From: Escherichia phage Ec_Makalu_003
DNA length: 64,000 nt
Reading direction: 5' to 3' (one strand)
Sequence record: MN882349.1
Numbering within the stretch: position 1 is the first letter of the stretch; each line of letters opens with the position of its first letter. Both the position numbers and the translations under genes were made by a program. Below the pieces are notes generated by a model. That model had not been told where the DNA came from. It saw only the letters and a list, made by a program, of their open reading frames with translations, and searched no databases. Positions 1 to 64,000 of the stretch are shown here, piece by piece.

Positions 1-174
1 GATCCGCAGTCTTTCCACCCGGTTCTGGGCTTCAAGACTCGCTACGGCATCGGTATTAACCCGTTTGCAGACAGCAAATCCCAGGCGCCGTCCGCTCGCA
101 TCACCTCCGGTATGTTGAGCAAAGACAGTGTAGGTAAAAACGCATACTTCCGTCGTGTATGGGTTAAAGGTTGC
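1..174 (+). CDS. 23: major capsid protein gp23, C-terminal fragment (5' end lies upstream of window)
   Basis: Frame-1 translation ...GFKTRYGIGINPFADS...GKNAYFRRVWVKGC* matches the conserved C-terminus of T4-type gp23; stop at 172-174. Confidence 0.9.
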
Positions 175-262
175 TAATATAAGCCATTCCTGAAAAACTC
201 CTGTCGGGTGCAATGCCCGACTTATCATAAACCTTATGACAGTGTAAAGTGTTAATTCCAAA

Positions 263-291
263 GGGAAGACTCGAAAGGGTCTTCCCTTTTT
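263..291 (+). terminator. rho-independent terminator downstream of gene 23
   Basis: GGGAAGAC / GTCTTCCC stem followed by T-run. Confidence 0.7.
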
Positions 292-307
292 GCGTATCAT
301 ACCCCGT

Positions 308-315
308 TATAAATA
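308..315 (+). promoter_or_regulatory. T4-type late promoter motif TATAAATA
   Basis: Exact TATAAATA directly after the gene 23 terminator; downstream are a weak 50-codon ORF (395-547) and the 581-733 ORF. Confidence 0.45.
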
Positions 316-580
316 AGGTTGCAAGCCTATATTCTATTGGGAGCGAAAATAGATACACACAACAAAAAATTCCACCAATTTTCGTAGTAACTGCATGGCA
401 AAGGGACCAATGAATGAAATGAGCGTTCATGTTGATATTGGGTCGGATATATTTGGTAGATATACAGATCTGGTGTATGCCGACCTTGTTATGACATTCC
501 AGCGTGACGCTAGCGGTAATTTTTGGTTTTGGTACGCTGTTACCTGAATTAACCCAAAATTCTCCATAAGGAGGAAATGC

Positions 581-733
581 ATGAGTAAGAAAGAAAACAG
601 CTATGTTATGAGTCGTAAGGAATACAACGAATTGATGTTAGCATTAGCTTATGCAATTATTCGTTCTGATCATGCAATTAATCTGGTAAACAAAGTTAAC
701 CGTAGCGTTGATAATGTTTCTAGGAAGAAGTAA
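581..733 (+). CDS. small hypothetical protein (50 aa)
   Basis: ATG preceded by AAGGAGG RBS; ORF ends just before a terminator hairpin; occupies the gene 23-24 interval. Confidence 0.45.
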   Translation: MSKKENSYVMSRKEYNELMLALAYAIIRSDHAINLVNKVNRSVDNVSRKK

Positions 734-742
734 GTTTATTTT

Positions 743-766
743 GGAATCCTTCGGATTCCTTTTTCT
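743..766 (+). terminator. rho-independent terminator
   Basis: GGAATCC-TTCG-GGATTCC hairpin followed by T-run. Confidence 0.65.
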
Positions 767-771
767 TTTTG

Positions 772-779
772 TATAAATA
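772..779 (+). promoter_or_regulatory. late promoter TATAAATA for gene 24
   Basis: Exact TATAAATA about 40 bp upstream of the gene 24 ATG. Confidence 0.7.
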
Positions 780-816
780 TGATATATCCATTAAGGCAAA
801 TACAGGATTCATAAAC

Positions 817-2058
817 ATGACTCATATTTTTACTGAACTGTTGCGGGAATCTACTTCCTCAGTAGCTAACCAGACAGCGCGACCGCAACTATTATCATTA
901 ACTCGCGCGGTAAACAACCTGATTTTCTCTGATCTGGTAGCAATCCAGCCAACGGATCAACCAGTATCTGCATTGTACGGACTACGTTATCTTAATCATG
1001 ATGGTCAGATGACTTTCCGAACTGCTGCAACCTACGGTGGCGCGGTTGGTGATCGCACAGAGATTGAAGAGTTTTCAAAAGAAAAATCTTATGAAGAAGG
1101 CGCACTATTCAAATCAGGCGATGTTGTATACGAAGTTGTGACCGCTGGTACAGTCGGTGAAGATGCCGCAACTCCAGAAGCTGCGATCTTTAAAGGCGTA
1201 ATGACAAACAAAATTCGTTTCTATAGCGATTGTGCATCGGTAGAATACTTTGAAGATAAAAACACCGAAATTGCGTCTACCTCTATGCAGTTTGACAAGT
1301 GGCAAGTTAATGTAGGTTCTCGTAAACTGAAAACCTCGTTCACCACTGAATTAATGCAGGATCTTGAGGCAAGCCAAATCAACTCTGAAAACTCTGTAAT
1401 TGATCTTCTGGCTACTGTTGCTTCCGAAGAGATCAACAAAGATATTATTCAGAAGTTGATCACTGTATCATCTCGCTATAAAATTAAAGGGATCACCCCT
1501 GATGGCGTACTTTCTCTCGTTAGCGTTCAGGATGCACCAACACAAGCGCGTGAACTTTACCGCTATGCTTGCGAGATGAGCAATCAAATGTTGCGGACTT
1601 CCTCCTTTGCTGGTACATACGTTTTGGCGTCTTCTCGCGTGGTTGGCCTCCTGCAATCTTCCGGTTGGATGGAAGAAACCGACAATGCTCTAAGCGAAGG
1701 TCGTCTACGTTGCGGTCTGGAAGTTTACGCAGACACGACAACACCTTTCGATTATATGCTCGTTGGTTGCAAGCACATGATCGGTGATATGGAGAGTGTC
1801 GGTTCTCTGTTCTACTCCCCATACACAGAAGCCGACGGCGCTGGCGCGTATAAGAGCGTAATTGACCCTAATAGCTTCCAGCATCATGTAGCTATTATGA
1901 ATCGTTATTCACTCTCTGTCAACCCATACACATCAAAAGTTGATCAGGAAGAACACCAGGTCATCAAGGGTGACGATTGGGGTAAAATGGCTGGACGTTC
2001 AGAAATGTCCTACATTTTAGGAATCGAACTGCCACCACTTGAGATTGACAACGCTTAA
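817..2058 (+). CDS. 24: head vertex protein gp24
   Basis: Alignable to T4 gp24 (ELLRES N-terminus, NPYT..K C-terminal motif); ATG at 817 with AGGA RBS; the track ORF begins at an upstream TTG. Confidence 0.9.
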   Translation: MTHIFTELLRESTSSVANQTARPQLLSLTRAVNNLIFSDLVAIQPTDQPVSALYGLRYLNHDGQMTFRTAATYGGAVGDRTEIEEFSKEKSYEEGALFKSGDVVYEVVTAGTVGEDAATPEAAIFKGVMTNKIRFYSDCASVEYFEDKNTEIASTSMQFDKWQVNVGSRKLKTSFTTELMQDLEASQINSENSVIDLLATVASEEINKDIIQKLITVSSRYKIKGITPDGVLSLVSVQDAPTQARELYRYACEMSNQMLRTSSFAGTYVLASSRVVGLLQSSGWMEETDNALSEGRLRCGLEVYADTTTPFDYMLVGCKHMIGDMESVGSLFYSPYTEADGAGAYKSVIDPNSFQHHVAIMNRYSLSVNPYTSKVDQEEHQVIKGDDWGKMAGRSEMSYILGIELPPLEIDNA

Positions 2059-2646
2059 CTAAATATCTAACCAAGACAAGTCAGATCCGCCCAAGATTTT
2101 TTCGACGGCGGATCTATTTTCTTGATGATATAAGTTAAAACATGGTATCCCATGTCTACGGGCAACATAAACAGCAATTCGAGTTCCTCCCGAAACGATT
2201 CCATTAACTTCTTTCGCCCAGAATATCACACAATCTACAGGGTCATCAAGTGTCTCACCTAAGACTTGAGCAACATTTCTAGAAAACAGATTTTGCATGT
2301 ATAACGGTATAGATCGAGGATTATCATAAACGTGTTCTAATTCATCCATCGCCAGATTTTTTTGTTCTAAGGTTTGCCATGCAATCACATCATGACCGTT
2401 ATGCTTATGGTCGTAAAACTTCCAATTTGGAATGAAAATTTTTCTATAATCTGGATCGTAATACTTCATGAAAGCATTGTCCATACCGTAAGCCCCTCCA
2501 GAATGCGCTACAACGCGATTTTCTGACAATACCCTCCCAATGGTACTAGCCATTATCAAAATGTCGCTAGGCGCTTTTCTAGAGCCTATTAAAGCACATC
2601 TACGAAGTGGTTTTACTCCAAATAGATCTTGTAACTGGTCAAACAT
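2059..2646 (-). CDS. SLOG / DprA(Smf)-like Rossmann-fold protein
   Basis: 195 aa; motifs HSGGAYGMD and SGGTRIAVYVARRHGIPCF resemble the DprA/LOG-type SLOG nucleotide-binding fold; sits where T4 has rnlB. Confidence 0.55.
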   Translation of the reverse strand: MFDQLQDLFGVKPLRRCALIGSRKAPSDILIMASTIGRVLSENRVVAHSGGAYGMDNAFMKYYDPDYRKIFIPNWKFYDHKHNGHDVIAWQTLEQKNLAMDELEHVYDNPRSIPLYMQNLFSRNVAQVLGETLDDPVDCVIFWAKEVNGIVSGGTRIAVYVARRHGIPCFNLYHQENRSAVEKILGGSDLSWLDI

Positions 2647-2766
2647 AATATTTCCTCCATAGAAAGCAATATCATACTACAAGTTAATAACAAATACAAG
2701 TATCCGCGTAGCGGAAGCGAGCACAGCGAGCAATAAAACACTTCCAGTAATTGATTAATAAATGTT

Positions 2767-2830
2767 CGAAACAAATTTTTATTATTCTATAAGATAAGTC
2801 TTCGTTTTGATCATAATTTAATCATACATG
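2767..2830 (-). repeat. copy a of a roughly 60 nt intergenic element
   Basis: GATTAAATTATGATCAAAACGAAGA...TAGAATAATAAAAATTTGTTTCG on minus strand; see copies at 2916-2978 and 52631-52688. Confidence 0.6.
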
Positions 2831-2915
2831 TAAAAACGACACAAAAGGATATCGCTTCGCGAACTCCTACGGAGTATAACATTTGTGTTACATTATGTGG
2901 TGATTAATAATTAAT

Positions 2916-2978
2916 CAAAGATACATTTTCTATGTTCTAAAGATCTTTCTTCGTTTTGATCATAATTTAATCAAACAG
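2916..2978 (-). repeat. copy b of the intergenic element (contains AAAGATCTTT palindrome)
   Basis: Minus-strand reading GATTAAATTATGATCAAAACGAAGAAAGATCTTTAGAACATAGAAAATG, 24 nt identical to copy c. Confidence 0.6.
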
Positions 2979-3026
2979 TATTAATATTGTCCATATGTAA
3001 ACTAAAATTATGTCAGTAATAGATAC

Positions 3027-3052
3027 AAAAAAAGCCGCCCCGAAGGACGGCT
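3027..3052 (-). terminator. rho-independent terminator (UUCG loop) for minus-strand transcripts
   Basis: AGCCGTCC-UUCG-GGGCGGCU hairpin then U-run when read on minus strand. Confidence 0.6.
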
Positions 3053-3060
3053 AATGTTAA

Positions 3061-3498
3061 TTATTTGTTGATAACGATCTGATTTCGGCGAATGGTGACA
3101 TTGCTCTTAGAGATGACCAGATCATCCGGCACTACGTTAGTTTTGTATGGTTGGAAGCGAACAAGCATCTGATTGCGTTTAGACCCTTCCTTAATCTTGA
3201 TTTCCATCTGGATATTGTTGCCTACGTGAGCAACCGCAATTTCACCTTTATTCTCATAGACCCACTTGCTGGTAACGTCTCCCGCAAAAGCCTTAATAAC
3301 TTGCAATGCTTCGTCGTATGCGGTAGAGCTGTGAACTTTCAGAAGGCCAGCCGTAGCAAGACGGGAGCAGGTGATCGCCGGAGATTGCCAAACATCAACA
3401 TTAATTTGCTCAATCAGAGTAACACCGCCCTGATCAACTGCTTTGAATGCTTCGAACATTGCCTTTTTCATTGCTACGTGGTTTTTACGGAATTTCAT
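3061..3498 (-). CDS. hypothetical protein (145 aa)
   Basis: Intact ORF with RBS in T4-like gene context. Confidence 0.6.
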   Translation of the reverse strand: MKFRKNHVAMKKAMFEAFKAVDQGGVTLIEQINVDVWQSPAITCSRLATAGLLKVHSSTAYDEALQVIKAFAGDVTSKWVYENKGEIAVAHVGNNIQMEIKIKEGSKRNQMLVRFQPYKTNVVPDDLVISKSNVTIRRNQIVINK

Positions 3499-3544
3499 AA
3501 TTAGTCACCTCTATTGATTAGTTATTCAGAATATTAATTACAAA

Positions 3545-3820
3545 TCAGGACATTGCCCGTTTGAATGCGTCCATTATAACAGTGTTATTTGGCTTGTCAA
3601 CACGTTTTTGAACTTTATTTTTAAATTTTTTGTTTATGTGGTGTTTACGATAAACAACCTTTTCACGGCTGGCGTAAGCCTCGCGTGCATCTTTTACCAT
3701 CAACCATGCCTTAGCCGCATCTTGTCCGCTGATCCCGCCAATCTTCTTAGCAATATCAACAAAATTAAGACCGTGATCTTCGCGTAGCATGTAAACCATT
3801 AACGCTGTTTTCTTGTCCAT
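3545..3820 (-). CDS. hypothetical protein, possible helix-turn-helix DNA-binding protein
   Basis: 91 aa, basic C-terminus, segment LNFVDIAKKIGGISGQDAAKAW looks HTH-like. Confidence 0.5.
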   Translation of the reverse strand: MDKKTALMVYMLREDHGLNFVDIAKKIGGISGQDAAKAWLMVKDAREAYASREKVVYRKHHINKKFKNKVQKRVDKPNNTVIMDAFKRAMS

Positions 3821-4017
3821 TACTTCGCCTCATTGACGATTAACAGGATAGTGATCAGTACCGGAAACTGGATCATGACAGTACCAATAAACCGGATAAA
3901 CGCATTTTCTGACTTCCACACATGACATGCGACTAGCTGATAGACCATTGTTGCAACCAAAGCCAGAAAATACATCTCGATTGGCGTTTCTTTGATCAAT
4001 CGTACAATCTCATTCAT
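3820..4017 (-). CDS. small membrane protein (two predicted TM helices)
   Basis: 65 aa, two hydrophobic stretches, GAGGTG RBS. Confidence 0.55.
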   Translation of the reverse strand: MNEIVRLIKETPIEMYFLALVATMVYQLVACHVWKSENAFIRFIGTVMIQFPVLITILLIVNEAK

Positions 4018-4025
4018 ACTTCACC

Positions 4026-4097
4026 TCATACATTCATAAACACAACAACGAATAGGACAGTAACAGTTATTAAAGCCATTTTCAACCCCATATTCAT
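4026..4097 (-). CDS. possible 23-aa hydrophobic micro-ORF in the leader
   Basis: MNMGLKMALITVTVLFVVVFMNV with GAGG RBS, stop overlaps the RBS of the next gene; could be leader only. Confidence 0.3.
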   Translation of the reverse strand: MNMGLKMALITVTVLFVVVFMNV

Positions 4098-4143
4098 AAT
4101 ATTTTCTTCGCCTCACGATGACAGTAGCATGTCGATGCGTGCC

Positions 4144-4171
4144 ATTATAGGCATCTAAATCGCTCTGTCAA
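4144..4171 (-). promoter_or_regulatory. sigma70-like early promoter (TTGACA, 16 bp, TATAAT)
   Basis: Minus strand TTGACA-16 bp-TATAAT. Confidence 0.55.
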
Positions 4172-4181
4172 GCACAAAAAC

Positions 4182-4207
4182 AAAAAAGCCACCCCGAAGG
4201 ATGGCTG
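4182..4207 (-). terminator. rho-independent terminator (UUCG loop) downstream of hoc
   Basis: AGCCAUCC-UUCG-GGGUGGCU hairpin then U-run on minus strand. Confidence 0.65.
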
Positions 4208-4217
4208 ATAGATTTCA

Positions 4218-5420
4218 TTAATCACGAATGCGTAGAACTCGCTCTAACGTCTCTCGGTCCAGTTTATGTAACTCTTTGGAATGATACATGAAACCATTGC
4301 GAGATTCCATGCAAGTGCAATCACTATATTTTTCTTCCGCTGCCGCGATTGTCTCCAGATCTTTGGCGTACTTGCTGGTTGAATAAACTTCTCGGTTACG
4401 CCACTCTAAACCAGCCTCATTGAATTTAACAATCTCGTCAAATACCCACCATCCAATGTAGATAAATGAAGTTTTGCGCCACGGGATCGGGTGTACGTAA
4501 CGAAACATTTTAACAACTTCCATTGAACATTTTCTACTTGTACTTGTTGCAACTTCTACTGTTTCATCTTCGATCTGTTGATATAGTTTAGCAACACACC
4601 AGAATTTGGCTGTGTCATCGTAAGTAGCACTCTCTTTGAACAGATGACCGTCTGGCATGATAGAAAATCCTTCCAGTGCTTCGCCGACCTCACTACCGAT
4701 TAGAGTCGGTGACATTTGCCCTTCGCGCTGCAAATACCAGTTATATTTGATCGTCAAATTAGGCATACCGCTAGAATCGCCTACAATGTTCTCTGACACA
4801 ACATAATTAAGTAAGATCTCATTACCTAGTGCCACGGTCTTTGATTCCACCACATCCTGATCTACGTTCATTGTTGCCAGCATGATTTTAGTCGATGCGC
4901 TATCGGCTGAATCTTCCGACTCACCCCACACTTTTACAGTATACACGCCGTTTTTATCTGCTGTAAATTTTTGGATCGTAATATCCTGTGTTGTGTCTAT
5001 AACTTCTTCGCCCTTACTCCAACTATAATGTAGTTCATAGTTGTCTGCTGGAGTCTTCCCACCCGAAAATTTTACTGTTGCATGTAATTCTACGTTTGTT
5101 TGTGATGATACGTAGAATTGCTGCGGTTCGGTGATATTTACGATTAATTCAGCTTCTTCCATGAGGAAAACTTCAGATTCTACTGATTCCATCGTATCGG
5201 TATCTTGTACCGTTACTTTATAGCTACCCGCATTTTCACTTGTTGCGTCTGCTACAGTTAGCGTAGCTGTGCTATTTTCATGCGGTTGGTCGTCTTTTGT
5301 CCATGTATATGTCAAATTGCTGGGTAATGGTTCGTCACCCGCTACAGTCGCCGTTAAGGTGAAACCATCTCCAGCAAGAAAACATCTTTTGTTAGATTGT
5401 ATTGATACTGTGAAAGCCAT
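4218..5420 (-). CDS. hoc: Hoc, Ig-like domain outer capsid decoration protein
   Basis: 400 aa with repeated Ig-like segments (TYTWTKD, GSYKVTV, GVYTVKV) and C-terminal YVHPIPWR..GWWVFDEI matching the T4 Hoc capsid-binding region. Confidence 0.85.
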   Translation of the reverse strand: MAFTVSIQSNKRCFLAGDGFTLTATVAGDEPLPSNLTYTWTKDDQPHENSTATLTVADATSENAGSYKVTVQDTDTMESVESEVFLMEEAELIVNITEPQQFYVSSQTNVELHATVKFSGGKTPADNYELHYSWSKGEEVIDTTQDITIQKFTADKNGVYTVKVWGESEDSADSASTKIMLATMNVDQDVVESKTVALGNEILLNYVVSENIVGDSSGMPNLTIKYNWYLQREGQMSPTLIGSEVGEALEGFSIMPDGHLFKESATYDDTAKFWCVAKLYQQIEDETVEVATSTSRKCSMEVVKMFRYVHPIPWRKTSFIYIGWWVFDEIVKFNEAGLEWRNREVYSTSKYAKDLETIAAAEEKYSDCTCMESRNGFMYHSKELHKLDRETLERVLRIRD

Positions 5421-5515
5421 ATAAAGCCACTCCCATAGAAAATCCGAATTTAATTAATTGAAATAGTTGATTGCTATCAACCAGATAACCATTGCGAGAT
5501 TCCAATACATGAGTA

Positions 5516-5680
5516 TTAGAATAGTGATGTAACGAGGCCGAAATAGTATCGATCTCGTCTTGGTATTTGTTCTGTTATAAAGTCTGCTGTACTAACAACA
5601 ATCTTTAACAGAAGTGGATGACCAACGGAGCCATAAACCGGACCTTCTGTTTGATGTAATACATTGATTTTGTTAGACAT
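5516..5680 (-). CDS. small hypothetical protein (54 aa)
   Basis: ATG with GAGGA RBS between inh-like gene and hoc. Confidence 0.4.
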   Translation of the reverse strand: MSNKINVLHQTEGPVYGSVGHPLLLKIVVSTADFITEQIPRRDRYYFGLVTSLF

Positions 5681-5758
5681 GTAGTATCCTCTTTTAATTG
5701 CATAACGGAACTACAATTAAAATTATAACAAATATTTCACAACTTTTATCACCCAAAA

Positions 5759-6475
5759 TTACTTGAGTGTGTGGAATTGGCTATGTTTAGTCTCTCTCAC
5801 CTTGACAGACCCATCGCGTTTGATATAATAGATCAGTGACTTGAGGGTGTCGTGTACATACGCGTGCGGGAAACGCTCTGGATACTTCTTCCAATCTGGA
5901 GTATTAACGATCCAGTCGAAAATCCACCACGGGCAGGAGTAGTAACCACGACCGCCACCGATCAAGCAAATGGTCGGACGGAAACCAGTAAGATCACAAA
6001 ATGAATCAGTGTCATGTGCAGGAGAACGATGCTCTGCTTCGTCAGAGAAAATGTTTGCTACCGGAGATTCCACTTTAACTTCCGGTACAACCACAATTTC
6101 AACTGGTACTGTGTGTGGTTTGGCTTCTTCTACAACTGTAACTGGTTCTTCTTTTTGTTCTGGTTCTTTCATTGCTTCAACCAGAGACGGATCAACTTCG
6201 TCGAATACCACTTTATCATCTGCGGTGTCTGCTGCCAGAATAAGATCGTTAATACTGGTTCCTTCTGCCGGAGTTTCTTCTTCCATTTCGGAAGCCAGTT
6301 TAGTTAATTCGGTTTCTACGAACTCGATCATGTTCTCTAGTGATAAAGTCTTTTTGACCTTAATATCAAATTGTTTTGCGTAGTCAGCTAATTCTGTTTT
6401 AGCTGTTTTCTGTGCTTCTTTGTCGTCGGACGCCGCAATAGCGCGGAGTTCTTCGAAATATTCTTTATCAAACAT
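5759..6475 (-). CDS. inh: Inh-like protein (putative prohead protease inhibitor / capsid-associated)
   Basis: 238 aa, acidic repetitive middle, C-terminal WWIFDWIV motif resembling the Hoc C-terminus; position between hoc and uvsW as in T4. Confidence 0.5.
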   Translation of the reverse strand: MFDKEYFEELRAIAASDDKEAQKTAKTELADYAKQFDIKVKKTLSLENMIEFVETELTKLASEMEEETPAEGTSINDLILAADTADDKVVFDEVDPSLVEAMKEPEQKEEPVTVVEEAKPHTVPVEIVVVPEVKVESPVANIFSDEAEHRSPAHDTDSFCDLTGFRPTICLIGGGRGYYSCPWWIFDWIVNTPDWKKYPERFPHAYVHDTLKSLIYYIKRDGSVKVRETKHSQFHTLK

Positions 6476-6501
6476 GCTATTCTCCTGATTGGGGGTGTTT
6501 G

Positions 6502-6509
6502 TATAAATA
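6502..6509 (+). promoter_or_regulatory. late promoter TATAAATA for uvsW
   Basis: Exact TATAAATA 37 bp upstream of the uvsW ATG. Confidence 0.65.
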
Positions 6510-6545
6510 TTTGTATACTGTATTTATTGAGTGAGGCTATTCGCT

Positions 6546-8048
6546 ATGCAAGATATTAAAATTCACTTTCTGAACTACTCCCATGTTCAAATTGAATGTA
6601 GCGATTCAATTTTATTAGAAATGCGAGATTATTTTAGTTTTGAAGTCGAGGGAGCGCGGTTTCAAAAAAGATTTAAGTATGGCGGATGGGATGGGCGTAT
6701 TCGTCTATTAGATTACAATGGAAAGTTGCCAATCGGCCTAACTAAAACCGTTGGCATCTTCGCTAAAAATATGGGTTATTCTGTTTGGGTAGACCCTCGC
6801 TTATTCGAGAAAGAACAGGTTACAGAAGAAGAGATCACAAAATGGTGTAACGACTTAGAATTATATTCCGGTGCTAACAGGATCACCCCGCATTGGTATC
6901 AATCAAAGGCTGTCTTTGAAGGTATTCATCATAAACGCCGTATGTTAGTTTTGCCTACGTCCGCTGGTAAATCTGCGATTGCTTGTATGTTGTCTCGCTG
7001 GTACTTAGAGAACTACGAAGGGAAAGTGCTGATCATCGTTCCTACCACGTCGCTAGTGCTGCAAATGCGTGATGATTTTGTTGATTATCGCCAGTTTCCA
7101 TATGAAGCAATTCATACTATCATGAGCGGTACTAGTAAACACGTAGGTGATCGCCTGATCGTTGTTAGTACGTGGCAATCAGCATGTAAACAGCCTCGTG
7201 AGTGGTTCCAACAATTCGGGATGGTTATTGTTGACGAATGTCACAAGGCCACGGCTAAAAACCTGCTAAACATCGTTACTGATATGGATCATTGCCAATT
7301 TAAGATCGGTATGACTGGTTCCCCTCGTGACGGGAAAGCTAACATGATGCAGTATGTCGGGCTTTTCGGTGATATTTCTAAGATCGTGAGTATTGACCGC
7401 CTGATGGAAGAAGGGCAGGTGACAAAACTGAAAATTAACTGTCTTTTTCTTCGTTATACCGATGAGGAATGTAGCGCGGTTAAGGGGAGAGAATATGCGG
7501 AAGAGATCAAGTATATTACATCTAACCCACGACGTAATAAGTTTGCTTGCAATTTGGCGCTAAAACTCGCTAAGAAGGGCGAAAACGTATTCCTGATGTT
7601 CCGCAACACTAAGCACGGAAAACTTATGTATGATGCGTTACAGAAGGTACACGACAAGGTTTATTATATTGACGGTGGAGTTAAGACAGAAGAACGTGAT
7701 GAATTTAAGAAAATGGCGGAAGGTGACACTGGCTTAATCTGTGTTGCGTCTTATGGTGTGTTCTCTACTGGTGTTTCCATCAAGAACTTGCATCATGTTA
7801 TTTTCGGTCATCCAGTGAAGGAATCAACTATCGTTCGTCAGAGTATCGGTCGTGCATTGCGTAAACATGGTTCTAAGGATATTGCTACCGTTTGGGATCT
7901 TATCGATCATTTGGCGGTGAAGACAAAGAGCAAGAATGCTAAGAAACAGTTTAGCCACCTTAATTATGCTCTTAAACATGCCCTTGAAAGAATAAAAATT
8001 TACAACACCGATCGATTCGAATATGTCACGAAAACAATCGAGATTTAA
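6546..8048 (+). CDS. uvsW: UvsW RNA-DNA and DNA-DNA helicase
   Basis: N-terminus MQDIKIHF...RFKYGGWDGRIRLLDYN and helicase motifs (LPTSAGKS, DECH) match T4 UvsW; ATG at 6546 with GAGG RBS (track ORF starts at upstream GTG). Confidence 0.9.
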   Translation: MQDIKIHFLNYSHVQIECSDSILLEMRDYFSFEVEGARFQKRFKYGGWDGRIRLLDYNGKLPIGLTKTVGIFAKNMGYSVWVDPRLFEKEQVTEEEITKWCNDLELYSGANRITPHWYQSKAVFEGIHHKRRMLVLPTSAGKSAIACMLSRWYLENYEGKVLIIVPTTSLVLQMRDDFVDYRQFPYEAIHTIMSGTSKHVGDRLIVVSTWQSACKQPREWFQQFGMVIVDECHKATAKNLLNIVTDMDHCQFKIGMTGSPRDGKANMMQYVGLFGDISKIVSIDRLMEEGQVTKLKINCLFLRYTDEECSAVKGREYAEEIKYITSNPRRNKFACNLALKLAKKGENVFLMFRNTKHGKLMYDALQKVHDKVYYIDGGVKTEERDEFKKMAEGDTGLICVASYGVFSTGVSIKNLHHVIFGHPVKESTIVRQSIGRALRKHGSKDIATVWDLIDHLAVKTKSKNAKKQFSHLNYALKHALERIKIYNTDRFEYVTKTIEI

Positions 8049-8091
8049 TAAATAGGGGCTTTAATGCCCCTTTATTCTACGGAGATTAAAA

Positions 8092-8328
8092 ATGATTAGC
8101 TTTAAACGTTTTTTGGTTGAGGCCGCTATTGACGGTTTTATGAGTAAGATTTATTCTTGTAATACTATCGAGGGATTGAATGAACTTGAGGCATATTATG
8201 AGAAGCGCAAGAAAGAAACAGAATTGAAACCTGCTGATGATATTTCGATTCGTGATGCCATCGCTGGACGCCGTAAGCAATTGGAGGCCGACAACGAGCC
8301 AGAAGAGGAGCCGGAAGAGGATTTTTAA
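8092..8328 (+). CDS. UvsW.1-like small acidic protein
   Basis: 78 aa ORF immediately downstream of uvsW, acidic C-terminus. Confidence 0.55.
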   Translation: MISFKRFLVEAAIDGFMSKIYSCNTIEGLNELEAYYEKRKKETELKPADDISIRDAIAGRRKQLEADNEPEEEPEEDF

Positions 8329-8333
8329 GATAT

Positions 8334-8358
8334 AAAAAAGCCCCATCATTGATGGGGC
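8334..8358 (-). terminator. terminator hairpin for the minus-strand uvsY transcript
   Basis: GCCCCATC...GATGGGGC hairpin with U-run on minus strand. Confidence 0.55.
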
Positions 8359-8391
8359 AAAATAAACCAATTAAAATCGGTTATCAACAAA

Positions 8392-8568
8392 TTACATTAA
8401 CAGCATTGTTTGCTCTACGAGTTGTTCTTGTTCTTCGCCGTTCGCATCTTCACTGATCGAACGTTCTGTTACTAGCTGTAAGCAGTAGCCAGTGTGAACA
8501 ACGCCGTTTTCTGTCTGGACGGCTAACGCATCCTCGACAGGTTGTTTACAACAAATACAGATTTTCAT
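8392..8568 (-). CDS. small Cys-containing protein at the T4 uvsY.-2 position (58 aa)
   Basis: GGAGGA RBS; MKICICCKQP N-terminus; directly downstream of uvsY. Confidence 0.5.
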   Translation of the reverse strand: MKICICCKQPVEDALAVQTENGVVHTGYCLQLVTERSISEDANGEEQEQLVEQTMLLM

Positions 8569-8589
8569 AAAAATTCCTCCTGCATGTAT

Positions 8590-8997
8590 TTAGCGACCAG
8601 ATTCCAGCATACGCAATTCTATTGCATTCTTGATCGCAAAGCCACGAGATTTAACGATATCAAGTGCGCGACCAGCGAAATCCATTACCATCTGGTAATA
8701 TGCAATTTTCGTATCAAGTGGTAAGATCTCGTCGTCTGCTGCCATGACAACTTTCAATTCTGATTTCTCATACTCAGCGCGACACCAGTCATCACTACGG
8801 TTAGTGTAAAAGTCAAGACGATTTTTCATAGCCTTTTTCTTTTTAGCCTCAAGTGCAATCGTCTCTCGCTTCGCCTCGCTGTAAATCCTTAACCACTTTG
8901 AGTATACTACCGGATTATTCAGCGCCTCCCATTGCAACTTAGTCGCATCGATCTTCATGTCAGCTTCTAATTGTTCTTTCAAATCGTTTAGGTCCAT
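8590..8997 (-). CDS. uvsY: UvsY recombination mediator
   Basis: 135 aa alignable along its length to T4 UvsY (KLQWEALNN...VKSRGFAIKN). Confidence 0.9.
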   Translation of the reverse strand: MDLNDLKEQLEADMKIDATKLQWEALNNPVVYSKWLRIYSEAKRETIALEAKKKKAMKNRLDFYTNRSDDWCRAEYEKSELKVVMAADDEILPLDTKIAYYQMVMDFAGRALDIVKSRGFAIKNAIELRMLESGR

Positions 8998-9044
8998 AAT
9001 ATCCCCTTATTCACACTAAGACCTATATCATATCACCCACAAAA

Positions 9045-9431
9045 TCACTTTGCAAGTCTTATGCGTAGTTGTTCAAGATCATCTGGGTTATCTATTACTG
9101 AAAAGTAGATTGATACTATGATTGAGTTATCGTCGTACTGCGGAGTTACTTCTACTGTCAGGTTTCGGACCCGTGGTTCATAGTTTCGGATCGCCTCATT
9201 AATGTTTTTTGATAAGGTATCCACTGTCAGTGGGTTCATGTTCTCAAACAGTGATTTATTGAGATCACATCCAAACAGTGGATCAAATGGACGAGATCCC
9301 TTGCGAGTAGTCACGATCAGTAGAATCGAATCCTTAACCGCTTTAATTCCTATGTTCTTTTTAACGTCGTTATTCCATGACCTGGATATATTGAGATCCA
9401 AATCAGTATACATCTGATTAATAGTTGCCAT
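9045..9431 (-). CDS. 25: baseplate wedge protein gp25
   Basis: TTRKGSRPFDPLFGCDL and FSVIDNPDD match T4 gp25; ATG at 9431 with GAGGT RBS. Confidence 0.9.
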   Translation of the reverse strand: MATINQMYTDLDLNISRSWNNDVKKNIGIKAVKDSILLIVTTRKGSRPFDPLFGCDLNKSLFENMNPLTVDTLSKNINEAIRNYEPRVRNLTVEVTPQYDDNSIIVSIYFSVIDNPDDLEQLRIRLAK

Positions 9432-9439
9432 GTTATACC

Positions 9440-10069
9440 TCAAAGAATTTTAAGGAAACTGGATAGACCTGATAATGAATATACACCAGATTCCCCGCAT
9501 TCGCATTTGATCGGTACTGCCAGCGTGATTTGATTTCTTGTTAGCTCGTCGATCACTTCTTCCACTTTATCCGTGGTAAGCATATCCAGCACGCGGTCAA
9601 AGTCCTGTGCGTTCAGGTCGTCTATATTGAATTGCTGATCGCCGATCACGATATATTCGATACATGCAATTACCATCTGCATAATATCAACATCTTCTGT
9701 AAACTTAGGTTGACGAAACTTGATTTTTACTTGTCCTAAGTCCAGAATATACGGTTCAACTTCTGGTATCTGTGTGCGTGAAACATCAAGAGAATATACT
9801 TTCTCTTTATTACATACACCACACACCCAAGTAGCATCAATTTTCATCTTATTGAGGCTGTGACACCATAAGAGAAGAAAAATATATTCTGCTTCGCATT
9901 TCTCTAGCTCTAATGCATTGATTCCCGTACATTCGTATATAATCTCTATAACAACATCTGACAGCTTGCCAGTCTCTTTTGCTGCTACCAGTTTTTGAAA
10001 TTCGCCGAAGGTGAAAGCACGGGCGTGTATCAACTTTTCGCCTATTTGGATCTTGAAAAAGTATTGCAT
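9440..10069 (-). CDS. 26: baseplate hub protein gp26
   Basis: 209 aa ORF directly upstream of gene 25, divergent from gene 51 as in T4. Confidence 0.7.
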   Translation of the reverse strand: MQYFFKIQIGEKLIHARAFTFGEFQKLVAAKETGKLSDVVIEIIYECTGINALELEKCEAEYIFLLLWCHSLNKMKIDATWVCGVCNKEKVYSLDVSRTQIPEVEPYILDLGQVKIKFRQPKFTEDVDIMQMVIACIEYIVIGDQQFNIDDLNAQDFDRVLDMLTTDKVEEVIDELTRNQITLAVPIKCECGESGVYSLSGLSSFLKIL

Positions 10070-10111
10070 AATAAAACACCCTTTATAAACACATAGAATT
10101 ATTTAGTATTT

Positions 10112-10119
10112 TATAAATA
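10112..10119 (+). promoter_or_regulatory. late promoter TATAAATA for gene 51
   Basis: Exact TATAAATA 21 bp upstream of the ATG at 10140. Confidence 0.65.
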
Positions 10120-10139
10120 CCCGAAAGGGGGATTATACC

Positions 10140-10910
10140 ATGAATATTATCCGAATAAAACTACCGGAAGGTGTACAGCGATTTAAACCTTTCACGGTTA
10201 AAGATTACAGAGATTTCCTTCTGGTGTCAACTGAAATTAAGATGAATCCAGAAGAAGAACAAACTATCCTGGATGAGCTACTAGAAGAAATATACCCAGA
10301 CGTAGACCCTGCATTTCGTGAATATATTTTCCTGAACGTTTTTACTAGCTCAATAGGTAAAACAAAGATACCGCTTTGCTTTACTTGCCCGACTTGCAAC
10401 AAAGAAAGAAAAATGTTGCTCAACTTACAGGTCGAAGCACTAAAACCAATCGTTCTGGAGGCCGCAGGGCTTAAAATAACTTTCCGGTATGTGAAACCAT
10501 CAACCGACTATGCAAAAACGTTTCTAGATGCGATAGAGCGTGTATCTGATGGTGTTAATGATTATCTGTGGACTGAATTGCCGGAAGACGTTCGAGATCA
10601 GGTTATTGATTCAATCTCATTTGCTGAATTTGAAGAAGTTGTTAAGCAGATGCACACGATCAAGATCGAACAAAAGATATCTTGTTGTGAAAGTCATGAC
10701 CTAAAATACATAGGTCTTCTTCCATTATTCAAATTGTTGTTGAATCCAGATGAGTTATTCATCTTTTATCGAATAAACCATCTATTGGCAAAATCAAATT
10801 ATTCTATCAGTGATCTTATGGACATGTTACCCGTCGAGAGAAACATTGCACTGACACTGGTCGAGAAAGACGTAAAAGAGGCAAACAATGCAAAGAACGG
10901 GGTTTCCTAA
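10140..10910 (+). CDS. 51: baseplate hub assembly protein gp51
   Basis: 256 aa ORF at the T4 gene 51 position; shares CxxC-NKE and EYIFL segments with gp26. Confidence 0.7.
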   Translation: MNIIRIKLPEGVQRFKPFTVKDYRDFLLVSTEIKMNPEEEQTILDELLEEIYPDVDPAFREYIFLNVFTSSIGKTKIPLCFTCPTCNKERKMLLNLQVEALKPIVLEAAGLKITFRYVKPSTDYAKTFLDAIERVSDGVNDYLWTELPEDVRDQVIDSISFAEFEEVVKQMHTIKIEQKISCCESHDLKYIGLLPLFKLLLNPDELFIFYRINHLLAKSNYSISDLMDMLPVERNIALTLVEKDVKEANNAKNGVS

Positions 10911-11997
10911 TGTCTCAATAAAACTTTATCAGGATTATGAGGCGTTTCTAAATCATCGCTTTATAGAATTGGGTGCTACCTTTGTTACAATGACTCTGCG
11001 TGATTCGATTCGTGGGGTGAACGAAGGATTGTTGCAATTCTATGATAATAAAGCGATGCATACAAAATTAAACGGGCGGGAGATCATTCAGATTTCGTTA
11101 TCTACTGCCAACACAGATGAAGTGTTCAACCGAATCTATGGGATCTCTCATAGTAATGTAACGCTTGACCAAAAATCTGACAACATTTTAACATTCCAGT
11201 TAAAGAGCTATCACGAAACACTAAACCTTAAATTTTCTCGCGCATTGACAAATAACGCTGTTAATAACGTAACCAGCATGATTGACGCTATCTATAAAGA
11301 AGTTCCTTTATGGAAACCAACCATAAAAGGTGATAACGTGGTTATTCCTCGTTGTCCGTGGGTTAGTACCATAAATGACTATATGGATTTTGTGAGGGCA
11401 TACGGGCAAAGCGTAGAAACCGAGTCTTTCGTGTATTGCTGGGAAGATTTTGATGGTATAACGATCGCTGGACATGATACAATATTAAAAAATGAGCCAA
11501 TACCAGCTATAATCTGTGAGCCTAGACTCATTGGGCAATTTATTGATATGTCGCCTAATCTGATGGTTTTTAATTTCGAGTGGAAGACTAAGAGCAATGC
11601 TAAAGTTAAAAATTCATTTAGCAATGTGACATACACAACTATTGATTTTGTTACTAAGCAGTATAATAAAATTATTGTTGGTAATGGGGATAATATTGCA
11701 CACTTTGCTCATGGTGGCGCTTATGGCGATTTAACTTATAAGAATGCGTTTTTGGAAGGTTCTAAACTTGCCACAATAGAACAATATGATTCATATGCTA
11801 CCGCCGTGTGTCACGGTAATTTTTCGTTGCGCCCCGGTATGGTTATTCGATTCTTTGATGAGAAGCAACAAGCACGCAATGATTTTATTGTTGACGAAGT
11901 GGTGCATGAAATTAGCCGAGAGCAATCATTAACTCACCTGTATATGATCGGTAACAGCGAAGAATTGCAGGAAGTCAAATTTGAAGGTAAGATATAA
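10888..11997 (+). CDS. 27: baseplate hub protein gp27
   Basis: MQRTGFPN...LQFYDNK...SLIGQFI...THLYM alignable to T4 gp27. Confidence 0.9.
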   Translation: MQRTGFPNVSIKLYQDYEAFLNHRFIELGATFVTMTLRDSIRGVNEGLLQFYDNKAMHTKLNGREIIQISLSTANTDEVFNRIYGISHSNVTLDQKSDNILTFQLKSYHETLNLKFSRALTNNAVNNVTSMIDAIYKEVPLWKPTIKGDNVVIPRCPWVSTINDYMDFVRAYGQSVETESFVYCWEDFDGITIAGHDTILKNEPIPAIICEPRLIGQFIDMSPNLMVFNFEWKTKSNAKVKNSFSNVTYTTIDFVTKQYNKIIVGNGDNIAHFAHGGAYGDLTYKNAFLEGSKLATIEQYDSYATAVCHGNFSLRPGMVIRFFDEKQQARNDFIVDEVVHEISREQSLTHLYMIGNSEELQEVKFEGKI

Positions 11998-12515
11998 TGA
12001 CAGAAACTAAACCTATGTTAAAATTTGTTGTTCCTGTAAAAAAATTAGAGATAAACGGGAAACATATCAAGATCCCAAAAATGGGGATTAAGCAACATCG
12101 ATTATTAAAAGATGTTCGTAGCTGTGATGAAACATTAAAGATTCTTCTTGATTCAATCTGTCCTGGGTTAAACGCTGCCGAGTCTGAATTGGTTATGCTT
12201 AACCTTTGTGCGTTTAACGGTAAGTGTCTGGAAGAAAAAGATGGTCTTAAGCTGTCTGATGTGTATATTTGTACAGAGACTGAATTTACTTTAAATGGTA
12301 AAGTCTTTAAATTTAAAAATCCAATGTATACTTCTGACCCCATTATCGATGACGCTGATTTCTTGAGTCATCATTATCACGATCCTAGTGTAGACTTCCA
12401 TGATTTCCCAGCTTTTATTATGGATTGGGCTACAGGATTAAGAAAAACTATTGCGCTGGATACACCGGAAGGTACTATCTATGGTGGAATTAACATATTG
12501 GATCGCCTATCATGA
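11997..12515 (+). CDS. 28: baseplate hub distal subunit gp28
   Basis: 172 aa, ATGA overlap with gene 27 stop, T4 synteny. Confidence 0.75.
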   Translation: MTETKPMLKFVVPVKKLEINGKHIKIPKMGIKQHRLLKDVRSCDETLKILLDSICPGLNAAESELVMLNLCAFNGKCLEEKDGLKLSDVYICTETEFTLNGKVFKFKNPMYTSDPIIDDADFLSHHYHDPSVDFHDFPAFIMDWATGLRKTIALDTPEGTIYGGINILDRLS

Positions 12516-14245
12516 ATGACGCATTAACATCATTTCGCGGGATGCGCAAGGAAGCGGAAGAAAACCCGATTGATAAACTTAACAAATTAGATAAACTTGA
12601 TTCTATTGATAATTTGCAAGCCGCGACCGAATTGGTAGCGGAGACAGTAGAACAAAAATCTAATGAAGTTGTTGGTGCGGTAGAGGATAACACCGCAGCC
12701 AACGAATTGACGGCAGAAAATACACAATCTACCGCTGGCAATACCCAAAAAACTTATGAAGAATTGCAAAAACTCAATAATTTCTCTTCTCAGATGAATG
12801 AGAAATTACGTGGTTTTGGTGTTATGATGGAACGTAGATTTGGTGTTGTCAGTAAAATGGCTAGTGGTATTGGTGCGATTGAAGAAGCACTGAAAAAACC
12901 GGAACAACCGCAAACAATGCCATCACCTCAGCCAGTTTTGCCTACTGTACCTGAACAGCCTAATAATGACAACTATCAAGGTCTTCCAAAGAAAAAACCA
13001 GATGTTGATGACCGAAAGAAAAAGAACGCCACAGATAAGCGTAATGCGGATTCTATGGAAAATCTTCTTAAAGTTGTTCGTGGAGGATTTAAAGAAACCA
13101 TAGGTATCTCTAATAAGGTCTTAGGGATGTTATTTAAGATCACTTTGACCGCTATGGCAGAAGCCGCAAAATGGGGTGCTATTTTGATGGGTATTGTTTT
13201 TGTCATTGATACCCTGATGGTTCATTTCAGATATTGGAGCGATTTATTCGAGACAAAATTCAGTGAATTTATGGATAAGGCCGGAGATTGGGCTGGTCCT
13301 ATTAGCGATATTTTAACTACTGTTCGTCAGGTTAGAGATTATTGGTCTAAAGGAGAATATAAAGAATTAATTAAATCGCTGGTTATGGGTATTGGTGATG
13401 CATTCTATAAAACCTTTATCCAACTTGATCGAATTATCACTACTGGTATTGCTAAAATTCTTCGCATGATCCCTGGTATGGGTGATTATGCCGATAATTT
13501 AGAATACGGTGCTTTAAAGTCTGCTGTTGCTAAAGGCTATAAGCCAAATGACCGAGAACTCGAATTAATGGATAAGATCGAGTCTGAACACGAAGAAGAC
13601 AAATATGGAGAGCGCACAGGATGGACAGGAAAAGCCCGTGATATTGGCGAGGCCATAGGCGAATCTATTAAAGATAAATTTAATGAAGGTCTTGTTAGTC
13701 TGGGCTGGAGAGATCAAAAGGATGTTGACGCAGAGAAACGACAAGAAGAATTAAAACGCGGGGAATACAAGTCTGTTTCTGCTGAACAACGATCTGCTAG
13801 TCGTAAACTTAAAATTAAAAGCGAGGGAGCGATCAATAATATTAATGAAGTTATGGAGAATTTGAGCGGTGACTATGACAAAGAAAGAATGGAAGAGTTG
13901 AAAAAGGATATTGATGTTTACCGTGAGCAAGTTCAAGATCCTACATTAGTTGAAAGTGATCGTTCTCAGTTAGAGCGTCTTATTGAAAAATTTGATGAGA
14001 TGTATGCTGATAAAACTAAGGGTGTGGTTCCAACTAATCCTGTTCCTGCAACTGAAACGGAAACAGCAAAACAAGCGGAACGTACTGAACAAATGCAGAA
14101 ACAAGCTGCAATCCAGCAACAAACGACAAATCAGACCTCAAACGTAAATAATACACAAATTGTAACAAACAATAGAACTATTAAACAGGGTGCACCAACA
14201 ACTAGAATTGATGCCCCCGGTACAATTAATATGGGGAACTTTTAA
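12512..14245 (+). CDS. 29: baseplate hub / tail length determining protein gp29
   Basis: 577 aa, size and position of T4 gp29. Confidence 0.8.
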   Translation: MNDALTSFRGMRKEAEENPIDKLNKLDKLDSIDNLQAATELVAETVEQKSNEVVGAVEDNTAANELTAENTQSTAGNTQKTYEELQKLNNFSSQMNEKLRGFGVMMERRFGVVSKMASGIGAIEEALKKPEQPQTMPSPQPVLPTVPEQPNNDNYQGLPKKKPDVDDRKKKNATDKRNADSMENLLKVVRGGFKETIGISNKVLGMLFKITLTAMAEAAKWGAILMGIVFVIDTLMVHFRYWSDLFETKFSEFMDKAGDWAGPISDILTTVRQVRDYWSKGEYKELIKSLVMGIGDAFYKTFIQLDRIITTGIAKILRMIPGMGDYADNLEYGALKSAVAKGYKPNDRELELMDKIESEHEEDKYGERTGWTGKARDIGEAIGESIKDKFNEGLVSLGWRDQKDVDAEKRQEELKRGEYKSVSAEQRSASRKLKIKSEGAINNINEVMENLSGDYDKERMEELKKDIDVYREQVQDPTLVESDRSQLERLIEKFDEMYADKTKGVVPTNPVPATETETAKQAERTEQMQKQAAIQQQTTNQTSNVNNTQIVTNNRTIKQGAPTTRIDAPGTINMGNF

Positions 14246-15303
14246 TGAAAATTAGTGTTATCAATGATGCCGTTGATAGCTTTAAAGCGGGGGTTAAAAC
14301 CTCCGCTGGTTTTACCTCAAAAAATAAAGGGAAAACATTAACCGCTCAATTCCCCGCTGAACGTGCTAGCGGTAATGATGCTAGCGGTTATTATATCAAC
14401 GACTTATATAATAATGGTCTGTTATTCACTGCATACGATTATACATCTCGTACTACCGGATCGTTGCGTGATTTCAGGAAAAAGAAAAATGTTGCTAGTG
14501 GTTTTGGTGGTAGCGTTAATATCGCTGGTTTTGATTTAAATTTGGGTGGAAGAAATGCTGCATTTGACCGAGAGGCAATTGCTAATATTCTTCTTCCTCG
14601 TAGTCAATCTGACGTTGACGCTGCTAGCCATAAGTTTAATGATGTTGGTGAATCTGTTATTTCTCGCGGTGGTGGTACTTTAGGGGGTGCTCTTTCTAAT
14701 ATGGCATCTACTGCCGTTTTTGGTGGTATCGAAAGTATTACTGGTGGATATCTTGCCGATCACGGTGAACAGATTTATAATACTGCTCGAAGCATGTATG
14801 CTGGTGCTGACGCACGAACTAAAAACTACGTATGGCATCTAACCCCACGTAGTATTGAAGACCTTCGCAATATTCTAATCATATACGAAACGTTTTTAGA
14901 ATTGTCTTATGGTTCTAGTGGTATTTCCAGCACCGCAAAAGAATTAAAAGCGGAAGTTGATGCGTGGTATAAAAATACACTATTGAGAAAATCCACCCCA
15001 GAGGAAGCGAAGAGAAATGATACTCTGTTTGAAGGGATCACCGATTTTCTATCAAACGTAATTACTGTATCTAACCCGACAATATGGATGATCTCTAACT
15101 TCGGCAAGCGTACATCGTTTGAAGGGCGTAGCGATGCATTTGGTCCCGCTCAGATCTCAAGTGTACGTCTGGACAAGTCGCCTGATGGTAAGTTTAATGG
15201 CCTTGCTATTTCTCCTAACTTGCCGAGTACCTTTGTTCTGGAAGTATCATTTAGAGAGATCTTGACACTTTCCCGTGGTACTATATTTGGGAGTGCGGCA
15301 TAA
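14245..15303 (+). CDS. 48: baseplate tail-tube junction protein gp48
   Basis: 352 aa, T4 synteny and size. Confidence 0.8.
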   Translation: MKISVINDAVDSFKAGVKTSAGFTSKNKGKTLTAQFPAERASGNDASGYYINDLYNNGLLFTAYDYTSRTTGSLRDFRKKKNVASGFGGSVNIAGFDLNLGGRNAAFDREAIANILLPRSQSDVDAASHKFNDVGESVISRGGGTLGGALSNMASTAVFGGIESITGGYLADHGEQIYNTARSMYAGADARTKNYVWHLTPRSIEDLRNILIIYETFLELSYGSSGISSTAKELKAEVDAWYKNTLLRKSTPEEAKRNDTLFEGITDFLSNVITVSNPTIWMISNFGKRTSFEGRSDAFGPAQISSVRLDKSPDGKFNGLAISPNLPSTFVLEVSFREILTLSRGTIFGSAA

Positions 15304-16235
15304 TGTTTGATTTAAATGACTTTAACGAACAAGCCGCTAACCTTGACTTTCAGCGATCTAACTTATTCAGCGTGGCATTTGCCACCACTCCAAGTAATAA
15401 GACACAAGCGATCCTAGAAAGTATGGGCGGTGCGGTATATGATATTATACCAAATGCATTAAATGACTATTTCGGGATTACTCGTGGTGATTATACTGAC
15501 GCATTAACAAATCTTGCTGTACAGGGTGTTAGGCGTGCTGTTGATTCATCCGGTGTCAAAAAGTATCTTTTAGGTGCAATGTCATCCCGCGTAGTTCAAT
15601 CTCTTCTGGGGCAATTTGATGTTGGTACATATGCGCTTGACTGGTTCAATATGGCATATAAGACAAGCGGTCTTCTGGTGTATGCTGTTAAGGTTCCAGA
15701 AAACAGATTGAATTATGAAATAGACCGCAACCACAATGCGCCAAACATTCGAATTACGGGACGTGATTTTGATCCGCTTGTATTGAGCTTTAGAATGGAC
15801 TCTAGCGCATCAAACTATAGAGCAATGCAGGATTGGGTTAACTCAGTAGAAGACCCCGTTACAGGGCTTCGTGCGCTTCCTGTTGACGTTGAAGCAGATA
15901 TTCAGGTTAACTTACATAACCGAATGGGAGTTCCTCACACGATCATGATGTTTAATGGTTGTGTTCCTGTTGGTGTGAGTGCACCGGAATTAACCTATGA
16001 AAATAACAACGAAATTACAACATTCGATGTTACTTTTGCGTATAGGACTATGCAAACTGGTGCTGTAGGAGAGCAAGCCGCGCGAGAATGGATTGAGGAT
16101 AAGGCAATAAACGCAATAACAAACACTTTCGGCAACAATTTACTTGATAGTGGGTTATCTGCTGCTGGTAATGCTTTATCGCGTCTAAATGGCGTCGGTG
16201 GGCGTGTGGTGAATACTGTCACTAACTGGTTCTGA
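15303..16235 (+). CDS. 54: baseplate tail-tube initiator gp54
   Basis: 310 aa, T4 synteny and size. Confidence 0.8.
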   Translation: MFDLNDFNEQAANLDFQRSNLFSVAFATTPSNKTQAILESMGGAVYDIIPNALNDYFGITRGDYTDALTNLAVQGVRRAVDSSGVKKYLLGAMSSRVVQSLLGQFDVGTYALDWFNMAYKTSGLLVYAVKVPENRLNYEIDRNHNAPNIRITGRDFDPLVLSFRMDSSASNYRAMQDWVNSVEDPVTGLRALPVDVEADIQVNLHNRMGVPHTIMMFNGCVPVGVSAPELTYENNNEITTFDVTFAYRTMQTGAVGEQAAREWIEDKAINAITNTFGNNLLDSGLSAAGNALSRLNGVGGRVVNTVTNWF

Positions 16236-16243
16236 TAAGCGAA

Positions 16244-16271
16244 AGGCGGGGGACAATCCCCCGCCTTTTTA
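16244..16271 (+). terminator. rho-independent terminator after gene 54
   Basis: AGGCGGGGGA-CAA-TCCCCCGCCT hairpin then T5. Confidence 0.75.
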
Positions 16272-16754
16272 TTTTGCTAAATCATTGCAATATTTTAGTG
16301 CCTTAGTTTGAAACTCTGCGCTGTTAAGTTCTTCATAACGGTCATAATCACCGTTTAATGCTGCCTTTCTTGCTTCTTGTTCTATCTGCATGTCAGACAT
16401 GATAATACAACGATCCCGCGATTTCATCTTCTCAAGTTGTATAGACTCTTCTTGTTGCTTGCGCAATTCTTCTTGATGCTTCTTTTCTTCTCGTGCTTTC
16501 TCTTCCCGCGCTTCTTTGATTGCATCTTTGAACATCTGCGTTTGTGGTGCTAAACCAACTTTAACGCGATCCACGTCTCGACGTTCCATTTTAGAAATAA
16601 AACATGATTCGATCTGGTCATCGCTTGCATATGCTGCTTTACATTCACGAAGCAAGAAAACCGGATCTGATTTAGCATTCATCATAGCTTCCATGTTAGT
16701 ACAACCAGTAAGCATGAATGCAGCCGCAAGACCAATCAGTTTAATCATTTTCAT
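16269..16754 (-). CDS. putative lipoprotein
   Basis: Signal peptide with LTGC lipobox, charged coiled-coil-like body, 161 aa. Confidence 0.65.
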   Translation of the reverse strand: MKMIKLIGLAAAFMLTGCTNMEAMMNAKSDPVFLLRECKAAYASDDQIESCFISKMERRDVDRVKVGLAPQTQMFKDAIKEAREEKAREEKKHQEELRKQQEESIQLEKMKSRDRCIIMSDMQIEQEARKAALNGDYDRYEELNSAEFQTKALKYCNDLAK

Positions 16755-17575
16755 TTAGTCACCTCACCGAAAATTGTAAATTGTCTACGATTCTCATCGC
16801 CGAAAGATTCTACTACGTCGTTTACCTTGATGCAAGTCCCGCGCGGTAAAATTACTTCACATTCGCAAGGATTCCATGCAATAGACCCAACAACAAAACC
16901 TTTATGATCTTTTACGTCAATTACCCATGATACATTACAAGAATGTTGCATCTTTCCGGTCATTGATTCATATCGATTCTCACAATAAAGGCTAGTGCTG
17001 TTTGAAAGCCATCCTCCAAAGATGATCGGTGTCATGCTGGTCGATACAAAGTTTTTAAAGGTAAATTCCTTATCTTCAATAATACGCTCTATTGTCTGAA
17101 TGTCAAGATGTTGACCGCGATAAAGAGTACCGTTTAACTTTTCGGTTTTATCCATGACACAATCCATCAAATCGACAATCTCTGATATCTCATCGGTCAT
17201 GTCTTCTTCCCCTAAGAGAGCACCATTTACCCATTCGTATTGTTCAGACACATAATCGCAGATTGCATTATATTCTGCTGGGGTTATGTTGTTATGTTTG
17301 TAATGTTTGAATACATTATCTCCAAAATCTTCGGAATGTACTTCATACATCACATTAATGATTTTCTTGACAAATCCATAATCTTGCGTTTCTCGCTCAA
17401 GGAAACGGATAACTTTCACGTAATCATCAAAGTTAATATGATCGCTGATCATTTCAGTGATCATGTAACCATTAATCCCCTCAATGCCATATGTTTCGAT
17501 GTAATTATCCATACGTTCCATCATTGATTCGCGTGATTCTTCGGAAAGGCGAAAATCCTGTAATTTCTTGAACAT
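16751..17575 (-). CDS. Alt-like ADP-ribosyltransferase (second, shorter paralog)
   Basis: Shares the catalytic block with the 683-aa Alt: LYRGQ, FKNFVSTS..IFGGW, ECEVILPRG (Arg / STS / ExE-type). Confidence 0.7.
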   Translation of the reverse strand: MFKKLQDFRLSEESRESMMERMDNYIETYGIEGINGYMITEMISDHINFDDYVKVIRFLERETQDYGFVKKIINVMYEVHSEDFGDNVFKHYKHNNITPAEYNAICDYVSEQYEWVNGALLGEEDMTDEISEIVDLMDCVMDKTEKLNGTLYRGQHLDIQTIERIIEDKEFTFKNFVSTSMTPIIFGGWLSNSTSLYCENRYESMTGKMQHSCNVSWVIDVKDHKGFVVGSIAWNPCECEVILPRGTCIKVNDVVESFGDENRRQFTIFGEVTK

Positions 17576-17597
17576 TTTAAATCTCCCATATAACAGA

Positions 17598-17630
17598 AAA
17601 CGGGGCTAGTATAAAACTAGTCCCCGTTTG
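17598..17630 (-). terminator. terminator hairpin downstream of alt
   Basis: ACGGGGACTAGT...ACTAGCCCCGT hairpin then U-run on minus strand. Confidence 0.55.
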
Positions 17631-17653
17631 AGTCAACCATTATTTCTTAAAAA

Positions 17654-19705
17654 TTACATTTTAAATTTATCCGGCATAGCGTCTACAGACACAAGATCAG
17701 CGATAAGCTGACGTAGAGTTGCCTTATCTGCTTTCTTACGTTCGGTTTTAGCTTCGGTAATGAAGCTGGAGAAAGACAGGTCAGAAGCAGGTTTAACAAC
17801 ACCTTCACGGATGAATGCATCACCGTCCGCGATCATCTCACCAGATTCTTGTAATGCTGCCAGTTCATTTTTGTTCATAATATGTGCCTCAATGTAATAA
17901 GTTTCTTGTGAATCCGTCGATGCCGTAGCACGAGTTACCGTATCAAAGGATAACACAACACCGCGAGGAAGTAAAATCTCGCATTCTTTGTAAGCAAATG
18001 CTTTGTTACCTACTGGCAATACAGGGATGTTTTCCGCGCCAGCAATGGAGAAAGCAACATTAGCGCCACCTTCACCGCGAGATCCAGCCATAGAATCAAC
18101 ACCAGCAACGGCACTAGCCACGTTTGCATTCCATCCACCAAAAATATTAGGTGCAAGGGAAGTGCTCACATAGTTTTTAAAGTAAAACGCTTTTTGCTTA
18201 CGTGCAGTTTCCCACATTTGAGAACGGAAGTCCATACCACGATACAAGATAGTACCTGGATCAAGTTTAACACCATAGTTAGCAAATGCGTTATCCAGTG
18301 CATCACACATCTTGACCAATTCTTCTGGGTCTGCGATGCCTTCAAACTCTTCCAGCTTACGGTCGGTTAGGAAGTTGTTCATATTGATGTATGCTGCATC
18401 CGCATATTCGCTCAACACAAAACCTTCCGCGCCAGGCAGATCAAGATCAATATCTGCCATCATTTCACCCATGTTGCTAGCAATTGCTTCAAACATACCG
18501 GAAGCAACATTACGCAGGGCATCGGTTTTAATCTGCGTGATGTGACTACGCAGCATTTCAGCTTTTACATCTGCTGGCATAGACTGGTCGACGCGATCCA
18601 TTGCCAGGGCGGTGATCTTGTTTTCGAATACTTCCTCGCTCATGATTTCTTTTAAGCGTTTGATTGATGCTGCGATAACTTCCGCAGACAACGGATCATA
18701 TTGATCCTGAACTTTTACCAGTTCGCTTACTGCATATTTTGCATCGGCTTCGCTTTCAAAAATAGTACGCATGAAACCATAGCGAGTGATAATATCACTT
18801 GTCCAGTCATTCAGAGAACGGGCGGTTGAACGTTCTAAGGCTTGACGGTCAATCAGAGTATTAAACTGTTTCTTAGGTTCTGCTTCGGTGATATCTTCTT
18901 CCGGTTTAAGATTAATTTTTTCTGGATGATTCACATAGTCGCTGTTATAGGTCGCTTGAGTTTTCAGCATTTCTTCTTTAGTCAAACGAGATTTAGCCGC
19001 TACGCGTTGTTCTGCTTCCGCGTTTCGTTCTTCTTCCGACACAAGACTAGCCGCATACGCCTCATCTTTAGTCAGAGATTCACCAGTAGCCTTAGATACC
19101 CAGCGATCACCTAAATCACTTTCTACTTTAGTGAACAGGGATTCATCGAGTTTAATCCCTTTAATCTTATCAATCGCCATCCCGCGACGTTTGACAACAA
19201 CTAAAGCGATCTTTTTGCTGGTCATTACTTCCTGCTGGAATACTTCAAACTTCGGTGTACGACGCACCAAACGCTCTATAACGCGCTTAACCAGTTCGGT
19301 CTTACCTTTCATGCGGGATACGTTAAAACGGAACATAACAGCGTCTAATTGCGCTTTACGGGCTGTTTCCATGACCACATCAAAAGCACTTGACATAACT
19401 GCAATCGGGTTATCTCCTAGACCATTTTTAAGCTGTACAATACGACCGCTTTTGTTCATTTCGCACAGTACAACATGTGCGGTCTTGTCACCCATACGAA
19501 TGATTTTAGGTGTTTTGTTGGTGAAGTTACAAAGACGGACAATCACATCTTTATCGCGTGTCTGTACTGCAAAAAGCTGTTTAGGATTCTGCTTAGGCTT
19601 TAAGCACTGTACCGGAGCAATACTGCCAAAGTTTTCTTCCTCTTCCGTCAACAGCCATTTCTCGAAAGATTCAATCATTAGATCGTCGATTTCTAAGTTA
19701 AACAT
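17654..19705 (-). CDS. alt: Alt ADP-ribosyltransferase
   Basis: 683 aa (T4 Alt is about 680), C-terminal ART motifs YRG, VSTS, ECE; position after gene 54. Confidence 0.85.
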   Translation of the reverse strand: MFNLEIDDLMIESFEKWLLTEEEENFGSIAPVQCLKPKQNPKQLFAVQTRDKDVIVRLCNFTNKTPKIIRMGDKTAHVVLCEMNKSGRIVQLKNGLGDNPIAVMSSAFDVVMETARKAQLDAVMFRFNVSRMKGKTELVKRVIERLVRRTPKFEVFQQEVMTSKKIALVVVKRRGMAIDKIKGIKLDESLFTKVESDLGDRWVSKATGESLTKDEAYAASLVSEEERNAEAEQRVAAKSRLTKEEMLKTQATYNSDYVNHPEKINLKPEEDITEAEPKKQFNTLIDRQALERSTARSLNDWTSDIITRYGFMRTIFESEADAKYAVSELVKVQDQYDPLSAEVIAASIKRLKEIMSEEVFENKITALAMDRVDQSMPADVKAEMLRSHITQIKTDALRNVASGMFEAIASNMGEMMADIDLDLPGAEGFVLSEYADAAYINMNNFLTDRKLEEFEGIADPEELVKMCDALDNAFANYGVKLDPGTILYRGMDFRSQMWETARKQKAFYFKNYVSTSLAPNIFGGWNANVASAVAGVDSMAGSRGEGGANVAFSIAGAENIPVLPVGNKAFAYKECEILLPRGVVLSFDTVTRATASTDSQETYYIEAHIMNKNELAALQESGEMIADGDAFIREGVVKPASDLSFSSFITEAKTERKKADKATLRQLIADLVSVDAMPDKFKM

Positions 19706-19772
19706 TTTATATCCTCTAGTTGATAACCTATAAACCTATATTTATGAAAAAGGGGCTTAACACCCCCATTTA

Positions 19773-19985
19773 TTATAATGCACCATCGAGCAATTGCTCT
19801 AAGGTGTATCCTGAATAGTCTTTTTCAATCAGGATATATTTTCCTACTCGTTTAATACAACCGCGCATTTCAACGTATTCTGCGTAGTTGATGGTGCGAG
19901 TTGTTCCATCTTCTAGTAAAGCAGTACCGATTTCGTTAATGCGGTCATAAGTTACGTCGGTAATGATGATTTCGATGTTAGCCAT
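19773..19985 (-). CDS. hypothetical protein (70 aa)
   Basis: ORF with AAGGAG RBS behind an early promoter cassette. Confidence 0.6.
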   Translation of the reverse strand: MANIEIIITDVTYDRINEIGTALLEDGTTRTINYAEYVEMRGCIKRVGKYILIEKDYSGYTLEQLLDGAL

Positions 19986-20021
19986 TTGATACTCCTTAGT
20001 AGTTCGTTTCGGTATGGGTGT

Positions 20022-20050
20022 ATTATGATATACACCCTCTGTTATGTCAA
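20022..20050 (-). promoter_or_regulatory. early promoter cassette (TTGACA-17-CATAAT)
   Basis: Minus strand -35/-10 with conserved leader ACCCATACCGAAACGAAC and GGAG RBS. Confidence 0.65.
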
Positions 20051-20056
20051 CAACTT

Positions 20057-20236
20057 TTAGAACATTTTTGAAATTAATTCTGCTTTGATTTCGCAGAGAA
20101 CATCTAAAGATTTCTCGTCACCCGCTTTTGCTGCTTCTGCTTGCATTTTTGAAATGGCTTCAATGTCAGTGCAATTATAAGCCGCTTGAACTTTAGCGAT
20201 TGCGATGATTGCCGATTCGATGGTTAAGTGTTTCAT
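20057..20236 (-). CDS. small hypothetical protein (59 aa)
   Basis: ATG with AGGAGAATCAA RBS behind a promoter cassette. Confidence 0.5.
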   Translation of the reverse strand: MKHLTIESAIIAIAKVQAAYNCTDIEAISKMQAEAAKAGDEKSLDVLCEIKAELISKMF

Positions 20237-20268
20237 GTTTGATTCTCCTTTCGTTTCGGTATGTGTGC

Positions 20269-20297
20269 AGTATAGGGGATCGCCGATCCCCTGTCAA
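20269..20297 (-). promoter_or_regulatory. early promoter cassette with palindromic spacer GGGGATCGCCGATCCCC
   Basis: TTGACA-17 bp palindrome-TATACT on minus strand. Confidence 0.7.
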
Positions 20298-20304
20298 CAA
20301 CTTT

Positions 20305-20823
20305 TTAGTTATTTTTTAATTGCTCATCTTGCAATAATGCAATCACATGCTGGCGATGTTCTTCCGATTGAGGAACACCGAAAAAGTTTGTTTTGTAGAA
20401 ATACTCTAATCGGTCTTCTCGTGTGCTCTCTTCCATCATGATCGCGGGTAGTCCAAGATTTCGGAAACGTCGCTTTTCTGCTGGCGTAAAATCACTGTAA
20501 TACAACATAGAATCATCATTACCAGCAATGCTAAACTCATCCTTCATAAAGGAGAATATTGCGTTTAAACGCTGTTTACCGTCCACGATTTCGATCTCAT
20601 AGCGAGAGCCATCATCAATCTTAGCCATTGCGATAGCACCAACCGGAAAATCATTAATCAGGTTTTCGATAAACATACGTTTGTTTTCGGTGTCCCATAC
20701 CAAAGGACGCTGATAATCTGGGTTCATGTTGATATAGCCATCTTCTAACCACGCCTCATAAACAGAGATGACAAAGTTTTTAGTATTGGTATAGTAACGG
20801 CGTTTAGGCGTTAAACGGTTCAT
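20305..20823 (-). CDS. DUF262 (ParB/Srx-fold, GmrSD N-terminal-like) protein
   Basis: DYQRPLVWD...EIVDGKQRLNAI resembles the DUF262 motif (DGQQR); ATG at 20823 with AGGAG RBS. Confidence 0.6.
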   Translation of the reverse strand: MNRLTPKRRYYTNTKNFVISVYEAWLEDGYINMNPDYQRPLVWDTENKRMFIENLINDFPVGAIAMAKIDDGSRYEIEIVDGKQRLNAIFSFMKDEFSIAGNDDSMLYYSDFTPAEKRRFRNLGLPAIMMEESTREDRLEYFYKTNFFGVPQSEEHRQHVIALLQDEQLKNN

Positions 20824-20824
20824 G

Positions 20825-21157
20825 TTATAGTCTCCTGAATGGATCATCACGTAAATCAATATCTTTTAAGAACTCATCCCATGAATGGCGGATAATGTTC
20901 TTAATTCTCCAGATAAGCGCAGGGATTGAACGCTCTCCCATCTGGAAGTAAGGATCATATGATCCATATGCCCAATATGCTACTACAATTCCACAATCGG
21001 CGCAATAATATTCTATTTCACTTGCTGGCGACCAAAGTCCATCAATATGATCACGGATCTTGCTTTCGATGTTATGGCTATGGCAATCAGGGCAACGGAT
21101 GCAATGACCTTGTTTATCGTAATTTGACGTTAGCGAATACTTAAACAATCTCATCAT
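20825..21157 (-). CDS. Cys/His-rich zinc-finger protein, possible HNH-like nuclease
   Basis: CIRCPDCHSHN...RDHIDG...CADCG: two CxxC pairs flanking His/Asp residues. Confidence 0.45.
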   Translation of the reverse strand: MMRLFKYSLTSNYDKQGHCIRCPDCHSHNIESKIRDHIDGLWSPASEIEYYCADCGIVVAYWAYGSYDPYFQMGERSIPALIWRIKNIIRHSWDEFLKDIDLRDDPFRRL

Positions 21158-21870
21158 AGATCCTTATTGGCTTCAAATACTGCCTTTGCGAATCCTCGCG
21201 GGGTAAGTGACCTGATAGTCTTTGTTCTGGTTCCTTTCCCGCCTAGCTTAGAATGCTGTTTACTGTACCCTTTATTAATCTGCAACGGTTTCTTTTCTGG
21301 CATTATAAAGCCTTGTCCGGTCCATAAGCAAGTCTTTTTCGGGTACATATCACGGGCGGCAATATACTCAGGAAACGTAGGATGCTTATCATCTTCCGGC
21401 AAATAACCGCCATATTCCCACGGATGGAACATGTAATCAGGCTTACGCCACATGCTAGAGATAACGCTTACAGGATTCTCTATCATGTAGGGAACTCCTA
21501 GCCATTCACCCAAATAAGCGGTTATTTTAGCTGCCCTTACATCATGAACTTGAATTAATGGTCCTTGTTCTCGTTTCTTTCGTTCAAAGTGCGCAGCGCC
21601 ACTAACAGCTAAATTGGTGCATGGTGGGAATGCAAAGATAATATCCGGTTTCCCCCATTCAAGGTCCATTGCTCTTTCCAGCCAATTTAAATCAATCCAT
21701 GTGTTTACATATGTAATGTTTGGATGTTCAAATCTGGTATTATATTTTTTGTATGTACCGTGGTCGCCATCGTCAGCATTAAAGCAGATCACCTTATGAC
21801 CTGCTTTAGCCCATTCTAACCCCATTATCCCCGATCCGTCAAAGTTGCAGAATATTAATTTTTGTTTCAT
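21154..21870 (-). CDS. DNA (cytosine-5)-methyltransferase-like protein (compact, 238 aa)
   Basis: Motif I-like LIFCNFDGSGIMG, motif IV-like FAFPPCTNLAVSG (PC catalytic dipeptide), motif VI-like MIENP, C-terminal FAKAVF. Confidence 0.55.
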   Translation of the reverse strand: MKQKLIFCNFDGSGIMGLEWAKAGHKVICFNADDGDHGTYKKYNTRFEHPNITYVNTWIDLNWLERAMDLEWGKPDIIFAFPPCTNLAVSGAAHFERKKREQGPLIQVHDVRAAKITAYLGEWLGVPYMIENPVSVISSMWRKPDYMFHPWEYGGYLPEDDKHPTFPEYIAARDMYPKKTCLWTGQGFIMPEKKPLQINKGYSKQHSKLGGKGTRTKTIRSLTPRGFAKAVFEANKDL

Positions 21871-22112
21871 ATACGCCCCTTTAACCCAACACAGATTTTA
21901 GAAGGTTCTTTGCCGTGCCACATTAAGTAAATTCCGTTAATGCGTCCTTGTTTTGTATATGATTCTTTTCTGATCTTCTTATAGTGTCGTGCTTCCTCAG
22001 CCGATTGTTTAGAATGTCGATCATAAAGGAAGAGGAACAAAGGCCAACCATTAGCGGCCTTAATGCAGTTATTCAAAAATTCCTTATTTCGTTTAATTAA
22101 TTTTCTTTTCAC
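21867..22112 (-). CDS. hypothetical basic protein (81 aa)
   Basis: GTG start overlapping the upstream stop; lysine/arginine rich. Confidence 0.45.
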   Translation of the reverse strand: MKRKLIKRNKEFLNNCIKAANGWPLFLFLYDRHSKQSAEEARHYKKIRKESYTKQGRINGIYLMWHGKEPSKICVGLKGRI

Positions 22113-22360
22113 GCTGCCCCCATTGGTTTGATAGTAACAGAATCTAAAAGACCTTTGTTAGCCAGTTCGCGGCAAGTTTTCAGATCCGCAACTTCCCAGC
22201 CAGCCGCAATAAGGTTATCAATGAGGCTGTTAGCAACTTCTTCGCTCATGAAAGAGCACTGTTTGCCGATGGTGTAGCGTACACGCTGTAATTTCAGTTT
22301 ACGGAAGCCTTTAACGTTCAGGTCTTTAGCGATTTTCTTTGCGGTTTCGATGTTAGCCAT
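22109..22360 (-). CDS. hypothetical protein (83 aa)
   Basis: First gene behind the promoter cassette at 22401-22429. Confidence 0.6.
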   Translation of the reverse strand: MANIETAKKIAKDLNVKGFRKLKLQRVRYTIGKQCSFMSEEVANSLIDNLIAAGWEVADLKTCRELANKGLLDSVTIKPMGAA

Positions 22361-22400
22361 TGTTTGATTCTCCTAAGTGGTATCTCGTCTTGATGGTTGT

Positions 22401-22429
22401 ATTGTAGGGGAGTTATCCTCCCCTGTCAA
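22401..22429 (-). promoter_or_regulatory. early promoter cassette with palindromic spacer GGGGAGGATAACTCCCC
   Basis: TTGACA-17-TACAAT on minus strand. Confidence 0.65.
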
Positions 22430-22443
22430 CACTTTTTATAAAA

Positions 22444-22611
22444 TTATTTGTTAATTTCTGGTGCGTTGCTAGGATAGTAACCTTCTTTAACTCCGAGGTA
22501 TTTTGCAACCATCCCTACAATCTTCTGTGCTACTACAATGTCAAATTTCAGATAATCTTCGCCGTGGGTTTCAATGATATATGCTTCACATGCTGCTTTA
22601 GTCTCGAACAT
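22444..22611 (-). CDS. small hypothetical protein (55 aa), copy 1 of a duplicated gene
   Basis: MFETKAACEAYIIETHGEDYLKFDIVVAQK..., about 87 percent aa identity to 25726-25893. Confidence 0.6.
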   Translation of the reverse strand: MFETKAACEAYIIETHGEDYLKFDIVVAQKIVGMVAKYLGVKEGYYPSNAPEINK

Positions 22612-22644
22612 TTTGATTCTCCTATTTCGTTTCGGTATGTGTGT

Positions 22645-22673
22645 ATTATAGGGGATCTCCCGATCCCCGTCAA
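22645..22673 (-). promoter_or_regulatory. early promoter cassette (TTGACG, GGGGATC-containing spacer, TATAAT)
   Basis: Same cassette type as 20269-20297. Confidence 0.65.
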
Positions 22674-22687
22674 CAACTTTTTTAAAA

Positions 22688-22969
22688 TTATTCGTGATTA
22701 GTTTCGATATTGTGCATTTTGCACCAGTTCAGCCAATCGCCAAGATCTTGATAGTTGATGCTTTTATCTGCTGCCATCGTTTTTGTCTTGATACCCATAT
22801 GTGCGTTATGAGTAAGCATTTTTACAGTGAACTCAATTTTATCGCCTTTAGCTTTAACATCAACCAGTTTGGTCCACTGGCTACCAGCACCGCGAATGTT
22901 CATACCAACGATGTTTCCGATGTATGCTTCTTTGTTGTTCAGGATTTCGGTTGCTTTGATGAATTTCAT
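22688..22969 (-). CDS. hypothetical protein (93 aa)
   Basis: ORF with RBS behind promoter cassette. Confidence 0.6.
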   Translation of the reverse strand: MKFIKATEILNNKEAYIGNIVGMNIRGAGSQWTKLVDVKAKGDKIEFTVKMLTHNAHMGIKTKTMAADKSINYQDLGDWLNWCKMHNIETNHE

Positions 22970-23002
22970 TTTTGATTCTCCAGTTCGTTTCGGTATGGGT
23001 GT

Positions 23003-23031
23003 ATTATGCTATGTTCTTACTTTGGTGTCAA
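23003..23031 (-). promoter_or_regulatory. early promoter cassette (TTGACA-17-CATAAT)
   Basis: Minus-strand consensus elements plus conserved leader. Confidence 0.65.
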
Positions 23032-23039
23032 CAACTTTT

Positions 23040-23309
23040 TTAGATATTTTCAGAAATAAATTTTAAAACTTGACGTAAATGTTTCTCATCTTTGATAGTC
23101 GCCGGAAGTTCTTCTTTTACTTCCTGTGCAAGATAGATATTTCCGTTCCAAGTGAAAGACCCGTCTTCGTTTACGCGATAGCTGAACATCCATTCGCAAT
23201 CATTTTCGATTTCATATACACACAGAAGGGTGTAATCTTCAAAGCTATTGATTTCAAGGTCGAAGCCGTGGCGTTTTGCAAAGTTGGTAGTGGTTTTAGT
23301 CAGTGCCAT
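23040..23309 (-). CDS. hypothetical protein (89 aa)
   Basis: ORF with GGAGAATCAA RBS. Confidence 0.6.
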   Translation of the reverse strand: MALTKTTTNFAKRHGFDLEINSFEDYTLLCVYEIENDCEWMFSYRVNEDGSFTWNGNIYLAQEVKEELPATIKDEKHLRQVLKFISENI

Positions 23310-23349
23310 TGTTTGATTCTCCTAAGTGGTATCTCGTTTCGATGGGTGT

Positions 23350-23378
23350 ATTATGCTATAGGCGTGATCAGGTGTCAA
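23350..23378 (-). promoter_or_regulatory. early promoter cassette (TTGACA-17-CATAAT)
   Basis: Minus-strand consensus elements. Confidence 0.65.
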
Positions 23379-23435
23379 TGCCTTTTTTAAAATTTTATGC
23401 AATAAAAAAGCCGACACTAAGGTCGGCTAATAAAA

Positions 23436-23744
23436 TCATTTAGACAAATAATCATTCAGTGCAATCCGGTCGGCATGTTCCGGCGTTACATCAATCGCAA
23501 TCACTTTAACGCGTGCTTTCTTGCGACCTGGGTTTTCTCGTAACCAGTGCTCATGACCGTGAACATTTTTATACTGCGATGCTTCTTCGAAGGTACGGAT
23601 CGGACCAGGGTAATCAGCGTAAAGGATCTCTAGGTCATCGGTGATGTAAAAATATACGTTGTAATTACTGTTCTCTAGCTTAAGCAGAGACTTTCGGAAC
23701 ATTGGGAGATTTTCGCGGGTAAATTCAAAAGTAATATCTTTCAT
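23436..23744 (-). CDS. small protein, member 1 of HxHW paralog family
   Basis: Start at MKDITFEF with GAGGA RBS; motifs VYFYITDD...HGHEHW...VIAIDV. Confidence 0.6.
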   Translation of the reverse strand: MKDITFEFTRENLPMFRKSLLKLENSNYNVYFYITDDLEILYADYPGPIRTFEEASQYKNVHGHEHWLRENPGRKKARVKVIAIDVTPEHADRIALNDYLSK

Positions 23745-23793
23745 AGTATTATCCTCAATAGTTGGATGAAAAGGGGGCTTAACGCCCCATATA

Positions 23794-24081
23794 TTAAAAC
23801 AGTCCTTCCTGTACACCGTAGTAGAGTTCGTCGCTGATAATTTCATTAATGCGACGGTGTGCATATTCCTGATTTGCGAAGTTGTCAGCAAGTTCTACTT
23901 TAGTTTCACCGTCATGAGTCCATTTAGTGATAACTTTACCATCTGCAAATTTGAAGTTGAACTCTTTAGCTACTGCATCGCGTACCAGACGTGCGAACTT
24001 GTTGTTACGGATTGCATTATCGGTTTCGTGTGCAGCGTGAGCAAATTTGTTAACTTTCAGAGTGATAGTGATGTATGCCAT
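23794..24081 (-). CDS. hypothetical protein (95 aa)
   Basis: ORF with AGGAGAATCAA RBS behind promoter cassette. Confidence 0.6.
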   Translation of the reverse strand: MAYITITLKVNKFAHAAHETDNAIRNNKFARLVRDAVAKEFNFKFADGKVITKWTHDGETKVELADNFANQEYAHRRINEIISDELYYGVQEGLF

Positions 24082-24127
24082 AATTTGATTCTCCTAGTTA
24101 GAAAGTGTATCTCGTTTCGATGGGTGT

Positions 24128-24156
24128 ATTATGCTATACACCCGATCTTATGTCAA
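24128..24156 (-). promoter_or_regulatory. early promoter cassette (TTGACA-17-CATAAT)
   Basis: Minus-strand consensus elements. Confidence 0.65.
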
Positions 24157-24163
24157 CACTTTT

Positions 24164-24442
24164 TTATAAAATAATTTTTTGATATTTTTCTATGATGTTT
24201 GTGTAATCCACATCAACCGCTATCACCGTTGCTTCGAATCCACCGTTTAGCCAATGGCTATGGTCATGATCGTGAAAGAAACCAAGACCAGTACGAAGAC
24301 CTTCTTTATATTCGGCGCGTACATTTAGATCATCATCGATAAACAGATAAAACCATGAATTTTTACTAGGATTGATGATACAACCTTTCAGATTAGGGAG
24401 AATATCACGACTAAGAATAAACTTATCACCTACTTTGAACAT
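24164..24442 (-). CDS. small protein, member 2 of HxHW paralog family
   Basis: Start MFKVGDKF with GAGGA RBS; motifs FYLFIDDD...HDHSHW...VIAVDV. Confidence 0.6.
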   Translation of the reverse strand: MFKVGDKFILSRDILPNLKGCIINPSKNSWFYLFIDDDLNVRAEYKEGLRTGLGFFHDHDHSHWLNGGFEATVIAVDVDYTNIIEKYQKIIL

Positions 24443-24446
24443 AATA

Positions 24447-24767
24447 TTAGTCCTCACTTATAAGGTCAAACCAATTGTTTTTCGCATAATGCTTAATGCG
24501 TGCTTGATCTGCTTCCGCTGGTGATAGATTCCATGCAACCACTACAACTTCTGACGCGTCGTCATCCGTTTCTGATACCCAATGATTGTGATTCATACAG
24601 TTATTTGCGATCGAGTGAGCAAATGATTTCATCACTGGAGACGTATAATCATAGTAACGGATTTTCAGATTTTCATCAACATACAAGTAGATCGTATAAG
24701 GTTTATATTCAGTAACCAGTAACAGACAGTTACGCAATTCTGGGAAAATCTTTTTAGTTAATTTCAT
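24447..24767 (-). CDS. small protein, member 3 of HxHW paralog family
   Basis: Start MKLTKKIF with GAGGAT RBS; motifs IYLYVDEN...NHNHW...VVVVAWN. Confidence 0.55.
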   Translation of the reverse strand: MKLTKKIFPELRNCLLLVTEYKPYTIYLYVDENLKIRYYDYTSPVMKSFAHSIANNCMNHNHWVSETDDDASEVVVVAWNLSPAEADQARIKHYAKNNWFDLISED

Positions 24768-24768
24768 T

Positions 24769-24987
24769 TTATAATCCTCGGTCGCGGCTATAGTACACGG
24801 TACGCCATACAATTTCATGTTTCGTGTCGCTCCAGCACACGATCTCATTTACTCTTAAATCTTTGTTATCAACAAAAGATGAACATTGTGACGCTTCTTT
24901 CATCATTTTATCTGCTGTTTTCTCATCAAATACAGCACAGATTTCTTTATACACTCGATAATCTTTGAATTGACTCTGGATACCCAT
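24769..24987 (-). CDS. small hypothetical protein, tandem paralog of 24947-25204
   Basis: SQFKDYRVYKEICAVFDEKTADKMMKEASQC versus SKFKDYKAYQQILRVYDAEFAEKMMEDASKC. Confidence 0.5.
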   Translation of the reverse strand: MGIQSQFKDYRVYKEICAVFDEKTADKMMKEASQCSSFVDNKDLRVNEIVCWSDTKHEIVWRTVYYSRDRGL

Positions 24988-25204
24988 AATTAACACCATT
25001 CCAACCAATTGTTTTTGAGAAAACGTTTATCCACTGTTGAGTGTAGCATGTTTCTTTCCATGATACAATACGAGTAGAATAATGGTTTTTGTTTCCAGAA
25101 AAGGACGGGCATTTTGATGCATCTTCCATCATCTTTTCGGCGAACTCCGCGTCATATACCCGCAGGATCTGTTGATATGCTTTATAATCTTTAAATTTGC
25201 TCAT
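24947..25204 (-). CDS. small hypothetical protein, tandem paralog of 24769-24987
   Basis: 85 aa ORF; 3' end overlaps the start of its paralog. Confidence 0.5.
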   Translation of the reverse strand: MSKFKDYKAYQQILRVYDAEFAEKMMEDASKCPSFSGNKNHYSTRIVSWKETCYTQQWINVFSKTIGWNGVNYGYPESIQRLSSV

Positions 25205-25469
25205 AATTGTTAACTACCTTATCAGCTTCTTTTATTGTTTTTACATCAACTGCGATAATCCGTAAAGGTTCGTCGAAGGTCCACCAGTGGTCATGAATAT
25301 CAGCTTGTGATTTATCACCAAAGGAATCACGAATATCATTTTTACATTTATAGCTAATATGGCCTTCATAGTCAACATAAAGGTAATTATCGAAAATCGG
25401 AGTTTTTAAGATCATACCGAAAAATCTTTCTTTGTGTGTCTTATCAAGTGTTGCAGTAATTCGCATCAT
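25191..25469 (-). CDS. small protein, member 4 of HxHW paralog family
   Basis: AAGAGGA RBS; motifs YLYVDYEG...IHDHWW...IIAVDV. Confidence 0.6.
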   Translation of the reverse strand: MMRITATLDKTHKERFFGMILKTPIFDNYLYVDYEGHISYKCKNDIRDSFGDKSQADIHDHWWTFDEPLRIIAVDVKTIKEADKVVNNYEQI

Positions 25470-25481
25470 AATATATTCCTC

Positions 25482-25661
25482 TTAGAAAGGGATGGTCATT
25501 TCTTGAGCTTGTACATTCTCGTTAGGATTAAACTTCATCCAACCGATATTGTCTACCAGCATATGTACATTTTTATCATATCCTACGTGAGTAGTCAACA
25601 CTAAATGTGCTTTACCTTCAACGATGATTTCCATGTACTTCTGAACTTCGATAGCTTTCAT
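25482..25661 (-). CDS. small hypothetical protein (59 aa)
   Basis: ATG with GGAGAATCAA RBS behind promoter cassette 25694-25722. Confidence 0.5.
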   Translation of the reverse strand: MKAIEVQKYMEIIVEGKAHLVLTTHVGYDKNVHMLVDNIGWMKFNPNENVQAQEMTIPF

Positions 25662-25693
25662 TTTGATTCTCCGTTTGTTGTCTTGATGGGAGT

Positions 25694-25722
25694 ATCTTAC
25701 TACTCCCTTTAATCATTGTCAA
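25694..25722 (-). promoter_or_regulatory. early promoter cassette (TTGACA-17-TAAGAT)
   Basis: Minus-strand elements; spacer contains GGGAGTAG...ACTCCC-like palindrome. Confidence 0.6.
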
Positions 25723-25725
25723 CTA

Positions 25726-25893
25726 TTATTTGTTAATTTCTGGTGCGTTGCTCGGATAGTAACCTTCTTTAACACCCAGATATTTTGCAACCATTCCGGT
25801 GATCTTCTGTGCTACTACGATATCGAATTTCAGGTAGTCTTCACCGTGGTTTGCTACAATGTATGCTTCGCATTCTGCTTTAGTCTGGAACAT
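25726..25893 (-). CDS. small hypothetical protein (55 aa), copy 2 of a duplicated gene
   Basis: MFQTKAECEAYIVANHGEDYLKFDIVVAQK...; about 85 percent nt identity with 22444-22611. Confidence 0.6.
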   Translation of the reverse strand: MFQTKAECEAYIVANHGEDYLKFDIVVAQKITGMVAKYLGVKEGYYPSNAPEINK

Positions 25894-25927
25894 TTTTGAT
25901 TCTCCTATATCTCGTTGGTATGTGTGC

Positions 25928-25956
25928 ATTATAGGGGATCACCGATCCCCTGTCAA
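25928..25956 (-). promoter_or_regulatory. early promoter cassette with palindromic spacer GGGGATCACCGATCCCC
   Basis: TTGACA-17-TATAAT on minus strand. Confidence 0.7.
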
Positions 25957-25961
25957 CAACT

Positions 25962-26255
25962 TTATAATGCTTTATACGCGTATTTCATAAATTTGTCTGC
26001 CACTTCATTGGCATGTTCAGATTCTACGCCTGATTCGAGAACAATAGCTAGGTCGGTTTCGTCATTCCCGCCGTACCAATGATTTGATGTTCGATTTTTT
26101 TCAATTGGAAATTGGTCACTTTTATCTGTGCGACAAAATACATCTAAATGCTCGTCGATGTAAAAGATCCAATCTTCATAAAGAATAACGGTATTAGCAA
26201 GATTTTTATTGCCTTCAACGAAAGGTTCCGCGACAAATAGCTTAGTTTGTTCCAT
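25962..26255 (-). CDS. small protein, member 5 of HxHW paralog family (divergent)
   Basis: Start MEQTKLF with GAGGAA RBS; motifs IFYIDEHLD...SNHWYG...AIVLESGV. Confidence 0.5.
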   Translation of the reverse strand: MEQTKLFVAEPFVEGNKNLANTVILYEDWIFYIDEHLDVFCRTDKSDQFPIEKNRTSNHWYGGNDETDLAIVLESGVESEHANEVADKFMKYAYKAL

Positions 26256-26271
26256 AGTAATTTCCTCAAAA

Positions 26272-26463
26272 TTATACAGTTTCGTAAACTTCCCAATGTT
26301 CAGCGCCAACACGCTTAACGAAAAGGTTTTCTTTGATGTTATTCATAAACGTCTGGATGGATTTAATGCGGTTTGAAGGTTTCCATTCTTCGTTGGCATT
26401 GCGTCGATACATCATAACATTACCAGTTCGCTTATATTCAGCAACCATTTTAAGACCACACAT
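26272..26463 (-). CDS. hypothetical protein (63 aa)
   Basis: ATG with GAGGATAAT RBS. Confidence 0.55.
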   Translation of the reverse strand: MCGLKMVAEYKRTGNVMMYRRNANEEWKPSNRIKSIQTFMNNIKENLFVKRVGAEHWEVYETV

Positions 26464-26520
26464 AATATTATCCTCAATTTGTGGGAGAGTATTACCCCTC
26501 CCAATGATTGTTATGTTATA

Positions 26521-26841
26521 TCACACAAAATGGCGTGTCAATGCTTCTTTTGCGGTTCCGCTAAGACTTTCAATCTCGCCTGGCATAACATCAACCGCCA
26601 GAACTTCTACAACATCTTCGGACCCTAACCAGTGAGTATGGCCTTTGTAGAACTTGATAACCAGACCACCTTCCTCGTCCCATTTAACGCTATCGCTAGC
26701 CCACCACACATCACCGTCGATAAAGTTGATGTAAAGCACACTACGCCACATTGAATTAATTACTTTCAATACTGCGCCTTTCATCTCTTCCACGGTATGG
26801 TCTTCCATTTTGAAGACCTCACCTACCTGAACTTTTGCCAT
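26521..26841 (-). CDS. small protein, member 6 of HxHW paralog family
   Basis: Motifs LYINFIDGD...GHTHW...VLAVDV. Confidence 0.6.
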   Translation of the reverse strand: MAKVQVGEVFKMEDHTVEEMKGAVLKVINSMWRSVLYINFIDGDVWWASDSVKWDEEGGLVIKFYKGHTHWLGSEDVVEVLAVDVMPGEIESLSGTAKEALTRHFV

Positions 26842-26858
26842 TTAGTCACCTCTCTTTA

Positions 26859-27038
26859 TTACATAACAATCACGCCAGCCGTTGAAAGTTGATGTTTCAA
26901 CTGAGCATTTTCTGCTACTGTCAAATCAATGATTTCTTGTGACGCTGCAATCATATAACCATTGGTGATATTGTTTTGCATCAGTTCAATGGTTTCTTCG
27001 TTGTAGCGGATTTTAGCGATGATTTCGTTGAAGTTCAT
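26859..27038 (-). CDS. small hypothetical protein (59 aa)
   Basis: Start MNFNEIIAK with AGGAGAATCAA RBS; the track ORF start lies in the translated leader. Confidence 0.55.
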   Translation of the reverse strand: MNFNEIIAKIRYNEETIELMQNNITNGYMIAASQEIIDLTVAENAQLKHQLSTAGVIVM

Positions 27039-27072
27039 AATTGATTCTCCTAGTTCGTTTCGGTATGTGTGC

Positions 27073-27101
27073 AGTATAGGGGATCGCCGATCCCCTGTCA
27101 A
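27073..27101 (-). promoter_or_regulatory. early promoter cassette with palindromic spacer GGGGATCGCCGATCCCC
   Basis: TTGACA-17-TATACT on minus strand; near-identical to the cassette at 20269-20297. Confidence 0.7.
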
Positions 27102-27114
27102 CAACTTTTTTGAA

Positions 27115-27591
27115 TTATTTTTCTTGATGCTCGCGCTCGTACTTTTCGAAATAAAATTCTACTGGCTGATCGTGGATTGAAAGCAAGCCAAAGCGTTTAG
27201 CCGCACGTAATCCCATGTTACGTTGAATGTACTTCTGGAAGTTCTCGCGTATACACTTACGCCAGTATTCTAAGCCCATACAGCTTTTGTAAAGATTGCA
27301 TTGCACACAAGCCGGATTCATGTTGTCAAGTATATCGTGCTCCGGTTTATGCATTCCTACAACCTTATACTTCCACGATCCATCATCATTACGGGCAATT
27401 CGTCCATTTTCATCATAGACTACTTTTGAGCGTCGCAATACTGGTTTGATGTGGTCTGCGTGCCAGCGATCCCCTAGTTCCTCGCCACAATAGGCACAAC
27501 GCCCACCGTATTTCATTTTCAGGATCTGGCGTTGCTCTTTCTTTGACAATTTTTTAGGTTTAGGGGCTTTCGCCCCTTCATTATCACACAT
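27115..27591 (-). CDS. HNH endonuclease
   Basis: CAYCG...HADHIKP...NMNPACVQCN: canonical HNH CxxC / H-x-DH / N / CxxC arrangement; start overlaps the ligase stop. Confidence 0.8.
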   Translation of the reverse strand: MCDNEGAKAPKPKKLSKKEQRQILKMKYGGRCAYCGEELGDRWHADHIKPVLRRSKVVYDENGRIARNDDGSWKYKVVGMHKPEHDILDNMNPACVQCNLYKSCMGLEYWRKCIRENFQKYIQRNMGLRAAKRFGLLSIHDQPVEFYFEKYEREHQEK

Positions 27592-29086
27592 CGAATACCT
27601 CTTTTACTGTATTTGCAGTGGTCTTGTCGTAGCGAATACGTTTGATGATTGGGAGAAATAAAGAGAACTCCGGTTCATCTTCTTTACGTGATTTGCTGCG
27701 GATATATCCGTTGCATGTCATCTCAATGACTTTTCCGATCAGGTTATGACGGTCAGCCCATAACATTTCTCGGTCGAGTTCATTTCGACGATCGAACGGA
27801 ATTACACGTTCAATACCATCATCATCTTTTTCGGTTGTGGTGTCGGTCAATCCCGATCCGGTGTTAGTCGTCATTCGTCCGCACGCACTACGGACAGTAA
27901 AACCGCCTACCTTGTTAGGATCTTTACTATGCGGATATACATCAACAATTTCCGCGTCGAAGTCAATCACTTCTTTAAATTTAACCTGATCTTTACTGCG
28001 ACGATCTTCAAATACACCATGTAAATTTTTAAGGATAATACCTTCTAATCCCATGTTGACATAACGATGATATACTTCGCGAGCTTCATCGATATTGTTA
28101 ACTACAGTGTTTTCGATTATCTGAACACGAGGATCGTTAAGTTCTTCAACAATCTGTTTTAGTTCTTCGAATCGATCTTTATATTGCTTCGTTGCTTTCT
28201 CGTTTCCGTAATACACATCACGGTCGATAACATCCCAGACAGTGTAAACAATACATTGGGCTTCTTCTTTTGGAATAGTTCCTTTCAGTGATTTGTTGAG
28301 GATACCATTTCCGGTCTGACGGTCTGCAACAACGGATTCTTTCACTGCTTCCGCTACTGGCGTTAATGGCATTTCCTCTTCTTCAAATATCCATGATAGA
28401 GTACCATCATAAACGCTCTCAACGAAGTTCTGCGCTGGTGTTTGAGAAAGGGTAGGCATATATACCAACTCACCATCTAAAACAATTCCACGGCCTCGTA
28501 GACGCTCTAAAACAGCAAACAAATCATCCAGCCCCTGATAGGTATTACCTGAACGGGTATAGATTGCTAATGTTTCTCCGTCAATATCAGCCATACCACG
28601 AGCGCCATCGCTTTTAAGTTGTGCATACGCCGGATATTTGATATTGGCAATAGTCTTATCAGAACATGACGATGCAAGGTGGCACGGCTGCTGAGGAATC
28701 AGCTTCTTCCATACCTTGTTTGCGGTGGTAGCGGAACAACCGCATTCCAGATCACGATTCAGGACCATCATTGCAACTTTAGCATCATCTTCTGACAAGC
28801 AAGTCAGAGTATCGGTAACTAGCTGTAATGCAGCATTACCAGTTACTTGACGCGTGGCAAGTTTATTTTTAAAGACCTGTAATGCACCGGATAAAGACAA
28901 TACAGACGAATAGCGAGACGGTTTATCGTATTTCTTTACGCCAAACGTAACCTGCTTGCAATATGCCAGATAAAAGCATTCTTTCAGCGTTTCATTGCTT
29001 GCAGATTCTTTCAGGATCTTTTCTTTCAGCGATGTTTTGTCAGTGGCTGCAAGCTGATTAATGATATTAAGAATTGACATTTTCAC
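27584..29086 (-). CDS. 30: ATP-dependent DNA ligase gp30
   Basis: 500 aa, alignable to T4 DNA ligase (GNAA, DGELVY, GIILKN, KFKEVID segments). Confidence 0.92.
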   Translation of the reverse strand: MKMSILNIINQLAATDKTSLKEKILKESASNETLKECFYLAYCKQVTFGVKKYDKPSRYSSVLSLSGALQVFKNKLATRQVTGNAALQLVTDTLTCLSEDDAKVAMMVLNRDLECGCSATTANKVWKKLIPQQPCHLASSCSDKTIANIKYPAYAQLKSDGARGMADIDGETLAIYTRSGNTYQGLDDLFAVLERLRGRGIVLDGELVYMPTLSQTPAQNFVESVYDGTLSWIFEEEEMPLTPVAEAVKESVVADRQTGNGILNKSLKGTIPKEEAQCIVYTVWDVIDRDVYYGNEKATKQYKDRFEELKQIVEELNDPRVQIIENTVVNNIDEAREVYHRYVNMGLEGIILKNLHGVFEDRRSKDQVKFKEVIDFDAEIVDVYPHSKDPNKVGGFTVRSACGRMTTNTGSGLTDTTTEKDDDGIERVIPFDRRNELDREMLWADRHNLIGKVIEMTCNGYIRSKSRKEDEPEFSLFLPIIKRIRYDKTTANTVKEVFDV

Positions 29087-29546
29087 CTCGTTTTGTTAAA
29101 CGTTCACGAATATCATTTAGGATACTACAAAATTCCGATTCGGTCAATATGGTCTTTAACGGATCAGTTCCACCTATGCTATGACGCAATTTCTTATTTC
29201 CGGTAGCGAGCAATGCTTTACAAAAATCTGGGTTATTTCGTGCCATCGTAACAAATGCCAGATGTACCAGTCTGTAATAATGCTCACTCATTCGATGAAT
29301 CGGGCGACCCTGAAAATATAGCATGTGATTCTCTATCTTTTCAGTCCTTCCGGTTCTTTTTGCTTTGCAGCCGTGCATCAAAAAGATTTCTCTTTGTCTC
29401 TGAGGGTTCTTAAATCTTAGCCCCTGTAAAAATCCTTCTGTGCTGTTAATATCGCAACCAAATAGACGGAATGGCCTTTTATTGAAATTACTCAACTCGC
29501 CAGATGGATAAGGTCCACCCGCATAGATATCAATTTCAGAAGTCAT
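29067..29546 (-). CDS. NADAR (YbiA-like, DUF1768) domain protein
   Basis: GELSNFNKRPF...NSTEGFLQGLRFKN...ALLATG resembles E. coli YbiA motifs (GDFSNF, TSEHYFQAQKF, LLAT). Confidence 0.65.
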   Translation of the reverse strand: MTSEIDIYAGGPYPSGELSNFNKRPFRLFGCDINSTEGFLQGLRFKNPQRQREIFLMHGCKAKRTGRTEKIENHMLYFQGRPIHRMSEHYYRLVHLAFVTMARNNPDFCKALLATGNKKLRHSIGGTDPLKTILTESEFCSILNDIRERLTKRGENVNS

Positions 29547-29700
29547 TGAAACTAATCTCGCTAATCAGAGAGAACGGATCATAATCGTCATGAGGAATAT
29601 CGATAGTAATCGAGTGAGGATTTACCCATACACCAAACTGGTCTTCTTCGGTGAATACTTCGGTATGGATTTCGTGGATGTTTACATTCATAGTTTTCAT
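29536..29700 (-). CDS. small hypothetical protein (54 aa)
   Basis: ATG with AAGGAA RBS; stop overlaps the start of the NADAR gene. Confidence 0.45.
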   Translation of the reverse strand: MKTMNVNIHEIHTEVFTEEDQFGVWVNPHSITIDIPHDDYDPFSLISEISFNDF

Positions 29701-29783
29701 AATAAAAATTCCTTAATAATCAATAACTTACAAAATCATATAGCCAAAATATAGGCGGGATTATTTCCCGCCGTTTAAACTCA

Positions 29784-30107
29784 TTAACCGTAAACTACCA
29801 CAATATTCTGTTTGTGTGTTACAGTCCATTTCAGGTCGATCTCTTCTTCCTTCTTAACGCCGTTAATAACGTCTGGATGAGGAACTTTATTCATCTTGCC
29901 GTGTGGCAGTAGAACAGTTTTACCCAGCAATTCTTTATCTACAGTTTCACCAATATCAATAATCTTACCTACCAGCGGAATCTCGCCCATAGTGCGCTTT
30001 TGCTCAATAATGATCCCCATAGAGCTTTTTACTTCGGTTCCTGCGCTTTCTGCTTTAGCTTCGATAATTACATAATCACCAAGTGCTTTAGGAGTTTTAA
30101 CGGTCAT
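29784..30107 (-). CDS. 31: co-chaperonin gp31 (GroES-like)
   Basis: 107 aa, GDYVIIEAK...ESAG...IIIEQK pattern typical of GroES/gp31; T4 synteny. Confidence 0.8.
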   Translation of the reverse strand: MTVKTPKALGDYVIIEAKAESAGTEVKSSMGIIIEQKRTMGEIPLVGKIIDIGETVDKELLGKTVLLPHGKMNKVPHPDVINGVKKEEEIDLKWTVTHKQNIVVVYG

Positions 30108-30147
30108 AATTTCTTACCTCTTCAAATCAATACAGTTTAATGATGAA

Positions 30148-30468
30148 TTATTTATAAATTTCGACGATCTGCGCTGGAGTCAGCCCGTCTACATTAATCA
30201 GACTATCAAGCCCAAAACTACGGAAACCTTCAACTGCAATTTCATATACTGGCAAAGATGTTTCTGATTCTTTACGCGGTTTTTCTACATTAGGAACTAA
30301 CCATTTTTCGTATGTTTCAAAAGGCATCAGTGCCGGATCTCGCGTGGCGATCATCTCGCGGACAGTACCATCTTTCTTAGTAAACTGCAAAGAGTGAGTA
30401 CCGACCGAAAACATTTTCTTTAGTGCTTCACGAAGTGCGATAATATCAATTTGTTCAGTCATTATCAA
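30148..30468 (-). CDS. hypothetical protein (106 aa)
   Basis: ORF between cd and gene 31. Confidence 0.55.
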   Translation of the reverse strand: MIMTEQIDIIALREALKKMFSVGTHSLQFTKKDGTVREMIATRDPALMPFETYEKWLVPNVEKPRKESETSLPVYEIAVEGFRSFGLDSLINVDGLTPAQIVEIYK

Positions 30469-30982
30469 TACCCTTCAAATCAGTCAGTAATGCTTTTGGA
30501 ATACGCGTAACCGTAATGTCAGCTTTATCCAAAATATCAGCCCAATCACGCCCACCATTTCGATCATATGTGTCGCAATAGTATAGATGTTTAATTCCAC
30601 TGTTTGCAATTGCTTTAGCGCAATCTGGACACGGTGAAGCCGTACACCACATACTAGCTCCTTCAATCGATACACCGCTACGGGCAGCAAACAAAATAGC
30701 ATTTAATTCAGCATGGATCTCGTTTTTCTGTGACCATGCACTATGCTCTGGTCGTTTTTCTGGGATCATTTTACCTTCATCATCCAGCCAACCGCTTTTA
30801 TGTGCATGACAGCTACAGTTTTCTTGTCCTGCTGGAGTACCATTAAATCCAGTAGAAATGATTCGCCCGTCTTTTTCAATTAGTGCGCCTACCTTCCACG
30901 AAACACATTTAGAGTTCTTTGCGATCAGGTAGGCGATCTGCATGTAAGTTTGTGATAACATAATATAATCCTCACATATCAA
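30455..30982 (-). CDS. cd: dCMP deaminase
   Basis: HAELNA and PCPDCAKAI zinc-binding motifs of the cytidine/dCMP deaminase family. Confidence 0.9.
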   Translation of the reverse strand: MICEDYIMLSQTYMQIAYLIAKNSKCVSWKVGALIEKDGRIISTGFNGTPAGQENCSCHAHKSGWLDDEGKMIPEKRPEHSAWSQKNEIHAELNAILFAARSGVSIEGASMWCTASPCPDCAKAIANSGIKHLYYCDTYDRNGGRDWADILDKADITVTRIPKALLTDLKGIDND

Positions 30983-31186
30983 TTAACCGTATACGCGAAA
31001 GTATTCTACTGACCCGTCGCTATACTGTTTTACATTGAATGTATTCACACCATGATTATTTCTCATGATGACATATAAACTACGACGTTCATCGCTAAAC
31101 GGCATAACTGGTGCTGGTTCAATGTCAACATTAAAACCACGTTTAGCAAGTGCTTCGCCTAATTTCTTGATTTTATCGGTAAACAT
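30983..31186 (-). CDS. small hypothetical protein (67 aa)
   Basis: ORF between pseT and cd. Confidence 0.5.
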   Translation of the reverse strand: MFTDKIKKLGEALAKRGFNVDIEPAPVMPFSDERRSLYVIMRNNHGVNTFNVKQYSDGSVEYFRVYG

Positions 31187-32064
31187 TAAAAGTCTCCGTA
31201 GTTAACCTGAAAACATTCTACACCGATTGTGCGGTACATGTCAACCACTTGGTCACGGTCATCCACTGCCAAAACAACATGATAACGTGGTGCAATTTCC
31301 GAGAAAAAGATCTCTTTCTTCACTTCATGATCTGGACGTCGATCATTAGTTTCACGTTGAAAGTGATCGCTAGGTTCAATACCCTGTTCACGCAACCATT
31401 GCAGAGTATCTTCTTCGCAAACATCCTCACGCCCTGAGCATGTAATGATACGATAACCATTATCACGATACAGTTTAAGCATTTCGATCACTTGCGGACG
31501 CGGTTTATCTTCTTTGACCTTTGTCCAGTCAAACGGATGACGACCGCCCTTATCCGCTAATGTTCCATCAATATCAAAGATCACTGCCTTTGGCAGCATG
31601 GTATTCGGTTTGTATACTTCTTGACCCATATATTCTTGCATCAGATAAAATTGGTTACGTAAATGAGATAGCGGAATTGCTTTCTCGCCGCGATAGAAAT
31701 TACGTTTCTTTAGTGTCTCAAACGGTTCATTGAACACTTGTTCAGTATACACCGCGTTAAATTCTTTTGCAAGTTCTTTGTAGAATACACGATGTTTTTC
31801 TTTCAGGTTGGTATCAGAGATAATTATACTCAATCCGCGTGATAGAGTCTCGCGAGCAATCATTCTCTGAACAGACTCTACCAGCTTTTCCTTTTCCTTA
31901 GTATATTTGTATTTCAAAGGTGAGTCAACACCAAACAACATAAGACGAAGATCATCACGATTCACATTACGATAATTACTAAACCGTTTACACGTTTCCA
32001 TAGCCCATGTAGTTTTACCGGACCCAGAACAACCAACGGTTAAAATCACTTCACATTTCGGCAT
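31186..32064 (-). CDS. pseT: polynucleotide 5'-kinase / 3'-phosphatase
   Basis: P-loop GCSGSGKTTWA, phosphatase motif VIFDIDGTLA, C-terminal WRRIGVECWQV..GDF matching T4 Pnk. Confidence 0.92.
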   Translation of the reverse strand: MPKCEVILTVGCSGSGKTTWAMETCKRFSNYRNVNRDDLRLMLFGVDSPLKYKYTKEKEKLVESVQRMIARETLSRGLSIIISDTNLKEKHRVFYKELAKEFNAVYTEQVFNEPFETLKKRNFYRGEKAIPLSHLRNQFYLMQEYMGQEVYKPNTMLPKAVIFDIDGTLADKGGRHPFDWTKVKEDKPRPQVIEMLKLYRDNGYRIITCSGREDVCEEDTLQWLREQGIEPSDHFQRETNDRRPDHEVKKEIFFSEIAPRYHVVLAVDDRDQVVDMYRTIGVECFQVNYGDF

Positions 32065-32516
32065 TATTTCTCCTTCGGTTTACACCGTTCCTCATTGAGT
32101 TCTTTGCGATAATAACACATGATCAACTTACTTTCAAGTGTATATCTCTTAATATCAGCCAACCAGACTCTAAATTTTTGGGAGTCCTCCCATGACATAG
32201 AAACTCTAGGCTTACCGTCTATTGTATCCACATTCAGGTCAATGTCAACTTTTTCTATTGGTGCTGGTAGTGGTGGATGTAATTTCGGTTCCTGTGAATA
32301 ATGGTCCAGTGTACACGAAGAAAGAGCAAATACAATAGGCACAGCGAAGACATGGATTATGGCGGTCTGAAAATTCTTATGTGTTTTCTTAAATATCCAG
32401 TGTATCACGAAAATTGAAAACACCATCAGGATAATAATGCTTGCACCTATCCACAGATAATCAACCAGATTAAAATTGCTTATCTGCTCTTGCGTAGGCA
32501 ATATTTCTATGCTCAT
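32064..32516 (-). CDS. membrane protein (hypothetical)
   Basis: Predicted TM helix near N-terminus. Confidence 0.55.
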   Translation of the reverse strand: MSIEILPTQEQISNFNLVDYLWIGASIIILMVFSIFVIHWIFKKTHKNFQTAIIHVFAVPIVFALSSCTLDHYSQEPKLHPPLPAPIEKVDIDLNVDTIDGKPRVSMSWEDSQKFRVWLADIKRYTLESKLIMCYYRKELNEERCKPKEK

Positions 32517-32836
32517 TTAGTAGCCTCCTTTAATTCTTCGGTAAACTCCTTAAATGAGTCATTAAGCTGTTTCTCTACCAACTTGGGTTTTTGTGCTACT
32601 ACATAGCCTCGTGTAGCGTCTTTCATTGCTTTGTTTTGTTCTTCTGCAAACTTAGTTCTTATTCCGTACATATCCTTTTGTAGTGAGTCTACGACCTTCA
32701 TCTTTTCATCTGTCTTTTTCTTATACTCTGTAAATTCCTGATTCAGTCGATCTACCTCCTTTTTATTTTCCCACCACATATTGCCACCTACCCCCAGCAA
32801 CACAGATATGATAACAATGTATATCAGCTTTGACAT
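32513..32836 (-). CDS. small membrane-anchored protein (hypothetical)
   Basis: Start MSKLIYIVIISVLL with GGGGGT RBS after terminator hairpin; N-terminal TM helix. Confidence 0.5.
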   Translation of the reverse strand: MSKLIYIVIISVLLGVGGNMWWENKKEVDRLNQEFTEYKKKTDEKMKVVDSLQKDMYGIRTKFAEEQNKAMKDATRGYVVAQKPKLVEKQLNDSFKEFTEELKEATK

Positions 32837-32850
32837 ATTACCCCCAACGA

Positions 32851-32875
32851 CAAAAGGCGGGGAACTAGCCCCGCT
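32851..32875 (-). terminator. terminator hairpin downstream of rnlA
   Basis: GCGGGGCTAGTTCCCCGCC hairpin then U-run on minus strand. Confidence 0.55.
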
Positions 32876-32880
32876 TATTA

Positions 32881-34050
32881 TTACCAATCAATCTTATCAG
32901 CCGGAATAAGTTTCTTATAATTCCGTAGATAGTAAGTTTTCATTGAATCCAGAATACGGTCATAATCAAGGCCATCAAATGCAATCATCAGACACATGAA
33001 AATATATGCTTGTGCATCACCATGTTTACGTGATTCGATAGTCGCATTTGATGCATATGTCTTTCTGTCTTCTCCAGCGTGTGCGTTATAAAATTCTGTT
33101 GCTGTCGTGAAGGCATTGCGAAGAATAGACCTGAATGCTTCCTCGAATAGCTCGATTCGTTCCAGTGCTCCCGGTTCGCCTTCATATGCAGCACGCAAAT
33201 CATCGGTTTCGCTTTCTACGACATAGTAGATCAAGTTATTAGGAAACATCGATGTATTTTTAATGTTATGCACACCAATATACCATTCACTTTTCACCTT
33301 GAACATCTGTCCGTCTTTGGTTCGTGCAACAATTCCTTCGATACCTTCTGCGGTCCGAACTTCGTCAAGAATATTGCCAAAACGCGCTGAATCAACCTGT
33401 AACGCATTTACCAGATGAGGACGTAGGATTGCGTCAGCAAATAGCATTTGATGCGGTACGTACTCTCCTGTGACGTTATGGCGTACATTCAGAAGTGTTA
33501 GCGACGGTTCAGAATATTCTACAACAATTCGGTTGCTGGGTGCTGTATATTCAAAGTTGAAAGTATAATCAGACCCAATATCAGCAATCTTAGCGCGTAG
33601 ATCCGCATACTTCTCTGAATACAGAAGACCGTTTGCTCTCTCTGCCTGGCTTGAGTACAAGGCCGCTTTAGACTTCAACTGAACATAGCCGTTATCAATG
33701 TATGTGCTTACTAGACTACCGTCCATTTTGTCCATGACCATTTCCACATCTTCCGGCTTAAAGCGAGCGCGATCATTCTCACCTAAATTAAAAAACTTCT
33801 CCATAGGACGAGATGCAATGCGGACCGGACGACCTTTATCGTCAATTTCAAACATGATCCCGCGACACTCTAACGCATCTGGTTTATTCCACATTTCCGG
33901 TTTGCTCAAGTACAGATAGCTAAAAATGCGCATACGGGTTTGCATCGCCGTAATTTCATCTTTGTAATAGAACGTATCAGATCCGTCACATAGTGCCATC
34001 AGATTTTTGAACAATGCTAAAACTTTTTTGTTGTTTTCTTTTGTTGACAT
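32881..34050 (-). CDS. rnlA: RNA ligase 1
   Basis: 389 aa alignable to T4 RnlA (ALECRGIMFE, RIASRPMEKFFNL, DGSLVSTY). Confidence 0.9.
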   Translation of the reverse strand: MSTKENNKKVLALFKNLMALCDGSDTFYYKDEITAMQTRMRIFSYLYLSKPEMWNKPDALECRGIMFEIDDKGRPVRIASRPMEKFFNLGENDRARFKPEDVEMVMDKMDGSLVSTYIDNGYVQLKSKAALYSSQAERANGLLYSEKYADLRAKIADIGSDYTFNFEYTAPSNRIVVEYSEPSLTLLNVRHNVTGEYVPHQMLFADAILRPHLVNALQVDSARFGNILDEVRTAEGIEGIVARTKDGQMFKVKSEWYIGVHNIKNTSMFPNNLIYYVVESETDDLRAAYEGEPGALERIELFEEAFRSILRNAFTTATEFYNAHAGEDRKTYASNATIESRKHGDAQAYIFMCLMIAFDGLDYDRILDSMKTYYLRNYKKLIPADKIDW

Positions 34051-34447
34051 AATTTGTGTTCCATTCTGGTTTAAATTTGGTGATCAAAACAGGTTCTTCG
34101 ATATCGGCAGTGCTTATAATATCTTTACCCGTTGGATTCTCAATATATAACTCAAAACACTGGCGGTAATAGAATGTTACTGTCTTGCCTTCCTCTAGCG
34201 CCTTATGAATATTCTTACTCTTGCGAGTATCCGCTGTTGGTGTTTGTCTGTTAATGCTAGTCCGGTAATAATTGATCCGCTTTCTTAGATTGACAGTCTG
34301 ACCAATATATACCAGTTCATCATCAACCACAATAGCGTAAAGAACATTTAAACGGTTCTTCTGAGGCGGTAGAATCACATCACCATCTTTACACTCTAAA
34401 CATGAATATTTAACGAATCCATAGTTTTCTATTAGCTCATTAATCAT
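33986..34447 (-). CDS. denA: GIY-YIG endonuclease, endonuclease II-like
   Basis: YGFVKYSCLECKDGD...LYAIVVDDELVYIGQT...RKRINYY resembles T4 EndoII; position between rnlA and nrdB as T4 denA. Confidence 0.7.
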   Translation of the reverse strand: MINELIENYGFVKYSCLECKDGDVILPPQKNRLNVLYAIVVDDELVYIGQTVNLRKRINYYRTSINRQTPTADTRKSKNIHKALEEGKTVTFYYRQCFELYIENPTGKDIISTADIEEPVLITKFKPEWNTNYVNKRKQQKSFSIVQKSDGTM

Positions 34448-34497
34448 TATCCTTTCCTCACGTCACAACAAAGGCGGGATTTCTCCCGCCCACCTTA

Positions 34498-34896
34498 TTA
34501 ACTTTCCAGAATATCGCGAGCTTCGTTACGCTCTTTGATGATTTTCAGGACAAATTCCAGTTTTTCTTTGTTCAGTGTCCCGTTTTCCATCGCTTCTTTT
34601 ACGGTGAACACTCCGCCACCTTGCCCGTATACAGTGACAGTGATTTCGCCTAACATCGTGGTATGAAAACCGCCAATTTTCGGTGATTCGAACGAAACAA
34701 TCACCTCGCGGACAGTATTACCGTCGTTGATTTCTGAGAGGGTAATGTCGTTTTTGTAGGCGGTTGCTTTAACCATACGGATCAGCATAGTCTGATCTGG
34801 GGAGATGGTCATTTTATCCATTGCATGTTGCAATGCAGCGTAACCGAAAACTTTAACGAAGTCCAGAACGTCTTTGCGAGTTTGAAATTTAATCAT
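34498..34896 (-). CDS. hypothetical protein (132 aa)
   Basis: ORF with AAGGAG RBS behind promoter cassette. Confidence 0.6.
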   Translation of the reverse strand: MIKFQTRKDVLDFVKVFGYAALQHAMDKMTISPDQTMLIRMVKATAYKNDITLSEINDGNTVREVIVSFESPKIGGFHTTMLGEITVTVYGQGGGVFTVKEAMENGTLNKEKLEFVLKIIKERNEARDILES

Positions 34897-34938
34897 CTTG
34901 ATACTCCTTAGTAAGTTAGTTTCGTTTCGATGGGGGGT

Positions 34939-34967
34939 ATATTACTACTCCCGTGATATGCTGTCAA
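34939..34967 (-). promoter_or_regulatory. early promoter cassette (TTGACA-17-TAATAT)
   Basis: Minus-strand elements, GGGAGTAG palindromic spacer. Confidence 0.6.
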
Positions 34968-34975
34968 TTGCTTTT

Positions 34976-35125
34976 TTATGCAACCGCAAACATCAACATT
35001 TGAACATTCTTGGCTGTCTGGCTTTCAAAGTTCTGACATTCTTTGATAATGTCCTCTACTTTCTCGCCAGAGATCTCCGCGTAAGTTTCGATTGCCATTT
35101 TCAGTACCGCGTCAAAGTTGTTCAT
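34976..35125 (-). CDS. small hypothetical protein (49 aa)
   Basis: ATG with AAGGAGAACCAA RBS behind promoter cassette. Confidence 0.4.
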   Translation of the reverse strand: MNNFDAVLKMAIETYAEISGEKVEDIIKECQNFESQTAKNVQMLMFAVA

Positions 35126-35163
35126 TTGGTTCTCCTTAAAGTGTATTTCGTTTCGATGGGGGT

Positions 35164-35192
35164 ATATTACTACCCCCGTTATTCAGTGTCAA
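35164..35192 (-). promoter_or_regulatory. early promoter cassette (TTGACA-17-TAATAT)
   Basis: Minus-strand elements. Confidence 0.6.
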
Positions 35193-35411
35193 CTACTTTT
35201 TAATGACAAGTTCGAATTTTGCTACCTTGCGTCCTCGTTTATTGAAAGCAACCCACGGACGGTTTTCAATGTAGAACAATTCTTCACCAATAATGAATAT
35301 TGGCTGATTGTAAAGGCGACCCATCAGGTCACGTTGGCGAATAGTAGTAGATTCGTATACTTCGCCTACTACAAAGTGTTTGCTGATAGAGTCGGTGCAA
35401 GTAAATTTCAT
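35193..35411 (-). CDS. hypothetical protein (72 aa)
   Basis: ORF with AGGAGAATCAA RBS. Confidence 0.55.
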   Translation of the reverse strand: MKFTCTDSISKHFVVGEVYESTTIRQRDLMGRLYNQPIFIIGEELFYIENRPWVAFNKRGRKVAKFELVIKK

Positions 35412-35444
35412 TTTGATTCTCCTTTGTTTCGTTTCGATGGGAGT

Positions 35445-35473
35445 ATCTTACAACTCCCAATATTCAGTGTCAA
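35445..35473 (-). promoter_or_regulatory. early promoter cassette (TTGACA-17-TAAGAT)
   Basis: Minus-strand elements. Confidence 0.6.
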
Positions 35474-35480
35474 CTGCTTT

Positions 35481-35699
35481 TTACTTGTTGTATTCATTCC
35501 ACCAACGAGTAAGTTTATCGATTATTTTTGTGTTTCTATCCAATTTCTCCCACCGTTTACGCGGGTTTATAAGCCGGAATAGGTAGGGTGTACTTGTTAA
35601 GTGAACTCGGTCAAAATAATGGTTGATAAGCTGGCATTCAATTCTCAATTTCATCTTTTTACGATGAAAATATGCAATCACTTGTTCTTCTGTTTCCAT
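35481..35699 (-). CDS. hypothetical protein (72 aa)
   Basis: ORF with GGAGGAAC RBS. Confidence 0.55.
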   Translation of the reverse strand: METEEQVIAYFHRKKMKLRIECQLINHYFDRVHLTSTPYLFRLINPRKRWEKLDRNTKIIDKLTRWWNEYNK

Positions 35700-35723
35700 A
35701 TGTTCCTCCGTTTCGATGCGTGC

Positions 35724-35752
35724 ATTATGCTATACCCCGGTCCGATTGTCAA
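35724..35752 (-). promoter_or_regulatory. early promoter cassette (TTGACA-17-CATAAT)
   Basis: Minus-strand elements. Confidence 0.6.
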
Positions 35753-35799
35753 CACCCAATAACAAAAAAGTCGCCACTATGGGCGACTTAGGTTAAACA

Positions 35800-36276
35800 T
35801 TAATCATGACCGTGGTTGGCAAGATCCGCTCGTGTCTTATCTTTGTGATTTCCTACGTCAAAGACACGATAGCCGTTTTCTCGGAGAACTTTAATCACTT
35901 CTGGGTTATCCTCAAAGACTCCCACCACTTCATCTTTATCAAATGATTTAATTACCTCTAATTTGATGTGATAGTCTTTACGGGAATCGGTACGGCCTCT
36001 CATAAAGATTTTATCAAAACACACCCCGTTAGAAATTAACCAATCAATTGTTTCCATGTAAGCATGTGAACTTCGTCCGGTGAGGATGTAAATCAAATGC
36101 CCGTTGTCGGAAAGAGCATTAATAACACGAATTACATCGTAAATGGGGGAATCTCCCCCACATGCCTTGTTATATTCGATCCATGACTCGACTTTATCAA
36201 GATTTTCGGTTGGCATCTTTGCTAGTCGATGCGTTGGATCTGTGATCGTAAAATCTAAATCGACAAAATATATCAT
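35800..36276 (-). CDS. HAD-superfamily phosphatase (putative nucleotidase)
   Basis: N-terminal FVDLDFTI (DxDxT) motif; 158 aa directly downstream of nrdB. Confidence 0.6.
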   Translation of the reverse strand: MIYFVDLDFTITDPTHRLAKMPTENLDKVESWIEYNKACGGDSPIYDVIRVINALSDNGHLIYILTGRSSHAYMETIDWLISNGVCFDKIFMRGRTDSRKDYHIKLEVIKSFDKDEVVGVFEDNPEVIKVLRENGYRVFDVGNHKDKTRADLANHGHD

Positions 36277-37433
36277 AGATATTTCCCGAATCGGTTGTAG
36301 TCATCGTCTGTTAAATCGGTATTAACCTGAGATACCAGATACATAATCTCTACTTCCTGCGCTGCATTCTGTACTTCGTCAGAGTTCAACCATTTACGCA
36401 TCCACGGTAAAGGATGACGACGAACACTAAACGGGCTTTTCAGTCCGGCAGCACGCATACGGGAATCTGCCAGGTATTCTACATAGGTTTTCAGAATTTC
36501 CGGTGACAGGTTAGGAATTGCCCCCATTGCGAATAAGTGATCTACCCATTCTTTTTCTTGCTCGACAACATCCAGAAAGATTTTCGTTGCTTCGTCTTCA
36601 AGTTCTTCCGCAATCTGTTTCCACTCATCACCATCAGCCCCCGTTTGCCATTGACGAATAATGTATTGTGTGCCTTTTAGGTGAAGTTGTTCGTCACGCG
36701 CAATAAATTTCATGATCTTCGCGTTACCTTCCAGTAAACCACGTTCGGCAAAGCTGAAAGTACATGCAAAGGACACATAAAAACGGATTGCTTCCAAAGC
36801 ATTAACGCAGTGTGCACACAGATAAATCGACGCCATCAGATCTCGTTTTGTATCTTCAAAAAATCTTCTTGCATCATCTAATGCTGTCTGGTCGTCTCGT
36901 TCTTCCCAATAGCGGAGATCTTCTTTTGCATTCTCATACTTACGAATCCAATAAAGAACATCGTCATAGTATTGTCCGATAGATTCCGCTCGCTTCATGA
37001 TCGCAGGGTTATCGATGATCTGGTCAAACTCACTAGCCGGATCAATGAAACAGTTACGCATAATGTGAGTATAACTGCGGCTATGAATTGTCTCGCTGAA
37101 TGTCCAGGTTTGTAACCATGTATCGAGAGTTGGATCAGATACAATTGGACCAAATGCTGCGGACGGTGCGCGACCTTGAATAGAATCAAGTAATGTCTGA
37201 TACTTCAAGTTTTCTGTAAAGAAACGTTTTTCAACATCGCCCATATTCAGATATTGAATGCGGTCGGTTGCAAGTGAAATCTCTTCTGGACGCCAGAAAA
37301 ATGACAGAGATTTTTCAATTAATTCTTCAAATACTTGATGACGCTGAATGTCATAGCGAGCAATCCCTAAATCACTACCCAGAAACATTGGTTCGTTCAT
37401 AATATCAACATGTTCGCGGTTAAATACGCTCAT
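36273..37433 (-). CDS. nrdB: ribonucleotide reductase small subunit
   Basis: 386 aa, class Ia beta-subunit fold signatures (FFWRPEE, tyrosyl radical region, C-terminal tail); uninterrupted. Confidence 0.92.
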   Translation of the reverse strand: MSVFNREHVDIMNEPMFLGSDLGIARYDIQRHQVFEELIEKSLSFFWRPEEISLATDRIQYLNMGDVEKRFFTENLKYQTLLDSIQGRAPSAAFGPIVSDPTLDTWLQTWTFSETIHSRSYTHIMRNCFIDPASEFDQIIDNPAIMKRAESIGQYYDDVLYWIRKYENAKEDLRYWEERDDQTALDDARRFFEDTKRDLMASIYLCAHCVNALEAIRFYVSFACTFSFAERGLLEGNAKIMKFIARDEQLHLKGTQYIIRQWQTGADGDEWKQIAEELEDEATKIFLDVVEQEKEWVDHLFAMGAIPNLSPEILKTYVEYLADSRMRAAGLKSPFSVRRHPLPWMRKWLNSDEVQNAAQEVEIMYLVSQVNTDLTDDDYNRFGKYL

Positions 37434-37447
37434 TAATTCACCTCACT

Positions 37448-37616
37448 ATCACTTTTTAATACAAAAGAACTTAGTATTTCTGTTTATGTCTCTATCCTGT
37501 TGCAATTCCTGCATGGCTTCAAAACAACTTTGATGTGATGAAAACTCTACGCTGGTAACAGTTCCTTTATTATATACCCCGACACTAACGGAAAGCAATA
37601 ACCATAATGTAGCCAT
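37448..37616 (-). pseudogene. frameshifted paralog of the 37616-37789 gene
   Basis: Starts MATLWLLLSVSVG.. like its neighbour, hits a stop after 41 codons; the -1 frame continues with RDINRNTKFFCIKK matching the neighbour's C-terminus. Confidence 0.45.
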
Positions 37617-37789
37617 TAGTTCACCTTCTGCTTTTCAATGCAATACAGATTCATAAAGCGTTTATTGTCTTCGCGGATAATCTCGCGAGCTTTAACGCAA
37701 TCCTGCTTTGTTGCAAATTCAATGCTTGACATATTTCCGTAATTATACATTGAATTGCTTATTGCAATCAATAACCATACAGTAGCCAT
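37616..37789 (-). CDS. small membrane-anchored protein (57 aa)
   Basis: MATVWLLIAISNS hydrophobic N-terminus; TAATG stop-start overlaps on both sides. Confidence 0.5.
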   Translation of the reverse strand: MATVWLLIAISNSMYNYGNMSSIEFATKQDCVKAREIIREDNKRFMNLYCIEKQKVN

Positions 37790-37956
37790 TATCCGACAAC
37801 CTCAAAACATTTATCATCAGGAAGAATAGCCCATTCTACGCCGTATTCATCCTTAACGTAGTAGCAAGTCCCATCATGTCGAGCATCATATTCATCACCG
37901 ACAACAAAGCTATCAGCTAGCTCAAAATCTACAGCAACACATTTTAATTTTGCCAT
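37789..37956 (-). CDS. small hypothetical protein (55 aa)
   Basis: Start MAKLKCVAVDF with GAGGA RBS behind promoter cassette; the track ORF start lies in the leader. Confidence 0.5.
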   Translation of the reverse strand: MAKLKCVAVDFELADSFVVGDEYDARHDGTCYYVKDEYGVEWAILPDDKCFEVVG

Positions 37957-37987
37957 AATAAAATCCTCATTTGTTTTTGATGGTTGC

Positions 37988-38016
37988 AGTATAGCGGGGA
38001 TTTCTCCCCGCGTCAA
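37988..38016 (-). promoter_or_regulatory. early promoter cassette (TTGACG, palindromic spacer CGGGGAGAAATCCCCGC, TATACT)
   Basis: Minus-strand elements just downstream of the nrdA stop. Confidence 0.6.
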
Positions 38017-38024
38017 CACTTATT

Positions 38025-40268
38025 TTACAGTTTGCAAGATGAACATTCGCTAGCGTCTTCCGTACCATCAGCACCATCACGCACGTTAGCGTAATACAGT
38101 GTCTTGAGGCCGTAATATTGAGCAAACAGCATATCATCTAACACATCAGCAATATCGACTTTACCAGTCTTATAAGTGCTTGGATCATAGGATGTATTGG
38201 AACTGATCGCCTGATCTACAAACTTCTGCATGATCGCTGCCAGTGTCAGATAAGGTTTGTTACCCTTCTTGATCAGTGTCCAAAGCAGGTCAATAACATC
38301 AGCATTATTCTCTACGTTCGGAATAACCTGATTAAATTGCCCTTCTTTCGATCCTTTAACCGATACAATCCCGCGAGGCGGTTCTATTCCATTGGTGCTA
38401 TTAGATACCTGAGAAGACGACTCACAAGGCATCAGCGCCGATAGTGTACTGTTACGAATGCCATATTTTTTCAGGTCTTCGCGCAGTTCTTCCCAATCCA
38501 TTTCATACACCGGGTCAACCAGTTCATCTACTGTCTTTTTGTACCAGTCAATAGGAAGTTCACCGCGACCATAACGTGTTTCGTGCATCAGTTCGCAAGC
38601 GCCCTTCTCTTTTGCTAGCTGCACACTAGCTTTAATCAGAGCATATTGCAAGCGTTCAAACGTTTTATGCGTAAACTCGTTAGCGTCTTCATATGTGAAG
38701 AAATTATCCGCCAGATATGATGCAAAGTTAGTCACACCAACACCCAGAGAGCGACGTTTTTTGGCTGTCAGTGCTTGTTCTACAGGATAATCCTGGTAAT
38801 CTAACAAGTTGTCAAGCGCACGCACCATAACCATAGCGATCCGCTCTACTTCTTCCATATTTTCGATATCGAAATTACCTAAAACATATGCTGCCAAAGT
38901 ACACAGAGCAATTTCGGAGTCATCATGCCCCATTGGTTTAGTAGGCAGTGCAATTTCACAACACAGGTTAGATTGTTTAATCGGTGCTACATTACGAATA
39001 AACGCCCCGTGATTGTTCATGTTGTCTGTGAACGCTGGATAGATTCGACCAGTGTTAAAACGTTCAATTGCCACCGCTAAAAACAGGTCTTCGGCTTTAA
39101 CACGAGTTTTACGAACACTCGGATCTTTTTCCAGTTTTTCATAAAGCTGGCGGAATCCTTCCTCATCTCGGAAGTACAGATCCCACAACAAGCCACCCGC
39201 AACATCTGGACTAAACAGAGTAATGTAATCACGTTTAAGGAATCGCTCTACCATCAGGTTATTAATCTGTACGCCGTAATCAAGATGACGAATGCGGTTA
39301 TCTTCTACCCCTTTGTTGTTCTTCAACACAATAAGACTTTCAAACTCTAAATGCCACATTGGGTAATAGAGAGTCGCCGCCCCGCCACGAATACCGCCTT
39401 GTGAGCATGACTTAACGGCAGTCTGAAAATGCTTCCAGAATGGGATAACGCCAGTATGACGAACTTCACCATGCCCGATCTTAGATCCTTCCGCGCGAAT
39501 CATACCAGCATTGATACCGATACCAGCACGCTTACTAATATACTTGATGATTGCATTTGCTGTTTCGTTGATGCCCTGCAATGAGTCATCACTTTCAATC
39601 ACCACACACGAACTAAATTGTCGTGTTGGAGTACGCACACCAGCCATAATCGGAGTAGGCAGAGAAATTTGCTTATTCGCAACAGCATTATAAAAATCAA
39701 TCACATGTTCGAGTCGATTTTCTGTCTCTTCTTGATGTAAACACATACCGATCAGCATATACGCAAATTGCGGTGTTTCAATGATTTTCTTAGTGCTGCG
39801 ATCCTGAACAAGATATTTCTCTTTTAACTGCATCGCACCAGCATAGGTCATTTTAAAGTCAAGTTTATGGTCGATGAATTTCTCCAGATATTCCACTTCT
39901 TCACGGGAATACTTTTGCAGAATTTCGCGATCATATTTTCCGGTTGCAATATTACGCTCAATATGGCTGTAAAAATCAATAGGTTGGAATTGACCGTATA
40001 CTGATTTACGAAGCGCGAACATTGCAAGGTTACTTGCTACATATTGATAATCAGGCGTTTCTACCGTGATGTTATCTGCGGCGACCTTAATCAATACTTT
40101 CTGGATATCGTTGGTAGACATACCTTCTGTCAGAAGTGGTTCAACCATATCAAACAATTCATATGGATCAACGTTATGACCTTCGGCTGCCGCTTCCAGA
40201 ATTTTCATTACTTTTTCTTTTTCAAACGGAACAGTCAGACCGGAAGACTTAACAACATTTTTAATCAT
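38025..40268 (-). CDS. nrdA: ribonucleotide reductase large subunit
   Basis: 747 aa, ATP-cone N-terminus and class Ia catalytic signatures (NLCCEI, C-terminal CxxC tail). Confidence 0.95.
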   Translation of the reverse strand: MIKNVVKSSGLTVPFEKEKVMKILEAAAEGHNVDPYELFDMVEPLLTEGMSTNDIQKVLIKVAADNITVETPDYQYVASNLAMFALRKSVYGQFQPIDFYSHIERNIATGKYDREILQKYSREEVEYLEKFIDHKLDFKMTYAGAMQLKEKYLVQDRSTKKIIETPQFAYMLIGMCLHQEETENRLEHVIDFYNAVANKQISLPTPIMAGVRTPTRQFSSCVVIESDDSLQGINETANAIIKYISKRAGIGINAGMIRAEGSKIGHGEVRHTGVIPFWKHFQTAVKSCSQGGIRGGAATLYYPMWHLEFESLIVLKNNKGVEDNRIRHLDYGVQINNLMVERFLKRDYITLFSPDVAGGLLWDLYFRDEEGFRQLYEKLEKDPSVRKTRVKAEDLFLAVAIERFNTGRIYPAFTDNMNNHGAFIRNVAPIKQSNLCCEIALPTKPMGHDDSEIALCTLAAYVLGNFDIENMEEVERIAMVMVRALDNLLDYQDYPVEQALTAKKRRSLGVGVTNFASYLADNFFTYEDANEFTHKTFERLQYALIKASVQLAKEKGACELMHETRYGRGELPIDWYKKTVDELVDPVYEMDWEELREDLKKYGIRNSTLSALMPCESSSQVSNSTNGIEPPRGIVSVKGSKEGQFNQVIPNVENNADVIDLLWTLIKKGNKPYLTLAAIMQKFVDQAISSNTSYDPSTYKTGKVDIADVLDDMLFAQYYGLKTLYYANVRDGADGTEDASECSSCKL

Positions 40269-40279
40269 ATTACCTCACT

Positions 40280-40582
40280 TCATATATCAAGCGTATTTTC
40301 TGGAGTATCGCCGAAAACTCTATTAACGAGATCCGCCAATACTTCACCGTGGCATTTCTTAGGGTAGCAAGTACAACCTAAGCGCATATGTCTTAATACT
40401 TCTAAATGCGCCCGTGTTATCTCACCATTTCGAATCTTATTATACAACCACTCTTTGTATAATGCAATAGCTTTCTCTCGTCCGTATTCTTTGGCGGTGT
40501 ATGGATTTCCCCACATAGTACCACGCTGAATATTAACATCAAAATCGCTATTGTATTTGTTTACAACGCGGCATATTTTCAT
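40280..40582 (-). CDS. DUF4326-like small protein
   Basis: 100 aa, MWGNPYT and CTCYPKKCHGEVL motifs. Confidence 0.5.
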   Translation of the reverse strand: MKICRVVNKYNSDFDVNIQRGTMWGNPYTAKEYGREKAIALYKEWLYNKIRNGEITRAHLEVLRHMRLGCTCYPKKCHGEVLADLVNRVFGDTPENTLDI

Positions 40583-40618
40583 TTGATACTCCTTGCGGGG
40601 ATTCCTCCCCGCAATTGT

Positions 40619-41851
40619 TTATACTGCCATTTGAGCGGTGATCGCTGGATGGCTTTGATAGTTGTGAATTTTAAAGTCTTTCGGAGTTTTTGTCAATACC
40701 TCATCTAAAGATTTAAATTCCGGCAACTCAATTGTTGGTTTATCAAACGGAACACGGCTTAACTGTTCCATCACTTGGTCAAAGTGATTTTTGTAAATGT
40801 GAGTATCTCCGCCGGAGAAAATCAGTTCTCCTACTTCGAGATCACACATTTTCGCTATGATGTGAGTTAACAGCGCATAGCTGGCGACGTTAAAGGGCAA
40901 ACCCAAAAAGCTGTCTACGCTTCGCTGAAACCACATACAAGACAGTTTACCCTCATTGACATAGAATTGCACGAACGGATGACATACACCTAATACAGCA
41001 TTATGTGTTCCTTGTACGTTCCATGAGTCAATGATGATACGTCGATCCGTTGGATTGTTTTTAATTTGTTCAATCACGTTTTGTAACTGGTCTTCCCAAA
41101 TCTTCGGGCGATAGACATATTCTTCATCGTCTTTAGTGCTCGATGTGTCTATGTCCATACTAGCAAAGATCGTGGTATCCGGTGCTAAAATGTCACCGCC
41201 TAGATAATCACTATCAAGCAGATAACCGAAATAACCATCATCTACCCATTCCTGGAATCCCCACAAGCAATATGCATCATTAACAAAATTAGATTGAGTC
41301 TTCCAGTGGTCCGCTACTAAGAATTGATTATATTCAGAATCAAACTCTTCATAACGCATACCACGCCAGATAGCACATAAACGCTCTTCTGTGTCATTGT
41401 TTGGCGTAAAGTCTTCTACCCACGGGTGTTTAAATGTATGTGTATATTTGCTCTTAACGCGCTTAATTTTGATTTCACCGTGTGGATGAATCGGTTTGCG
41501 TCGCCACGCCATACCATACATATTGCCGACATTATAACCATTGAATCGCAAGGGATTCTTTTCTTTCATATCAAGACAGTTGCCGCGCCAAATATCAAAT
41601 GCTTCCTCGTCAAACTTTCCGCGTGTAATTTCCTGTAAGCGACGGCGGTCAAGTGATCCCTCCATAAACCATAGCAATTCGCCAATTACAGAGGCTGTAG
41701 CCATCTTTTTAGTGGTCAGTAATGGGAAACCCTTGCTTAAATCAATTCGCATCTCTGTGCCGAATTTAGAGAGCGTACCTACCCCCGTGCGGTCTTCACG
41801 AGGCCAGCCATTATCAAGAACATCACGCAATAGTTTCAAATATTCTTTCAT
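40619..41851 (-). CDS. td: thymidylate synthase with a large in-frame insertion
   Basis: DRTGVGT, catalytic CHPF, SFLGLPFNVASYALLTHIIAKMCDLEVGE, C-terminal PKDFKIHNYQSHPAITAQMAV match T4 Td; about 128 extra residues between YGMAWRR and WEDQLQNV. Confidence 0.85.
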   Translation of the reverse strand: MKEYLKLLRDVLDNGWPREDRTGVGTLSKFGTEMRIDLSKGFPLLTTKKMATASVIGELLWFMEGSLDRRRLQEITRGKFDEEAFDIWRGNCLDMKEKNPLRFNGYNVGNMYGMAWRRKPIHPHGEIKIKRVKSKYTHTFKHPWVEDFTPNNDTEERLCAIWRGMRYEEFDSEYNQFLVADHWKTQSNFVNDAYCLWGFQEWVDDGYFGYLLDSDYLGGDILAPDTTIFASMDIDTSSTKDDEEYVYRPKIWEDQLQNVIEQIKNNPTDRRIIIDSWNVQGTHNAVLGVCHPFVQFYVNEGKLSCMWFQRSVDSFLGLPFNVASYALLTHIIAKMCDLEVGELIFSGGDTHIYKNHFDQVMEQLSRVPFDKPTIELPEFKSLDEVLTKTPKDFKIHNYQSHPAITAQMAV

Positions 41852-42092
41852 CCCACATCACCTTTTTCTTATTGATTGCTTTCTTACGCAGTTTTGCTAC
41901 TGTCTCGTCAATATCGATAAAGACAACGCCACGGTCGAATATAGTAGCAGGTCTTGAGATATCGCTATTTTCTTGCACAGGAAGCCATGATGCGCTCGCT
42001 TCATCATAGAGATATTGTAAACCGTAATAATCTACGGCTACTGCGTAGTTTTCACTGGTAGCCGTCCATAATTGAATAATACCGATTTTCAT
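41823..42092 (-). CDS. hypothetical protein
   Basis: ORF between frd and td; start ambiguous (ATG 42092 or GTG 42119). Confidence 0.45.
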   Translation of the reverse strand: MKIGIIQLWTATSENYAVAVDYYGLQYLYDEASASWLPVQENSDISRPATIFDRGVVFIDIDETVAKLRKKAINKKKVMWDERIFETIA

Positions 42093-42185
42093 TATTGTTC
42101 CCGTCCGCAATGTAAGCACCGACTACCAGCAAACATCAAAGATTCACCACAATGTTTGCACTCATAATCTGTAAGAATTTTCATG

Positions 42186-42755
42186 TTACGCCTTCTTACG
42201 TTCTAAAATTTGTTCGCTGATCAGGTAATTATCAAGGAAGTAATTATGTTCTTCTTTGGTTACAAAGTCAAAATACAATTCCTGAATCATTTCCTTAGAG
42301 ATACCAACATCATATTCAAATGGATCGTTGACCCCTGATCGTTGAACATACGTTAACACAATACGGTCCGCAAAGTCAACCGCTTTTTCAATCAGGGAAG
42401 GTCCGCCGATAACACTTACCAAACCTTGCGTTTTCTCCAGGACTTTTAACAGATCCTTTAATTCAATTCCAGTATACACATTAGGCTGGTCGCCGTTTTT
42501 GGCTTTCGGTGTCGGCTTGCTGGCATCGGTACTAATAACCACATTAAGACGACCTTCCAGTGCTTTAGGGAGACTTTCAAAGGTATTACGTCCCATTACA
42601 ACCGCCGCAAGATCAACATCTCCCATAGTGCGCATTTTAAAGTTTTCCATGTCCTTTTTGATTGGACGACCCCACGGTAAACCGCCTTTAAAACCAAAAG
42701 CCCAATTTTCATCTGACATTTTAGTGTCACCAATCGCAAATACACATTGAATCAT
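42186..42755 (-). CDS. frd: dihydrofolate reductase
   Basis: 189 aa, GLPWG motif and overall DHFR pattern, T4 synteny. Confidence 0.9.
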   Translation of the reverse strand: MIQCVFAIGDTKMSDENWAFGFKGGLPWGRPIKKDMENFKMRTMGDVDLAAVVMGRNTFESLPKALEGRLNVVISTDASKPTPKAKNGDQPNVYTGIELKDLLKVLEKTQGLVSVIGGPSLIEKAVDFADRIVLTYVQRSGVNDPFEYDVGISKEMIQELYFDFVTKEEHNYFLDNYLISEQILERKKA

Positions 42756-42770
42756 AATATAAATCTCCCA

Positions 42771-43100
42771 TCAAATCAGTTTGAAATAGTTTTCGTTTAC
42801 ATTTTCTTCTGTGATTGCTGTCTTAAATTCAGCTTCATCATCAGGCGAAACATAATAGCGTTCGGAATAATCACGCCACATTTTCAGTAAGCTAACACCA
42901 ACATTAACACCGTTTTCCCAGAAACGGAATACAATTTTATGTGCGGTGTAACGGTAATCACTTTGAATCAAGCTACCATCCCCGCGACGGGCTTCATAAA
43001 CCGTAATACATTCACGATTAGCGGCTTTAAGGCATTCTTCAATAGTTCCGCATGAGACAATTTCGGTTGATTCGTCTACGATTTTTTCTACTGTCCACAT
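42771..43100 (-). CDS. hypothetical protein (109 aa)
   Basis: ORF with GAGGAT RBS behind promoter cassette. Confidence 0.6.
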   Translation of the reverse strand: MWTVEKIVDESTEIVSCGTIEECLKAANRECITVYEARRGDGSLIQSDYRYTAHKIVFRFWENGVNVGVSLLKMWRDYSERYYVSPDDEAEFKTAITEENVNENYFKLI

Positions 43101-43131
43101 AATATAATCCTCTCTTTGTTTCGATGTTTGT

Positions 43132-43159
43132 ATTATACATCATCTGTATTCGGTGTCAA
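43132..43159 (-). promoter_or_regulatory. early promoter cassette (TTGACA-16-TATAAT)
   Basis: Minus-strand elements. Confidence 0.6.
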
Positions 43160-43485
43160 CCTTTTTGTTCCATGAAAAGCGGTGCTGTTTCTTCTTTCAG
43201 TTTAATAACTAGCGCGGAAACTTCATCAAGAAAATCTTTTTCCATATGAGCAAGCATTGATTTAGAATCTTTGATGACTTTCAAAGAATATTCACTTAGA
43301 TTTCCTTTTCCTAACAATAATGCAGGATACACACTATGTGGGATCTCGATTTCATGATATTCGCTCATAGTATAATATTTGTGAATTTTTAAATCTATAT
43401 TTCTTCGTTGTACGTCCACATCAGCAATGACATACAGAAGTTCGATTTTATCACTTTTCTGGGAAAGGGTAGCATTCAAAAACAT
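43156..43485 (-). CDS. hypothetical protein (109 aa)
   Basis: Start MFLNATLSQ with GGAGGA RBS; track ORF start at 43524 would overlap the promoter. Confidence 0.55.
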   Translation of the reverse strand: MFLNATLSQKSDKIELLYVIADVDVQRRNIDLKIHKYYTMSEYHEIEIPHSVYPALLLGKGNLSEYSLKVIKDSKSMLAHMEKDFLDEVSALVIKLKEETAPLFMEQKG

Positions 43486-43515
43486 TGTTAATCCTCCGTT
43501 GTTTCGATGTGTGGT

Positions 43516-43543
43516 ATTATACATTACCGCGCCAGAATGTCAA
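43516..43543 (-). promoter_or_regulatory. early promoter cassette (TTGACA-16-TATAAT)
   Basis: Minus-strand elements. Confidence 0.6.
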
Positions 43544-43569
43544 TATATTTTTCATAAAAATTTAGGCAA

Positions 43570-43596
43570 TAAAAAGCCTCCCCGAAGGAAGGCTTT
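43570..43596 (-). terminator. rho-independent terminator (UUCG loop) downstream of gene 32
   Basis: AGCCUUCC-UUCG-GGGAGGCU hairpin then U-run on minus strand. Confidence 0.65.
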
Positions 43597-43604
43597 AAAA
43601 TTCA

Positions 43605-44573
43605 TTACATCCCTAACAGAGCGTCAAGATCATCCAGATCAGAAGCGGAGGAAGTACCGCCACCCAGGTCCAGAGATGCCATCAGGTCATCAGCGGAAGA
43701 ATCTAACGCCGTGCTAGCTGCGTTAATACCAACTACAGTGCTAGCTGCGGTAGTACCAGCGTCGAATGCATTCATCTGTGCGTCAAAATCATCAAGCTGG
43801 CTGTTAATCGCTGCCGCAGCACTGGAAGCCGCAGCACCAGCTACCATAGAAACGCCCATAGTTTTCTTAAATTTGGTTTCCAGTTCATCGAACGGTTTAA
43901 ACTGGCTAGGCGCTACAATCTCACTCAGATCAACCATGTTTTCCATCAGATATTTCTGATATGCTTCGTCTTCAATTTTCGGAAGCTGTGATTGCTGCAT
44001 GAAACGAGAATCATCATAGTTCTGGTGTTTATCAACCTTCTTAGCTTTCAGGAGGAAGTTAGCACCGGAGAACACACAAGTTACATCTACCGGAACTTCG
44101 CCCATGTCGGTATTCACGTTAACCATCGCAACGATCTTATCATAAATTTTCTGACCGAAGCGGAATTTAAATACCTTACCTTCGTTTTCTGGTGCTTGAG
44201 GATCTTTCAGTACCAGAATGTTTGCGTAGTAAGACGCTTTACGCTTAATCAGTTGCCATTCGGTTTTATCGGTATTGTACAAATCTTTTTCGTTAATATA
44301 TTTGCACACAGGGCAAGAATCAAAATCACCGTGGGTGCTGGAGCAGTTTTCCCAATACCATTTTCCATTAACTTTGAAGGAATGGTTTACCAGTTTCACA
44401 ATCGGCAGACCGTCTTCTGTCTTAGACGGCAGGAAGCGAATCAGGGCTTCACCGTTACCTGCTGCATCAGTCTTAATCTTCCACTCTTTCGGGTCTTCTT
44501 TGGAGAAACCGTTGCCACCTTTCAGTGCGGCCAGTTGAGCTTGCAGTTTGGAAGAATCTTGGCGTTTAAACAT
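43605..44573 (-). CDS. 32: single-stranded DNA-binding protein gp32
   Basis: MFKRQ N-terminus, LIRFLPSK, zinc-binding region, acidic C-terminal tail as in T4 gp32. Confidence 0.92.
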
Positions 44574-44609
44574 ATTCACTATTCCTTCTTTTGATTAATT
44601 TACGAGACT

Positions 44610-44637
44610 ATTATACAGATTTAAATTTACTTGTCAA
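44610..44637 (-). promoter_or_regulatory. sigma70-like promoter upstream of gene 32 (TTGACA-16-TATAAT)
   Basis: Minus-strand -35 overlaps the gene 59 stop codon. Confidence 0.55.
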
Positions 44638-45314
44638 CTATTTGTTTCGGCTTTTAATTGAGATATTTCTTTACACTCTTTAACGACTTTAACAAATAAT
44701 GCTCTTGCTTTTGCGGCGTCAATAACAAGTAGTTTCTTGTACGCCTTCATTTTAACACTATAAGTTTGCCAAATCAAGTCTTTGGCTACCTTGTCGTGTT
44801 CGTCGATTATATTTAGAAAGCTATCTAACAACATAAACGACTCAAACGATATAATCCGATTTTGCAGTAGTTTAAAGATACCGCTAGTTTCGGTTGCGGG
44901 ATTGTATGTAATTAGCTCTTTAAGAGTAACCCCGCGTTTCTCGGAGAAGTATACCAGACTTTTAACGTCATCGTCAAATCTTGTTGCTGCATCGGTTATC
45001 TTTCCTATGTATTCCATATAAAAGCCGTATGCGTCAACATCAGTGATTTCACCTACCCATGCATCGGTATTAGCTACCAGATTGCTTAGGAATAGGAAGT
45101 ATAATTCTCTTAGATTGTACTTTTCCGCTAATTTTGCGAAATAATACTTATCTCTGCGTTTATTGAATGCGGCATCAGACAACCGCATCCTCCAATTGTA
45201 TTTTACGCAATCATAACGCCCGTTCATATGAGCTTTCATCATGCAATATAACATATACACAGATTTAGCATTAATTCGCATATCTGGATCTGGAGGAAGA
45301 CGGTTTCTGATCAT
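44634..45314 (-). CDS. 59: helicase loader gp59
   Basis: 226 aa alignable to T4 gp59 (YNWRMRLSDAAFNKRRDKYYF, FLSNLVAN). Confidence 0.9.
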   Translation of the reverse strand: MIRNRLPPDPDMRINAKSVYMLYCMMKAHMNGRYDCVKYNWRMRLSDAAFNKRRDKYYFAKLAEKYNLRELYFLFLSNLVANTDAWVGEITDVDAYGFYMEYIGKITDAATRFDDDVKSLVYFSEKRGVTLKELITYNPATETSGIFKLLQNRIISFESFMLLDSFLNIIDEHDKVAKDLIWQTYSVKMKAYKKLLVIDAAKARALFVKVVKECKEISQLKAETNS

Positions 45315-45323
45315 ACATACCCC

Positions 45324-45593
45324 TTAAATATCGAGAGTGTTGGTCGGTTCGTCGATCACTCCCTTCCTGAGCGTTCTATTTACTATACATTCTTGTGTGA
45401 TCTTGTCAATAATGGACACCGGAATATACTTCTGATAGTGACCATATTCGATAGAGTTTTCCTCTACAAACTGAGTTGTCGCTTCAAGATAAGTCAATCC
45501 CTCTTCAACAACCAGTTTTTCGATTGCAAGACCGTTTGCTGTTTTGTTCGCGGCTTTTACCGCATGTTCATTAAGCATTGAACACCCGATCAT
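45324..45593 (-). CDS. 33: late transcription accessory protein gp33
   Basis: IEKLVVEEGLTYLEATTQFVEENSI matches the T4 gp33 core; start could instead be the internal Met at 45578. Confidence 0.8.
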   Translation of the reverse strand: MIGCSMLNEHAVKAANKTANGLAIEKLVVEEGLTYLEATTQFVEENSIEYGHYQKYIPVSIIDKITQECIVNRTLRKGVIDEPTNTLDI

Positions 45594-45846
45594 AGAGTTC
45601 TACCGCTTCGTCGCGTTCTGCTTCGAAGGTTTCGCGCTGTTGCTGGTGATATAGTTTAAACAGAATACCCCACATTTTACCATCTACGCCTAATTCTTCT
45701 TTAGCACGCTGTTTGATCTCTTTGATCTTATCGCCATATGCTTCTTGAATGGTTTTCTGATCGCTGGCTTCTTTAATCAGTTGTGCCAGTGTATTTCCGT
45801 GTACTGCTTCATCAAATACTACTTTTTCTTTTTTCTGTTCAGTCAT
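45571..45846 (-). CDS. dsbA: DsbA-like double-stranded DNA-binding protein
   Basis: 91 aa ORF at the T4 dsbA position between 33 and rnh. Confidence 0.65.
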   Translation of the reverse strand: MTEQKKEKVVFDEAVHGNTLAQLIKEASDQKTIQEAYGDKIKEIKQRAKEELGVDGKMWGILFKLYHQQQRETFEAERDEAVELYDRVFNA

Positions 45847-45850
45847 AATA

Positions 45851-46450
45851 TTAACCCTCTTTAGTCATTAATTGAAAACCACGTTCAGCTTTTGAGATTT
45901 CGCTAGGACGTAAATCATCACCTACATATTCTAGCATCATTTCTCTGATAATGTCAAGTGCTTTTTCATCACCTGATTTTAACTCGAACTCAAGTTCATA
46001 ATGAGCAGTGTCGCCCAATCCTTCGCCTACTTTGCCATAATAGAAAGTGTCTTTGCACATTTCCACTATACCACAACCCATATCTAGAGTCAATGACTTG
46101 CGATATGTCATTACTTGCATTATTGTAGTGATATAGTCTGAGTTTACCTCTAGACTATCAATAAAATGGACGAACTCATCCCAATTTGAAAATGTCGTTT
46201 CCTCGCGGTTGAATAGTCCAGATTCATTATCACCAATTTTGACCATGATCTCTGATTTTCTACAGTCAAGTCGTGCATAAATTCCTTTTTGACGTAGCGC
46301 ATGGTCTTCGGTATCATAATAAAATTCGTGTTTTAATATGTTATCTCGATCTACGATATTATAACCGTCATACATTGCCACCCACAAATCACAGATGGTT
46401 TCGACGCCAATTTGTGAGTGTGCATAGTATTTTAACTCAAGTTCTTTCAT
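45851..46450 (-). CDS. CYTH-domain (triphosphate tunnel metalloenzyme-like) protein
   Basis: N-terminal ELELK (ExExK) and C-terminal acidic HYELEFELKSGDE strand typical of CyaB/ThTPase (CYTH) domains. Confidence 0.55.
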   Translation of the reverse strand: MKELELKYYAHSQIGVETICDLWVAMYDGYNIVDRDNILKHEFYYDTEDHALRQKGIYARLDCRKSEIMVKIGDNESGLFNREETTFSNWDEFVHFIDSLEVNSDYITTIMQVMTYRKSLTLDMGCGIVEMCKDTFYYGKVGEGLGDTAHYELEFELKSGDEKALDIIREMMLEYVGDDLRPSEISKAERGFQLMTKEG

Positions 46451-46460
46451 GTGTCAACCC

Positions 46461-47408
46461 TTAGAACTCACCAATTTTCTGCAACATTTTAACTAACGCA
46501 TTTGTTACAAAATAGTTATAAATTTTACCGCGTGGTGCTGGTTTAGATTTTTCCCATGCTAACAAAATTTCATATTCGATGTTATCAGGAATAAATTCAA
46601 AATCAATAAGTTCGCGGTTTTCGTCAAAGCGTTGTGCTTCTTCCTCTGTCATCAAAGACTTTGGATCTTCGGCATCGAAAATTTGCTCTAACCATTTGGT
46701 TGCAATTGGTTTAGCTCGTTCCCCTTCCAGCCGTGAGATAATGAAATCACTACGGCACTTGATGGAAGCTACACCGTCTTTTGCGTCACCCTTAACACAT
46801 TTTACCATAAGGTCTTTGTAAGGACTACCATATTTGCATTTCTTCCATGCTTTCTGTACTGGTGCCCACTGTTTCACGTTTTTGTATTTGTGCAACTGTG
46901 TGTAGTCACCATCGCCGGAGTTGATTAGCACCTGGCGACCTTCTACAGAAAACTTTTTAGTTAACACAGCGATTATATCGTCTGCCTCAACTTTGTCAAC
47001 CTTAATAACGTGATAAGGCATGTTCTCTTTAAACTCTTCGGTGATCTTATTGATCGCAGCAAAGATCATCTCCCAATCACGCGGATCTGCGTCTCGCTTT
47101 TCCTTACGGTTACGCTTGTAATAAGGTGCGATATCACGTCGCCAGTAACCTTTGCTAGAGTCAAAGGCAAGTACCGTAATCGGGTATTGCTCTTTGAATT
47201 TTGTCATATTATAACGCATGGTGTCAAGGATAAGATGACGGATCATACCTTCATTAATCGGATCTTCCGGCTTAAATGTATGAGAGATAGTAGCAATCAT
47301 AAGCTGCGACATATCAATCAAATGCACACCTTCCGGCAGTTTATCTTCTGGATCATCGAAGAAATCATTAAGTGTAGCGGTAGTTTTTGTAAACGGGTTA
47401 TACGTCAT
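46461..47408 (-). CDS. rnh: RNase H (5'-3' exonuclease, FEN-1 family)
   Basis: 315 aa alignable to T4 RNase H (MIRHLIL, GYWRRD, EADDIIAVL, SGDGDYTQLHKY, PRGKIY). Confidence 0.92.
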   Translation of the reverse strand: MTYNPFTKTTATLNDFFDDPEDKLPEGVHLIDMSQLMIATISHTFKPEDPINEGMIRHLILDTMRYNMTKFKEQYPITVLAFDSSKGYWRRDIAPYYKRNRKEKRDADPRDWEMIFAAINKITEEFKENMPYHVIKVDKVEADDIIAVLTKKFSVEGRQVLINSGDGDYTQLHKYKNVKQWAPVQKAWKKCKYGSPYKDLMVKCVKGDAKDGVASIKCRSDFIISRLEGERAKPIATKWLEQIFDAEDPKSLMTEEEAQRFDENRELIDFEFIPDNIEYEILLAWEKSKPAPRGKIYNYFVTNALVKMLQKIGEF

Positions 47409-47410
47409 AA

Positions 47411-47596
47411 TTAAGTTCTCTCCACTCTCACAACAACATATTCGCCAAACGAGTTAGATACTTCACGGTCATACCCGTATTTCTCCATAACTCGCAGAAT
47501 TGCATTGTTTAATTCAGCACGGAAATAATTGTAATCCTTATCTGGGATTCTGTCAACTATCCATTTTGCACCGTCTGACAAATCAACTTTAACCAT
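47411..47596 (-). CDS. small hypothetical protein (61 aa)
   Basis: Start MVKVDLS with AAGAGGA RBS. Confidence 0.5.
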   Translation of the reverse strand: MVKVDLSDGAKWIVDRIPDKDYNYFRAELNNAILRVMEKYGYDREVSNSFGEYVVVRVERT

Positions 47597-47632
47597 AATA
47601 TCATCCTCTTTTGTTTCTATCAAGCCTCATTT

Positions 47633-47640
47633 TATAAATA
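47633..47640 (+). promoter_or_regulatory. late promoter TATAAATA for gene 34
   Basis: Exact TATAAATA 29 bp upstream of the ATG at 47669, followed by AAGGAG RBS. Confidence 0.7.
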
Positions 47641-47668
47641 TGAACATACTATAAAAGGAGACCCAATA

Positions 47669-50600
47669 ATGGCAGATTTTTCTCAACATTTCAAGGCCAC
47701 ATTTGGCTTTGACGCTGGTAATGAAAAGGTCGTCAATGTAGCATTGGCTGATAAGAATGTCAACACCGATGCGGTCAACGTTGAATTTTTCAATTACCAT
47801 AATGGTATTACTCAGTATGACACAACTCGCGGTTATGATCAATACGGAACTACAATCTATCAAAACCGTCCGTATTATGCAAAAGAAGATATCACAAAGC
47901 CAGCAGGTGATTTTGACCCGACTAAATGGCAAGCACTGCGCACGGACCCACGTTGGGATTATATTGCAGCAACTTCCGGTGATACTCCTTTACAGTCTGG
48001 TGATTATATCGCAGCAGATGGTCAATTTGCAAACTTGACTTTCTCTATGCCATCTAAACCAGCAGAGGGGGACACTATAACAGTAAAAGATATCGGTGGC
48101 AAGTGTGGTGTTAACGAATTATCGTTCTTGAGTTCAGGACATGAGTTTTATCATAACGGTAATGTGTATAACCGAAAATGGTATTGCACTACCCCGTATG
48201 CAATGAACTATTTCATCTTTGTTCGTAATCGTTGGCATGTTTATCAGACAGGAACAGAGCCACGCGGTGTGTACGCACAGCCAGCGATTGATGCTATTCA
48301 AATGCAGAATGGTGATCAGGTATTTCGTCGTAGTTCTTTGGGTAATATTACCTTAGTGCTTCCTAAGTTTGCCAACAATGGCGACATGATCCAGACTACA
48401 GACCTTGACGGATTAACCGCAACCAACCACGTTACGGTTAAAGTTCATGAGCACGCAGAAGAACAATCAATTGGCACGTCCGGTCTAAAAGAGATTATCG
48501 GTAAGCGTAGCGGTCATGGTGTATTCATCTTTGACAAGACGGAAAACTTATGGCGTTTGTGGGATGGTGATCAGTCTGTTCGTCTTAAACCGATCATCGA
48601 TGACACTCGCTTGCAACCTAATAGCTATGTTGCCGTATTTGGTGATCGTGATGTTACTCTGACGCTGCCGACCAATGTCGAGCCGGGTGATCGTATTCAA
48701 GTTTCTATGCAGTATATGCACGGAAACCAGAATTGCCGTATTATCACCGCCACAGAGGATACAAAAATCCTCATGTCGAAAAACATGGTTCAGTTTCCGA
48801 AGCGTAGCGAGTACCCATTCAACGGGACCGACACATGGAAGGAAGTGTCTGAATTGTCGTTCAATGCGGCTAGTGATTATGTACCTTATCTGGAGTTCTC
48901 TTATTCAGAAGGTGATGATGGTAAGAAACATTGGCTGGTAGCACACTCTCATCCGATCGTCGAACGAGTAGACCCTACTCGTAAAGATCGTGTTGGTGTC
49001 ATTGCACTGGCTACCCAGACTGAAACGAATAAAAACCATGAAGAGAATCCTAGCGACGAAGTTGCCGTAACACCAAAAATGCTGGCTAATAAAACAGCCA
49101 ACGAAACTCGACGCGGTATTGCTCGTATTGCTACTCAGGCGGAAACGCATCAAGATACTGGTTCCAGCTTCCTGGATGATGTTATCGTTACACCTAAAAA
49201 GTTAAATGACTGTGTTGCTACCGAAGCCCGTCGTGGTGTGATGGAAATTGCAACCCAGCACGAAACCAATGAAGGTTTAGACGATACACGCGCTATTACT
49301 CCTAAGAAATTAGAAGAACGTCGCGCTTCCGAAGACCTCGCTGGTATTGCTGAAATTGTTCAGGTAGGCGGTCGTGCTGCCGCTCGACGTGGTGAAGCTG
49401 GTACAGGGATCTATAACATCAATGACCATGCTAAAATTGTTACACCACAAAACATCAACGAGGTCAAGGCGACCGAAACTTCCCGTGGTGTTGGCTATCT
49501 GGCAACTGACGCGGAAGTGCAAGGGGCTACAGAATCAACCCCGCAAGATGCTTTACTAATCACGACTCGCACGCTAACGAAACGTACTGCTACCGAATCG
49601 CGCACTGGTATCGCTGAAATTGCAACTCAGGAAGAAACAAACTTAGGTCAAAGTGATAACCATATCATCACGCCTAAAAAGCTGCATACTCGCCGTGCGA
49701 CGGAAACTCTACACGGTTTAGCAGAAATTGCAACTCAGCCGGAATTTGACGCAGGTCTTGACGATGCTCGCATTTCTACCCCATTGAAGATTAAAACCTT
49801 CTTTGAGAATGCACAGCGTTTGAAAGTAGATCCGACTCAGGGGCTTAACCTTACTGGTGATTTGTGGCAAGGTATCATGATCAGCGGTCTGGACGCAACC
49901 GAAGACACAAAAGGTGTCGCTAAAGTTGCTACTACTCAGCTTACTGACGCTGGTCAAGATGATACTACAATCATCACGCCTAAAAAGCTGCAAGGCAAAA
50001 AGGCCACCGAAGGTAAAGAAGGTATTATCCGAGTTGGTACTCAAGCCGAAACCGTGGCTGGTACACTGGCTAATGTAGCAATTTCTCCGAAGAACTTCAA
50101 ATATGTTGTTCAGACAGAGGATACATGGAAAGCAACCGAAGCTCGTCGTGGTTTCTTGAAAGTTGCTACTCAGGAAAACTGTTTTGTTGGTGACAATCTG
50201 CAAGGTTCTACTCAAGAACTAGGAAACTATCAGCATGACGGAATTGCTGTTACTCCGAAAGGATTAAACTACGCACTTGCTAATTTCTTGCCTAAGATGG
50301 CAACCGCTCAGAATAGTTTGAAATTGGGTAACGTAGAGGCCGCTAAATGGGCGCGTAGAGACATTGACCAGACCATAGAGAGCAATTACACGTTTAATAA
50401 AAACGTTAACGTGAAGGGCGATTTAGAGTGCTTAAAATCAGGTTCCTTTGAAACTCTGTATGTGACTAAGAACTCTACTGATGATCCGAGTAATGGTCAT
50501 CTGGTGTTGGGTGAGCGTGGAGTTGACGGTCACACCGGAATTACTCTGCATGGCACAACCGCATCGGAAGGCATGAAAAACTCCTGGTCTATTATCGTTG

Positions 50601-51409
50601 GTGGTACTGGAACGGCGCAAGCAGTTAATAGTGGCGCTATCGCTTTCGGTCAAATCAATGATGGTGGAGTCGTCGAGCATTACGCCTTTGCTATGGAACA
50701 CAATGGCGACGCGACAGCATATAGAGACTTTATTGCAGGTCGTAACCTGTATGCGAAACAAGGCGGTTTATACATTGTTGACCAGTCTAATCCGGCAATG
50801 ACTCGTTCCCCAGATGGTATGCTGAATATCGGTCACGGTGGAAGTGTTAACATCAAGGCAGGTTCTCAAACGTTAACTACAGAGATCGCCGGACAGAAAT
50901 ATCAGATCGTACACGCAGGAAACGCCGACGAAGTTCTTAACCGTCGGTTTGTTAAGAATGCTGGCGATACAATGGTCGGTAAGCTGACTATGGATAATGC
51001 GCCTATTGTTTCTGTTAAACATGAAGCTAGCGCGGCAACCGCTCCGGCAATTGGTAACATCGGTTTCTGGAATATGCGAGTTACTACCCAGAACATCAAA
51101 GAAACTTATCCAGAGAAGAAAAACGGTACTCTGATGCAATGGGGTACTGACGCGGACGGGCTTACCCAGCTTTGGTCCCCTGATGGTACTCATAAACATT
51201 ATATCCGTTCCGGTACTGGTGGTCAATGGACCGCATGGGGTGAAATTTACACCAAACAGAATAAGCCTACCGCTCAGGAAATCGGGGCAGTAGTTGCAGA
51301 AGGTGGTTTAATGAACTCTATGACGGTGCGTGACTGGATCAAGGTTGGTAATGTTAAAATCATCGCCAATAATCTGACTCGTACCGTAGATTTTATCTGG
51401 GAAGACTAA
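47669..51409 (+). CDS. 34: long tail fibre proximal subunit gp34
   Basis: 1246 aa; extensive alignment to T4 gp34 including the repeated IATQ.ET/ITPKKL motifs and C-terminal RDW..GNV.I. Confidence 0.95.
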   Translation: MADFSQHFKATFGFDAGNEKVVNVALADKNVNTDAVNVEFFNYHNGITQYDTTRGYDQYGTTIYQNRPYYAKEDITKPAGDFDPTKWQALRTDPRWDYIAATSGDTPLQSGDYIAADGQFANLTFSMPSKPAEGDTITVKDIGGKCGVNELSFLSSGHEFYHNGNVYNRKWYCTTPYAMNYFIFVRNRWHVYQTGTEPRGVYAQPAIDAIQMQNGDQVFRRSSLGNITLVLPKFANNGDMIQTTDLDGLTATNHVTVKVHEHAEEQSIGTSGLKEIIGKRSGHGVFIFDKTENLWRLWDGDQSVRLKPIIDDTRLQPNSYVAVFGDRDVTLTLPTNVEPGDRIQVSMQYMHGNQNCRIITATEDTKILMSKNMVQFPKRSEYPFNGTDTWKEVSELSFNAASDYVPYLEFSYSEGDDGKKHWLVAHSHPIVERVDPTRKDRVGVIALATQTETNKNHEENPSDEVAVTPKMLANKTANETRRGIARIATQAETHQDTGSSFLDDVIVTPKKLNDCVATEARRGVMEIATQHETNEGLDDTRAITPKKLEERRASEDLAGIAEIVQVGGRAAARRGEAGTGIYNINDHAKIVTPQNINEVKATETSRGVGYLATDAEVQGATESTPQDALLITTRTLTKRTATESRTGIAEIATQEETNLGQSDNHIITPKKLHTRRATETLHGLAEIATQPEFDAGLDDARISTPLKIKTFFENAQRLKVDPTQGLNLTGDLWQGIMISGLDATEDTKGVAKVATTQLTDAGQDDTTIITPKKLQGKKATEGKEGIIRVGTQAETVAGTLANVAISPKNFKYVVQTEDTWKATEARRGFLKVATQENCFVGDNLQGSTQELGNYQHDGIAVTPKGLNYALANFLPKMATAQNSLKLGNVEAAKWARRDIDQTIESNYTFNKNVNVKGDLECLKSGSFETLYVTKNSTDDPSNGHLVLGERGVDGHTGITLHGTTASEGMKNSWSIIVGGTGTAQAVNSGAIAFGQINDGGVVEHYAFAMEHNGDATAYRDFIAGRNLYAKQGGLYIVDQSNPAMTRSPDGMLNIGHGGSVNIKAGSQTLTTEIAGQKYQIVHAGNADEVLNRRFVKNAGDTMVGKLTMDNAPIVSVKHEASAATAPAIGNIGFWNMRVTTQNIKETYPEKKNGTLMQWGTDADGLTQLWSPDGTHKHYIRSGTGGQWTAWGEIYTKQNKPTAQEIGAVVAEGGLMNSMTVRDWIKVGNVKIIANNLTRTVDFIWED

Positions 51410-51414
51410 TTAAA

Positions 51415-51430
51415 GGGGGCGAAAGCCCCC
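51415..51430 (+). other. GC-rich hairpin between genes 34 and 35
   Basis: GGGGGC-GAAA-GCCCCC with no following T-run; possible RNA stability or processing element. Confidence 0.4.
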
Positions 51431-51442
51431 TATGGGGTTATT

Positions 51443-52582
51443 ATGACACAAGATATAGAATTACGCAACACTGGAATTAGGTTTGCGCATTTCGATGAGG
51501 ACTCCGCGACATTTACCAGCATTTCAGAAAACAACTCTGTGATGTATAAGCTGGAAGTGCGCGGATCTAATGCGGATTCTACCAAACCAGCAAGGATTAG
51601 ATTTAATGGAGTGGAGATCGTTGGCACTGGCTATGAAAATGGCCTAAATTTTAAAGTTCTTACTCCAACTGGACAACTACACGAAGAAAAGGTATTCTAT
51701 GGTCGCGGTGCTGTTTTGGCAATGCGTGATTATCTTTCTTTGCTGAAAGGTGACTATATCATTGCGATGGCAACGCATGGAGAATTGTTTGCAGATCCGG
51801 TAAGTGATGTTGTATTTTCTAAGCTGGGATCTGTATCATTCCCGAATCACATTTTGTTACAGCAAATGCCTCGTGTATCCTATGCAGCAATTTATTCTAC
51901 GAAAATGGGTAAAATTGTGTGCGAAGGTATGCAAGCGACCCACGGGGAAGGACAAGATTCATCTATACAAATTGAGAAAGTCTATGATACTATAGATGAT
52001 CTTGCTATAACAGGAACACCACAACGATTTTTAGATTATCCGGTTGAGTATGTTAGCGAAGATGCCGAACATTTCGAGCTAATACAATGGCCTCATGATG
52101 AGATCAGCTCACCACTTGAAGATTTTAACATAAAGGCAGGTGACAAACTATCAATATCTTTTGAATTGTTCCGTGATAGTGCCGCAGCCGCAGCCAACGT
52201 AACAGCGCGTTTCTATCACAACTACTTCACCGATGGACAATATCAAACTGGTGTTCGATACAATGCCAGCAAAAAAGACCAATGGGAAAAGTTTGAAGCC
52301 GTCTATACCGTACCGGAAGGAGTTGATAGTGTAGTAACTGGTTGTATCAGATATCCAACCAACTCCAATGAAGGTATTGTTAAAATTAGAAACATACTAA
52401 TAACGCCGATCAGTGGAGTCGTCAAAACTACTGGTCCTACTTCATTTGGCGTTAATGGTGTTAGAACAACTCATATTCAGGATAACGGTGATTTTACTAA
52501 CCCTGTAATGAGTCTTCTTAAACTACCTAGAGATAATAAACACATCACATCCAACAACTTTAAAGAGTTCGATGTTGATTAA
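51443..52582 (+). CDS. 35: long tail fibre hinge protein gp35
   Basis: 379 aa, size and position of T4 gp35. Confidence 0.8.
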   Translation: MTQDIELRNTGIRFAHFDEDSATFTSISENNSVMYKLEVRGSNADSTKPARIRFNGVEIVGTGYENGLNFKVLTPTGQLHEEKVFYGRGAVLAMRDYLSLLKGDYIIAMATHGELFADPVSDVVFSKLGSVSFPNHILLQQMPRVSYAAIYSTKMGKIVCEGMQATHGEGQDSSIQIEKVYDTIDDLAITGTPQRFLDYPVEYVSEDAEHFELIQWPHDEISSPLEDFNIKAGDKLSISFELFRDSAAAAANVTARFYHNYFTDGQYQTGVRYNASKKDQWEKFEAVYTVPEGVDSVVTGCIRYPTNSNEGIVKIRNILITPISGVVKTTGPTSFGVNGVRTTHIQDNGDFTNPVMSLLKLPRDNKHITSNNFKEFDVD

Positions 52583-52592
52583 CATTTTTAAC

Positions 52593-52624
52593 AAGCCGAT
52601 CCATGTGGTCGGCTTTATTTTTAT
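52593..52624 (+). terminator. rho-independent terminator after gene 35
   Basis: AGCCGATC...GGTCGGCT hairpin then T-run; same hairpin reused inverted at 62735-62762. Confidence 0.65.
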
Positions 52625-52630
52625 ACAGTT

Positions 52631-52688
52631 GGTTAAATTGTAACCAAAACGAAGAAAGATCTTTAGAATAATAGAAAATTTGTTTCGG
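52631..52688 (+). repeat. copy c of the roughly 60 nt intergenic element (inverted relative to copies a and b)
   Basis: GGTTAAATTGTAACCAAAACGAAGAAAGATCTTTAGAATAATAGAAAATTTGTTTCGG. Confidence 0.6.
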
Positions 52689-52743
52689 TTAAAAATTAGA
52701 CAGTGCCGTAGGCACGTCGCGAAGCGATATTTTGTTAACATTC

Positions 52744-52751
52744 TATAAATA
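52744..52751 (+). promoter_or_regulatory. late promoter TATAAATA for gene 36
   Basis: Exact TATAAATA 34 bp upstream of the ATG at 52785. Confidence 0.7.
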
Positions 52752-52784
52752 CTCGGAACTATAACTAATTTTTGAGGTTACTTT

Positions 52785-54275
52785 ATGGCAGATTTGAAAT
52801 ATGGATCTACTGTAGGTGGATCTCCCATTTGGACGCAAGGAAACTTGACGATCCAGCCAGCGGGGGATCAGCTTTTCTACAAAGGTCATAAAATCTATAC
52901 CGCTTTTGATAGACCTTCGGCTACCGATTTTGATGCTGTTAGTGCATCCGAAGGTGGCACATTTCAAAAGCAAGTTCATTTCGAGGAAGGTTTAAGCGTA
53001 GGTAGCGCATCGGCTGGAGAAACCAAAAAGAATGGTATCTTTAAAGGTCAGAGTGACGCTGCTAATTTTGACGGCGTAAGCTGGGGTTTGCATTCATGGA
53101 AGTCAATCGGCTTTGTTAATGCCCGTGATGGCGTTATTATGGCGTATATTGACACCACAACGGGCGAATTTAAGTCTAAAGGGACTATCGAAGGGACAAC
53201 CATTAAAGACACAGGTCAACGCGTCTATAGCCCTGTTAATAAACCAACGAATAATGATTTAGATTTGGTGTCTCGTCGCGGTGATACCCTCACAGGAACA
53301 TATAATTTAAACACTGTCACTGTTAAACTATCGGTTGATTCGAAATTAATTGCAAGGGAACGTGATTTAATTAATTTTGATGCGACTAAGATCTATTATG
53401 GTAACGTTCTTGATACGTTGGTATTCCGAAGTAAAGATGAGCCTACCATTTTTGTTAATGGCAAAGAAGGTCGTTTTTATCACACCAACAATAAACCAAC
53501 TAAAGCCGATGTGGGACTAGGCAATGTCACCAATGATGCACAGGTTAAACGTGCTGGTGATATTATGGAAGGTAACTTGCAAGCGCCTAGAATGTTGGCG
53601 ACAAACGATCCTGCTGGTCCGAATGAATTGGTTCGTTTGAGCTACTTTGAGAGAAAATCAATGGTAGCAAATCCAACCATCATAGGAAACGTTGATTGGA
53701 ACACTCTTATTAATCGCGGTATCTATCGTGTGGAAAATGCGGGATCAGGTACTAATAAACCGTCTGATAGCTATTATAACGGCGTTTTGATGGTATACCG
53801 ACCAGAAGATGCGGTCGGTACTCGTCGAATTGTTCAGGTGTATTATCCTGAATCTATTGACCATCCGATGTGCTGGCGTTCTTGTTCTAATGAATCGTGG
53901 ACTGCATGGAACTATGTAGATCACCGTAAATTAGCCGATATTCGCTATGTTAACGTAACTGGTGATACCATGACAGGACCGTTAACTGTTCCGGCTGCAA
54001 ATGGCGTTAGAACGGCTAGAGGTGCATATAATGGTGATAACTACTATGCTGGGTTAAATAGTGCCGATGGCACGGCTATGATTCACCGTATCAGCGATAT
54101 TAAAGCCACCGAAAAATTGGGGATCACCCACGACTCAAAGGTCGTGTTTTTCCGTTCTAGAAACAATACTCAAACCGTGGATCGCTATCAGCTTTATCAT
54201 GAAGGTAATAAACCTACTCCGGCTGATGTTGGTGCGGTTCCACTTAATGCGGTGATTGATTTTGGTACTTTCTAA
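52785..54275 (+). CDS. 36: long tail fibre distal connector gp36 (enlarged)
   Basis: N-terminus MADLKYGSTVGGSPIWTQGN matches T4 gp36; 496 aa versus 221 in T4. Confidence 0.85.
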   Translation: MADLKYGSTVGGSPIWTQGNLTIQPAGDQLFYKGHKIYTAFDRPSATDFDAVSASEGGTFQKQVHFEEGLSVGSASAGETKKNGIFKGQSDAANFDGVSWGLHSWKSIGFVNARDGVIMAYIDTTTGEFKSKGTIEGTTIKDTGQRVYSPVNKPTNNDLDLVSRRGDTLTGTYNLNTVTVKLSVDSKLIARERDLINFDATKIYYGNVLDTLVFRSKDEPTIFVNGKEGRFYHTNNKPTKADVGLGNVTNDAQVKRAGDIMEGNLQAPRMLATNDPAGPNELVRLSYFERKSMVANPTIIGNVDWNTLINRGIYRVENAGSGTNKPSDSYYNGVLMVYRPEDAVGTRRIVQVYYPESIDHPMCWRSCSNESWTAWNYVDHRKLADIRYVNVTGDTMTGPLTVPAANGVRTARGAYNGDNYYAGLNSADGTAMIHRISDIKATEKLGITHDSKVVFFRSRNNTQTVDRYQLYHEGNKPTPADVGAVPLNAVIDFGTF

Positions 54276-54288
54276 TTTTAGCGGGGAT

Positions 54289-54314
54289 TCTCTCCCCGCT
54301 TTTCTAAATAATAT
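54289..54314 (+). terminator. terminator-like hairpin after gene 36
   Basis: AGCGGGGA-TTCTC-TCCCCGCT then TTTT. Confidence 0.55.
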
Positions 54315-54345
54315 TATTCTAATAACCGTTTAAGGATTTTATAAA

Positions 54346-57288
54346 ATGGCAGATTTAAGCAGAATCCAATTTAAACGTACTAGCACTAAAGGCCGTCGAC
54401 CTGATGCTGGTACGATGAATCCGGGGGAATTGGCAATCAACCTTGCGGATCAATATCTTCTTACTAAAAATGATTCCGGCGCTATTATCAATTTAAGTTG
54501 TCCTCCGGTTTATGACCGTGATGTTACAATGGCGGGTAAGGTTAAAGGAAATAATTATATTTTAAGTAAAACCGCCAATTATCTGGAAGACCAGACAGCG
54601 AGAGATCTTAACTACTTTGGTGCTTTCCGTACCAATAGTCTAGATGGACTCATGGATCTAACCCTTAACGTTCCTCACTCTTCCGGTAAAGCGCATGGTC
54701 GAGGATTTACTTTCCGTTATGGGACTGGCGGATCTCGTGTTGAAACCTATGGTTTTGATGTTCAGGGACAAAAAGCATTTAGTTATAAAATGTATCATGA
54801 AGGGGATAAACCGACTCCCTCAGAATTGAACGTTTATAGCAAACAAGAAGTTGACCGTATGTTTGTTAAAACCGTTAAACTTGCTACAGTTCCTGTTGAT
54901 ATCGTTGACGGTTATTTTAAATTAGCAACTGCATTGATTCCGCAAAACGGTCGTAGTGTATTTTTCCGTATTCATGGTGGTAACGGATATAACGTTACTG
55001 CATACGATCAAGTTGATATTGTAGAAATTGTTATTCGCAGTGGAAATAATCGTCCTAAAGGTGTTAACGTTATTGCATACCGCCGAAATACAAACAAAGC
55101 ATTTGATGTTTTGGCTGTTAATACTTCTGGTGATAACTATGATATCTACGTGAAATATCAGCGTTACACTGATAACGTTATTGTTGAATTTGGTAAAAGT
55201 GTTGATGTTGATCTGGTGGTTCATGACGTTCCAGACTTTGTTGTTGATCGTCCTGTTGGTGATAATGTTATTGGCGGTCGCGCGGTAACTCTTTTTAACA
55301 CCGAAAACAAACGAGGTGTGTTGAGTTTTGACGATAACACACAAAATAGTTATGATATTGTTCACTTGAGTAATGATAAAGGTACTGGAAGGAAATATAT
55401 TCGTAAATTCCGTAGTAACTATAATGAAATGATCTGGCATGAGACGGTTCAAGGTTCCAGTTATCGACTCGCCACGGGTAGTACAGATGCTCAGGAAATT
55501 ATAACTATTGAATCTAGTAGCTCAATTGCTGGAACTCATAAAGGTAATATTATTTCTGGTCGTATGCTGTTAAATGGCGGATCTAATGCCATTACACTAC
55601 GCCGACCTGCTGGTCAGTCTAATCATATCGCTTTTCAGGATAACCGCACCGGAGATATTACTCGTCAAGGATGGATCGGTTATGCAAACGCTGATACTAA
55701 CGTTTTTGAATGGTATAGTGATGTAGGCGGTAGTTCTATTCGTCAACATATTGACGGCCAGATAGAACTTCAAACTGGCAATATGAAGCGAGTTTATACT
55801 AACGCTCAATTCATCTCAATGAATAGCGACGCCTACCGTATGCTCTATGGTAATTATGGTGCATTCTGGCGTAATGACGGCGTTAAAGTTTATCTTCTTT
55901 CTACTGCCGAAAATGATAAATTGGGCGGATGGAATACTTATCGTCCATTCATTTATGATTTAACTTCCGGTAACGTTCAATTAGGTGGTGATGGTAACGA
56001 AGATGCATTAACTTTAGAATGTGCTTCTCGTGCCGCTCGCTTTAGTAATGACGTTTACATTAAGAAAGGGCATTTGACTTTCGATGCTGGTCGATTAAAT
56101 TCTCGTGATTACTTCCGGTTTAACCATTGGGGTGATAGCAATAACGCCCGTGATAACATCCTACAGCTTGACGATAGCAAAGGTGCACACTTCACCACTG
56201 AACGTACTTTAGCAACTGGTGCGATTAGAACTAAATTCTTCGGTGATTTGGAAGCTGCTGGTCAAATTAAATGGGGTAAAGGGACCGCCGCATCTACGTT
56301 TACTCTACGTGTATGGGGTAACGATAGTCGTAAACAAATATTTGAATGCGGCGATGAAAGCGGGTGGCATTGGTATACCCAACGCGCTGGCGGTCCAGAT
56401 ACTTCTGCAATTGAGTTTGCCATCAACGGTACTGTTAAGCCTCAAGCAATTCACACTGGCGGTAATATCACTATCAACGGTGCTGATATTGAGTTTAAAC
56501 GCACTGGCAATAAGCACATCTGGTTTAGAGACCCGAACGGTTTAGAGTTAGGCTTGATGTACTGCGATGATGCTGGTGCTATTCGCTTCCGTGGTCAGAA
56601 ACAAGCCCAGGCGTGGAAATTTGCAGATAAAATGATCCAGTTGGAATCTGGCACTGTATCCGGTGGCGGTAATGGCCTGATTCGTGGTGAAGTTGCTGGC
56701 GGTAGTTGGGCTAGCTGGCGTGACCGTGCTGCTGGCCTTATGGTTGGGTGTCCTCAATCCGTTGATTCGGCACATAACGTATGGAAAGCGACGCATTGGG
56801 GTAAATATCATATCGCAGCAATGGGTGTACATGTTCCTAGTGGTACGATTACCAATGCTTTAGCTCGCCTAAACGTTCATGACGCTAACTTTGACTTTAG
56901 CGCCTCCGGTGACCTGTCGGTAGGGCGTAATGGTTCGTTTAACGATGTTTATATTCGTTCTGATGCTCGCCTTAAAATCAACAAAGAAGAGTATAAAGAG
57001 AATGCCACCGATAAAGTTAATCGCTTGACGGTATACACCTATGACAAGGTTAAATCTTTAACCGACCGCACTGTCATTGCTCATGAAGTTGGTATTATTG
57101 CTCAGGATCTTGAAAAAGAATTGCCGGAAGCAGTAACAACTTCTAAGGTCGGCGATCCTGATAAGCCAGAAGAGATCTTAACAATTTCTAACTCTGCTGT
57201 CAACGCTCTTTTAATTAAGGCGTTTCAGGAAATGAGCGAAGAATTGAAAGTCGTTAAAGCTGAACTAGCGGAACTTAAAAAGAATTAA
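54346..57288 (+). CDS. 37: long tail fibre distal subunit gp37 with C-terminal intramolecular chaperone domain
   Basis: N-terminus MADLSRIQFKRTS...GELAINL matches T4 gp37; the last 110 aa (56959-57288) begin with SDARLK, the autoproteolysis motif of S74-type chaperone domains. Confidence 0.9.
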   Translation: MADLSRIQFKRTSTKGRRPDAGTMNPGELAINLADQYLLTKNDSGAIINLSCPPVYDRDVTMAGKVKGNNYILSKTANYLEDQTARDLNYFGAFRTNSLDGLMDLTLNVPHSSGKAHGRGFTFRYGTGGSRVETYGFDVQGQKAFSYKMYHEGDKPTPSELNVYSKQEVDRMFVKTVKLATVPVDIVDGYFKLATALIPQNGRSVFFRIHGGNGYNVTAYDQVDIVEIVIRSGNNRPKGVNVIAYRRNTNKAFDVLAVNTSGDNYDIYVKYQRYTDNVIVEFGKSVDVDLVVHDVPDFVVDRPVGDNVIGGRAVTLFNTENKRGVLSFDDNTQNSYDIVHLSNDKGTGRKYIRKFRSNYNEMIWHETVQGSSYRLATGSTDAQEIITIESSSSIAGTHKGNIISGRMLLNGGSNAITLRRPAGQSNHIAFQDNRTGDITRQGWIGYANADTNVFEWYSDVGGSSIRQHIDGQIELQTGNMKRVYTNAQFISMNSDAYRMLYGNYGAFWRNDGVKVYLLSTAENDKLGGWNTYRPFIYDLTSGNVQLGGDGNEDALTLECASRAARFSNDVYIKKGHLTFDAGRLNSRDYFRFNHWGDSNNARDNILQLDDSKGAHFTTERTLATGAIRTKFFGDLEAAGQIKWGKGTAASTFTLRVWGNDSRKQIFECGDESGWHWYTQRAGGPDTSAIEFAINGTVKPQAIHTGGNITINGADIEFKRTGNKHIWFRDPNGLELGLMYCDDAGAIRFRGQKQAQAWKFADKMIQLESGTVSGGGNGLIRGEVAGGSWASWRDRAAGLMVGCPQSVDSAHNVWKATHWGKYHIAAMGVHVPSGTITNALARLNVHDANFDFSASGDLSVGRNGSFNDVYIRSDARLKINKEEYKENATDKVNRLTVYTYDKVKSLTDRTVIAHEVGIIAQDLEKELPEAVTTSKVGDPDKPEEILTISNSAVNALLIKAFQEMSEELKVVKAELAELKKN

Positions 57289-57328
57289 GGAAACTCCCAG
57301 GGAAGGGAACTACTAAGGAGAAACGGCT

Positions 57329-57568
57329 ATGGTCTATAATATCGTCATTGGTGCTTTGTCTAATTTCGGAATGAAATTATTGTCAAAGTTAATTAGTGAA
57401 AAGATGCTCACTAAAATTTTCTTCTATTGCGCTCGTCGTCTTGCGGCTTATACCAATACGCCAATTGATGATCGTTTTGTGGAAGAACTTTATAAGGAGT
57501 TTAATAAAGATCAGTCAGAAGATAGTAACGAGCAAGATAAACCTAGTGATAGTCAACTACCTAAATAA
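57329..57568 (+). CDS. small hypothetical protein (79 aa) at the position T4 uses for gene 38
   Basis: ORF with AAGGAGA RBS; hydrophobic N-terminus, acidic C-terminus; no gp38 similarity. Confidence 0.45.
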   Translation: MVYNIVIGALSNFGMKLLSKLISEKMLTKIFFYCARRLAAYTNTPIDDRFVEELYKEFNKDQSEDSNEQDKPSDSQLPK

Positions 57569-57601
57569 GAGTACACTGTCATAGTTATCTTAGGGCATTA
57601 T

Positions 57602-58258
57602 ATGCAAGTTTCTGAAAAAGGGAAAGACTTTGCTATCTCAAATGTCCTGCGCGCTATTTTCACAACTAAAAGCACGGAGTTGCTCGTACTTCGTGTTTTT
57701 GCTGCCGTCGTGTTGTCCATATTAGCATTTGTCGTTTATAGTAAAAACGAGTTATTCGCGCTTTATAAAGAGACTCGTTATGAGACTTATGCTCACATTC
57801 TCCAGGTAGAGAAAGACCGCAATTTTGATAATGCAGCACAGGAGCAGTTACAGATAGTTCATGTATCGGCTGATGCCGATTTTTCTGCTGTTTTTAGTTT
57901 TCGTCCGAAAAACCTAAACTATTTTGTTGATTTGGTGGCATATGAAGGAAAGCTACCGCATACAATCGATGAAAAAAATTTAGGCGGATTCCCTATCAAT
58001 AAAACGAGTGAAGAATATCGTAGGCATCTTTTAGGTAAATCATATTTTACCGATAAAGATTTCCAGTATATTCCATCAAGAGAAAAGAAATTAGAGAATA
58101 TCGATATAGGTTTCATGTATTCTTGTCCTATATTCAATCTCGATAATGTCTATTCTGGTAGTATCGCCATTTCATGGAAGAATAAACCGGATATTGACAT
58201 TGAGAATTTAGATACTCTTTGCAATCAATCTGCCAGAATCCTCGGAAGGATTAGATAA
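57602..58258 (+). CDS. t: holin t
   Basis: 218 aa alignable to T4 holin T (EQLQIVH.S.DADFSAVFSFRPKNLNYFVD, YMYSCP.FNLDN, ARILGR). Confidence 0.9.
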   Translation: MQVSEKGKDFAISNVLRAIFTTKSTELLVLRVFAAVVLSILAFVVYSKNELFALYKETRYETYAHILQVEKDRNFDNAAQEQLQIVHVSADADFSAVFSFRPKNLNYFVDLVAYEGKLPHTIDEKNLGGFPINKTSEEYRRHLLGKSYFTDKDFQYIPSREKKLENIDIGFMYSCPIFNLDNVYSGSIAISWKNKPDIDIENLDTLCNQSARILGRIR

Positions 58259-58263
58259 ATTAA

Positions 58264-58296
58264 AGGGGAAGCCTTTCGGCCTCCCCTTCTTTTTTA
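58264..58296. terminator. hairpin plus T-run between convergent genes t and 58294-58542
   Basis: GGGGAAGCC...GGCCTCCCC imperfect stem followed by T-run on plus strand. Confidence 0.55.
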
Positions 58297-58542
58297 TTGG
58301 CGCATAGAAGCCCCTGAATCGCATTTTGACGCTGTATGATGAAAACAGGTAGCGTACCAGTCATCGGCTTGTTTGTCTTCGTCAGAAAACGCGTAATTTC
58401 GTTGTATGCCGTTTTCTACTTTGACCAGTGCAATAGCTGTTTCTGGAAGATCAATTAATCTGACAAAATCACCATCTTCCCACTCTACACGAGCAATATC
58501 ATAGCCCATCTCAAAGTATACAATCGCTTGTTCTAGTTTCAT
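58294..58542 (-). CDS. hypothetical protein (82 aa)
   Basis: ORF with RBS; no recognisable AsiA similarity. Confidence 0.5.
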   Translation of the reverse strand: MKLEQAIVYFEMGYDIARVEWEDGDFVRLIDLPETAIALVKVENGIQRNYAFSDEDKQADDWYATCFHHTASKCDSGASMRQ

Positions 58543-58850
58543 TTTGGAAACTTCCCGTAAATGTTTTCTGCCAGCTTACGTGCATCGATGATAATGTCAT
58601 TCATGCTATGCCCGTAGTGTTCAGCCATTGACATAATACAATCAACAAAGAAATTATATCGGCAACGATTCAAGATTTGCTCTTTGCTGTAAACTTCATA
58701 CTTGACGGTCGCGTGTACTTTCTCGATTGCCTTAATCGCTGTATTGACTTCACTGATAATGGTTTTCGCATTGTATGCACCACGACGGATCAGGATTTGA
58801 GTCAATTCTCTTGCAATATCTTGCATTTCTTCATATTCATGTTCAAGCAT
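58539..58850 (-). CDS. hypothetical protein (103 aa)
   Basis: Start MLEHEYEEMQ with GAGAGG RBS; track ORF starts at an upstream TTG. Confidence 0.5.
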   Translation of the reverse strand: MLEHEYEEMQDIARELTQILIRRGAYNAKTIISEVNTAIKAIEKVHATVKYEVYSKEQILNRCRYNFFVDCIMSMAEHYGHSMNDIIIDARKLAENIYGKFPK

Positions 58851-58874
58851 AATTAACCTCTCAAAATACAATAC

Positions 58875-59207
58875 TTACAGATGAAAACCTGTTACGATCA
58901 CCGCGTCGATCATACCGCTAGGGATAAACGGTTCACCCTCTTTTATCTCAACTTTGAATTGATGCCATTTCGCTAATACTTCTTCCGGTACACCCAGCGA
59001 TTCGGCATCTGCTTTAGTTTCATCCATAATCCAGCTAGGCTGCATGAGAGCATAGTTTACATAGTCCATTTCTGGGGTCATGTCATCAATGTTAATATAT
59101 TTGCAGTTGACGCGTTTCAGAATTTCAAATTCTTTTTCATCAACCTGTACCATGTATAATTCAGTAGTTTCTGGAATCAGTTCCCACACAATCAGTACAT
59201 TTTTCAT
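58875..59207 (-). CDS. hypothetical protein (110 aa)
   Basis: ORF with GAGGTG RBS. Confidence 0.55.
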   Translation of the reverse strand: MKNVLIVWELIPETTELYMVQVDEKEFEILKRVNCKYINIDDMTPEMDYVNYALMQPSWIMDETKADAESLGVPEEVLAKWHQFKVEIKEGEPFIPSGMIDAVIVTGFHL

Positions 59208-59215
59208 AGTTCACC

Positions 59216-59584
59216 TCACTTAACAAAGATTTTCTTTAATGCTTTCAGGATCGTTGCTTCCGGCGCTTCTTCCGGTGGAGGAAGCAATTCTACCACTTCC
59301 TCTTCCAACTCGATATAGTCTACCAGATATTCTACATAGAATGCAAGTGCTTCCATGAAATTAGATGCTACATCCGATTCACCACAAGCGCCTACATGCA
59401 TTGTATAAACATCACTGCGATCAAGTTTGTGGATGCTTCCCAGATAGTTCCGGTTATACCAGACTTCCCACACTTTCAGTTTTCCGGTTTTAGTTGCTGT
59501 CTTATAATCTGTTTCGTAGTGGTGCAGTTGACGTTGCAGATCATTGATAATAACACATTTTTCGTAATTGTTTTGAATTTCCAT
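59216..59584 (-). CDS. hypothetical protein (122 aa)
   Basis: ORF with GAGGAT RBS. Confidence 0.55.
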   Translation of the reverse strand: MEIQNNYEKCVIINDLQRQLHHYETDYKTATKTGKLKVWEVWYNRNYLGSIHKLDRSDVYTMHVGACGESDVASNFMEALAFYVEYLVDYIELEEEVVELLPPPEEAPEATILKALKKIFVK

Positions 59585-59594
59585 GATGTAATCC

Positions 59595-59786
59595 TCACTT
59601 ATCGTTAAGAAGTTCTAAAACTTTCTGTCGTACTTTGTCAATATTAGTTGACTCAAATACTGTACGGTATCCCCAACTTTGACCGTATGATCGAGAGCAA
59701 TCCCCGTATCCCCATTGTTCAACCTGATAGTATTCAAGGAATGGGTGTTGCCGAACTATGATACCATCGCGATTAAAAATTACCAT
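59595..59786 (-). CDS. hypothetical protein (63 aa)
   Basis: ORF with GAGGAT RBS. Confidence 0.5.
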   Translation of the reverse strand: MVIFNRDGIIVRQHPFLEYYQVEQWGYGDCSRSYGQSWGYRTVFESTNIDKVRQKVLELLNDK

Positions 59787-59809
59787 AATATAATCCTCAC
59801 GTCAACAAA

Positions 59810-60088
59810 CTATTTTCGGTTATACTTCTGCCACTTTCGGTAATACTGCTTGTAATGTTGTTTAATGTTTGGCGGTTCGTCACTATACATGTTATCAACC
59901 ATCATGTCAATAAGACCCTCCGGTGTTTGATAGCTCCCCGCTCGAATAAGTTCCTTAATTAAAAGATCTTGCGTCGCTTTATACTCTACAATAACAACTG
60001 TCTTTTCTGCCTTTCCAATTCCGATCTGGTCGTTAGCTCTCATAGCATCCCACCAGTCTTTTTTAAACTTCATGTTATTGAATTGCAT
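59810..60088 (-). CDS. hypothetical protein (92 aa)
   Basis: ORF with AAGAGG RBS. Confidence 0.55.
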   Translation of the reverse strand: MQFNNMKFKKDWWDAMRANDQIGIGKAEKTVVIVEYKATQDLLIKELIRAGSYQTPEGLIDMMVDNMYSDEPPNIKQHYKQYYRKWQKYNRK

Positions 60089-60099
60089 AATTTAACCTC

Positions 60100-60858
60100 T
60101 TACTTGCAAACGTATTGATCTACATCAATTGCGCCACCGAATGTAGGATGACGTTTTTCAAATCGAATAGTTCCGTCGTTTGGTTCGAAAACGGAGTATT
60201 CATATAGATCTTTCTTGCCAACATTCTTATAAAACCCGCCTTTAGTCATAACGGTTTCTTGTACGTTTGCTTTGTGTACATTGTATTCATCAATGTACAC
60301 AAAATCAACCATCTTCCCATTTTTAATAGTTACTTTAAGATCCCCTGGCTGGTTTCCATATTTTGCATACAGTGGAGATTCTTTAATTTTGGTGGAAATT
60401 CCATCTTTCATACTCCACTCATAACGAACGGTGCATTGATAGGTAAAAGTTTCGACCTTCGGTTCTTCCACCACTTTTGCTTCCTGTTTCGGTTGTTCTT
60501 CTTCAACCTTCGCAGAAGTCTCTGAATCGCTTTCTGACGCTGTTTCTTCTTTGGGTAATACATTCATCAAGTTTTGGATTTGAGCGTTGTATACAGCCTC
60601 AAGTGGCTGAATCTGCCCTATATTGATCATTGTATCACGAACAGTTTTATTCCAGTTGCGTTGCTCTTGTTTCAGAGACGGATCAATCTTAACAGCCTTA
60701 ACATATACTTCATGAAGTTTAGAATCAAGTGCGGAGATTGACTCGTTAGCACAAATAAACTTCTCTGATTTGGTGGTAGCCTTAGTGCAATCAAAGGACG
60801 CAGCATTAGCACCGATGGCAGTAGCAGAAAGAAAGATAGCAGCGATAATGTTTTTCAT
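60100..60858 (-). CDS. secreted DUF1311 (LprI-like lysozyme inhibitor fold) protein
   Basis: Signal peptide MKNIIAAIFLSATAIGANA; FDCTKA...EKFICANE...LDSKLHEVY...QRNWNK matches the DUF1311 pattern; 252 aa. Confidence 0.6.
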   Translation of the reverse strand: MKNIIAAIFLSATAIGANAASFDCTKATTKSEKFICANESISALDSKLHEVYVKAVKIDPSLKQEQRNWNKTVRDTMINIGQIQPLEAVYNAQIQNLMNVLPKEETASESDSETSAKVEEEQPKQEAKVVEEPKVETFTYQCTVRYEWSMKDGISTKIKESPLYAKYGNQPGDLKVTIKNGKMVDFVYIDEYNVHKANVQETVMTKGGFYKNVGKKDLYEYSVFEPNDGTIRFEKRHPTFGGAIDVDQYVCK

Positions 60859-60892
60859 AATATATTCCTCAATGTCTTGTCTTGATGGGAGT

Positions 60893-60921
60893 ATCTTACT
60901 ACTCCCTTAATCCGGTGTCAA
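60893..60921 (-). promoter_or_regulatory. early promoter cassette (TTGACA-17-TAAGAT)
   Basis: Minus-strand elements upstream of the DUF1311 gene. Confidence 0.6.
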
Positions 60922-60928
60922 CTACTTT

Positions 60929-61084
60929 TTAAATTTCTTCTACAGTAAAGTCTTCAATGTTGTTGTGCTCGGAGAACGTTGCCAGACCAGCATTCCATGC
61001 ATCATCCTCAGAGAAGAATACACCGTAACGTTCATATCCTTTAGCGCCTTCAAATTTAATCATTAATTTGTGAGTATGTTTCAT
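60929..61084 (-). CDS. small hypothetical protein (51 aa)
   Basis: ATG with GGAGAATCAA RBS behind a GGGGATCACCGATCCCC-spacer promoter cassette (about 61110-61146). Confidence 0.4.
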   Translation of the reverse strand: MKHTHKLMIKFEGAKGYERYGVFFSEDDAWNAGLATFSEHNNIEDFTVEEI

Positions 61085-61153
61085 TTTGATTCTCCATCGT
61101 TGTCTTGATGAGTTTAGTATAGGGGATCACCGATCCCCTGTCAACAACTATTT

Positions 61154-61366
61154 TTAATTTTTACCCACGCGTAAATTAATGCGCATTTTCTGCATAGCCA
61201 TGATCTGGTTTACTGCTTCTTCTTTACGCTCTTTCGTGATAATGTGACCAGATTCCGCAAACGCTCCCGCAACTTCTTCTACGATCTCGCGAACTTGAGA
61301 ACGTCCAAAGATGCGATTTCCTTCGTAGCTCATAAACTCGGTTACTACTTGCTCAATAGATTTCAT
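61154..61366 (-). CDS. hypothetical protein (70 aa)
   Basis: ORF with AGGAGAATCA RBS behind promoter cassette. Confidence 0.55.
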   Translation of the reverse strand: MKSIEQVVTEFMSYEGNRIFGRSQVREIVEEVAGAFAESGHIITKERKEEAVNQIMAMQKMRINLRVGKN

Positions 61367-61435
61367 GTGATTCTCCTTCTTTCGTTTCGGTGTGGGAGTA
61401 TGTTAATACTCCCGTTTCTTTACATCAACCAGTTT

Positions 61436-61678
61436 TTAGAAATTTTTCGCTTCTTCTTCGGTCATCATAACCGCGCATTCGTGCATAACTTTGAAAACCG
61501 GATCAATCATGTCGAATGCCTCGCGAGACAATTTACGAGAAGCGATTTTGATTGCTTCAACGTCTTCTACTACAGGAACAAAAACAGTTTTCAGTTCATC
61601 GAGCACAGCAGCTTCTTTTTCATTCAGGAAGATTCCAGCGTCGTACAGTGCAACTTCGATAACATTAACTTTAACCAT
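61436..61678 (-). CDS. hypothetical protein (80 aa)
   Basis: Start MVKVNVIEV with GGAGGAAAT RBS behind TTGACG-17-TATTAT cassette. Confidence 0.55.
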   Translation of the reverse strand: MVKVNVIEVALYDAGIFLNEKEAAVLDELKTVFVPVVEDVEAIKIASRKLSREAFDMIDPVFKVMHECAVMMTEEEAKNF

Positions 61679-61741
61679 TTTTATTTCCTCCAGTTCGTTT
61701 CGGTATGTGAGTATAATACTACCGATGACCTTTGGCGTCAA

Positions 61742-61942
61742 CTAGTTTTTGTTATTTTCGTGAAAATTTTTCGTCGCCTCATGTGCTTTTCGCTGGGCTT
61801 CTTGTTGTGCTTGCTGGCGTGCTGCCTCTTGTGAAGCCATAACGGAAGCATTTGCAGCAGTTACAGCCGCTACCATCGCTGCGGTATTAGCATTTACAGT
61901 ACATGCACTAGCCAGCAAAGCAATTGCAATCATTTTCTTCAT
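61742..61942 (-). CDS. small secreted protein (66 aa)
   Basis: N-terminal signal peptide MKKMIAIALLASACTVNA, Ala/Gln-rich mature part. Confidence 0.5.
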   Translation of the reverse strand: MKKMIAIALLASACTVNANTAAMVAAVTAANASVMASQEAARQQAQQEAQRKAHEATKNFHENNKN

Positions 61943-62109
61943 AGTTTCCCCTTTAGGTTATCTTCGACCTTCATCCATTCCGCGTATTCTTGCGCAGCTA
62001 CTTTCGGATTTAGTCCGTCTTCGTACATTGCATCGAGTAATTCTTCGTCGGTGGGCTTATACCCTAGATAAGCCTCCACCTGATTTTTCCAAATTTTATA
62101 CCAGTTCAT
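61939..62109 (-). CDS. small hypothetical protein (56 aa)
   Basis: Start MNWYKIWKNQ (ATG at 62109); track ORF begins at an upstream TTG. Confidence 0.45.
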   Translation of the reverse strand: MNWYKIWKNQVEAYLGYKPTDEELLDAMYEDGLNPKVAAQEYAEWMKVEDNLKGKL

Positions 62110-62113
62110 ATTA

Positions 62114-62386
62114 TCACCAATCAAGAGCGCGTGTCTCTGCGTCTTCCCATGCTTGATCCATTACAGCCTTAAAAACATACTCTAAGGTATCATCTTTAGA
62201 GAATCCGAAGACTTTAGACGGAATATCTTCGATTGCCACTCCCGCAACTTCTGCATTACGCGCTTGGCAATAATGCAACTCTAAGTTATCGAGATAGCGA
62301 CCGCCTAATTTCTCCATATCGTCCCAACATTTCCAATAACCGACTTTATCGGCAATTGCTAACACTTTGCTGTTTTTGTTGCTCAT
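62114..62386 (-). CDS. hypothetical protein (90 aa)
   Basis: ORF with AAGGAGAATCAA RBS behind promoter cassette. Confidence 0.55.
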   Translation of the reverse strand: MSNKNSKVLAIADKVGYWKCWDDMEKLGGRYLDNLELHYCQARNAEVAGVAIEDIPSKVFGFSKDDTLEYVFKAVMDQAWEDAETRALDW

Positions 62387-62453
62387 CTTTGATTCTCCTT
62401 TTGTTTGGTGTGGGGAGTATTTTACTACTCCCTTGTTCTGGTGTCAATAGACT

Positions 62454-62660
62454 TTATTTGATTATTTCAAATTTTGCTACCGGATCACCATTTCGTTTGG
62501 TTGCAGTAAGTTGTTGCTTGTCAAAGTAAAACCAAATATAGTCACCATGAACTACATCAAATGTATTTCCGCTATTGTCCGTGAATGCATCAACATCATA
62601 ATCACACCCGACACTAAAGCTATAATTGATGTGGTCGGTTTCAATGCAACGTACTTTCAT
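62454..62660 (-). CDS. hypothetical protein (68 aa)
   Basis: Start MKVRCIETDH with GGAGAATCAA RBS. Confidence 0.5.
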   Translation of the reverse strand: MKVRCIETDHINYSFSVGCDYDVDAFTDNSGNTFDVVHGDYIWFYFDKQQLTATKRNGDPVAKFEIIK

Positions 62661-62734
62661 TTTTTGATTCTCCTGTTGTTTCAGTTTGGGTGTATTATGC
62701 AATGTTTGATTATGGGAGTCAACAACTTTTCAAA

Positions 62735-62762
62735 TAAAAAAGCCGACCACAAGGATCGGCTT
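62735..62762 (-). terminator. rho-independent terminator downstream of 62772-63167
   Basis: AGCCGATC...GGTCGGCT hairpin then U-run on minus strand. Confidence 0.6.
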
Positions 62763-62771
62763 AATAATCAA

Positions 62772-63167
62772 TTACTTACTAAATTTCTTTTTGGCTTCGT
62801 CTACTGCATGAGATGCTAGTACCGCTGCCGCATGTGCACTTTTATCTGTGTTACAGAGAACACCCAGATAAACATCACGCCAAAGTTTAATCATCTCGTA
62901 GATCATATCAATATCATTTTCTTGTTTGTTGGCGATGCTATTCGTCGTTATCTGGTAAGGCAACGGTTTGATCTGTACTGGTTCCGCCATCGGGCTAATC
63001 GGTTTCGGATCGGTCATAATAGGTTCTGTTGTCGGTGATGTTTTCCATACGCCATTATCCCACGGTTTAATCGTTGTATCGTACAGTTTATAAGGATTTT
63101 TGTCTGGATTAACCATCCATGCATGATGATTACCCAAACCATTTGCAGTGATGCGTCGTTCAGTCAT
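62772..63167 (-). CDS. hypothetical protein (131 aa)
   Basis: ORF with GAGAGGAAAT RBS. Confidence 0.55.
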   Translation of the reverse strand: MTERRITANGLGNHHAWMVNPDKNPYKLYDTTIKPWDNGVWKTSPTTEPIMTDPKPISPMAEPVQIKPLPYQITTNSIANKQENDIDMIYEMIKLWRDVYLGVLCNTDKSAHAAAVLASHAVDEAKKKFSK

Positions 63168-63170
63168 AAT

Positions 63171-63374
63171 TTATTTCCTCTCTGATAATTCTTTCATCAA
63201 GCTGTCGATCTTTGCTCTGTGTTCTGGCGTGTTTGTCATCTCTGCTAATTTGCTCAGAGATTCACTGGTGATCCGGTTGGATTCTTCCAGTGTTTCAACG
63301 ACCATTGGCACAATCTTTTTATTTTTGTACACAAATGCAATATAACCGCCTTCTGGATACTCTTTCATAATCAA
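63171..63374 (-). CDS. hypothetical protein (67 aa)
   Basis: ORF immediately downstream of the partial gene. Confidence 0.5.
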   Translation of the reverse strand: MIMKEYPEGGYIAFVYKNKKIVPMVVETLEESNRITSESLSKLAEMTNTPEHRAKIDSLMKELSERK

Positions 63375-64000
63375 CCCTTCTTAAGTTCTTTAAGATCTTT
63401 CTTATATTCCTTCATTGCGGTCGTCTTTGTCCAATACTCATATTCACTATGATGTTTATCGGCATCTTTGACCAGTCGATCATACTCTTCTTGGGTAACG
63501 CTGTACAATGGCATAGAAACTAGCTTATCGGCGTATGGACGCAGTTTTTCATGTCCATTGATGGATTGCATTACCTCGGCCTTTTTCTTTCCCTGTAGCT
63601 CGATTTCGCCCTTAATTACGCGATCGATAAATTCTGCTTTAGCCATTGCATAATTGTATGCTTCCAGTGTTTCGGCTTGCATCAATTCAATGCGTTTATC
63701 TACATAGCCTAATCGGATTTCGACGAATCGACGGATCAGATCGCTCGCTTTCTCGAATACTTCAACTAAACCACGTTCGTTAACTACTACGATATTTTGG
63801 GCTACTAACTGCGTTAGTTTAAAATCCTTCATGATTTGCTCATGTCGAGCGGATTCATCTTCGCTTTTGAAATAATCGCGTTTCAGTGTTACTTCAAATC
63901 TGAATCCATCCTTAGAGCAACGGTCATTATACGATACAATCAGATCTTTTTCTTCCAGTGCATCCAGTACCGCTACATATTCTTCACGGTCGAACTTATA
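63371..64000 (-). CDS. 3' part of a larger gene running off the window edge; possibly topoisomerase II subunit gp52
   Basis: Minus-strand frame is open from 64000 straight through the Met at 63832 (...SARHEQIMKDFKL...); coiled-coil-rich C-terminus; T4 has gene 52 beyond t. Confidence 0.4.
   Translation of the reverse strand, partial: YKFDREEYVAVLDALEEKDLIVSYNDRCSKDGFRFEVTLKRDYFKSEDESARHEQIMKDFKLTQLVAQNIVVVNERGLVEVFEKASDLIRRFVEIRLGYVDKRIELMQAETLEAYNYAMAKAEFIDRVIKGEIELQGKKKAEVMQSINGHEKLRPYADKLVSMPLYSVTQEEYDRLVKDADKHHSEYEYWTKTTAMKEYKKDLKELKKG

What the first reader, a model, noticed from the sequence alone, without database searches (positions are those of the whole stretch)
45851..46450. CYTH-domain protein inserted between dsbA and rnh
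The 199-aa protein starts with ELELK (ExExK) and has an acidic C-terminal strand HYELEFELKSGDE, the two ends of the eight-strand tunnel of CyaB/ThTPase-type triphosphate tunnel metalloenzymes. T4 has no gene at this position that I recall. Candidate activities are a triphosphatase acting on RNA 5' ends or nucleotides, or a nucleotide cyclase.
Basis: inference. Interest (0 to 1): 0.5.

Follow-up and report, generated by a model that had tools for sequence, protein, structure and literature searches.

The report
Phage triphosphate-tunnel (CYTH) phosphohydrolase gene
An RB49-type (Krischvirus) coliphage carries, between its RNase H and dsbA genes, a real 199-residue enzyme of the triphosphate-tunnel (CYTH) family. 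It is closest to E. coli inorganic triphosphatase YgiF, was already annotated as such in relatives, and has an unknown role in infection.

Summary
ORF 45851-46450 (minus strand, 199 aa) starts MKELELK, carries HYELEFELKSGDE at residues 150-162, and lies between rnh and dsbA. T4 has only 8 nt at that position.

The CYTH reading is supported:
- Pfam CYTH scores 32.2 bits against a cutoff of 23.2.
- The AlphaFold model has pLDDT 90.
- All YgiF metal-binding and catalytic residues are invariant. The one exception is the second beta3 arginine, which is an invariant Asp (D62).

A class IV cyclase is disfavoured. There is no room for the HF motif, both glutamates of the beta8 ExE motif are kept, and the catalytic Arg is kept. 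The best call is a stand-alone metal-dependent triphosphate phosphohydrolase whose substrate is undetermined.

The domain assignment is not new. RB49ORF244c was linked to ygiF in GenBank and listed as CYTH in 2006, and some records call it inorganic triphosphatase or adenylate cyclase.

New here:
- The gene keeps its slot upstream of dsbA even in relatives only 34-52% identical.
- It diverges much faster than its neighbours.
- Codons 1-150 form one of a few divergence islands in 47 kb. They are old alleles swapped by recombination, with the tunnel lining conserved.

Interest is modest.

The parts
45851..46450 (-). CYTH/TTM gene, 199 aa, 23.2 kDa, pI 4.6. It is the orthologue of RB49ORF244c and belongs to PHROG 14893.
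46430..46444 (-). Beta1 ExExK motif (E3, E5, K7). E3 and E5 correspond to YgiF Glu-4 and Glu-6, the metal-2 ligands.
   Evidence: Invariant in all members. Residue roles from PMC4641920. Numbering check.
46265..46279 (-). Beta3 strand Y58-A-R60-L-D62. R60 matches the catalytic Arg-56 of YgiF. D62 replaces YgiF Arg-58. Y58 sits at the position of the ThTPase thiazole-stacking Trp-53.
   Evidence: Multiple alignment with YgiF and 15 relatives. Motif definitions in PMC8233210.
45974..46003 (-). Beta8 acidic strand H150-Y-E152-L-E154-F-E156-L-K158-S. E154 matches YgiF Glu-160 (metal 1) and E156 matches Glu-162 (metal 2).
   Evidence: Residue roles.
45863..45895 (-). C-terminal plug helix S186-K187-A-E-R190-G-F-Q-L-M. 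The SKxERG motif is conserved across the wider family.
   Evidence: Model helix 187-196. Column conservation. Plug-helix role.
46001..46450 (-). Mosaic, hyperdivergent block covering codons 1-150. It is about 50-55% identical in DNA to phage Skers while the flanks are about 97% identical. Synonymous sites are saturated.
   Evidence: Sliding identity. dN/dS. It is one of only 6-9 divergence islands in 47 kb.
45851..46000 (-). Conserved 3' module covering codons 151-199. It is shared almost unchanged by all Krischvirus allele classes. It contains the Shine-Dalgarno sequence for dsbA and a sigma70-like TTGACA-N18-TAGAAT at 45957..45928.
46461..47408 (-). rnh (T4-type RNase H / 5'-3' exonuclease), the upstream neighbour. 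Its stop codon lies 10 nt before the CYTH ATG.
45571..45846 (-). dsbA (late-transcription dsDNA-binding protein), the downstream neighbour, 4 nt after the CYTH stop codon.

Best explanation
The gene encodes a stand-alone triphosphate tunnel metalloenzyme (CYTH superfamily) of the YgiF-like branch. By homology, the predicted eight-stranded beta-barrel binds the triphosphate part of a small substrate inside its lumen. Invariant basic residues (K7, R60, K71, R82, R117, K187, R190) hold the substrate. E154 holds the substrate-bound Mg2+/Mn2+ (metal 1). E3, E5 and E156 hold a second metal that activates water to attack the terminal phosphate, releasing orthophosphate. R60 assists bond cleavage. The C-terminal helix plugs one tunnel mouth, so the substrate is expected to be a small molecule and not a polymer. 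Shown here: the fold (as a prediction), the family, the complete catalytic residue set, purifying selection, and conserved position. Inferred: the chemistry, which is hydrolysis and not cyclisation. Not determined: the substrate. Inorganic triphosphate is the default by homology. However, the clade-specific lumen changes (R to D62, Y58, F80, C132, F136, Y138) and the redundancy of PPPase activity in E. coli suggest a different substrate, possibly an organic or nucleotide-like triphosphate. The gene is an accessory gene. It is probably expressed before replication on the rnh-dsbA transcripts and is dispensable in culture. Its exterior varies between allele classes while the tunnel is fixed, which fits a host-interaction or metabolic-tuning role.
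For: - Catalytic residues: YgiF Glu-4, Glu-6, Lys-8, Arg-56, Lys-69, Glu-160 and Glu-162 have invariant counterparts. Their roles come from PMC4641920.
- Not a cyclase: an in-frame TGA two codons upstream leaves only two residues before ExExK, so the HFxxxxExExK motif cannot exist. The second ExE glutamate is Glu and not Ala, and the first beta3 Arg is kept.
- Selection: dN/dS is 0.18-0.29. Of tunnel-facing strand residues, 19 of 45 are invariant, against 3 of 46 outward-facing ones (Fisher p 6.6e-5).
- Retention: the gene is intact in 57 of 58 Krischvirus records. It keeps the same slot in relatives 34-52% identical.
- PPPase redundancy in E. coli.
Against: - There is no biochemical evidence for any member of this phage clade.
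- The model is a prediction. I could not inspect its coordinates, so which residues face the tunnel was inferred from strand alternation, anchored on invariant residues. That is partly circular.
- D62 places a negative charge where TTM hydrolases normally bind the gamma/beta phosphate. This could change the chemistry or the substrate in ways that homology cannot predict.
- One relative (P0044) appears to have Tyr at the D134 position.
- Expression timing is inferred only from consensus promoter matches and gene packing.
Confidence: 0.75

Rival explanations
1. It is a class IV (CyaB-type) adenylate or nucleotidyl cyclase that makes cAMP or another cyclic nucleotide in the infected cell. Several GenBank records annotate it this way.
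For: It belongs to the same superfamily. 'Adenylate cyclase' annotations exist. CyaB structures are significant fold matches.
Confidence: 0.04
2. It is an RNA 5'-triphosphatase acting on 5'-ppp ends. Candidate targets are host or phage transcripts, to speed 5'-end-dependent decay, or the pppAC-type Okazaki primers that the adjacent RNase H removes.
For: The TTM fold is used by Cet1 and viral capping triphosphatases. The gene has stayed directly next to rnh across deep divergence.
Confidence: 0.1
3. It is a counter-defence or signal-quenching enzyme. It would hydrolyse a triphosphate-bearing alarm or immune molecule, for example pppGpp-type alarmones, signalling NTPs such as dITP, or linear ppp-oligonucleotide signals. 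Alternatively it would detoxify the PPPi produced by dNTP triphosphohydrolase defences.
For: The exterior and allele classes diversify strongly while the catalytic tunnel is fixed. The gene is one of very few divergence islands in 47 kb, the largest of the others overlapping the distal tail-fibre region. It is accessory and lineage-restricted. E. coli already has ample PPPase, which argues against a plain housekeeping role. Bacterial immune systems that use NTP-type signals exist, for example dITP in Kongming.
Against: There is no hit in PADLOC. No literature links CYTH to anti-defence. Saturated dS shows allele replacement and not demonstrable positive selection, and dN/dS is below 0.3. Mosaicism is common in T4-like accessory genes. 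No specific target is indicated by any data here.
Confidence: 0.12
4. It is a catalytically inactive binding protein or decoy that only sequesters a phosphate-rich ligand.
For: D62 replaces a phosphate-binding Arg. Phage sponge proteins for nucleotide signals are a known strategy (titles).
Against: Both metal sites and the catalytic Arg are invariant across members as low as 34% identical. In AtTTM3, mutating the arginine that corresponds to D62 did not strongly impair catalysis.
Confidence: 0.04

Closest known systems
E. coli YgiF (inorganic triphosphatase, CYTH-CHAD; PDB 5a60/5a61)
   Different: There is no CHAD domain (199 aa against 433). YgiF Arg-58 is replaced by the invariant D62. Several lumen residues are larger or aromatic (Y58, F80, F136, Y138) where YgiF-type proteins have G, S, H or V. 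The protein is phage-encoded.
RB49ORF244c and its Krischvirus orthologues (PHROG 14893)
   Same: They are orthologues, 82-98% identical in protein, in the same slot between rnh and dsbA. They are already noted as 'similar to ygiF', listed as CYTH at E 0.0026 in 2006, and annotated as 'inorganic triphosphatase' or 'adenylate cyclase' in a few records.
   Different: Nothing essential differs. The window carries the Phi1/ECD7-type allele. RB49 carries a second allele class (84%) and Skers a third (57%).
Mammalian thiamine triphosphatase (ThTPase, PDB 3bhd/5a64)
   Different: The motif here is YxRxD and not W/YxRxR. The aromatic residue is not conserved in P0006 (Ser), P0044 (Val) or P0045 (Ile). 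Identity is only about 15%.
Class IV adenylate cyclase CyaB (PDB 2fjt/3n10)
   Same: Same superfamily and tunnel fold, with two metal sites.
Cet1 / viral capping-enzyme RNA triphosphatases
   Same: TTM fold with acidic beta1 and beta8 strands.

Membership tests
CYTH / triphosphate tunnel metalloenzyme superfamily (Pfam PF01928) | Profile match above the curated threshold | tested here: met
   32.2 bits against a gathering score of 23.2, E 1.2e-7, covering residues 23-191. Note that the divergent alleles P0037 and P0044 fall below Pfam detection.
CYTH / triphosphate tunnel metalloenzyme superfamily (Pfam PF01928) | N-terminal ExExK on beta1 | tested here: met
   E3-L-E5-L-K7, invariant in all members.
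CYTH / triphosphate tunnel metalloenzyme superfamily (Pfam PF01928) | Eight-stranded antiparallel beta-barrel tunnel | tested here: met
CYTH / triphosphate tunnel metalloenzyme superfamily (Pfam PF01928) | Acidic ExE(xE) on beta8 plus lumen Arg/Lys residues for the triphosphate | tested here: met
   E152/E154/E156, R60, K71, R82, R117, K187 and R190 are invariant and align to YgiF ligand residues.
CYTH / triphosphate tunnel metalloenzyme superfamily (Pfam PF01928) | Divalent-metal-dependent cleavage of a triphosphate substrate | not testable with these tools
   This needs an enzyme assay.
YgiF-type CYTH-CHAD inorganic triphosphatase | C-terminal CHAD (polyphosphate-binding) domain | tested here: not met
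   The protein ends at residue 199, just after the plug helix. There is no CHAD hit. CHAD is present in relatives such as P0050.
YgiF-type CYTH-CHAD inorganic triphosphatase | RxR pair on beta3 (YgiF Arg-56 and Arg-58) | tested here: not met
   R60 is kept, but the second position is an invariant Asp (D62; Asn in P0045).
YgiF-type CYTH-CHAD inorganic triphosphatase | Specific PPPi hydrolysis | not testable with these tools
   This needs an assay.
Class IV adenylate cyclase (CyaB / AC-IV) | HFxxxxExExK N-terminal motif | tested here: not met
   Only M1 and K2 precede ExExK. An in-frame TGA lies two codons upstream of the ATG.
Class IV adenylate cyclase (CyaB / AC-IV) | Second Glu of the beta8 ExE motif replaced by Ala | tested here: not met
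   E154-x-E156, both invariant.
Class IV adenylate cyclase (CyaB / AC-IV) | First beta3 Arg replaced by a small residue | tested here: not met
   R60 is invariant.
Thiamine triphosphatase | W/YxRxR motif with a conserved aromatic residue | tested here: not met
   The motif is Y58-x-R60-x-D62. The aromatic residue is not conserved across the clade and the second Arg is absent.
Cet1-like RNA 5'-triphosphatase | Closest structural and sequence affinity to capping-enzyme triphosphatases, with a tunnel open for an RNA end | tested here: inconclusive
Known anti-phage defence or anti-defence protein families | Match to a catalogued model | tested here: not met
   No PADLOC hit at E up to 1. No literature link was found. 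No anti-defence HMM library was available.

The most novel reading that the evidence does not exclude
The most novel reading not excluded is that the phage tunnel enzyme does not scavenge inorganic triphosphate. Instead, it would use a remodelled pocket (Y58, D62, F80, F136, Y138) to destroy a specific organic triphosphate that matters in the phage-host conflict. Candidates are a signalling or alarm nucleotide, or the 5'-triphosphate of small RNAs or primers. In this reading the divergent allele classes reflect selection on its exterior to escape host recognition or inhibition. It would be the first CYTH-family counter-defence or RNA-end enzyme described in a bacteriophage.
Probability: 0.15. 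Interest if true: 0.7.

Novelty: new member of a known kind. Interest (0 to 1): 0.3.

Why it matters
If it is simply a triphosphatase, this is a routine accessory metabolic gene. The practical value would be a corrected annotation: records should read 'triphosphate tunnel metalloenzyme / CYTH phosphohydrolase' and not 'adenylate cyclase' or 'hypothetical protein'. It would matter more if the substrate proves to be a signalling nucleotide or an RNA 5' end. No phage CYTH enzyme has been characterised in the literature searched here. The combination of a fixed catalytic tunnel, a variable exterior and exchange of old alleles in otherwise near-identical genomes resembles genes involved in host interaction. 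The gene is small, soluble-looking and dispensable in at least one isolate, so the question is cheap to test.

Tried and rejected
- **TriTu immunity protein.** A single-sequence PDB search gave a weak hit to the T6SS immunity protein TriTu (7zhm_C, E 0.017, residues 21-100). It disappeared with the family profile and has no support from the fold searches, so I rejected it as chance.
- **NCBIfam.** It gave only a sub-threshold HAD-IIIA hit (13 bits against a cutoff of 44.6), which I rejected.
- **PADLOC.** No hit.
- **HMM register against YgiF.** The alignment placed Y58 opposite the catalytic Arg-56, which would have implied loss of the catalytic Arg. A 17-sequence alignment showed this was a register error caused by the position of a Gly. 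R60 is the catalytic Arg and D62 replaces Arg-58.
- **Recent foreign origin.** GC is 36.8%, within the range of the neighbours (37-45%), so there is no signal.
- **In-place positive selection.** This was rejected as the main cause of the divergence, because dS is saturated (about 2.8) and dN/dS is about 0.2-0.3.
- **Late promoter.** There is no TATAAATA on the gene's strand nearby.
- **Viral-contig pattern scan.** It added nothing.
- **AFDB fold library.** Unavailable.
- **Literature.** Searches for phage CYTH/TTM function or anti-defence links found nothing specific.

Full report
**1. The observation**

The window carries an ORF at exactly 45851..46450 on the minus strand. It is 199 aa, 23.2 kDa, pI 4.6.
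- Pfam identifies the flanking ORFs as T4-type rnh (46461..47408) and dsbA (45571..45846), followed by gp33, gp59 and gp32. Gene 34 lies on the other strand beyond a 70-aa ORF.
- The genes are tightly packed. There are 10 nt between the rnh stop and the CYTH ATG, with AAGGG upstream of the ATG. There are 4 nt between the CYTH stop and the dsbA ATG, with GAGGG inside the last CYTH codons.
- In T4, rnh and dsbA are 8 nt apart with nothing between them.

**2. Which genome this is, and how the gene is distributed**

The region is 99.2% identical to Escherichia phage Ec_Makalu_001 and 95-97% identical to Phi1, ECD7 and other RB49-like phages of the genus Krischvirus.
- tblastn finds the protein in 58 phage records, all of them the same Krischvirus-group records found by DNA similarity. 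dsbA itself is found in 1,400 records. The gene is therefore a lineage-specific accessory gene.
- It is intact in 57 of the 58 records. In vB_EcoM_G2494 it is split into 66-aa and 130-aa ORFs. If that is not a sequencing error, the gene is dispensable in culture.
- In about 5.8 billion proteins only 43 clusters match by sequence.
- In a filter-free profile search of 1.84 billion representatives, only 3 clusters score below 1e-30 and 6 below 1e-10.

The clade is small and isolated.

**3. Family and fold**

- Pfam CYTH (PF01928) matches above the gathering score (32.2 against 23.2 bits, E 1.2e-7). PHROG 14893, of unknown function, matches at 1e-131.
- A profile of 16 family members finds one PDB sequence, E. 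coli YgiF, aligned over the full length (3-195 against 6-201, E 0.0033).
- AlphaFold2 with that alignment gives a confident model (pLDDT 90.2, pTM 0.84). It has eight long strands, interspersed helices and a C-terminal helix at 187-196.
- Foldseek against the PDB ranks YgiF first (E 3.6e-12, TM 0.75), followed by other tunnel enzymes.

The CYTH/TTM interpretation is supported.

**4. The active site**

I aligned the protein with YgiF and 15 relatives and checked the +2 offset between PDB-chain and paper numbering. The residues that Martinez et al. 2015 showed to bind metals and substrate in YgiF map as follows:

| YgiF residue | Role | This protein |
|---|---|---|
| Glu-4, Glu-6, Glu-162 | metal 2, water activation | E3, E5, E156 |
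| Glu-160 | metal 1 | E154 |
| Arg-56 | catalytic | R60 |
| Lys-8 | substrate binding | K7 |
| Lys-69 | substrate binding, orients Glu-4 | K71 |
| Arg-58 | second beta3 arginine | D62 |

- R82, E84, R117, D134, K187 and R190 are also matched and invariant in the Krischvirus alignment; the outgroup P0044 appears to have Tyr at the D134 position.
- The single exception is YgiF Arg-58. It is Asp (D62) in every Krischvirus allele and in P0043 and P0044, and Asn in P0045.
- An initial HMM register that put Y58 opposite Arg-56 was an artefact, resolved by the wider alignment.
- In AtTTM3, mutating the arginine equivalent to D62 did not strongly impair catalysis. The site should therefore be active, but D62 adds a negative charge near the gamma/beta-phosphate position.
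- Other lumen positions carry clade-specific residues where YgiF-type proteins have small ones: Y58, at the position of the thiazole-stacking Trp-53 of ThTPase, plus F80, C132, F136 and Y138.
- Using strand alternation, tunnel-facing positions are far more conserved than outward-facing ones: 19 of 45 against 3 of 46 invariant, Fisher p 6.6e-5. One caveat applies. One anchor per strand was chosen from invariant residues, so 8 of the 19 are invariant by construction.

**5. Hydrolase or cyclase**

Vogt et al. 2021 give three motifs that separate class IV cyclases from phosphatases: HFxxxxExExK, Ala in place of the second beta8 Glu, and a small residue in place of the first beta3 Arg. All three fail here.
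- Only two residues precede ExExK, and an in-frame TGA lies two codons upstream of the ATG.
- E154-x-E156 is intact.
- R60 is invariant.

The ThTPase motif W/YxRxR is only half met (YxRxD), and the Tyr is not conserved in P0006, P0044 or P0045. The 'adenylate cyclase' label in some GenBank records is therefore probably wrong. The best mechanistic call is a two-metal phosphohydrolase that removes the terminal phosphate of a small triphosphate. The plug helix argues against a polymeric substrate.

The substrate itself is not determined. PPPi is the default by homology. Kohn et al. 2012 found that in E. coli YgiF contributes only marginally to PPPase activity, that inorganic pyrophosphatase dominates, and that PPPi is undetectable. 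A phage PPPase would seem redundant. Together with the remodelled lumen, this leaves room for a different substrate. That last step is inference.

**6. Evolution and context**

Three metagenomic relatives were located on contigs: P0043 (52% identical), P0044 (40%) and P0045 (34%). All lie directly upstream of dsbA-gp33, and P0043 also lies directly downstream of rnh.
- In those contigs rnh, dsbA and gp33 are 69-81% identical to the window's. The slot is therefore old, and CYTH diverges much faster than its neighbours.
- Within Krischvirus, where the neighbours are 96.5-100% identical, CYTH is 84% identical in RB49 and 57% in Skers.
- The divergence is confined to codons 1-150. DNA identity to Skers is about 50-55% from about 46,440 to about 46,000 and about 95-97% on both sides. 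All Krischvirus allele classes share the last 49 residues almost unchanged.
- Nei-Gojobori estimates show saturated synonymous divergence in the block (dS about 2.8 against Skers) compared with 0.06-0.26 in the flanks. dN/dS is 0.18-0.29, against 0-0.1 for the neighbours.

So the pattern is replacement by old, divergent alleles through recombination, with the breakpoint at the conserved ELEFELKSGD motif. Purifying selection continues, though it is somewhat relaxed. In-place positive selection is not demonstrated.

Over 47 kb compared with Skers and RB49, only 6 and 9 divergence islands exist, covering 10-13% of the length. The CYTH block is one of them in both comparisons. The largest island lies in the distal tail-fibre region at about 54-57 kb, and the rest are indel sites and a few small ORFs. 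Base composition gives no sign of recent foreign origin.

The nearest relatives outside the syntenic phage group are cellular. One is a locus with archaeal-type marker genes (Sec61-beta, RIO1), where the CYTH gene sits next to a PRK-family kinase. Another is a locus where it sits next to a Mur ligase gene. CYTH-CHAD proteins also appear.

**7. Expression (inferred)**

- There is no TATAAATA late promoter on the gene's strand nearby. The one at 47633-47640 (+) serves gene 34.
- Sigma70-like promoter matches are enriched in the region (22 against 7.9 +/- 3.4 expected). Minus-strand sites lie upstream of and within rnh.
- With the tight packing, co-transcription with rnh before replication is the most likely pattern. 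This is consensus matching only.

**8. Prior knowledge and novelty**

- The RB49 GenBank entry annotates the orthologue RB49ORF244c as 'similar to P45267, P30871, HI1598, ygiF'.
- Nolan et al. 2006 list 'RB49ORF244c CYTH domain 0.0026' in their Pfam table.
- A few recent records name it 'inorganic triphosphatase' or 'adenylate cyclase'.
- Iyer et al. 2021 mention CYTH triphosphatases scattered across jumbo phages as possible nucleotide-pool enzymes.
- BFVD contains other, distant phage CYTH proteins.
- I found no functional study of any phage CYTH enzyme.

The domain assignment is therefore already known, and the protein is an uncharacterised member of a known enzyme kind. As far as I could find, the following are new here:
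- the argument against the cyclase label;
- the R-to-D62 change and the aromatic lumen residues;
- the deep conservation of the slot upstream of dsbA;
- the allele-mosaic structure with a fixed tunnel.

**9. Verdict**

The finding is real and correctly interpreted at family level, but it is not new and is of modest interest (0.3). The most novel reading that remains open is a conflict-related enzyme acting on a specific organic triphosphate or an RNA 5' end. I put its probability at about 0.15. It would be interesting (about 0.7) and is cheap to test.

Noticed in passing
window 46544-46663 (3' part of rnh): A second short patch of low DNA identity (about 65%) to phage Skers lies inside the otherwise 97-100% identical rnh gene. 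It suggests another small recombination patch just upstream of the CYTH block.
   Followed up: no
window 45200-47800, minus strand: Sigma70-like promoter matches are enriched (22 against 7.9 +/- 3.4 in shuffles). They include a perfect TTGACA-N16-TATAAT at 46999..46972 inside rnh, TTGACA-N17-TAAAAT at 46457..46429 straddling the CYTH start codon, and TTGACA-N18-TAGAAT with an extended TG at 45957..45928 inside the CYTH 3' end, upstream of dsbA.
   Followed up: partly
window 47411-47623 (-): A 70-aa ORF lies between rnh and gene 34. It is the orthologue of RB49ORF246c, matches PHROG 3594 (unknown function) and has no Pfam hit. T4 appears to lack it.
   Followed up: no
window 47633-47640 (+): A T4-type late promoter consensus, TATAAATA, lies 29 nt upstream of the gene 34 (long tail fibre proximal subunit) start at 47669.
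   Followed up: no
window 43105-43554 and 40255-41154: These are indel or divergence islands relative to Skers and RB49. The window has a 122-aa ORF (43156..43524) upstream of gene 32. At that position RB49 has the 485-aa ORF239c and Skers has a GIY-YIG nuclease gene, and Skers also has an HNH endonuclease between genes 59 and 32. This is typical traffic of mobile nuclease genes.
   Followed up: partly
window 53905-57204: This is the largest divergence island in the 47-kb comparison. It overlaps the distal tail-fibre region, which is gp37 and the adhesin in RB49 and Skers.
   Followed up: no
window 59755-60054 (ORF 59810..60088, 92 aa, minus strand): A small ORF of unknown function forms another divergence island in both comparisons, at 69-79% DNA identity in a background of about 95%.
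   Followed up: no
L007 (phage vB_EcoM_G2494) 601-1196: The CYTH gene is annotated as two ORFs (66 and 130 aa), which indicates either a frameshift or a sequencing error. BFVD and the protein database also hold a 130-aa fragment.
   Followed up: partly
P0048; L008 3797-5606: CYTH shows a recurrent association with P-loop or PRK-type nucleoside kinases among the nearest cellular relatives. P0048 is a fusion of CYTH with an AAA_28 / thymidylate-kinase-like domain. In a locus with archaeal-type marker genes, P0046 sits immediately after a PRK-family kinase gene. This is reminiscent of plant TTM1/2.
   Followed up: no
whole window 1-64000: There are no tRNA genes (ARAGORN) and no Rfam family reaches its gathering score.
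   Followed up: yes

Follow-up and report, generated by a model that had tools for sequence, protein, structure and literature searches.

The spacer between genes 35 and 36 of bacteriophage T4 is 62 bp long and holds a GGGAACCC-type terminator hairpin with its T-run, directly followed by the late promoter box TATAAATA. In the 64-kb stretch of Escherichia phage Ec_Makalu_003 analyzed here (sequence record MN882349.1; hereafter 'the window'), the same spacer is 202 bp long, and about 110 extra bp separate the terminator from the late promoter. What are these extra base pairs, and do they take part in the expression of the tail-fibre genes that follow? An earlier note on the window had described the junction as a gene 35 terminator, an inverted third copy of a repeated element, paired hairpins and a gene 36 late promoter, and had proposed that they could act as one unit. 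All four parts are indeed found in the sequence, nearly where that note had placed them. However, comparison across phages gives no support for their acting as one unit.

An ordinary terminator and late promoter with a module between them

Fifty-eight phage records of the genus Krischvirus (RB49, phi1, JSE and relatives) match the region with 98-99% identity, and by this measure the source phage of the window is a Krischvirus, that is, an RB49-like T4-type phage. The spacer is flanked by the gene 35 ORF (51443-52582) and the gene 36 ORF (52785-54275), with genes 34 and 37 standing outside them, one on each side. Its identity among Krischviruses is 93-99%, versus 98-99% in the neighbouring coding sequence. 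The spacer is a mosaic of three separate things: an intrinsic terminator, a non-coding module of ~100 bp and the gene 36 late promoter.

The terminator of gene 35 lies at 52593-52625 on the plus strand. Its stem (52593-52615) begins 11 nt past the gene 35 stop, contains 9 bp including five GC pairs and is followed by TATTTTTATA; this is the GC-rich stem-loop and T-run of an intrinsic (Rho-independent) terminator, with an RNA fold of -12.6 kcal/mol (z = -3.9), which confirms what had been proposed for this site. A homologue of the terminator, 86% complementary, is found at 62733-62767. The T4-type late promoter predicted for gene 36 also holds up: TATAAATA is present on the plus strand at 52744-52751, 41 nt before the ATG at 52785, with a Shine-Dalgarno GAGG at 52774-52777. 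The box as such is not enriched, as the window contains seven against a chance mean of 5.8. Those at 47633 (gene 34) and 52744 (gene 36) are on the correct strand about 35-40 nt upstream of the starts, and three more appear, by their positions, to precede genes 24, uvsW and 51.

By sequence, there is good support for an end of the gene 34-35 transcript here and for re-initiation at the predicted gene 36 late promoter. Both phages have a gene 35 intrinsic terminator and a gene 36 TATAAATA at this junction, and the comparison marks this pair of signals as ordinary and already known from T4. The difference is that T4 has nothing between the signals in its 62 bp, the module being absent there, whereas the 202-bp RB49-type spacer contains it. 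T4 manages without the element and the paired hairpins, which are therefore dispensable for the terminator-promoter arrangement.

Copies of the module and their contexts

We searched the window with an nhmmer profile built from its three copies of the module. The profile matched 52620-52706 on the minus strand (E = 8e-20) and 2895-2984 (4e-19) and 2745-2834 (2e-18) on the plus strand, and the best match after these had an E-value of only 0.66. Repeat finding in the window returned the same copy pairs. The copy in the gene 35/36 spacer (c3) is therefore inverted relative to the other two (c1 and c2), as the earlier note had said. That note had delimited the element as 52631-52688; a homologous repeat is present there, but the core extends over 52631-52701, so that the last 13 bp had been missed. 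Likewise, c3 is the third copy within the window, but a fourth (c4), between genes 3 and 2, is present in the whole RB49 genome. In this 164-kb genome, put together from four pieces for the search, there are exactly four copies at three loci (62804-62882, 97535-97622, 97684-97772 and 149991-150079; E <= 2e-14, next match E = 0.22).

Copies c1 and c2 lie in tandem on the plus strand; the genes on either side of them are a DprA-like one and a hypothetical one downstream of gene 24. The former (2703-2823) has a hairpin, TCCGC-GTA-GCGGA, at 2703-2715 and its core at 2753-2823; the latter (2852-2972) has hairpins at 2852-2862 and 2863-2875, an extra hairpin at 2877-2890 and its core at 2902-2972. 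Copy c4 is located between gene 3 and p130, a small opposite-strand ORF beside gene 2. The orientation of the module with respect to the flanking genes is identical at all three RB49 loci, and each reads, in order, upstream gene, core, hairpins and the region where the downstream gene starts. The c3 and c1/c2 loci also have an intrinsic terminator after the upstream gene. Downstream, the signals vary. At c4 the hairpins are followed by a near-consensus late box, AATAAATA, ahead of gene 3, and TTGTTAA occurs between hairpin and late box in both c3 and c4. The DprA-like gene downstream of c1/c2 has no TATAAATA, only a sub-threshold TTGTAT-17-TATGAT. The distance from the module to the downstream promoter is unequal between loci.

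These contexts bear on the proposal that terminator, element, hairpins and late promoter couple gene 35 termination to re-initiation at genes 36/37. The parts do occur in the order described, and the late box and TTGTTAA shared with c4 would fit such a unit. However, the terminator and late promoter of T4 are adjacent without the module, c1/c2 precede a gene without a late box, c3 and c4 differ in the distance from module to box, and a homologous copy, in the control region of an Escherichia coli prophage (see below), stands in an unrelated context. Moreover, T4 late promoters require only the TATAAATA box together with gp55, gp33 and the gp45 clamp, and no upstream sites. We consider the coupling unit very unlikely. 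Its termination and re-initiation steps are supported by the sequence, but the part assigned to the element is not, given that T4 lacks the element and the other copies lie elsewhere. As the module is tied neither to late promoters nor to tail fibres, there is no support for a tail-fibre-specific coupling device; in our reading, the module is not part of late promoter regulation.

The gene 35/36 and DprA-like loci were each found in 58/58 Krischvirus records with no presence/absence polymorphism, and a query from the prophage hit the gene 3 copy in these 58 records as well. No target-site duplications flank any copy. A miniature inverted-repeat transposable element was rejected on these grounds: the ends of the module are alike, but there is no duplication, and the two loci queried in full show no presence/absence polymorphism in the 58 records. 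In one relative, an HNH endonuclease gene is inserted exactly at the hairpin edge. The neighbouring proteins gave no clue, as Pfam and PHROGs were uninformative and p130 is unrelated to the prophage gene downstream of the element.

A core of fixed geometry with two Fis-like 15-mers

Alignment of 34 distinct sequences defined a core of 71 bp, which is among the most AT-rich DNA of the genome and consists of a 15-mer, a 41-bp spacer and a second 15-mer. In c3, the first 15-mer (GGTTAAATTGTAACC, 52631-52645) is an AT-rich G-N13-C sequence with a 5-7 bp palindrome and is a near match to a Fis-type pattern; the core spacer occupies 52646-52686, and the second 15-mer (GGTTAAAAATTAGAC, 52687-52701) is an exact match to GNNYAWWWWWTRNNC. 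The core spacer measures 40 bp in c4 and 41 bp in the other four of the five copy types (c1, c2, c3 and prophage), and the 15-mers lie 56 bp apart, centre to centre. Sequence similarity across lineages begins and ends at the outer edges of the two 15-mers. Overall identity between the diverged copy types is 73-79%, and within this background TCTTCGTTTTG is invariant across all five types (11/11 positions), while TTCTAAAGAT is kept in every type except c1, which has one inserted T. The nearly invariant blocks of the c3 core are CAAAACGAAGA (52645-52655) and ATCTTTAGAA (52659-52668), and a small palindrome, AAGA-N4-TCTT, with a variable centre lies at 52652-52663.

The pattern GNNYAWWWWWTRNNC is a loose one, for which 4.3 matches are expected by chance per 64-kb window; the window has six, and five of these are ends of the three element copies. 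Of the six 15-mers that bound those copies, all but 52631-52645, which has one central C, agree with it exactly. In both 15-mers, the outer G, the outer C and positions 3-4 from the centre are invariant, and the centre and positions 5-6 are variable; in the first, positions -7, -3, +3, +4 and +7 are invariant in every copy and variant, again with a variable centre. The 15-mers are flanked by T at -8, and the right-hand site also by A at +8, with T/A tracts around. High-affinity sites for the host nucleoid protein Fis have a 15-bp G-N13-C core, an AT-rich centre and pyrimidine-purine steps at positions 3-4, and do not have T at +4 or G at -8 (PMC4784862). The module 15-mers agree with this description and are, by pattern, candidate Fis sites, in which the variable positions are those that Fis does not read.

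In these respects the module resembles known architectural Fis sites, such as those of the Hin/Gin recombinational enhancers, upstream of rRNA promoters and in oriC: they share 15-bp G...C cores with an AT-rich centre, pyrimidine-purine steps 3-4 from the centre, flanking A/T tracts and two sites at a fixed distance. They differ in that the module has no set position with respect to a promoter and its Fis sites are putative. Recombinational enhancers of DNA invertases have two Fis sites 48 bp apart, in or beside the invertase gene. We rejected an identity with such an enhancer, since the module spacing is 56 bp rather than 48 and no invertase is annotated in RB49. To our knowledge, no function of Fis is known in T4-type phages. 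Inspection by eye for IHF, sigma-28, sigma-54, DnaA box, Ter and Fur sites and GATC clusters found none conserved across copies.

Hairpins maintained beside the core

The paired hairpins reported earlier are confirmed at 52703-52715 and 52716-52728, with z-scores of about -2.5 whether folded as RNA or DNA. The one adjoining the core, hairpin 2 (52703-52715), is GTGCC-GTA-GGCAC, with a 3-nt loop closed by C-G; hairpin 1 (52716-52728) is (G)TCGC-GAA-GCGA(T) and contains GCGAAGC, a DNA mini-hairpin of unusual stability that has been reported from the origins of single-stranded phages. As judged from the variants, the hairpins are kept by compensatory changes: hairpin 2 shows 40/40 Watson-Crick pairs across eight variants with four unrelated stem sequences, and in hairpin 1 a G-C pair of RB49 is replaced by C-G in the prophage homologue (ATCCC-TTC-GGGAT). 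Neither has a G-T pair in any variant. The pair closing the 3-nt loop, which is often GAA or GTA, is C-G in every case. The genome has few GC hairpins with 3-nt loops: 18 in all, four of them at element loci.

The loops themselves have been inverted. On the same strand, hairpin 2 has the loop GTA in the window and its exact reverse complement, TAC, in RB49, and the c4 hairpin loop shows the same flip between RB49 and phage pEJ01. Inversions of this kind are the mark left when the template is switched within a hairpin; with no wobble pairs present either, they point to hairpins formed in DNA.

Relation to the PeSL cassettes

Promoter-early stem-loop (PeSL) cassettes have been described in RB49 and phi1, and modular shuffling has been attributed to them (Arbiol et al. 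2010, PMC2839356; Comeau et al. 2014, PMC4122927). The c3 copy carries a 10-mer, ACCAAAACGA (52643-52652, plus strand), which otherwise marks the start of PeSL early transcripts, and a second leader-type 10-mer, ACCGAAACAA (52680-52689, minus strand), which faces the first. The window has nine occurrences of the motif ACCRAAACRA where 0.8 would be expected; seven are in known PeSL leaders and two, convergent, in c3. In whole RB49, A(T/C)C(G/A)AAAC(G/A)A has 29 occurrences, of which ~18 stand at a fixed place just after GTTGACA-N17-TATAAT and six are at the ends of the four modules; c3 and c4 have a leader 10-mer at each end. In PeSLs, A(C/T)CRAAACRA follows the stem-loop by ~14 nt; on the minus strand of c3, the 10-mer at 52680-52689 lies 13 nt after hairpin 2, versus 14 nt after a PeSL stem-loop. 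A PeSL further has -35 and -10 hexamers of sigma-70 consensus, with its stem-loop within or beside the spacer between them. This promoter is missing from c3, with no promoter-like site in 52400-52900. The c3 equivalents of the -35 and -10 elements are degenerate (GCGACG and TGTCTA/TCTAAT) and accompany a 13-nt stem-loop.

Thus, from its sequence, the module looks related to PeSL cassettes but is not a PeSL. Both are repeated intergenic cassettes of the same phage with a GC stem-loop followed 13-14 nt later by A(C/T)CRAAACRA, and both are exchangeable and sit at module boundaries beside terminators. The module differs in having no TTGACA/TATAAT promoter, in its two leader motifs facing each other across an AT-rich core and in its paired mini-hairpins with 3-nt loops. 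In addition, it occurs in conserved late-gene regions, whereas PeSLs occur in hyperplastic regions, and it is also present in a prophage. It is not mentioned in PMC2839356 or PMC4122927.

A homologue in an E. coli prophage

We scanned IMG/VR with AAGATNNNTCTTCGTTTTG and filtered the matches by the module profile. This identified ~30 contigs of ~20-45 kb from bacterial isolate genomes with full-length matches (E from 5e-11 to 2e-8), and about a dozen metagenome contigs have the same prophage-type homologue. Of 5426 complete E. coli genomes, 56-58 contain it. When the prophage region was in turn compared with all phages by blastn, only the Krischvirus copies were recovered, with 78-79% identity over 81 nt. 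A third lineage was found neither in a scan of one genome per species, which gave chance hits only, nor in metagenomes, nor by blastn against phages, and the element has no plasmid match.

The prophage, a poorly characterised one, is inserted in ycdX and encodes a large serine recombinase. Its large terminase has a best match of 43% among isolated phages, with no close relative. Its single copy of the module occupies part of a 1.3-kb non-coding region that separates divergent genes; an array of ~9 TTTTTGCCCCTGAAA iterons is ~430 bp away, and a CTAG-rich stretch adjoins the copy. The flanks are unrelated to those in RB49. The core is preceded by two GC hairpins with 3-nt loops, ATCCC-TTC-GGGAT and GCAACC-TTC-GGTTGC, and a subgroup of the prophages has a different second hairpin, GACGCTC-AGG-GAGCGTC. 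The tail fibre of the prophage is 43% identical to RB49 gp37 over 918 aa, and three small ORFs are also common to both. These common genes indicate that the two lineages have exchanged DNA. We also considered a trans-acting protein common to RB49 and the prophage, but only the tail fibre and the three small ORFs, which have no Pfam hit, are shared. The module is common to lytic T4-like phages and a temperate E. coli prophage family without a cultured relative in the phage collection searched.

What the module may do

The best explanation that we can offer, and one that we put forward tentatively, is that the module is a DNA-level architectural or boundary element, bound by a host protein and related to the PeSL cassettes. 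It would act as DNA and not as a structured RNA. Its two 15-mers, going by their sequence pattern, would most likely bind Fis; the bent, AT-rich core may favour extrusion of the adjoining hairpins, and a nucleoprotein element of boundary or architectural type would result between transcription units. The PeSL early promoter cassettes of RB49 are the probable source of the module, which can presumably still recombine with them. A host partner would explain how the same module can be present in a lytic T4-like phage and a temperate prophage without a detectable common DNA-binding protein. A DNA-level role appears to fit more of the data, namely the fixed geometry, the invariant blocks, the Watson-Crick-only hairpins, the loop flips, the melting propensity described below and the sharing across phages. 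By description rather than by sequence, the module is comparable to the BIME/RIP elements of E. coli, REP palindromes flanking a nucleoid-protein site, which are likewise extragenic, follow gene ends and combine GC palindromes with an AT-rich protein-binding segment; the module differs in that its hairpins are much shorter, it is phage-borne and its putative partner is Fis and not IHF. Several points speak against this explanation. The Fis pattern is loose and the copies are homologous, so that they are not independent; the prophage 15-mers fit it less well; and Fis does not account for the most strongly conserved block, TTCTAAAGAT...TCTTCGTTTTG, which is located outside the 15-mer cores. The constant orientation of the module hints at a strand-specific, possibly RNA-level, role, and the spacer is no better conserved than the adjacent coding sequence among Krischviruses.

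It is also possible, although we think it improbable, that the module is a relic of recombination: a promoter-dead PeSL-type derivative that spread via the short leader motif, was exchanged with the prophage along with other DNA and is tolerated in intergenic spacers with no function of its own. The leader 10-mers at both ends of c3 and c4, 13 nt from a GC stem-loop where PeSLs have 14, the degenerate -35 and -10 equivalents, the shuffling attributed to PeSLs (PMC2839356, PMC4122927), the exchange with the prophage evident from the tail fibre (43%, 918 aa) and three small ORFs, and the HNH endonuclease gene at the hairpin edge in one relative are all consistent with such an origin. However, a relic would hardly keep blocks invariant in five diverged copy types of 73-79% overall identity (TCTTCGTTTTG, 11/11), a fixed spacing and hairpins that compensatory changes maintain even where their sequence has been replaced, nor would it be expected to be free of presence/absence polymorphism at the two fully queried loci in 58 Krischvirus records. 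A role in RNA would take one of two forms: a small RNA or a processing/stability signal co-directional with the flanking genes and ending at the two hairpins, or an opposite-strand transcript whose UCUUCGUUUUG(G/A)U pairs with the 5' leader A(U/C)CGAAACGA of ~18 early mRNAs. The constant orientation at three RB49 loci suits it, as do the T-rich stretch that follows each c3 hairpin on one strand and was flagged as terminator-like, a promoter-like TGGACA-18-TAAATT in c2 that reads into the core, the complementarity of a nearly invariant block to the leader 10-mer downstream of ~18 canonical early promoters, and one A-T to G-T to G-C series in the right-hand palindrome. Yet no promoter stands at a conserved position across copies: no sigma-70 promoter was found at c3, a search of c1/c2 gave one site, located in c2, and a TTGRTN-N16-18 -10 candidate at the right-hand end was rejected because its spacing varies through indels among the prophage variants. 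In the prophage the hairpins have no T-runs behind them, the 10-bp long-range stem of c3 is not kept there, and the hairpins contain no G-U pairs. RNAalifold on 25 distinct cores gave ~-1.5 kcal/mol on both strands with almost no consensus structure, the fold z-scores are only -1.3 to -1.8, and Rfam 15 has no match in the window at the gathering score; in E-value mode, the prophage locus gave only a chance hit outside the element. We regard the RNA explanations as weak, and a role of this kind as unlikely.

The remaining possibility concerns helix stability. When nearest-neighbour energies are computed across all 164 kb of RB49, c4, c1 and c2 come out as the three 100-bp windows of lowest stability, and c3 is in the top 0.2% for helix instability among 70-bp windows. 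The AT-rich core might thus serve as a DNA unwinding element, with the GC hairpins extruding or forming on single strands and the four modules acting as replication origins or preferred strand-invasion sites of a T4-type phage without MotA; RB49 is reported to have no MotA-type middle promoters. This would agree with the three stability minima, with the GCGAAGC in hairpin 1, with loop inversions that indicate hairpins forming in DNA and with the prophage copy ~430 bp from ~9 TTTTTGCCCCTGAAA iterons in its 1.3-kb non-coding region. All three RB49 loci are, moreover, in late-gene regions, two of them <2 kb from a switch of the transcribed strand, and a late-gene-region or strand-switch placement has been described for T4 oriE, oriF and oriG (PMC3016281). 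The module shares with oriF/oriG, each a promoter plus a DNA unwinding element, an easily melted AT-rich segment in a late-gene region; the module copies have the lowest helix stability of the genome, but no adjacent promoter was found at c3, and hence none that could prime an R-loop there. T4 origins have no common motif, and oriG is not the stability minimum of its 12-kb region. The prophage element is merely the third or fourth least stable segment of the prophage, and the iteron region there matches no plasmid replicon. An iteron-type origin was rejected, as no direct-repeat array lies near the RB49 copies and one is found only near the prophage copy. We regard a role of the modules as origins or strand-invasion sites as unlikely. 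The fuller version of this idea, in which the four modules are replication/recombination initiation sites of MotA-less T4-type phages that combine the unwinding element, extrudable hairpins and host Fis, and in which the same portable module serves beside the prophage iteron array, seems to us more doubtful still.

Implications

The module belongs with the repeated intergenic cassettes of phage genomes. It was not found described in the literature searched and has no Rfam family, and as an inserted non-coding module with invariant blocks and fixed geometry it appears to be new. The leader link to the PeSLs extends the published picture of cassette shuffling into conserved late-gene regions. 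If the module is bound by a host nucleoid protein, or if it marks initiation sites, it would offer a handle on the replication and genome architecture of MotA-less T4-type phages, and on the same condition it would be a case of lytic and temperate phages exchanging a cis-acting DNA module.

Inversion of a hairpin loop

In hairpin 2 of c3, the copy of the non-coding module in the gene 35/36 spacer (window 52703-52715), the three-nucleotide loop reads either GTA or TAC between close phage relatives, each being the exact reverse complement of the other. We compared this site with RB49 150074-150086 and 62797-62809 and with the pEJ01 locus (L121) at about 170-182, and found that the inversion occurred independently at two copies, c3 and c4 (the latter in the gene 3/gene 2 region of RB49). 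Phage Skers carries GGA in this loop. These GTA/TAC flips look like recurrent template-switch inversion.

Surroundings of copy c4

Near-consensus late boxes (AATAAATA) are found on both sides of c4, at RB49 62896-62936 and 62760-62783; they face outwards, one towards gene 3 and the other towards p130, the small opposite-strand ORF next to gene 2. In one metagenomic Krischvirus (L041 2148-2681), gene 3 and the c4 hairpins are separated by an inserted 177-aa ORF with its own promoter (TTGACA-17-TAGATT), and the junction lies exactly at the hairpin edge. The ORF was assigned by eye as a putative HNH-type endonuclease.

Several sequence records also end or start beside c4. Those of pEJ01 (OP114734) and Skers (MW748999) share their last nucleotide position (TATACA), and those of pEJ01 and kvi (MN850615) both begin 36 nt before p130, pEJ01 with GTAATAAATA. 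The shared positions adjoin c4 within a small AT-rich palindrome, equivalent to about 62900 in RB49. This coincidence may reflect a copied convention, or it may mark a real end or a break in coverage.

Module homologue in an E. coli prophage

The E. coli prophage, which sits in ycdX, contains, at L028 4790-4990 and 5150-5370, an array of about nine TTTTTGCCCCTGAAA units, followed by several GC hairpins and a stretch with at least seven CTAG-containing motifs resembling operators, all within a 1.3-kb non-coding region for which no plasmid or isolated-phage match was found. The tail fibre protein of this prophage (L098 22312-25001) shows 43% identity over 918 aa to RB49 gp37 (151717-154656), and three small ORFs at the opposite prophage end are 44-68% identical to RB49 p190, p194 and a portion of the inh region.

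Early promoter cassettes and a terminator twin

The minus strand of the window carries early promoter cassettes in dozens of repeats (20000-27130, 34900-35800 and 60860-62770). These are the published PeSLs (promoter-early stem-loops; PMC2839356, PMC4122927), in the order GTTGACA, a spacer with a GC stem-loop, TATAAT and then ACACCCAT-A(C/T)CGAAACGA. The leader 10-mer is far commoner than expected, with nine occurrences in the window against an expectation of 0.8, and 29 in RB49. A 172-nt direct repeat (86% identity; 22443-22614 and 25725-25896) was also observed in the hyperplastic region, apparently the 5' part of paralogous small genes behind PeSLs.

The gene 35 terminator (52588-52622) has an inverted twin 10 kb away at 62733-62767, which is 86% complementary and adjoins a PeSL. 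Thus, terminator modules, too, are common to different loci.

Follow-up and report, generated by a model that had tools for sequence, protein, structure and literature searches.

In phage T5, the fibre protein pb1 carries its own chaperone, which is cleaved off at the bond Thr1263-Ser1264, the serine leaving together with the chaperone, and the exposed tip of this self-sufficient fibre binds the receptor without an adhesin (PMC4690869). In phage S16, gp37 is cut at DLNVS^SDRRIKK, which exposes the dock for gp38, and by alignment to S16 a cut at DVYIR^SD was predicted for gp37 proteins featuring a DVYIR-SD.RLK junction; here, DVYIR represents a flat tip, which serves as dock for the N-terminal tryptophans of gp38 once the chaperone is gone (PMC7917993). 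Such a junction, DVYIR|SDSRLK, is found in T6 gp37, where it is followed by a chaperone of 113 residues, and the T6 adhesin gene g38 is located immediately 3' of gene 37, ahead of t. For RB49, the self-cleaving chaperone of gp37, the displacement of g38 and host-range mutations in gp38 are already published: a small ORF was found in the place of g38 (PMC3157838), gp38 was reported as the receptor-binding protein, and host-range mutants carried the exchange E230K in gp38 (PMC9569957).

The window analysed here, a stretch of 64,000 nucleotides from Escherichia phage Ec_Makalu_003, corresponds to about positions 97-161 kb of Phi1 according to an alignment to that genome and belongs to the RB49/Phi1-like genus Krischvirus. 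Over genes 37 to t, its DNA shares 96.5% identity with Escherichia phage Ec_Makalu_001, 95% with Phi1 and 88-94% with the RB49 records, and every one of these phages is a Krischvirus. The region holds the late genes for tail fibres and lysis of an RB49-like phage in a co-oriented block on the + strand with gene 34 (47669-51409, 1246 aa), gene 35 (51443-52582, 379 aa; both named by PHROGs and Pfam), the gene of the small distal half-fibre subunit gp36 (52785..54275, 496 aa; full-length match to phrog_16472), gene 37 (54346-57288, 980 aa), an ORF of 79 aa (57329..57568) and the holin gene t (57602..58258, 218 aa; Pfam Phage_holin_T, 206.7 bits; phrog_860). With the fibre locus of RB49, Phi1 and JSE it shares the order 34-35-36-37, small ORF (Dc5), t, a DNA identity of 88-96.5% over genes 37 to t, a gp36 of 496 aa and, judging from these relatives, a g38 at a distant locus, and the differences are ordinary allelic variation only. 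Within gp37, the C-terminal 250 aa are 98% identical to Ec_Makalu_001. An exact match to the T4-type late promoter motif TATAAATA lies upstream of gene 36 (52744..52751, + strand) and a second copy ahead of gene 34 (47633-47640); since the seven copies in the whole window do not exceed the number in shuffled sequence, these putative late promoters are assigned by position only. Scans of the window for tRNAs and Rfam families revealed no RNA genes.

As stated in the original prediction, gp36 is about twice as long as its T4 counterpart (496 vs. 221 aa; 216 aa in T6). Its residues 1-171 align with residues 1-184 of T4 gp36 at 37% identity, and the extra C-terminal half, which is conserved across Krischvirus, is built of repeated fibre modules bounded by NKPT...GD.M.G motifs. 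In a three-sequence comparison, this part weakly resembled the C-terminal module of gp34 (27% identity over 132 residues, E 0.008). Only three full-coverage homologues of the C-terminal half were found, a PDB sequence search with it returned nothing, and its AF2 model reached a pLDDT of 32.

The distal end of gp37 carries an S74-type intramolecular chaperone domain, with a fold like that of solved chaperone domains. It spans aa 872-980, i.e., 109 residues (56959..57288 on the + strand, including the stop codon), and starts with SDARLK exactly at nt 56959, where it had been placed from the sequence, with a length of 110 residues claimed at the time. The HMM search proposed as a check on that claim gave a match of Pfam Peptidase_S74 (PF13884) to aa 872-931 with 45 bits (E 1.3e-11), which, at a gathering score of 22, is far beyond chance. 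The motif SDARLK (56959..56976, + strand; aa 872-877) contains Ser872 and Lys877, the catalytic residues predicted from homologues, and in an alignment of 25 homologues with identities down to 37%, Ser872, Asp873 and Lys877 were invariant. A PDB sequence search aligned RSDARLK of gp37 with SSDRRIK of S16 gp37 (PDB 6f45), and the Ser-x4-Lys spacing of Ser872 and Lys877 equals that of Ser1264 and Lys1269 in T5 pb1 (PMC4690869). Counterparts of the folding sensors Arg1250 and Asp1239 of T5 were searched for in the same alignment, but the 30 residues preceding Ser872 contained no invariant Arg or Asp; with T6 left out of the alignment, Gly855 was the only invariant position of this stretch.

The AF2 model of gp37 aa 781-980, which depicts a monomer of a trimeric domain, showed low confidence at its beginning and pLDDT values of 75-94 from model residue 100 on. 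Strands at 116-167 and a helix at 169-199 (model numbering, pLDDT 80-94) reproduce the beta-hairpins and the subsequent long C-terminal helix of the S74-domain fold, whose helices assemble into a coiled coil in the trimeric state. The best Foldseek match of the model in the PDB was 7dc3, the ICA domain of MyRF (E 2e-4, TM 0.66), and further best matches were 3gud (GA-1 chaperone) and 3gw6 (K1F chaperone). With the Peptidase_S74 chaperones of the K1F endosialidase, the GA-1 neck appendage, T5 pb1 and MyRF, gp37 has in common a profile match beyond the cut-off, the Ser-x4-Lys dyad, the fold and the C-terminal place after a trimeric fibre. In those proteins, however, the mature protein itself binds or catalyses, whereas the mature tip of gp37 would represent a dock for a separate adhesin.

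Autoproteolytic release of the gp37 chaperone is to be expected from homologues and the literature. The cuts described for T5 and S16, together with the prediction of DVYIR^SD, suggest by homology that mature gp37 consists of residues 1-871 and that the released chaperone comprises residues 872-980 (109 residues), with Arg871-Ser872 as the predicted scissile bond. The predicted mature protein, the large distal half-fibre subunit, is encoded at 54346..56958 (+ strand; phrog_1699, E 9e-198) and would end in DVYIR (56944..56958, + strand; aa 867-871), the surface reported for gp38 docking, which is identical in T6 gp37.

This kinship to T6 extends far upstream of the junction, as residues 479-974 of gp37 align with residues 532-980 of T6 gp37 at 43% identity over 502 aligned positions. 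With the gp37 and gp38 system of T2, T6 and S16 (PDB 6F45), the locus shares the homologous distal half of gp37, the DVYIR|SD.RLK junction and the chaperone, so that both a distal gp37 like that of gp38-carrying phages and a conserved docking tip are present, and the gp38 proteins of the close relatives belong to the same Pfam families and possess the N-terminal tryptophans. It differs in that g38 of the relatives is separated from gene 37 by about 106 kb, in the doubled length of gp36 and in the N-terminal part and the middle of gp37. Inside gp37, a Gp34_trimer-like domain is located at aa 439-537 (55660..55956, + strand; Pfam PF21446, 91.5 bits), for which the PDB matches were the T4 gp34 entries 4uxe and 5nxf. 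In comparison to T4, where gp37 depends on the chaperones gp38 and gp57A, the protein occupies the same position in the fibre, and similarity to T4 gp37 is confined to the N-terminal residues 1-69 of gp37. In contrast to T4, gp37 features neither the His-rich (His-box) needle nor the gp37_C domain, the window lacks a gp38 chaperone gene of the T4 type, and instead gp37 bears a chaperone of the self-cleaving type; gp37 is therefore not of the T4 type. No Pfam match to PF12604 or PF20744 was obtained in gp37, and NCBIfam gave no name for gp36, gp37 or the 79-aa ORF.

The original prediction had further pointed out that gene 37 is followed only by a 79-aa ORF without similarity to gp38 and then by holin t, which was borne out by Pfam, tblastn and hhalign. 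Furthermore, g38 is absent from the window as a whole: in tblastn searches with gp38 of Phi1, T6 and T4 against all six frames of the 64 kb nothing better than E 0.5 appeared, and on inspection no glycine-rich motifs were seen among window ORFs of about 200-320 aa. It is present in the relatives. Gene 38 of Phi1 encodes 258 aa at 44989-45765 on the opposite strand among early-region ORFs, at a distance of about 106 kb from gene 37; its product matches the Pfam families GP38 (238 bits) and Gp38_N (66 bits) and retains at its N-terminus the T6 tryptophan motif GW.GSS..ETGQRWMS. Directly upstream of Phi1 g38, no late promoter was visible, only a terminator-like hairpin. According to tblastn, full-length gp38 is encoded in Ec_Makalu_001, the closest relative, and in RB49, JSE, ECD7 and others; of the 30 genomes best matching the window, at least 26 carry it. 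Since the Phi1-type g38 locus lies outside the window, it could not be seen when the original prediction was made, and from the relatives we infer that Ec_Makalu_003 carries g38 in the rest of its genome.

Taken together, the fibre of Ec_Makalu_003 very likely follows the T2/T6/S16-type mechanism, in which gp37 is folded by its chaperone, cleaves itself and is docked by a gp38 encoded elsewhere, which reads the receptor. The 109-residue chaperone (aa 872-980) would drive folding of the fibre-tip trimer, and in the correct trimer Ser872, activated by Lys877, would cut the Arg871-Ser872 bond. Departure of the chaperone would expose the flat DVYIR tip, on which one gp38 adhesin monomer may dock via its N-terminal tryptophans, leaving receptor recognition to gp38. 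The corresponding g38 would be situated about 106 kb from gene 37 among early-region ORFs, while its usual slot is held by a small unrelated ORF (Dc5).

This small ORF occupies the place that g38 has in T2 and T6, is preceded by a TAAGGAG ribosome-binding site 8 nt upstream and belongs to phrog_402 (E 5e-20; precomputed family PF26925), while it has no Pfam match of its own. It corresponds to RB49p252/253, annotated as "Dc5" (PMC6832132), a name which the papers searched take no further than a figure legend. Its position could point to a replacement fibre chaperone or mini-adhesin acting on gp37, all the more as a FelixO1-like homologue is likewise located directly 3' of a tail-fibre gene and as the heptapeptide EELYKEF is common to the ORF and the T4 gp38 chaperone. 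The heptapeptide, which produced an E value of 0.001 in one pairwise BLAST comparison, is nevertheless a chance similarity, as it is not kept in the ORF's own family and hhalign assigned a probability of 1.5% to kinship with T4 gp38. Moreover, a chaperone is already part of gp37 and a normal gp38 exists in the genus, and several homologues are found behind endolysin genes with no fibre gene beside them: of two Vibrio phages, one has the homologue immediately 3' of its GH108 endolysin gene and the other has it behind genes for an M15 peptidase and an HNH protein, and in an IMG/VR contig it immediately follows a GH24 lysozyme gene. A fibre role of the 79-aa ORF is thus quite improbable.

Instead of serving as a fibre chaperone, the ORF probably has to do with lysis. 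In the Dc5 family, the N-terminal stretch of some 40 residues is weakly hydrophobic, and the motif T-x-x-D-D-x-F, with Pro or Lys following the Thr, is invariant. The FelixO1-like homologue is flanked by the tail-fibre gene and by a gene that is annotated as a holin but has no function in PHROGs, and a further homologue lies just ahead of a T7 gp18-like packaging gene, a slot which we take to be the position of T7 holin 17.5. In a SU10-like phage, no lysis gene is located near the homologue. The family (phrog_402/PF26925) might represent small weakly hydrophobic proteins of phage lysis cassettes, which could be holin-like or act as partners of holins or endolysins; this reading, and with it a direct role of the 79-aa ORF in lysis, is conceivable but doubtful.

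A further option would be that the original prediction was right in letting gp37 itself specify the receptor, i.e., that the fibre is self-sufficient like that of T5 pb1 and that the gp37 tip, exposed after its own chaperone is cleaved off, binds the receptor without any adhesin. The S74 domain in gp37, the lack of a gp38 gene after gene 37 or elsewhere in the 64-kb window and the precedent of T5 pb1 (PMC4690869) would be in line with this option. Yet, the region before the predicted cut is homologous to gp37 of the gp38-carrying T6 and corresponds to a T6-type gp38 dock with an identical DVYIR tip, of the 30 closest Krischvirus genomes checked at least 26 possess a full-length gp38 gene at another locus, and the host-range exchange E230K of RB49 maps to gp38 (PMC9569957), all of which renders a self-sufficient fibre highly unlikely. 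Equally unlikely is an S74 domain that persists as an inactive relic on a full-length virion gp37, for which the sensor residues missing from the alignment and the indirect basis of the gp37 cleavage could be put forward, but against which speak the active-site Ser, Asp and Lys, invariant in homologues down to 37% identity, the confidently predicted domain fold with pLDDT values up to 94 and the reported gp38 dock, a surface exposed by cleavage alone. That Ec_Makalu_003 itself has lost gp38 and binds the receptor via gp37 is likewise highly unlikely, and much less likely than the lysis-family reading of the 79-aa ORF.

With regard to the T2/T6/S16-type mechanism favoured here, chaperone-bearing gp37 and gp38 go together in T-even-type phages and are consequently not alternatives, as the original prediction had taken them to be. 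Its factual statements all hold, and its interpretation is partly supported: the S74 chaperone and the missing gp38 after gene 37 were upheld, and the receptor inference, its one new element, is contradicted by the genomes of the relatives and by published host-range genetics. Since the T2/T6-type design is published and gp38 is very probably encoded elsewhere in the genome, the tail fibre tip of this phage appears ordinary. For annotation and host-range prediction, the receptor-binding protein of Krischvirus is to be sought in gp38 at its distant locus, and relying on the gene that follows gene 37 is consequently misleading. The 79-aa ORF found in the g38 slot represents a modest lead for lysis biology.

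In gp37, a match to the domain with which gp34, the protein of the proximal fibre, trimerises at its C-terminus (Pfam Gp34_trimer, 91.5 bits; PDB 4uxe) was found at 55660-55956, i.e., at residues 439-537 of gp37, and also at residues 647-713. With this gp34-like domain in gp37, the proximal and distal half-fibres provide a case of shared modules. The small distal subunit gp36 (52785-54275) reaches 496 aa vs. 221 aa for its T4 counterpart, and its extra C-terminal half is made up of further fibre modules bounded by NKPT and GDxMxG motifs, one of which is weakly similar to residues 1089-1193 of gp34. The extra half is kept throughout Krischvirus, and outside this genus it matches the fibres of Klebsiella and Serratia phages at only 28-31%. 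Between genes 36 and 37, for which co-transcription from the late promoter at 52744 is expected, there is a GC-rich hairpin with a T run behind it (54281-54299; GCGGGGATTCTCTCCCCGC TTTTCT).

Downstream of gene 37, the slot of gene 38 is occupied by a 79-aa ORF (57329-57568; RB49 "Dc5", phrog_402, PF26925), which adjoins the holin gene t. Members of this family, whose N-terminus is weakly hydrophobic and in which the motif T-x-x-D-D-x-F is invariant, adjoin endolysin genes (GH108, GH24, M15) or sit in a T7 holin-like slot. No characterisation of the family was found in the literature searched; the Dc5 ORF is probably lysis-associated.

In the database, Peptidase_S74, GP38 and Gp38_N occur together in one called protein of 303 aa from an E. 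coli contig (P0032), which may be a true fusion or else the product of a gene call that starts in the last part of a gp37 and continues into gp38. In the related phage Phi1, the displaced gene 38 (neighbourhood at 44880-46060 of Phi1, outside the window) is surrounded by small early-region ORFs, not an obvious setting for the expression of a late structural gene. A terminator-like hairpin lies directly upstream of it, where no TATAAATA late promoter was found, and downstream follow a terminator and then a strong TTGACA-17-TATAAT promoter.

In some phages assigned to Krischvirus, namely FL04, FL15 and FL20, gp38 is reported to be located close to the holin, which is not the case in FL37 and FL38 (PMC12032242). 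Consequently, the position of gene 38 may vary within Krischvirus as currently defined.

Follow-up and report, generated by a model that had tools for sequence, protein, structure and literature searches.

Does the interval between the holin gene t and gene 52 of Escherichia phage Ec_Makalu_003 (MN882349.1) encode the transcription factors AsiA and MotA, and which promoters serve the genes found there? The first-pass annotation assumed that T4 holds asiA and motA in this interval, and the T4 gene order (t-asiA-asiA.1-arn-arn.1..4-motA-motA.1-52) bears this out. The window analysed here is a single 64-kb stretch that makes up ~39% of the genome, with ~100 kb of Ec_Makalu_003 lying outside it. 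By nucleotide comparison, the interval is 99.6% identical to that of Escherichia phage Ec_Makalu_002, a phage assigned to Krischvirus gec3s, and RB49 shares 95% nucleotide identity over 93% of the interval. Based on this high identity to RB49 and the shared gene order, the window is that of a Krischvirus, i.e., an RB49-type T4-like coliphage, the lineage proposed in the first-pass annotation.

The flanks of the interval are clear. The holin gene t (57602..58258, plus strand, 218 aa) matches Pfam Phage_holin_T (E=4.5e-61) and is 49% identical to T4 t. At the other end, the minus-strand frame 63371..64000 comprises the C-terminal 209 codons of gene 52, encoding the topoisomerase II medium subunit. 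It was previously described as a probable 3' part of this gene, and we agree because it runs without a stop to the window edge, matches positions 228-422 of 432 in the Pfam DNA_topoisoIV profile (E=4e-17) and aligns to residues 236-442 of T4 gp52 with 43% identity (E=3e-51). In Ec_Makalu_002 the whole gene (Makalu002_269) has 1365 nt. A GC-rich hairpin terminator (58262..58289, minus strand; 12-bp stem, 7 GC pairs), also annotated in Makalu_002, separates t from the convergent minus-strand early operon. Between the flanks we identified 16 minus-strand ORFs of 51-252 aa, so that the block of small ORFs described earlier stands and its count of about 15 becomes 16.

No AsiA homolog (PF09010; a ~90-aa binder of sigma-70 region 4) and no MotA homolog (PF09114 N-terminal domain plus PF09158 double-wing DNA-binding domain) was found. 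The Pfam models AsiA, MotA_activ and MotCF have zero matches in all 16 interval ORFs, and tblastn found neither protein. When the AsiA and MotA profiles were compared with the 16 ORFs by hhalign, the probability never exceeded 4.4% (at most 0.6% for AsiA). Custom HMMs were built from 13 AsiA homologs and ~80 MotA homologs and run against all six-frame segments of the window, the rest of Makalu_002 and the complete RB49 genome. The top scores were ~13 bits (E ~0.01) and fell in unrelated proteins; the T4 control gave E=4e-44 and 1.5e-96. Three of the weak matches were inspected and rejected. The best AsiA match (E=0.014) consists of two fragments inside the DNA polymerase gene and another (E=0.14) lies upstream of gene 52 in an ORF of 97 aa, neither being supported by alignment inspection and a Pfam scan. 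The MotA match (13 bits, E=0.007) covers only the linker region of a 392-aa protein that lacks a MotA Pfam domain. The first-pass statement that the interval lacks AsiA and MotA thus holds by Pfam, PHROGs, custom HMMs and hhalign alike, and the whole-genome search proposed there, carried out on the window, the rest of Makalu_002 and RB49, also yielded no homolog.

The promoters were compared by class. In the window, TTGACA-N16-18-TAnnnT occurs 31 times against 3.3 expected (~9-fold enrichment), with 30 of the 31 sites on the coding strand, and the strict form TTGACA-N16-18-TATAAT occurs 8 times against 0.04 expected. Mot-type promoters, with a Mot box (TGCTTtA at -30) 11-13 bp upstream of the -10 element, are at chance level (2 versus ~3.5 expected), with none in the t-52 interval, and Makalu_002 1-99 kb has 7 such sites against ~5.4 expected. 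In the control region, T4 1-40 kb, there are 13 Mot-type sites (2.6 expected) and 1 TTGACA-type site (3.0 expected); this region was substituted for a 10.9-kb T4 t-rIIB piece, which contained 0 sites and had no power as a positive control. Mot boxes are therefore not enriched upstream of prereplicative genes here. Neither motA nor asiA was found elsewhere in the sequences searched together with MotA-box promoters, the combination named in the first-pass annotation as counter-evidence, and Mot boxes, enriched in T4, are nowhere enriched in this genome.

The minus strand of the interval carries four TTGACA-N17-TAnnnT sites (62447, 61144, 60921 and 59910) against 0.23 expected, which agrees with the earlier description of strong TTGACA -35 boxes in place of MotA boxes. 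Further -35 boxes on this strand are TTGACT (62722), TTGACG (61741) and a degenerate TTGATG (61428). Under lax sigma-70 criteria the interval as a whole has a chance-level number of sites (21 versus 19.6 expected), and the enrichment is confined to high-scoring, strand-specific, intergenic sites. T4 gene 45 and uvsX have Mot-type sites upstream, whereas the counterpart positions in Krischvirus have TTGACA-type promoters, as do Krischvirus genes 43, rIIA and 39. The idea of 'overlapping early and late promoters', reportedly raised in Desplats 2002, is not reproduced in the window by a strict pattern for physical overlap (TTGACN-N16-18-TATAAATA, where TATAAATA is the late promoter motif), which has zero matches.

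The interval is a typical hyperplastic region in which repeated promoter-stem-loop (PeSL) elements stand between the early gene cassettes, a type of region described by Arbiol 2010 and Comeau 2014. Each of these intergenic repeats brings together a near-consensus sigma-70 promoter and a stem-loop with a Shine-Dalgarno sequence and a small ORF's start codon, and 5-6 copies are found in the interval. On the minus strand, the PeSL at 60887..60921 (TTGACA-N17-TAAGAT; repeat family D2) forms the hairpin GGGAGTA-GTAAGA-TACTCCC with the -10 hexamer in the loop, and that at 62413..62447 (TTGACA-N17-TAAAAT) forms GGGAGTA-GTAAAA-TACTCCC. A third, at 61116..61144 (minus strand), reads TTGACA-GGGGATCGGTGATCCCC-TATACT and has its hairpin within the spacer, and four more copies of this motif occur elsewhere in the window. 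There is also a degenerate PeSL at 61394..61428 (minus strand; TTGATG-N17-TAACAT; hairpin GGGAGTA..TACTCCC; repeat families D1 and D2), and an early promoter of family D1 at 61713..61741 (minus strand; TTGACG-N17-TATTAT). Finally, at 62694..62762 (minus strand) a terminator hairpin (62762-62740) is followed by the promoter TTGACT-N17-CATAAT (62722-62694).

Given these observations, we propose, with a probability of about 0.9, that the interval represents the hyperplastic region between t and 52 in an RB49-type phage that lacks the AsiA anti-sigma co-activator, the MotA activator and Mot-box promoters, and therefore has no T4-style sigma appropriation. The first-pass proposal of a lineage without MotA/AsiA middle-mode transcription is supported by the HMM searches, by the chance-level Mot boxes and by the literature. 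The 16 small accessory genes would be transcribed leftward early in infection by the unmodified host sigma-70 RNA polymerase. Transcription would start at about six promoters of near-consensus sequence (TTGACA-N17-TAnnnT), several of them inside PeSLs, with activity and timing predicted from sequence, and would stop at the terminator hairpin that the operon shares with the convergent gene t. Genes that depend on MotA in T4, such as gene 45 and uvsX, have sigma-70 consensus promoters in this lineage. The joint absence of AsiA and MotA would make sense in such a phage, because AsiA blocks the -35 recognition on which strong -35 promoters depend.

An orphan early protein, encoded in this interval or elsewhere, could, however, act as a functional analogue of AsiA/MotA beyond sequence recognition, remodelling sigma-70 so that a different middle class is kept. 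Fourteen of the 16 interval ORFs have no assignable function, a non-homologous analogue lies outside the reach of sequence and profile methods, and the RNA-polymerase modifiers Srd, RpbA and ModB are annotated in Makalu_002. The system is also modular, as KVP40 and Aeh1 have AsiA and lack MotA (PMC1524935). Yet we saw no second conserved promoter class beside the chance-level Mot-type sites, and orthologs of T4 middle genes are preceded by TTGACA-type promoters. The hhalign probabilities are low for every interval ORF, and the sole interval ORF of MotA size bears a signal peptide. We thus regard as improbable both this reading and, more broadly, a temporally distinct 'middle' programme in RB49-type phages that would use a non-homologous sigma-70-remodelling protein encoded among the orphan ORFs of hyperplastic regions.

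That motA and asiA of Ec_Makalu_003 sit outside the window is less likely still. The window does hold the minor part of the genome, but no match above ~13 bits was obtained in the rest of the closely related Makalu_002 or in the whole of RB49, and the regions of Makalu_002 inspected carry no motA or asiA annotation. From these two genomes we infer that both genes are absent from the remainder of Ec_Makalu_003 as well. It is hardly credible that the absence stems from a deletion of recent date or from an assembly artefact peculiar to MN882349.1, as no supporting evidence was found and the interval is common to 62 phage records, 55 of them with at least 80% coverage, 90-99% identity and the same flanks.

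An RB49-type phage without AsiA, MotA and Mot boxes matches what has been described in its relatives. RB49, phi1 and JSE (Krischvirus; Desplats 2002, Arbiol 2010, Comeau 2014) share 93-95% nucleotide identity over the interval and the same flanks, and they equally lack motA and asiA. RB49 was reported to have neither a motA ortholog nor a middle-promoter consensus (Nolan 2006, PMC1524935), and Clokie 2010 (PMC2984593), citing Desplats 2002, lists motA and asiA homologues as missing in RB49. Near-perfect TTGACA-N17-TATAAT promoters in RB49/phi1, with the same G-rich stem-loops, were described by Comeau 2014 (PMC4122927). T4 has the same gene orientation, a block of small early ORFs and one ORF in common (arn.4-like), but in T4 asiA adjoins t, motA lies three kb beyond, and Mot-box promoters are enriched, and Ec_Makalu_003 has none of the three. 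The cyanomyoviruses S-PM2 and Syn9 resemble it by description, being reported to lack motA/asiA and to have sigma-70-like early promoters (PMC2984593), although their hosts and genomes are distant. KVP40 and Aeh1 likewise lack MotA (PMC1524935); unlike the Krischvirus lineage, they retain AsiA.

The absence of MotA/AsiA, the variable block of small early genes and the near-perfect host-type promoters are thus already published for RB49. Papers from 2002-2006 onwards describe Krischvirus as lacking MotA/AsiA sigma appropriation, and our findings leave this picture unchanged; the result is mainly a correct annotation that assigns the window to the Krischvirus lineage. Krischvirus is a natural comparison for a T4-like programme limited to early and late promoters, and also for accessory-gene shuffling by promoter-stem-loop repeats.

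With respect to such shuffling, the interval differs from that of RB49 at the cassette level only. Positions 62413-62662, which hold a 68-aa ORF (62454..62660, minus strand; phrog_9122) and its PeSL, have no RB49 counterpart, and the junctions lie in the PeSLs 62413-62447 and 62663-62722; this one cassette is an indel with PeSL breakpoints between close relatives. In addition, positions 58662-58873 are replaced in RB49 by 659 bp. This single indel and the literature suggest that the repeated PeSLs could act as recombination points at which promoter-plus-ORF cassettes are swapped between relatives.

All PHROGs matches of the interval ORFs are in the category 'unknown function'. On the minus strand, these include ORFs of 103 aa (58539-58850; phrog_9457), 110 aa (58875-59207; phrog_4658), 63 aa (59595-59786; phrog_6957), 92 aa (59810-60088; phrog_15915), 51 aa (60929..61084; phrog_19699) and 70 aa (61154..61366; phrog_14966). 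An ORF of 80 aa (61436..61678) is annotated as a CDS in Makalu_002 and has no PHROG match; at higher coordinates are ORFs of 66 aa (61742-61942), with a signal peptide, 56 aa (61939-62109) and 90 aa (62114-62386), all on the minus strand. The 122-aa ORF (59216..59584, minus strand; phrog_1594) is a homolog of the T4 arn.4 region, with a tblastn match (E=3e-6) to positions 4712-4897 of T4 locus L002, a stretch overlapping arn.4, immediately downstream of motA. The 252-aa ORF (60100..60858, minus strand; phrog_14799) has a signal peptide at its hydrophobic N-terminus and an LprI/DUF1311-like domain (Pfam LprI, E=1e-5), and its product is probably periplasmic. Directly downstream of gene 52 are minus-strand ORFs of 131 aa (62772-63167; phrog_15644) and 65 aa (63171-63368; phrog_15105). 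They are presumably co-transcribed with gene 52, because no promoter was found between it and these two ORFs.

The ORF adjoining t, at the position of T4 asiA (58294..58542, minus strand, 82 aa), has a putative DUF2829 (Tad2/AcrIIA7-like) fold. It marginally passes the gathering cutoff of DUF2829 (PF11195; 27.9 bits versus 25), and its homologs P0101 and P0102 are also marginal (26.1 and 25.5 bits). The AF2 model used for this Tad2-like ORF was the 5-sequence version; one from 3 sequences was discarded for its poor pLDDT (59.5). The ORF might serve this T4-like coliphage as an anti-CRISPR or as a sponge for a Thoeris signal (gcADPR or His-ADPR), although we consider it doubtful, to about the same degree as the separate idea of a distinct middle programme, that it is active as such.

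The interval between holin t and gene 52 belongs to an RB49-type genome, as the first-pass annotation had proposed. When nucleotides 57300-64000 of the window were compared with 50,697 phage records by megablast, every one of the 62 matches was RB49-type. The top match, Ec_Makalu_002 (MN709127.1, Krischvirus gec3s), is 99.6% identical over 100% of the query, and RB49 is 94.9% identical across 93% of it; the window corresponds approximately to positions 97710-161709 of the Makalu_002 genome (164,674 bp). Holin t (57602-58258, plus strand) was identified with Pfam (Phage_holin_T, E=4.5e-61) and shares 49% identity with T4 t. At the other end, the stop-free minus-strand frame from 63371 to the window edge at 64000 aligns with the DNA_topoisoIV model over its C-terminal half (Pfam, E=4e-17) and with residues 236-442 of T4 gp52 (43% identity, E=3e-51). 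Followed past 64000 in Makalu_002, its counterpart goes on as a 1365-nt gene annotated as topoisomerase II medium subunit, so the frame is indeed the 3' part of gene 52. Between the two genes lie 16 minus-strand ORFs (51-252 aa); the block of small ORFs described earlier stands, with its count of about 15 corrected.

In the T4 record the gene order is t, asiA, asiA.1, arn, arn.1-4, motA, motA.1, 52, in agreement with the premise that asiA and motA lie between t and 52, and Acinetobacter phages ZZ1 and Ac42 have the same t-asiA-motA adjacency. The absence of AsiA and MotA is informative because both are widespread (by tblastn, T4 AsiA is found in 1173 phage records and T4 MotA in 1143). Pfam identified no AsiA, MotA_activ or MotCF domain among the 16 interval ORFs, matches to PHROGs were confined to families of unknown function, and alignment of AsiA and MotA profiles to each ORF (hhalign) gave probabilities of at most 4.4%. 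HMMs for AsiA (13 sequences, ranging out to phages of Acinetobacter, Aeromonas, Proteus and Pseudomonas) and MotA (~80 homologs), with filtering fully disabled, were used to search every six-frame stop-to-stop segment of at least 30 aa, 2770 from the window and the rest of Makalu_002 taken together and 2585 from the complete RB49 genome. Top scores were ~13 bits (E~0.01), and no homolog was identified in either set; the T4 controls gave E=4e-44 and E=1.5e-96. The isolate itself is represented by the window, and its lack of both genes elsewhere is presumed from the remainder of Makalu_002 and from RB49. Among the best scores was a weak match inside the DNA polymerase gene, at only ~13 bits and E~0.01. 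A 392-aa conserved hypothetical protein encoded outside the window (36663-37841 of the Makalu_002 locus, L003) has a 13-bit match that recurs in RB49; it involves the MotA inter-domain linker alone, a Pfam scan found no MotA or other domain in the protein, and the match is probably due to chance.

Promoter counts, compared with expectations from block shuffles, agree with the earlier description of TTGACA -35 boxes instead of MotA boxes. The Mot type (TGCTTnA-N11-13-TAnnnT) occurs 13 times in T4 1-40 kb (8 on the coding strand; 2.6 expected), and only 2 times in the window (3.5 expected), 0 times in the interval (0.23 expected) and 7 times in the first 99 kb of Makalu_002 (~5.4 expected); as a class it is absent. 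The sigma-70 type (TTGACA-N16-18-TAnnnT) is found once in T4 1-40 kb (3.0 expected) and 31 times in the window, 30 of them on the minus strand (3.3 expected), including 8 perfect TTGACA-N16-18-TATAAT sites (0.04 expected). Upstream of gene 45 and uvsX, T4 has Mot-type sites, whereas Makalu_002 has TTGACA-type promoters, as it also does upstream of genes 43, rIIA and 39.

Together, the HMM negatives and the Mot-type counts support the reading of a T4-like lineage without MotA/AsiA middle mode. This is already known, and the missing AsiA and MotA are an ordinary trait of the genus Krischvirus; Nolan (PMC1524935) reported neither a motA ortholog nor a consensus for middle promoters in RB49 and gives AsiA orthologs for RB69, 44RR, Aeh1 and KVP40 only, and Clokie (PMC2984593) likewise describes RB49 as devoid of motA and asiA homologues. 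A non-homologous functional analogue of the two proteins would be beyond the reach of sequence methods, and we consider it very improbable. In a lineage lacking both factors, sigma appropriation would play no part, and the interval genes would be early genes transcribed directly by host sigma-70 holoenzyme. Loss or non-acquisition of AsiA would be consistent with reliance on strong -35 elements, whose use AsiA would block because it binds sigma-70 region 4 (Hinton and colleagues, as cited in PMC1524935). According to the passage in which Clokie (PMC2984593) cites Desplats 2002, overlapping early and late promoters are thought to cover middle-mode expression; with a strict pattern, physically overlapping early-plus-late promoters had 0 matches in the window.

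Six intergenic minus-strand promoters would define transcription units in the interval. The first, TTGACT-17-CATAAT (-35 at 62722), directly follows a terminator hairpin (62762-62740) and may serve the ORF at 62454-62660. Of the other five, TTGACA-17-TAAAAT (62447) would serve three ORFs, as far as 61742; TTGACG-17-TATTAT (61741), the degenerate TTGATG-17-TAACAT (61428) and TTGACA-17-TATACT (61144) one ORF apiece; and TTGACA-17-TAAGAT (60921) seven ORFs, ending at a hairpin (58289-58262) common to t. A seventh site, TTGACA at 59910, lies within an ORF and may be due to chance. The ORF pair at 62772-63368 has no promoter of its own and is presumably co-transcribed with gene 52.

These promoters are components of repeated units, which a repeat finder placed in families D1, D2 and D5. 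A perfect 7-bp hairpin, GGGAGTA-N6-TACTCCC, has the -10 hexamer as its loop at 62432-62413, 61413-61394 and 60906-60887, and again outside the interval at 25707-25688. A second class, GGGGATCGGTGATCCCC, occupies the -35/-10 spacer at 61138-61122; its form GGGGATC-N3-4-GATCCCC occurs in the window at 61138, 27095, 25950, 22668 and 20291. The units are the counterpart of the promoter-early stem-loops (PeSLs) of RB49 and phi1, whose hyperplastic regions have near-perfect TTGACA-N17-TATAAT promoters (Comeau, PMC4122927). Compared with the RB49 locus (L013), window 62413-62662, one 68-aa ORF with its PeSL, is missing from RB49, with junctions inside both flanking PeSLs, and in place of 58662-58873 RB49 has 659 unrelated bases. 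Such differences are the cassette-exchange pattern ascribed to PeSLs, which would mediate the shuffling.

No function could be assigned to 14 of the 16 interval ORFs. The ORF at 59216-59584 (minus strand, 122 aa) is a homolog of the T4 arn.4 region (4712-4897 of the T4 locus, L002; tblastn E=3e-6), directly downstream of motA, so that this interval and its T4 counterpart are in part true orthologs. The similarity reaches ~60 nt upstream of the annotated arn.4 start, and T4 arn.4 may thus be longer than annotated, or a remnant. The sole large ORF (60100-60858, minus strand, 252 aa) encodes a signal peptide and an N-terminal LprI (lysozyme inhibitor)/DUF1311-like domain (Pfam E=1e-5), and its product is presumably periplasmic. 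The ORF at 61742-61942 (minus strand, 66 aa) has a signal-like N-terminus ending in LLASAC, a Gln/Ala-rich tail and no PHROG or Pfam match; it could encode a small secreted protein or lipoprotein.

Separate from the MotA/AsiA finding, the 82-aa ORF at 58294-58542, in the place of T4 asiA, marginally passes the Pfam cutoff for Tad2-like (DUF2829; 27.9 bits, cutoff 25), as do two divergent homologs. PDB sequence searches gave no match, nor did Foldseek find one in the PDB for an AlphaFold model built from five sequences (pLDDT 70.7). Our literature search turned up no paper connecting either RB49 or Krischvirus to Tad2. With 8 representatives in a set of 1.84 billion proteins, the family is very small; we tentatively regard the ORF as an anti-defence candidate.
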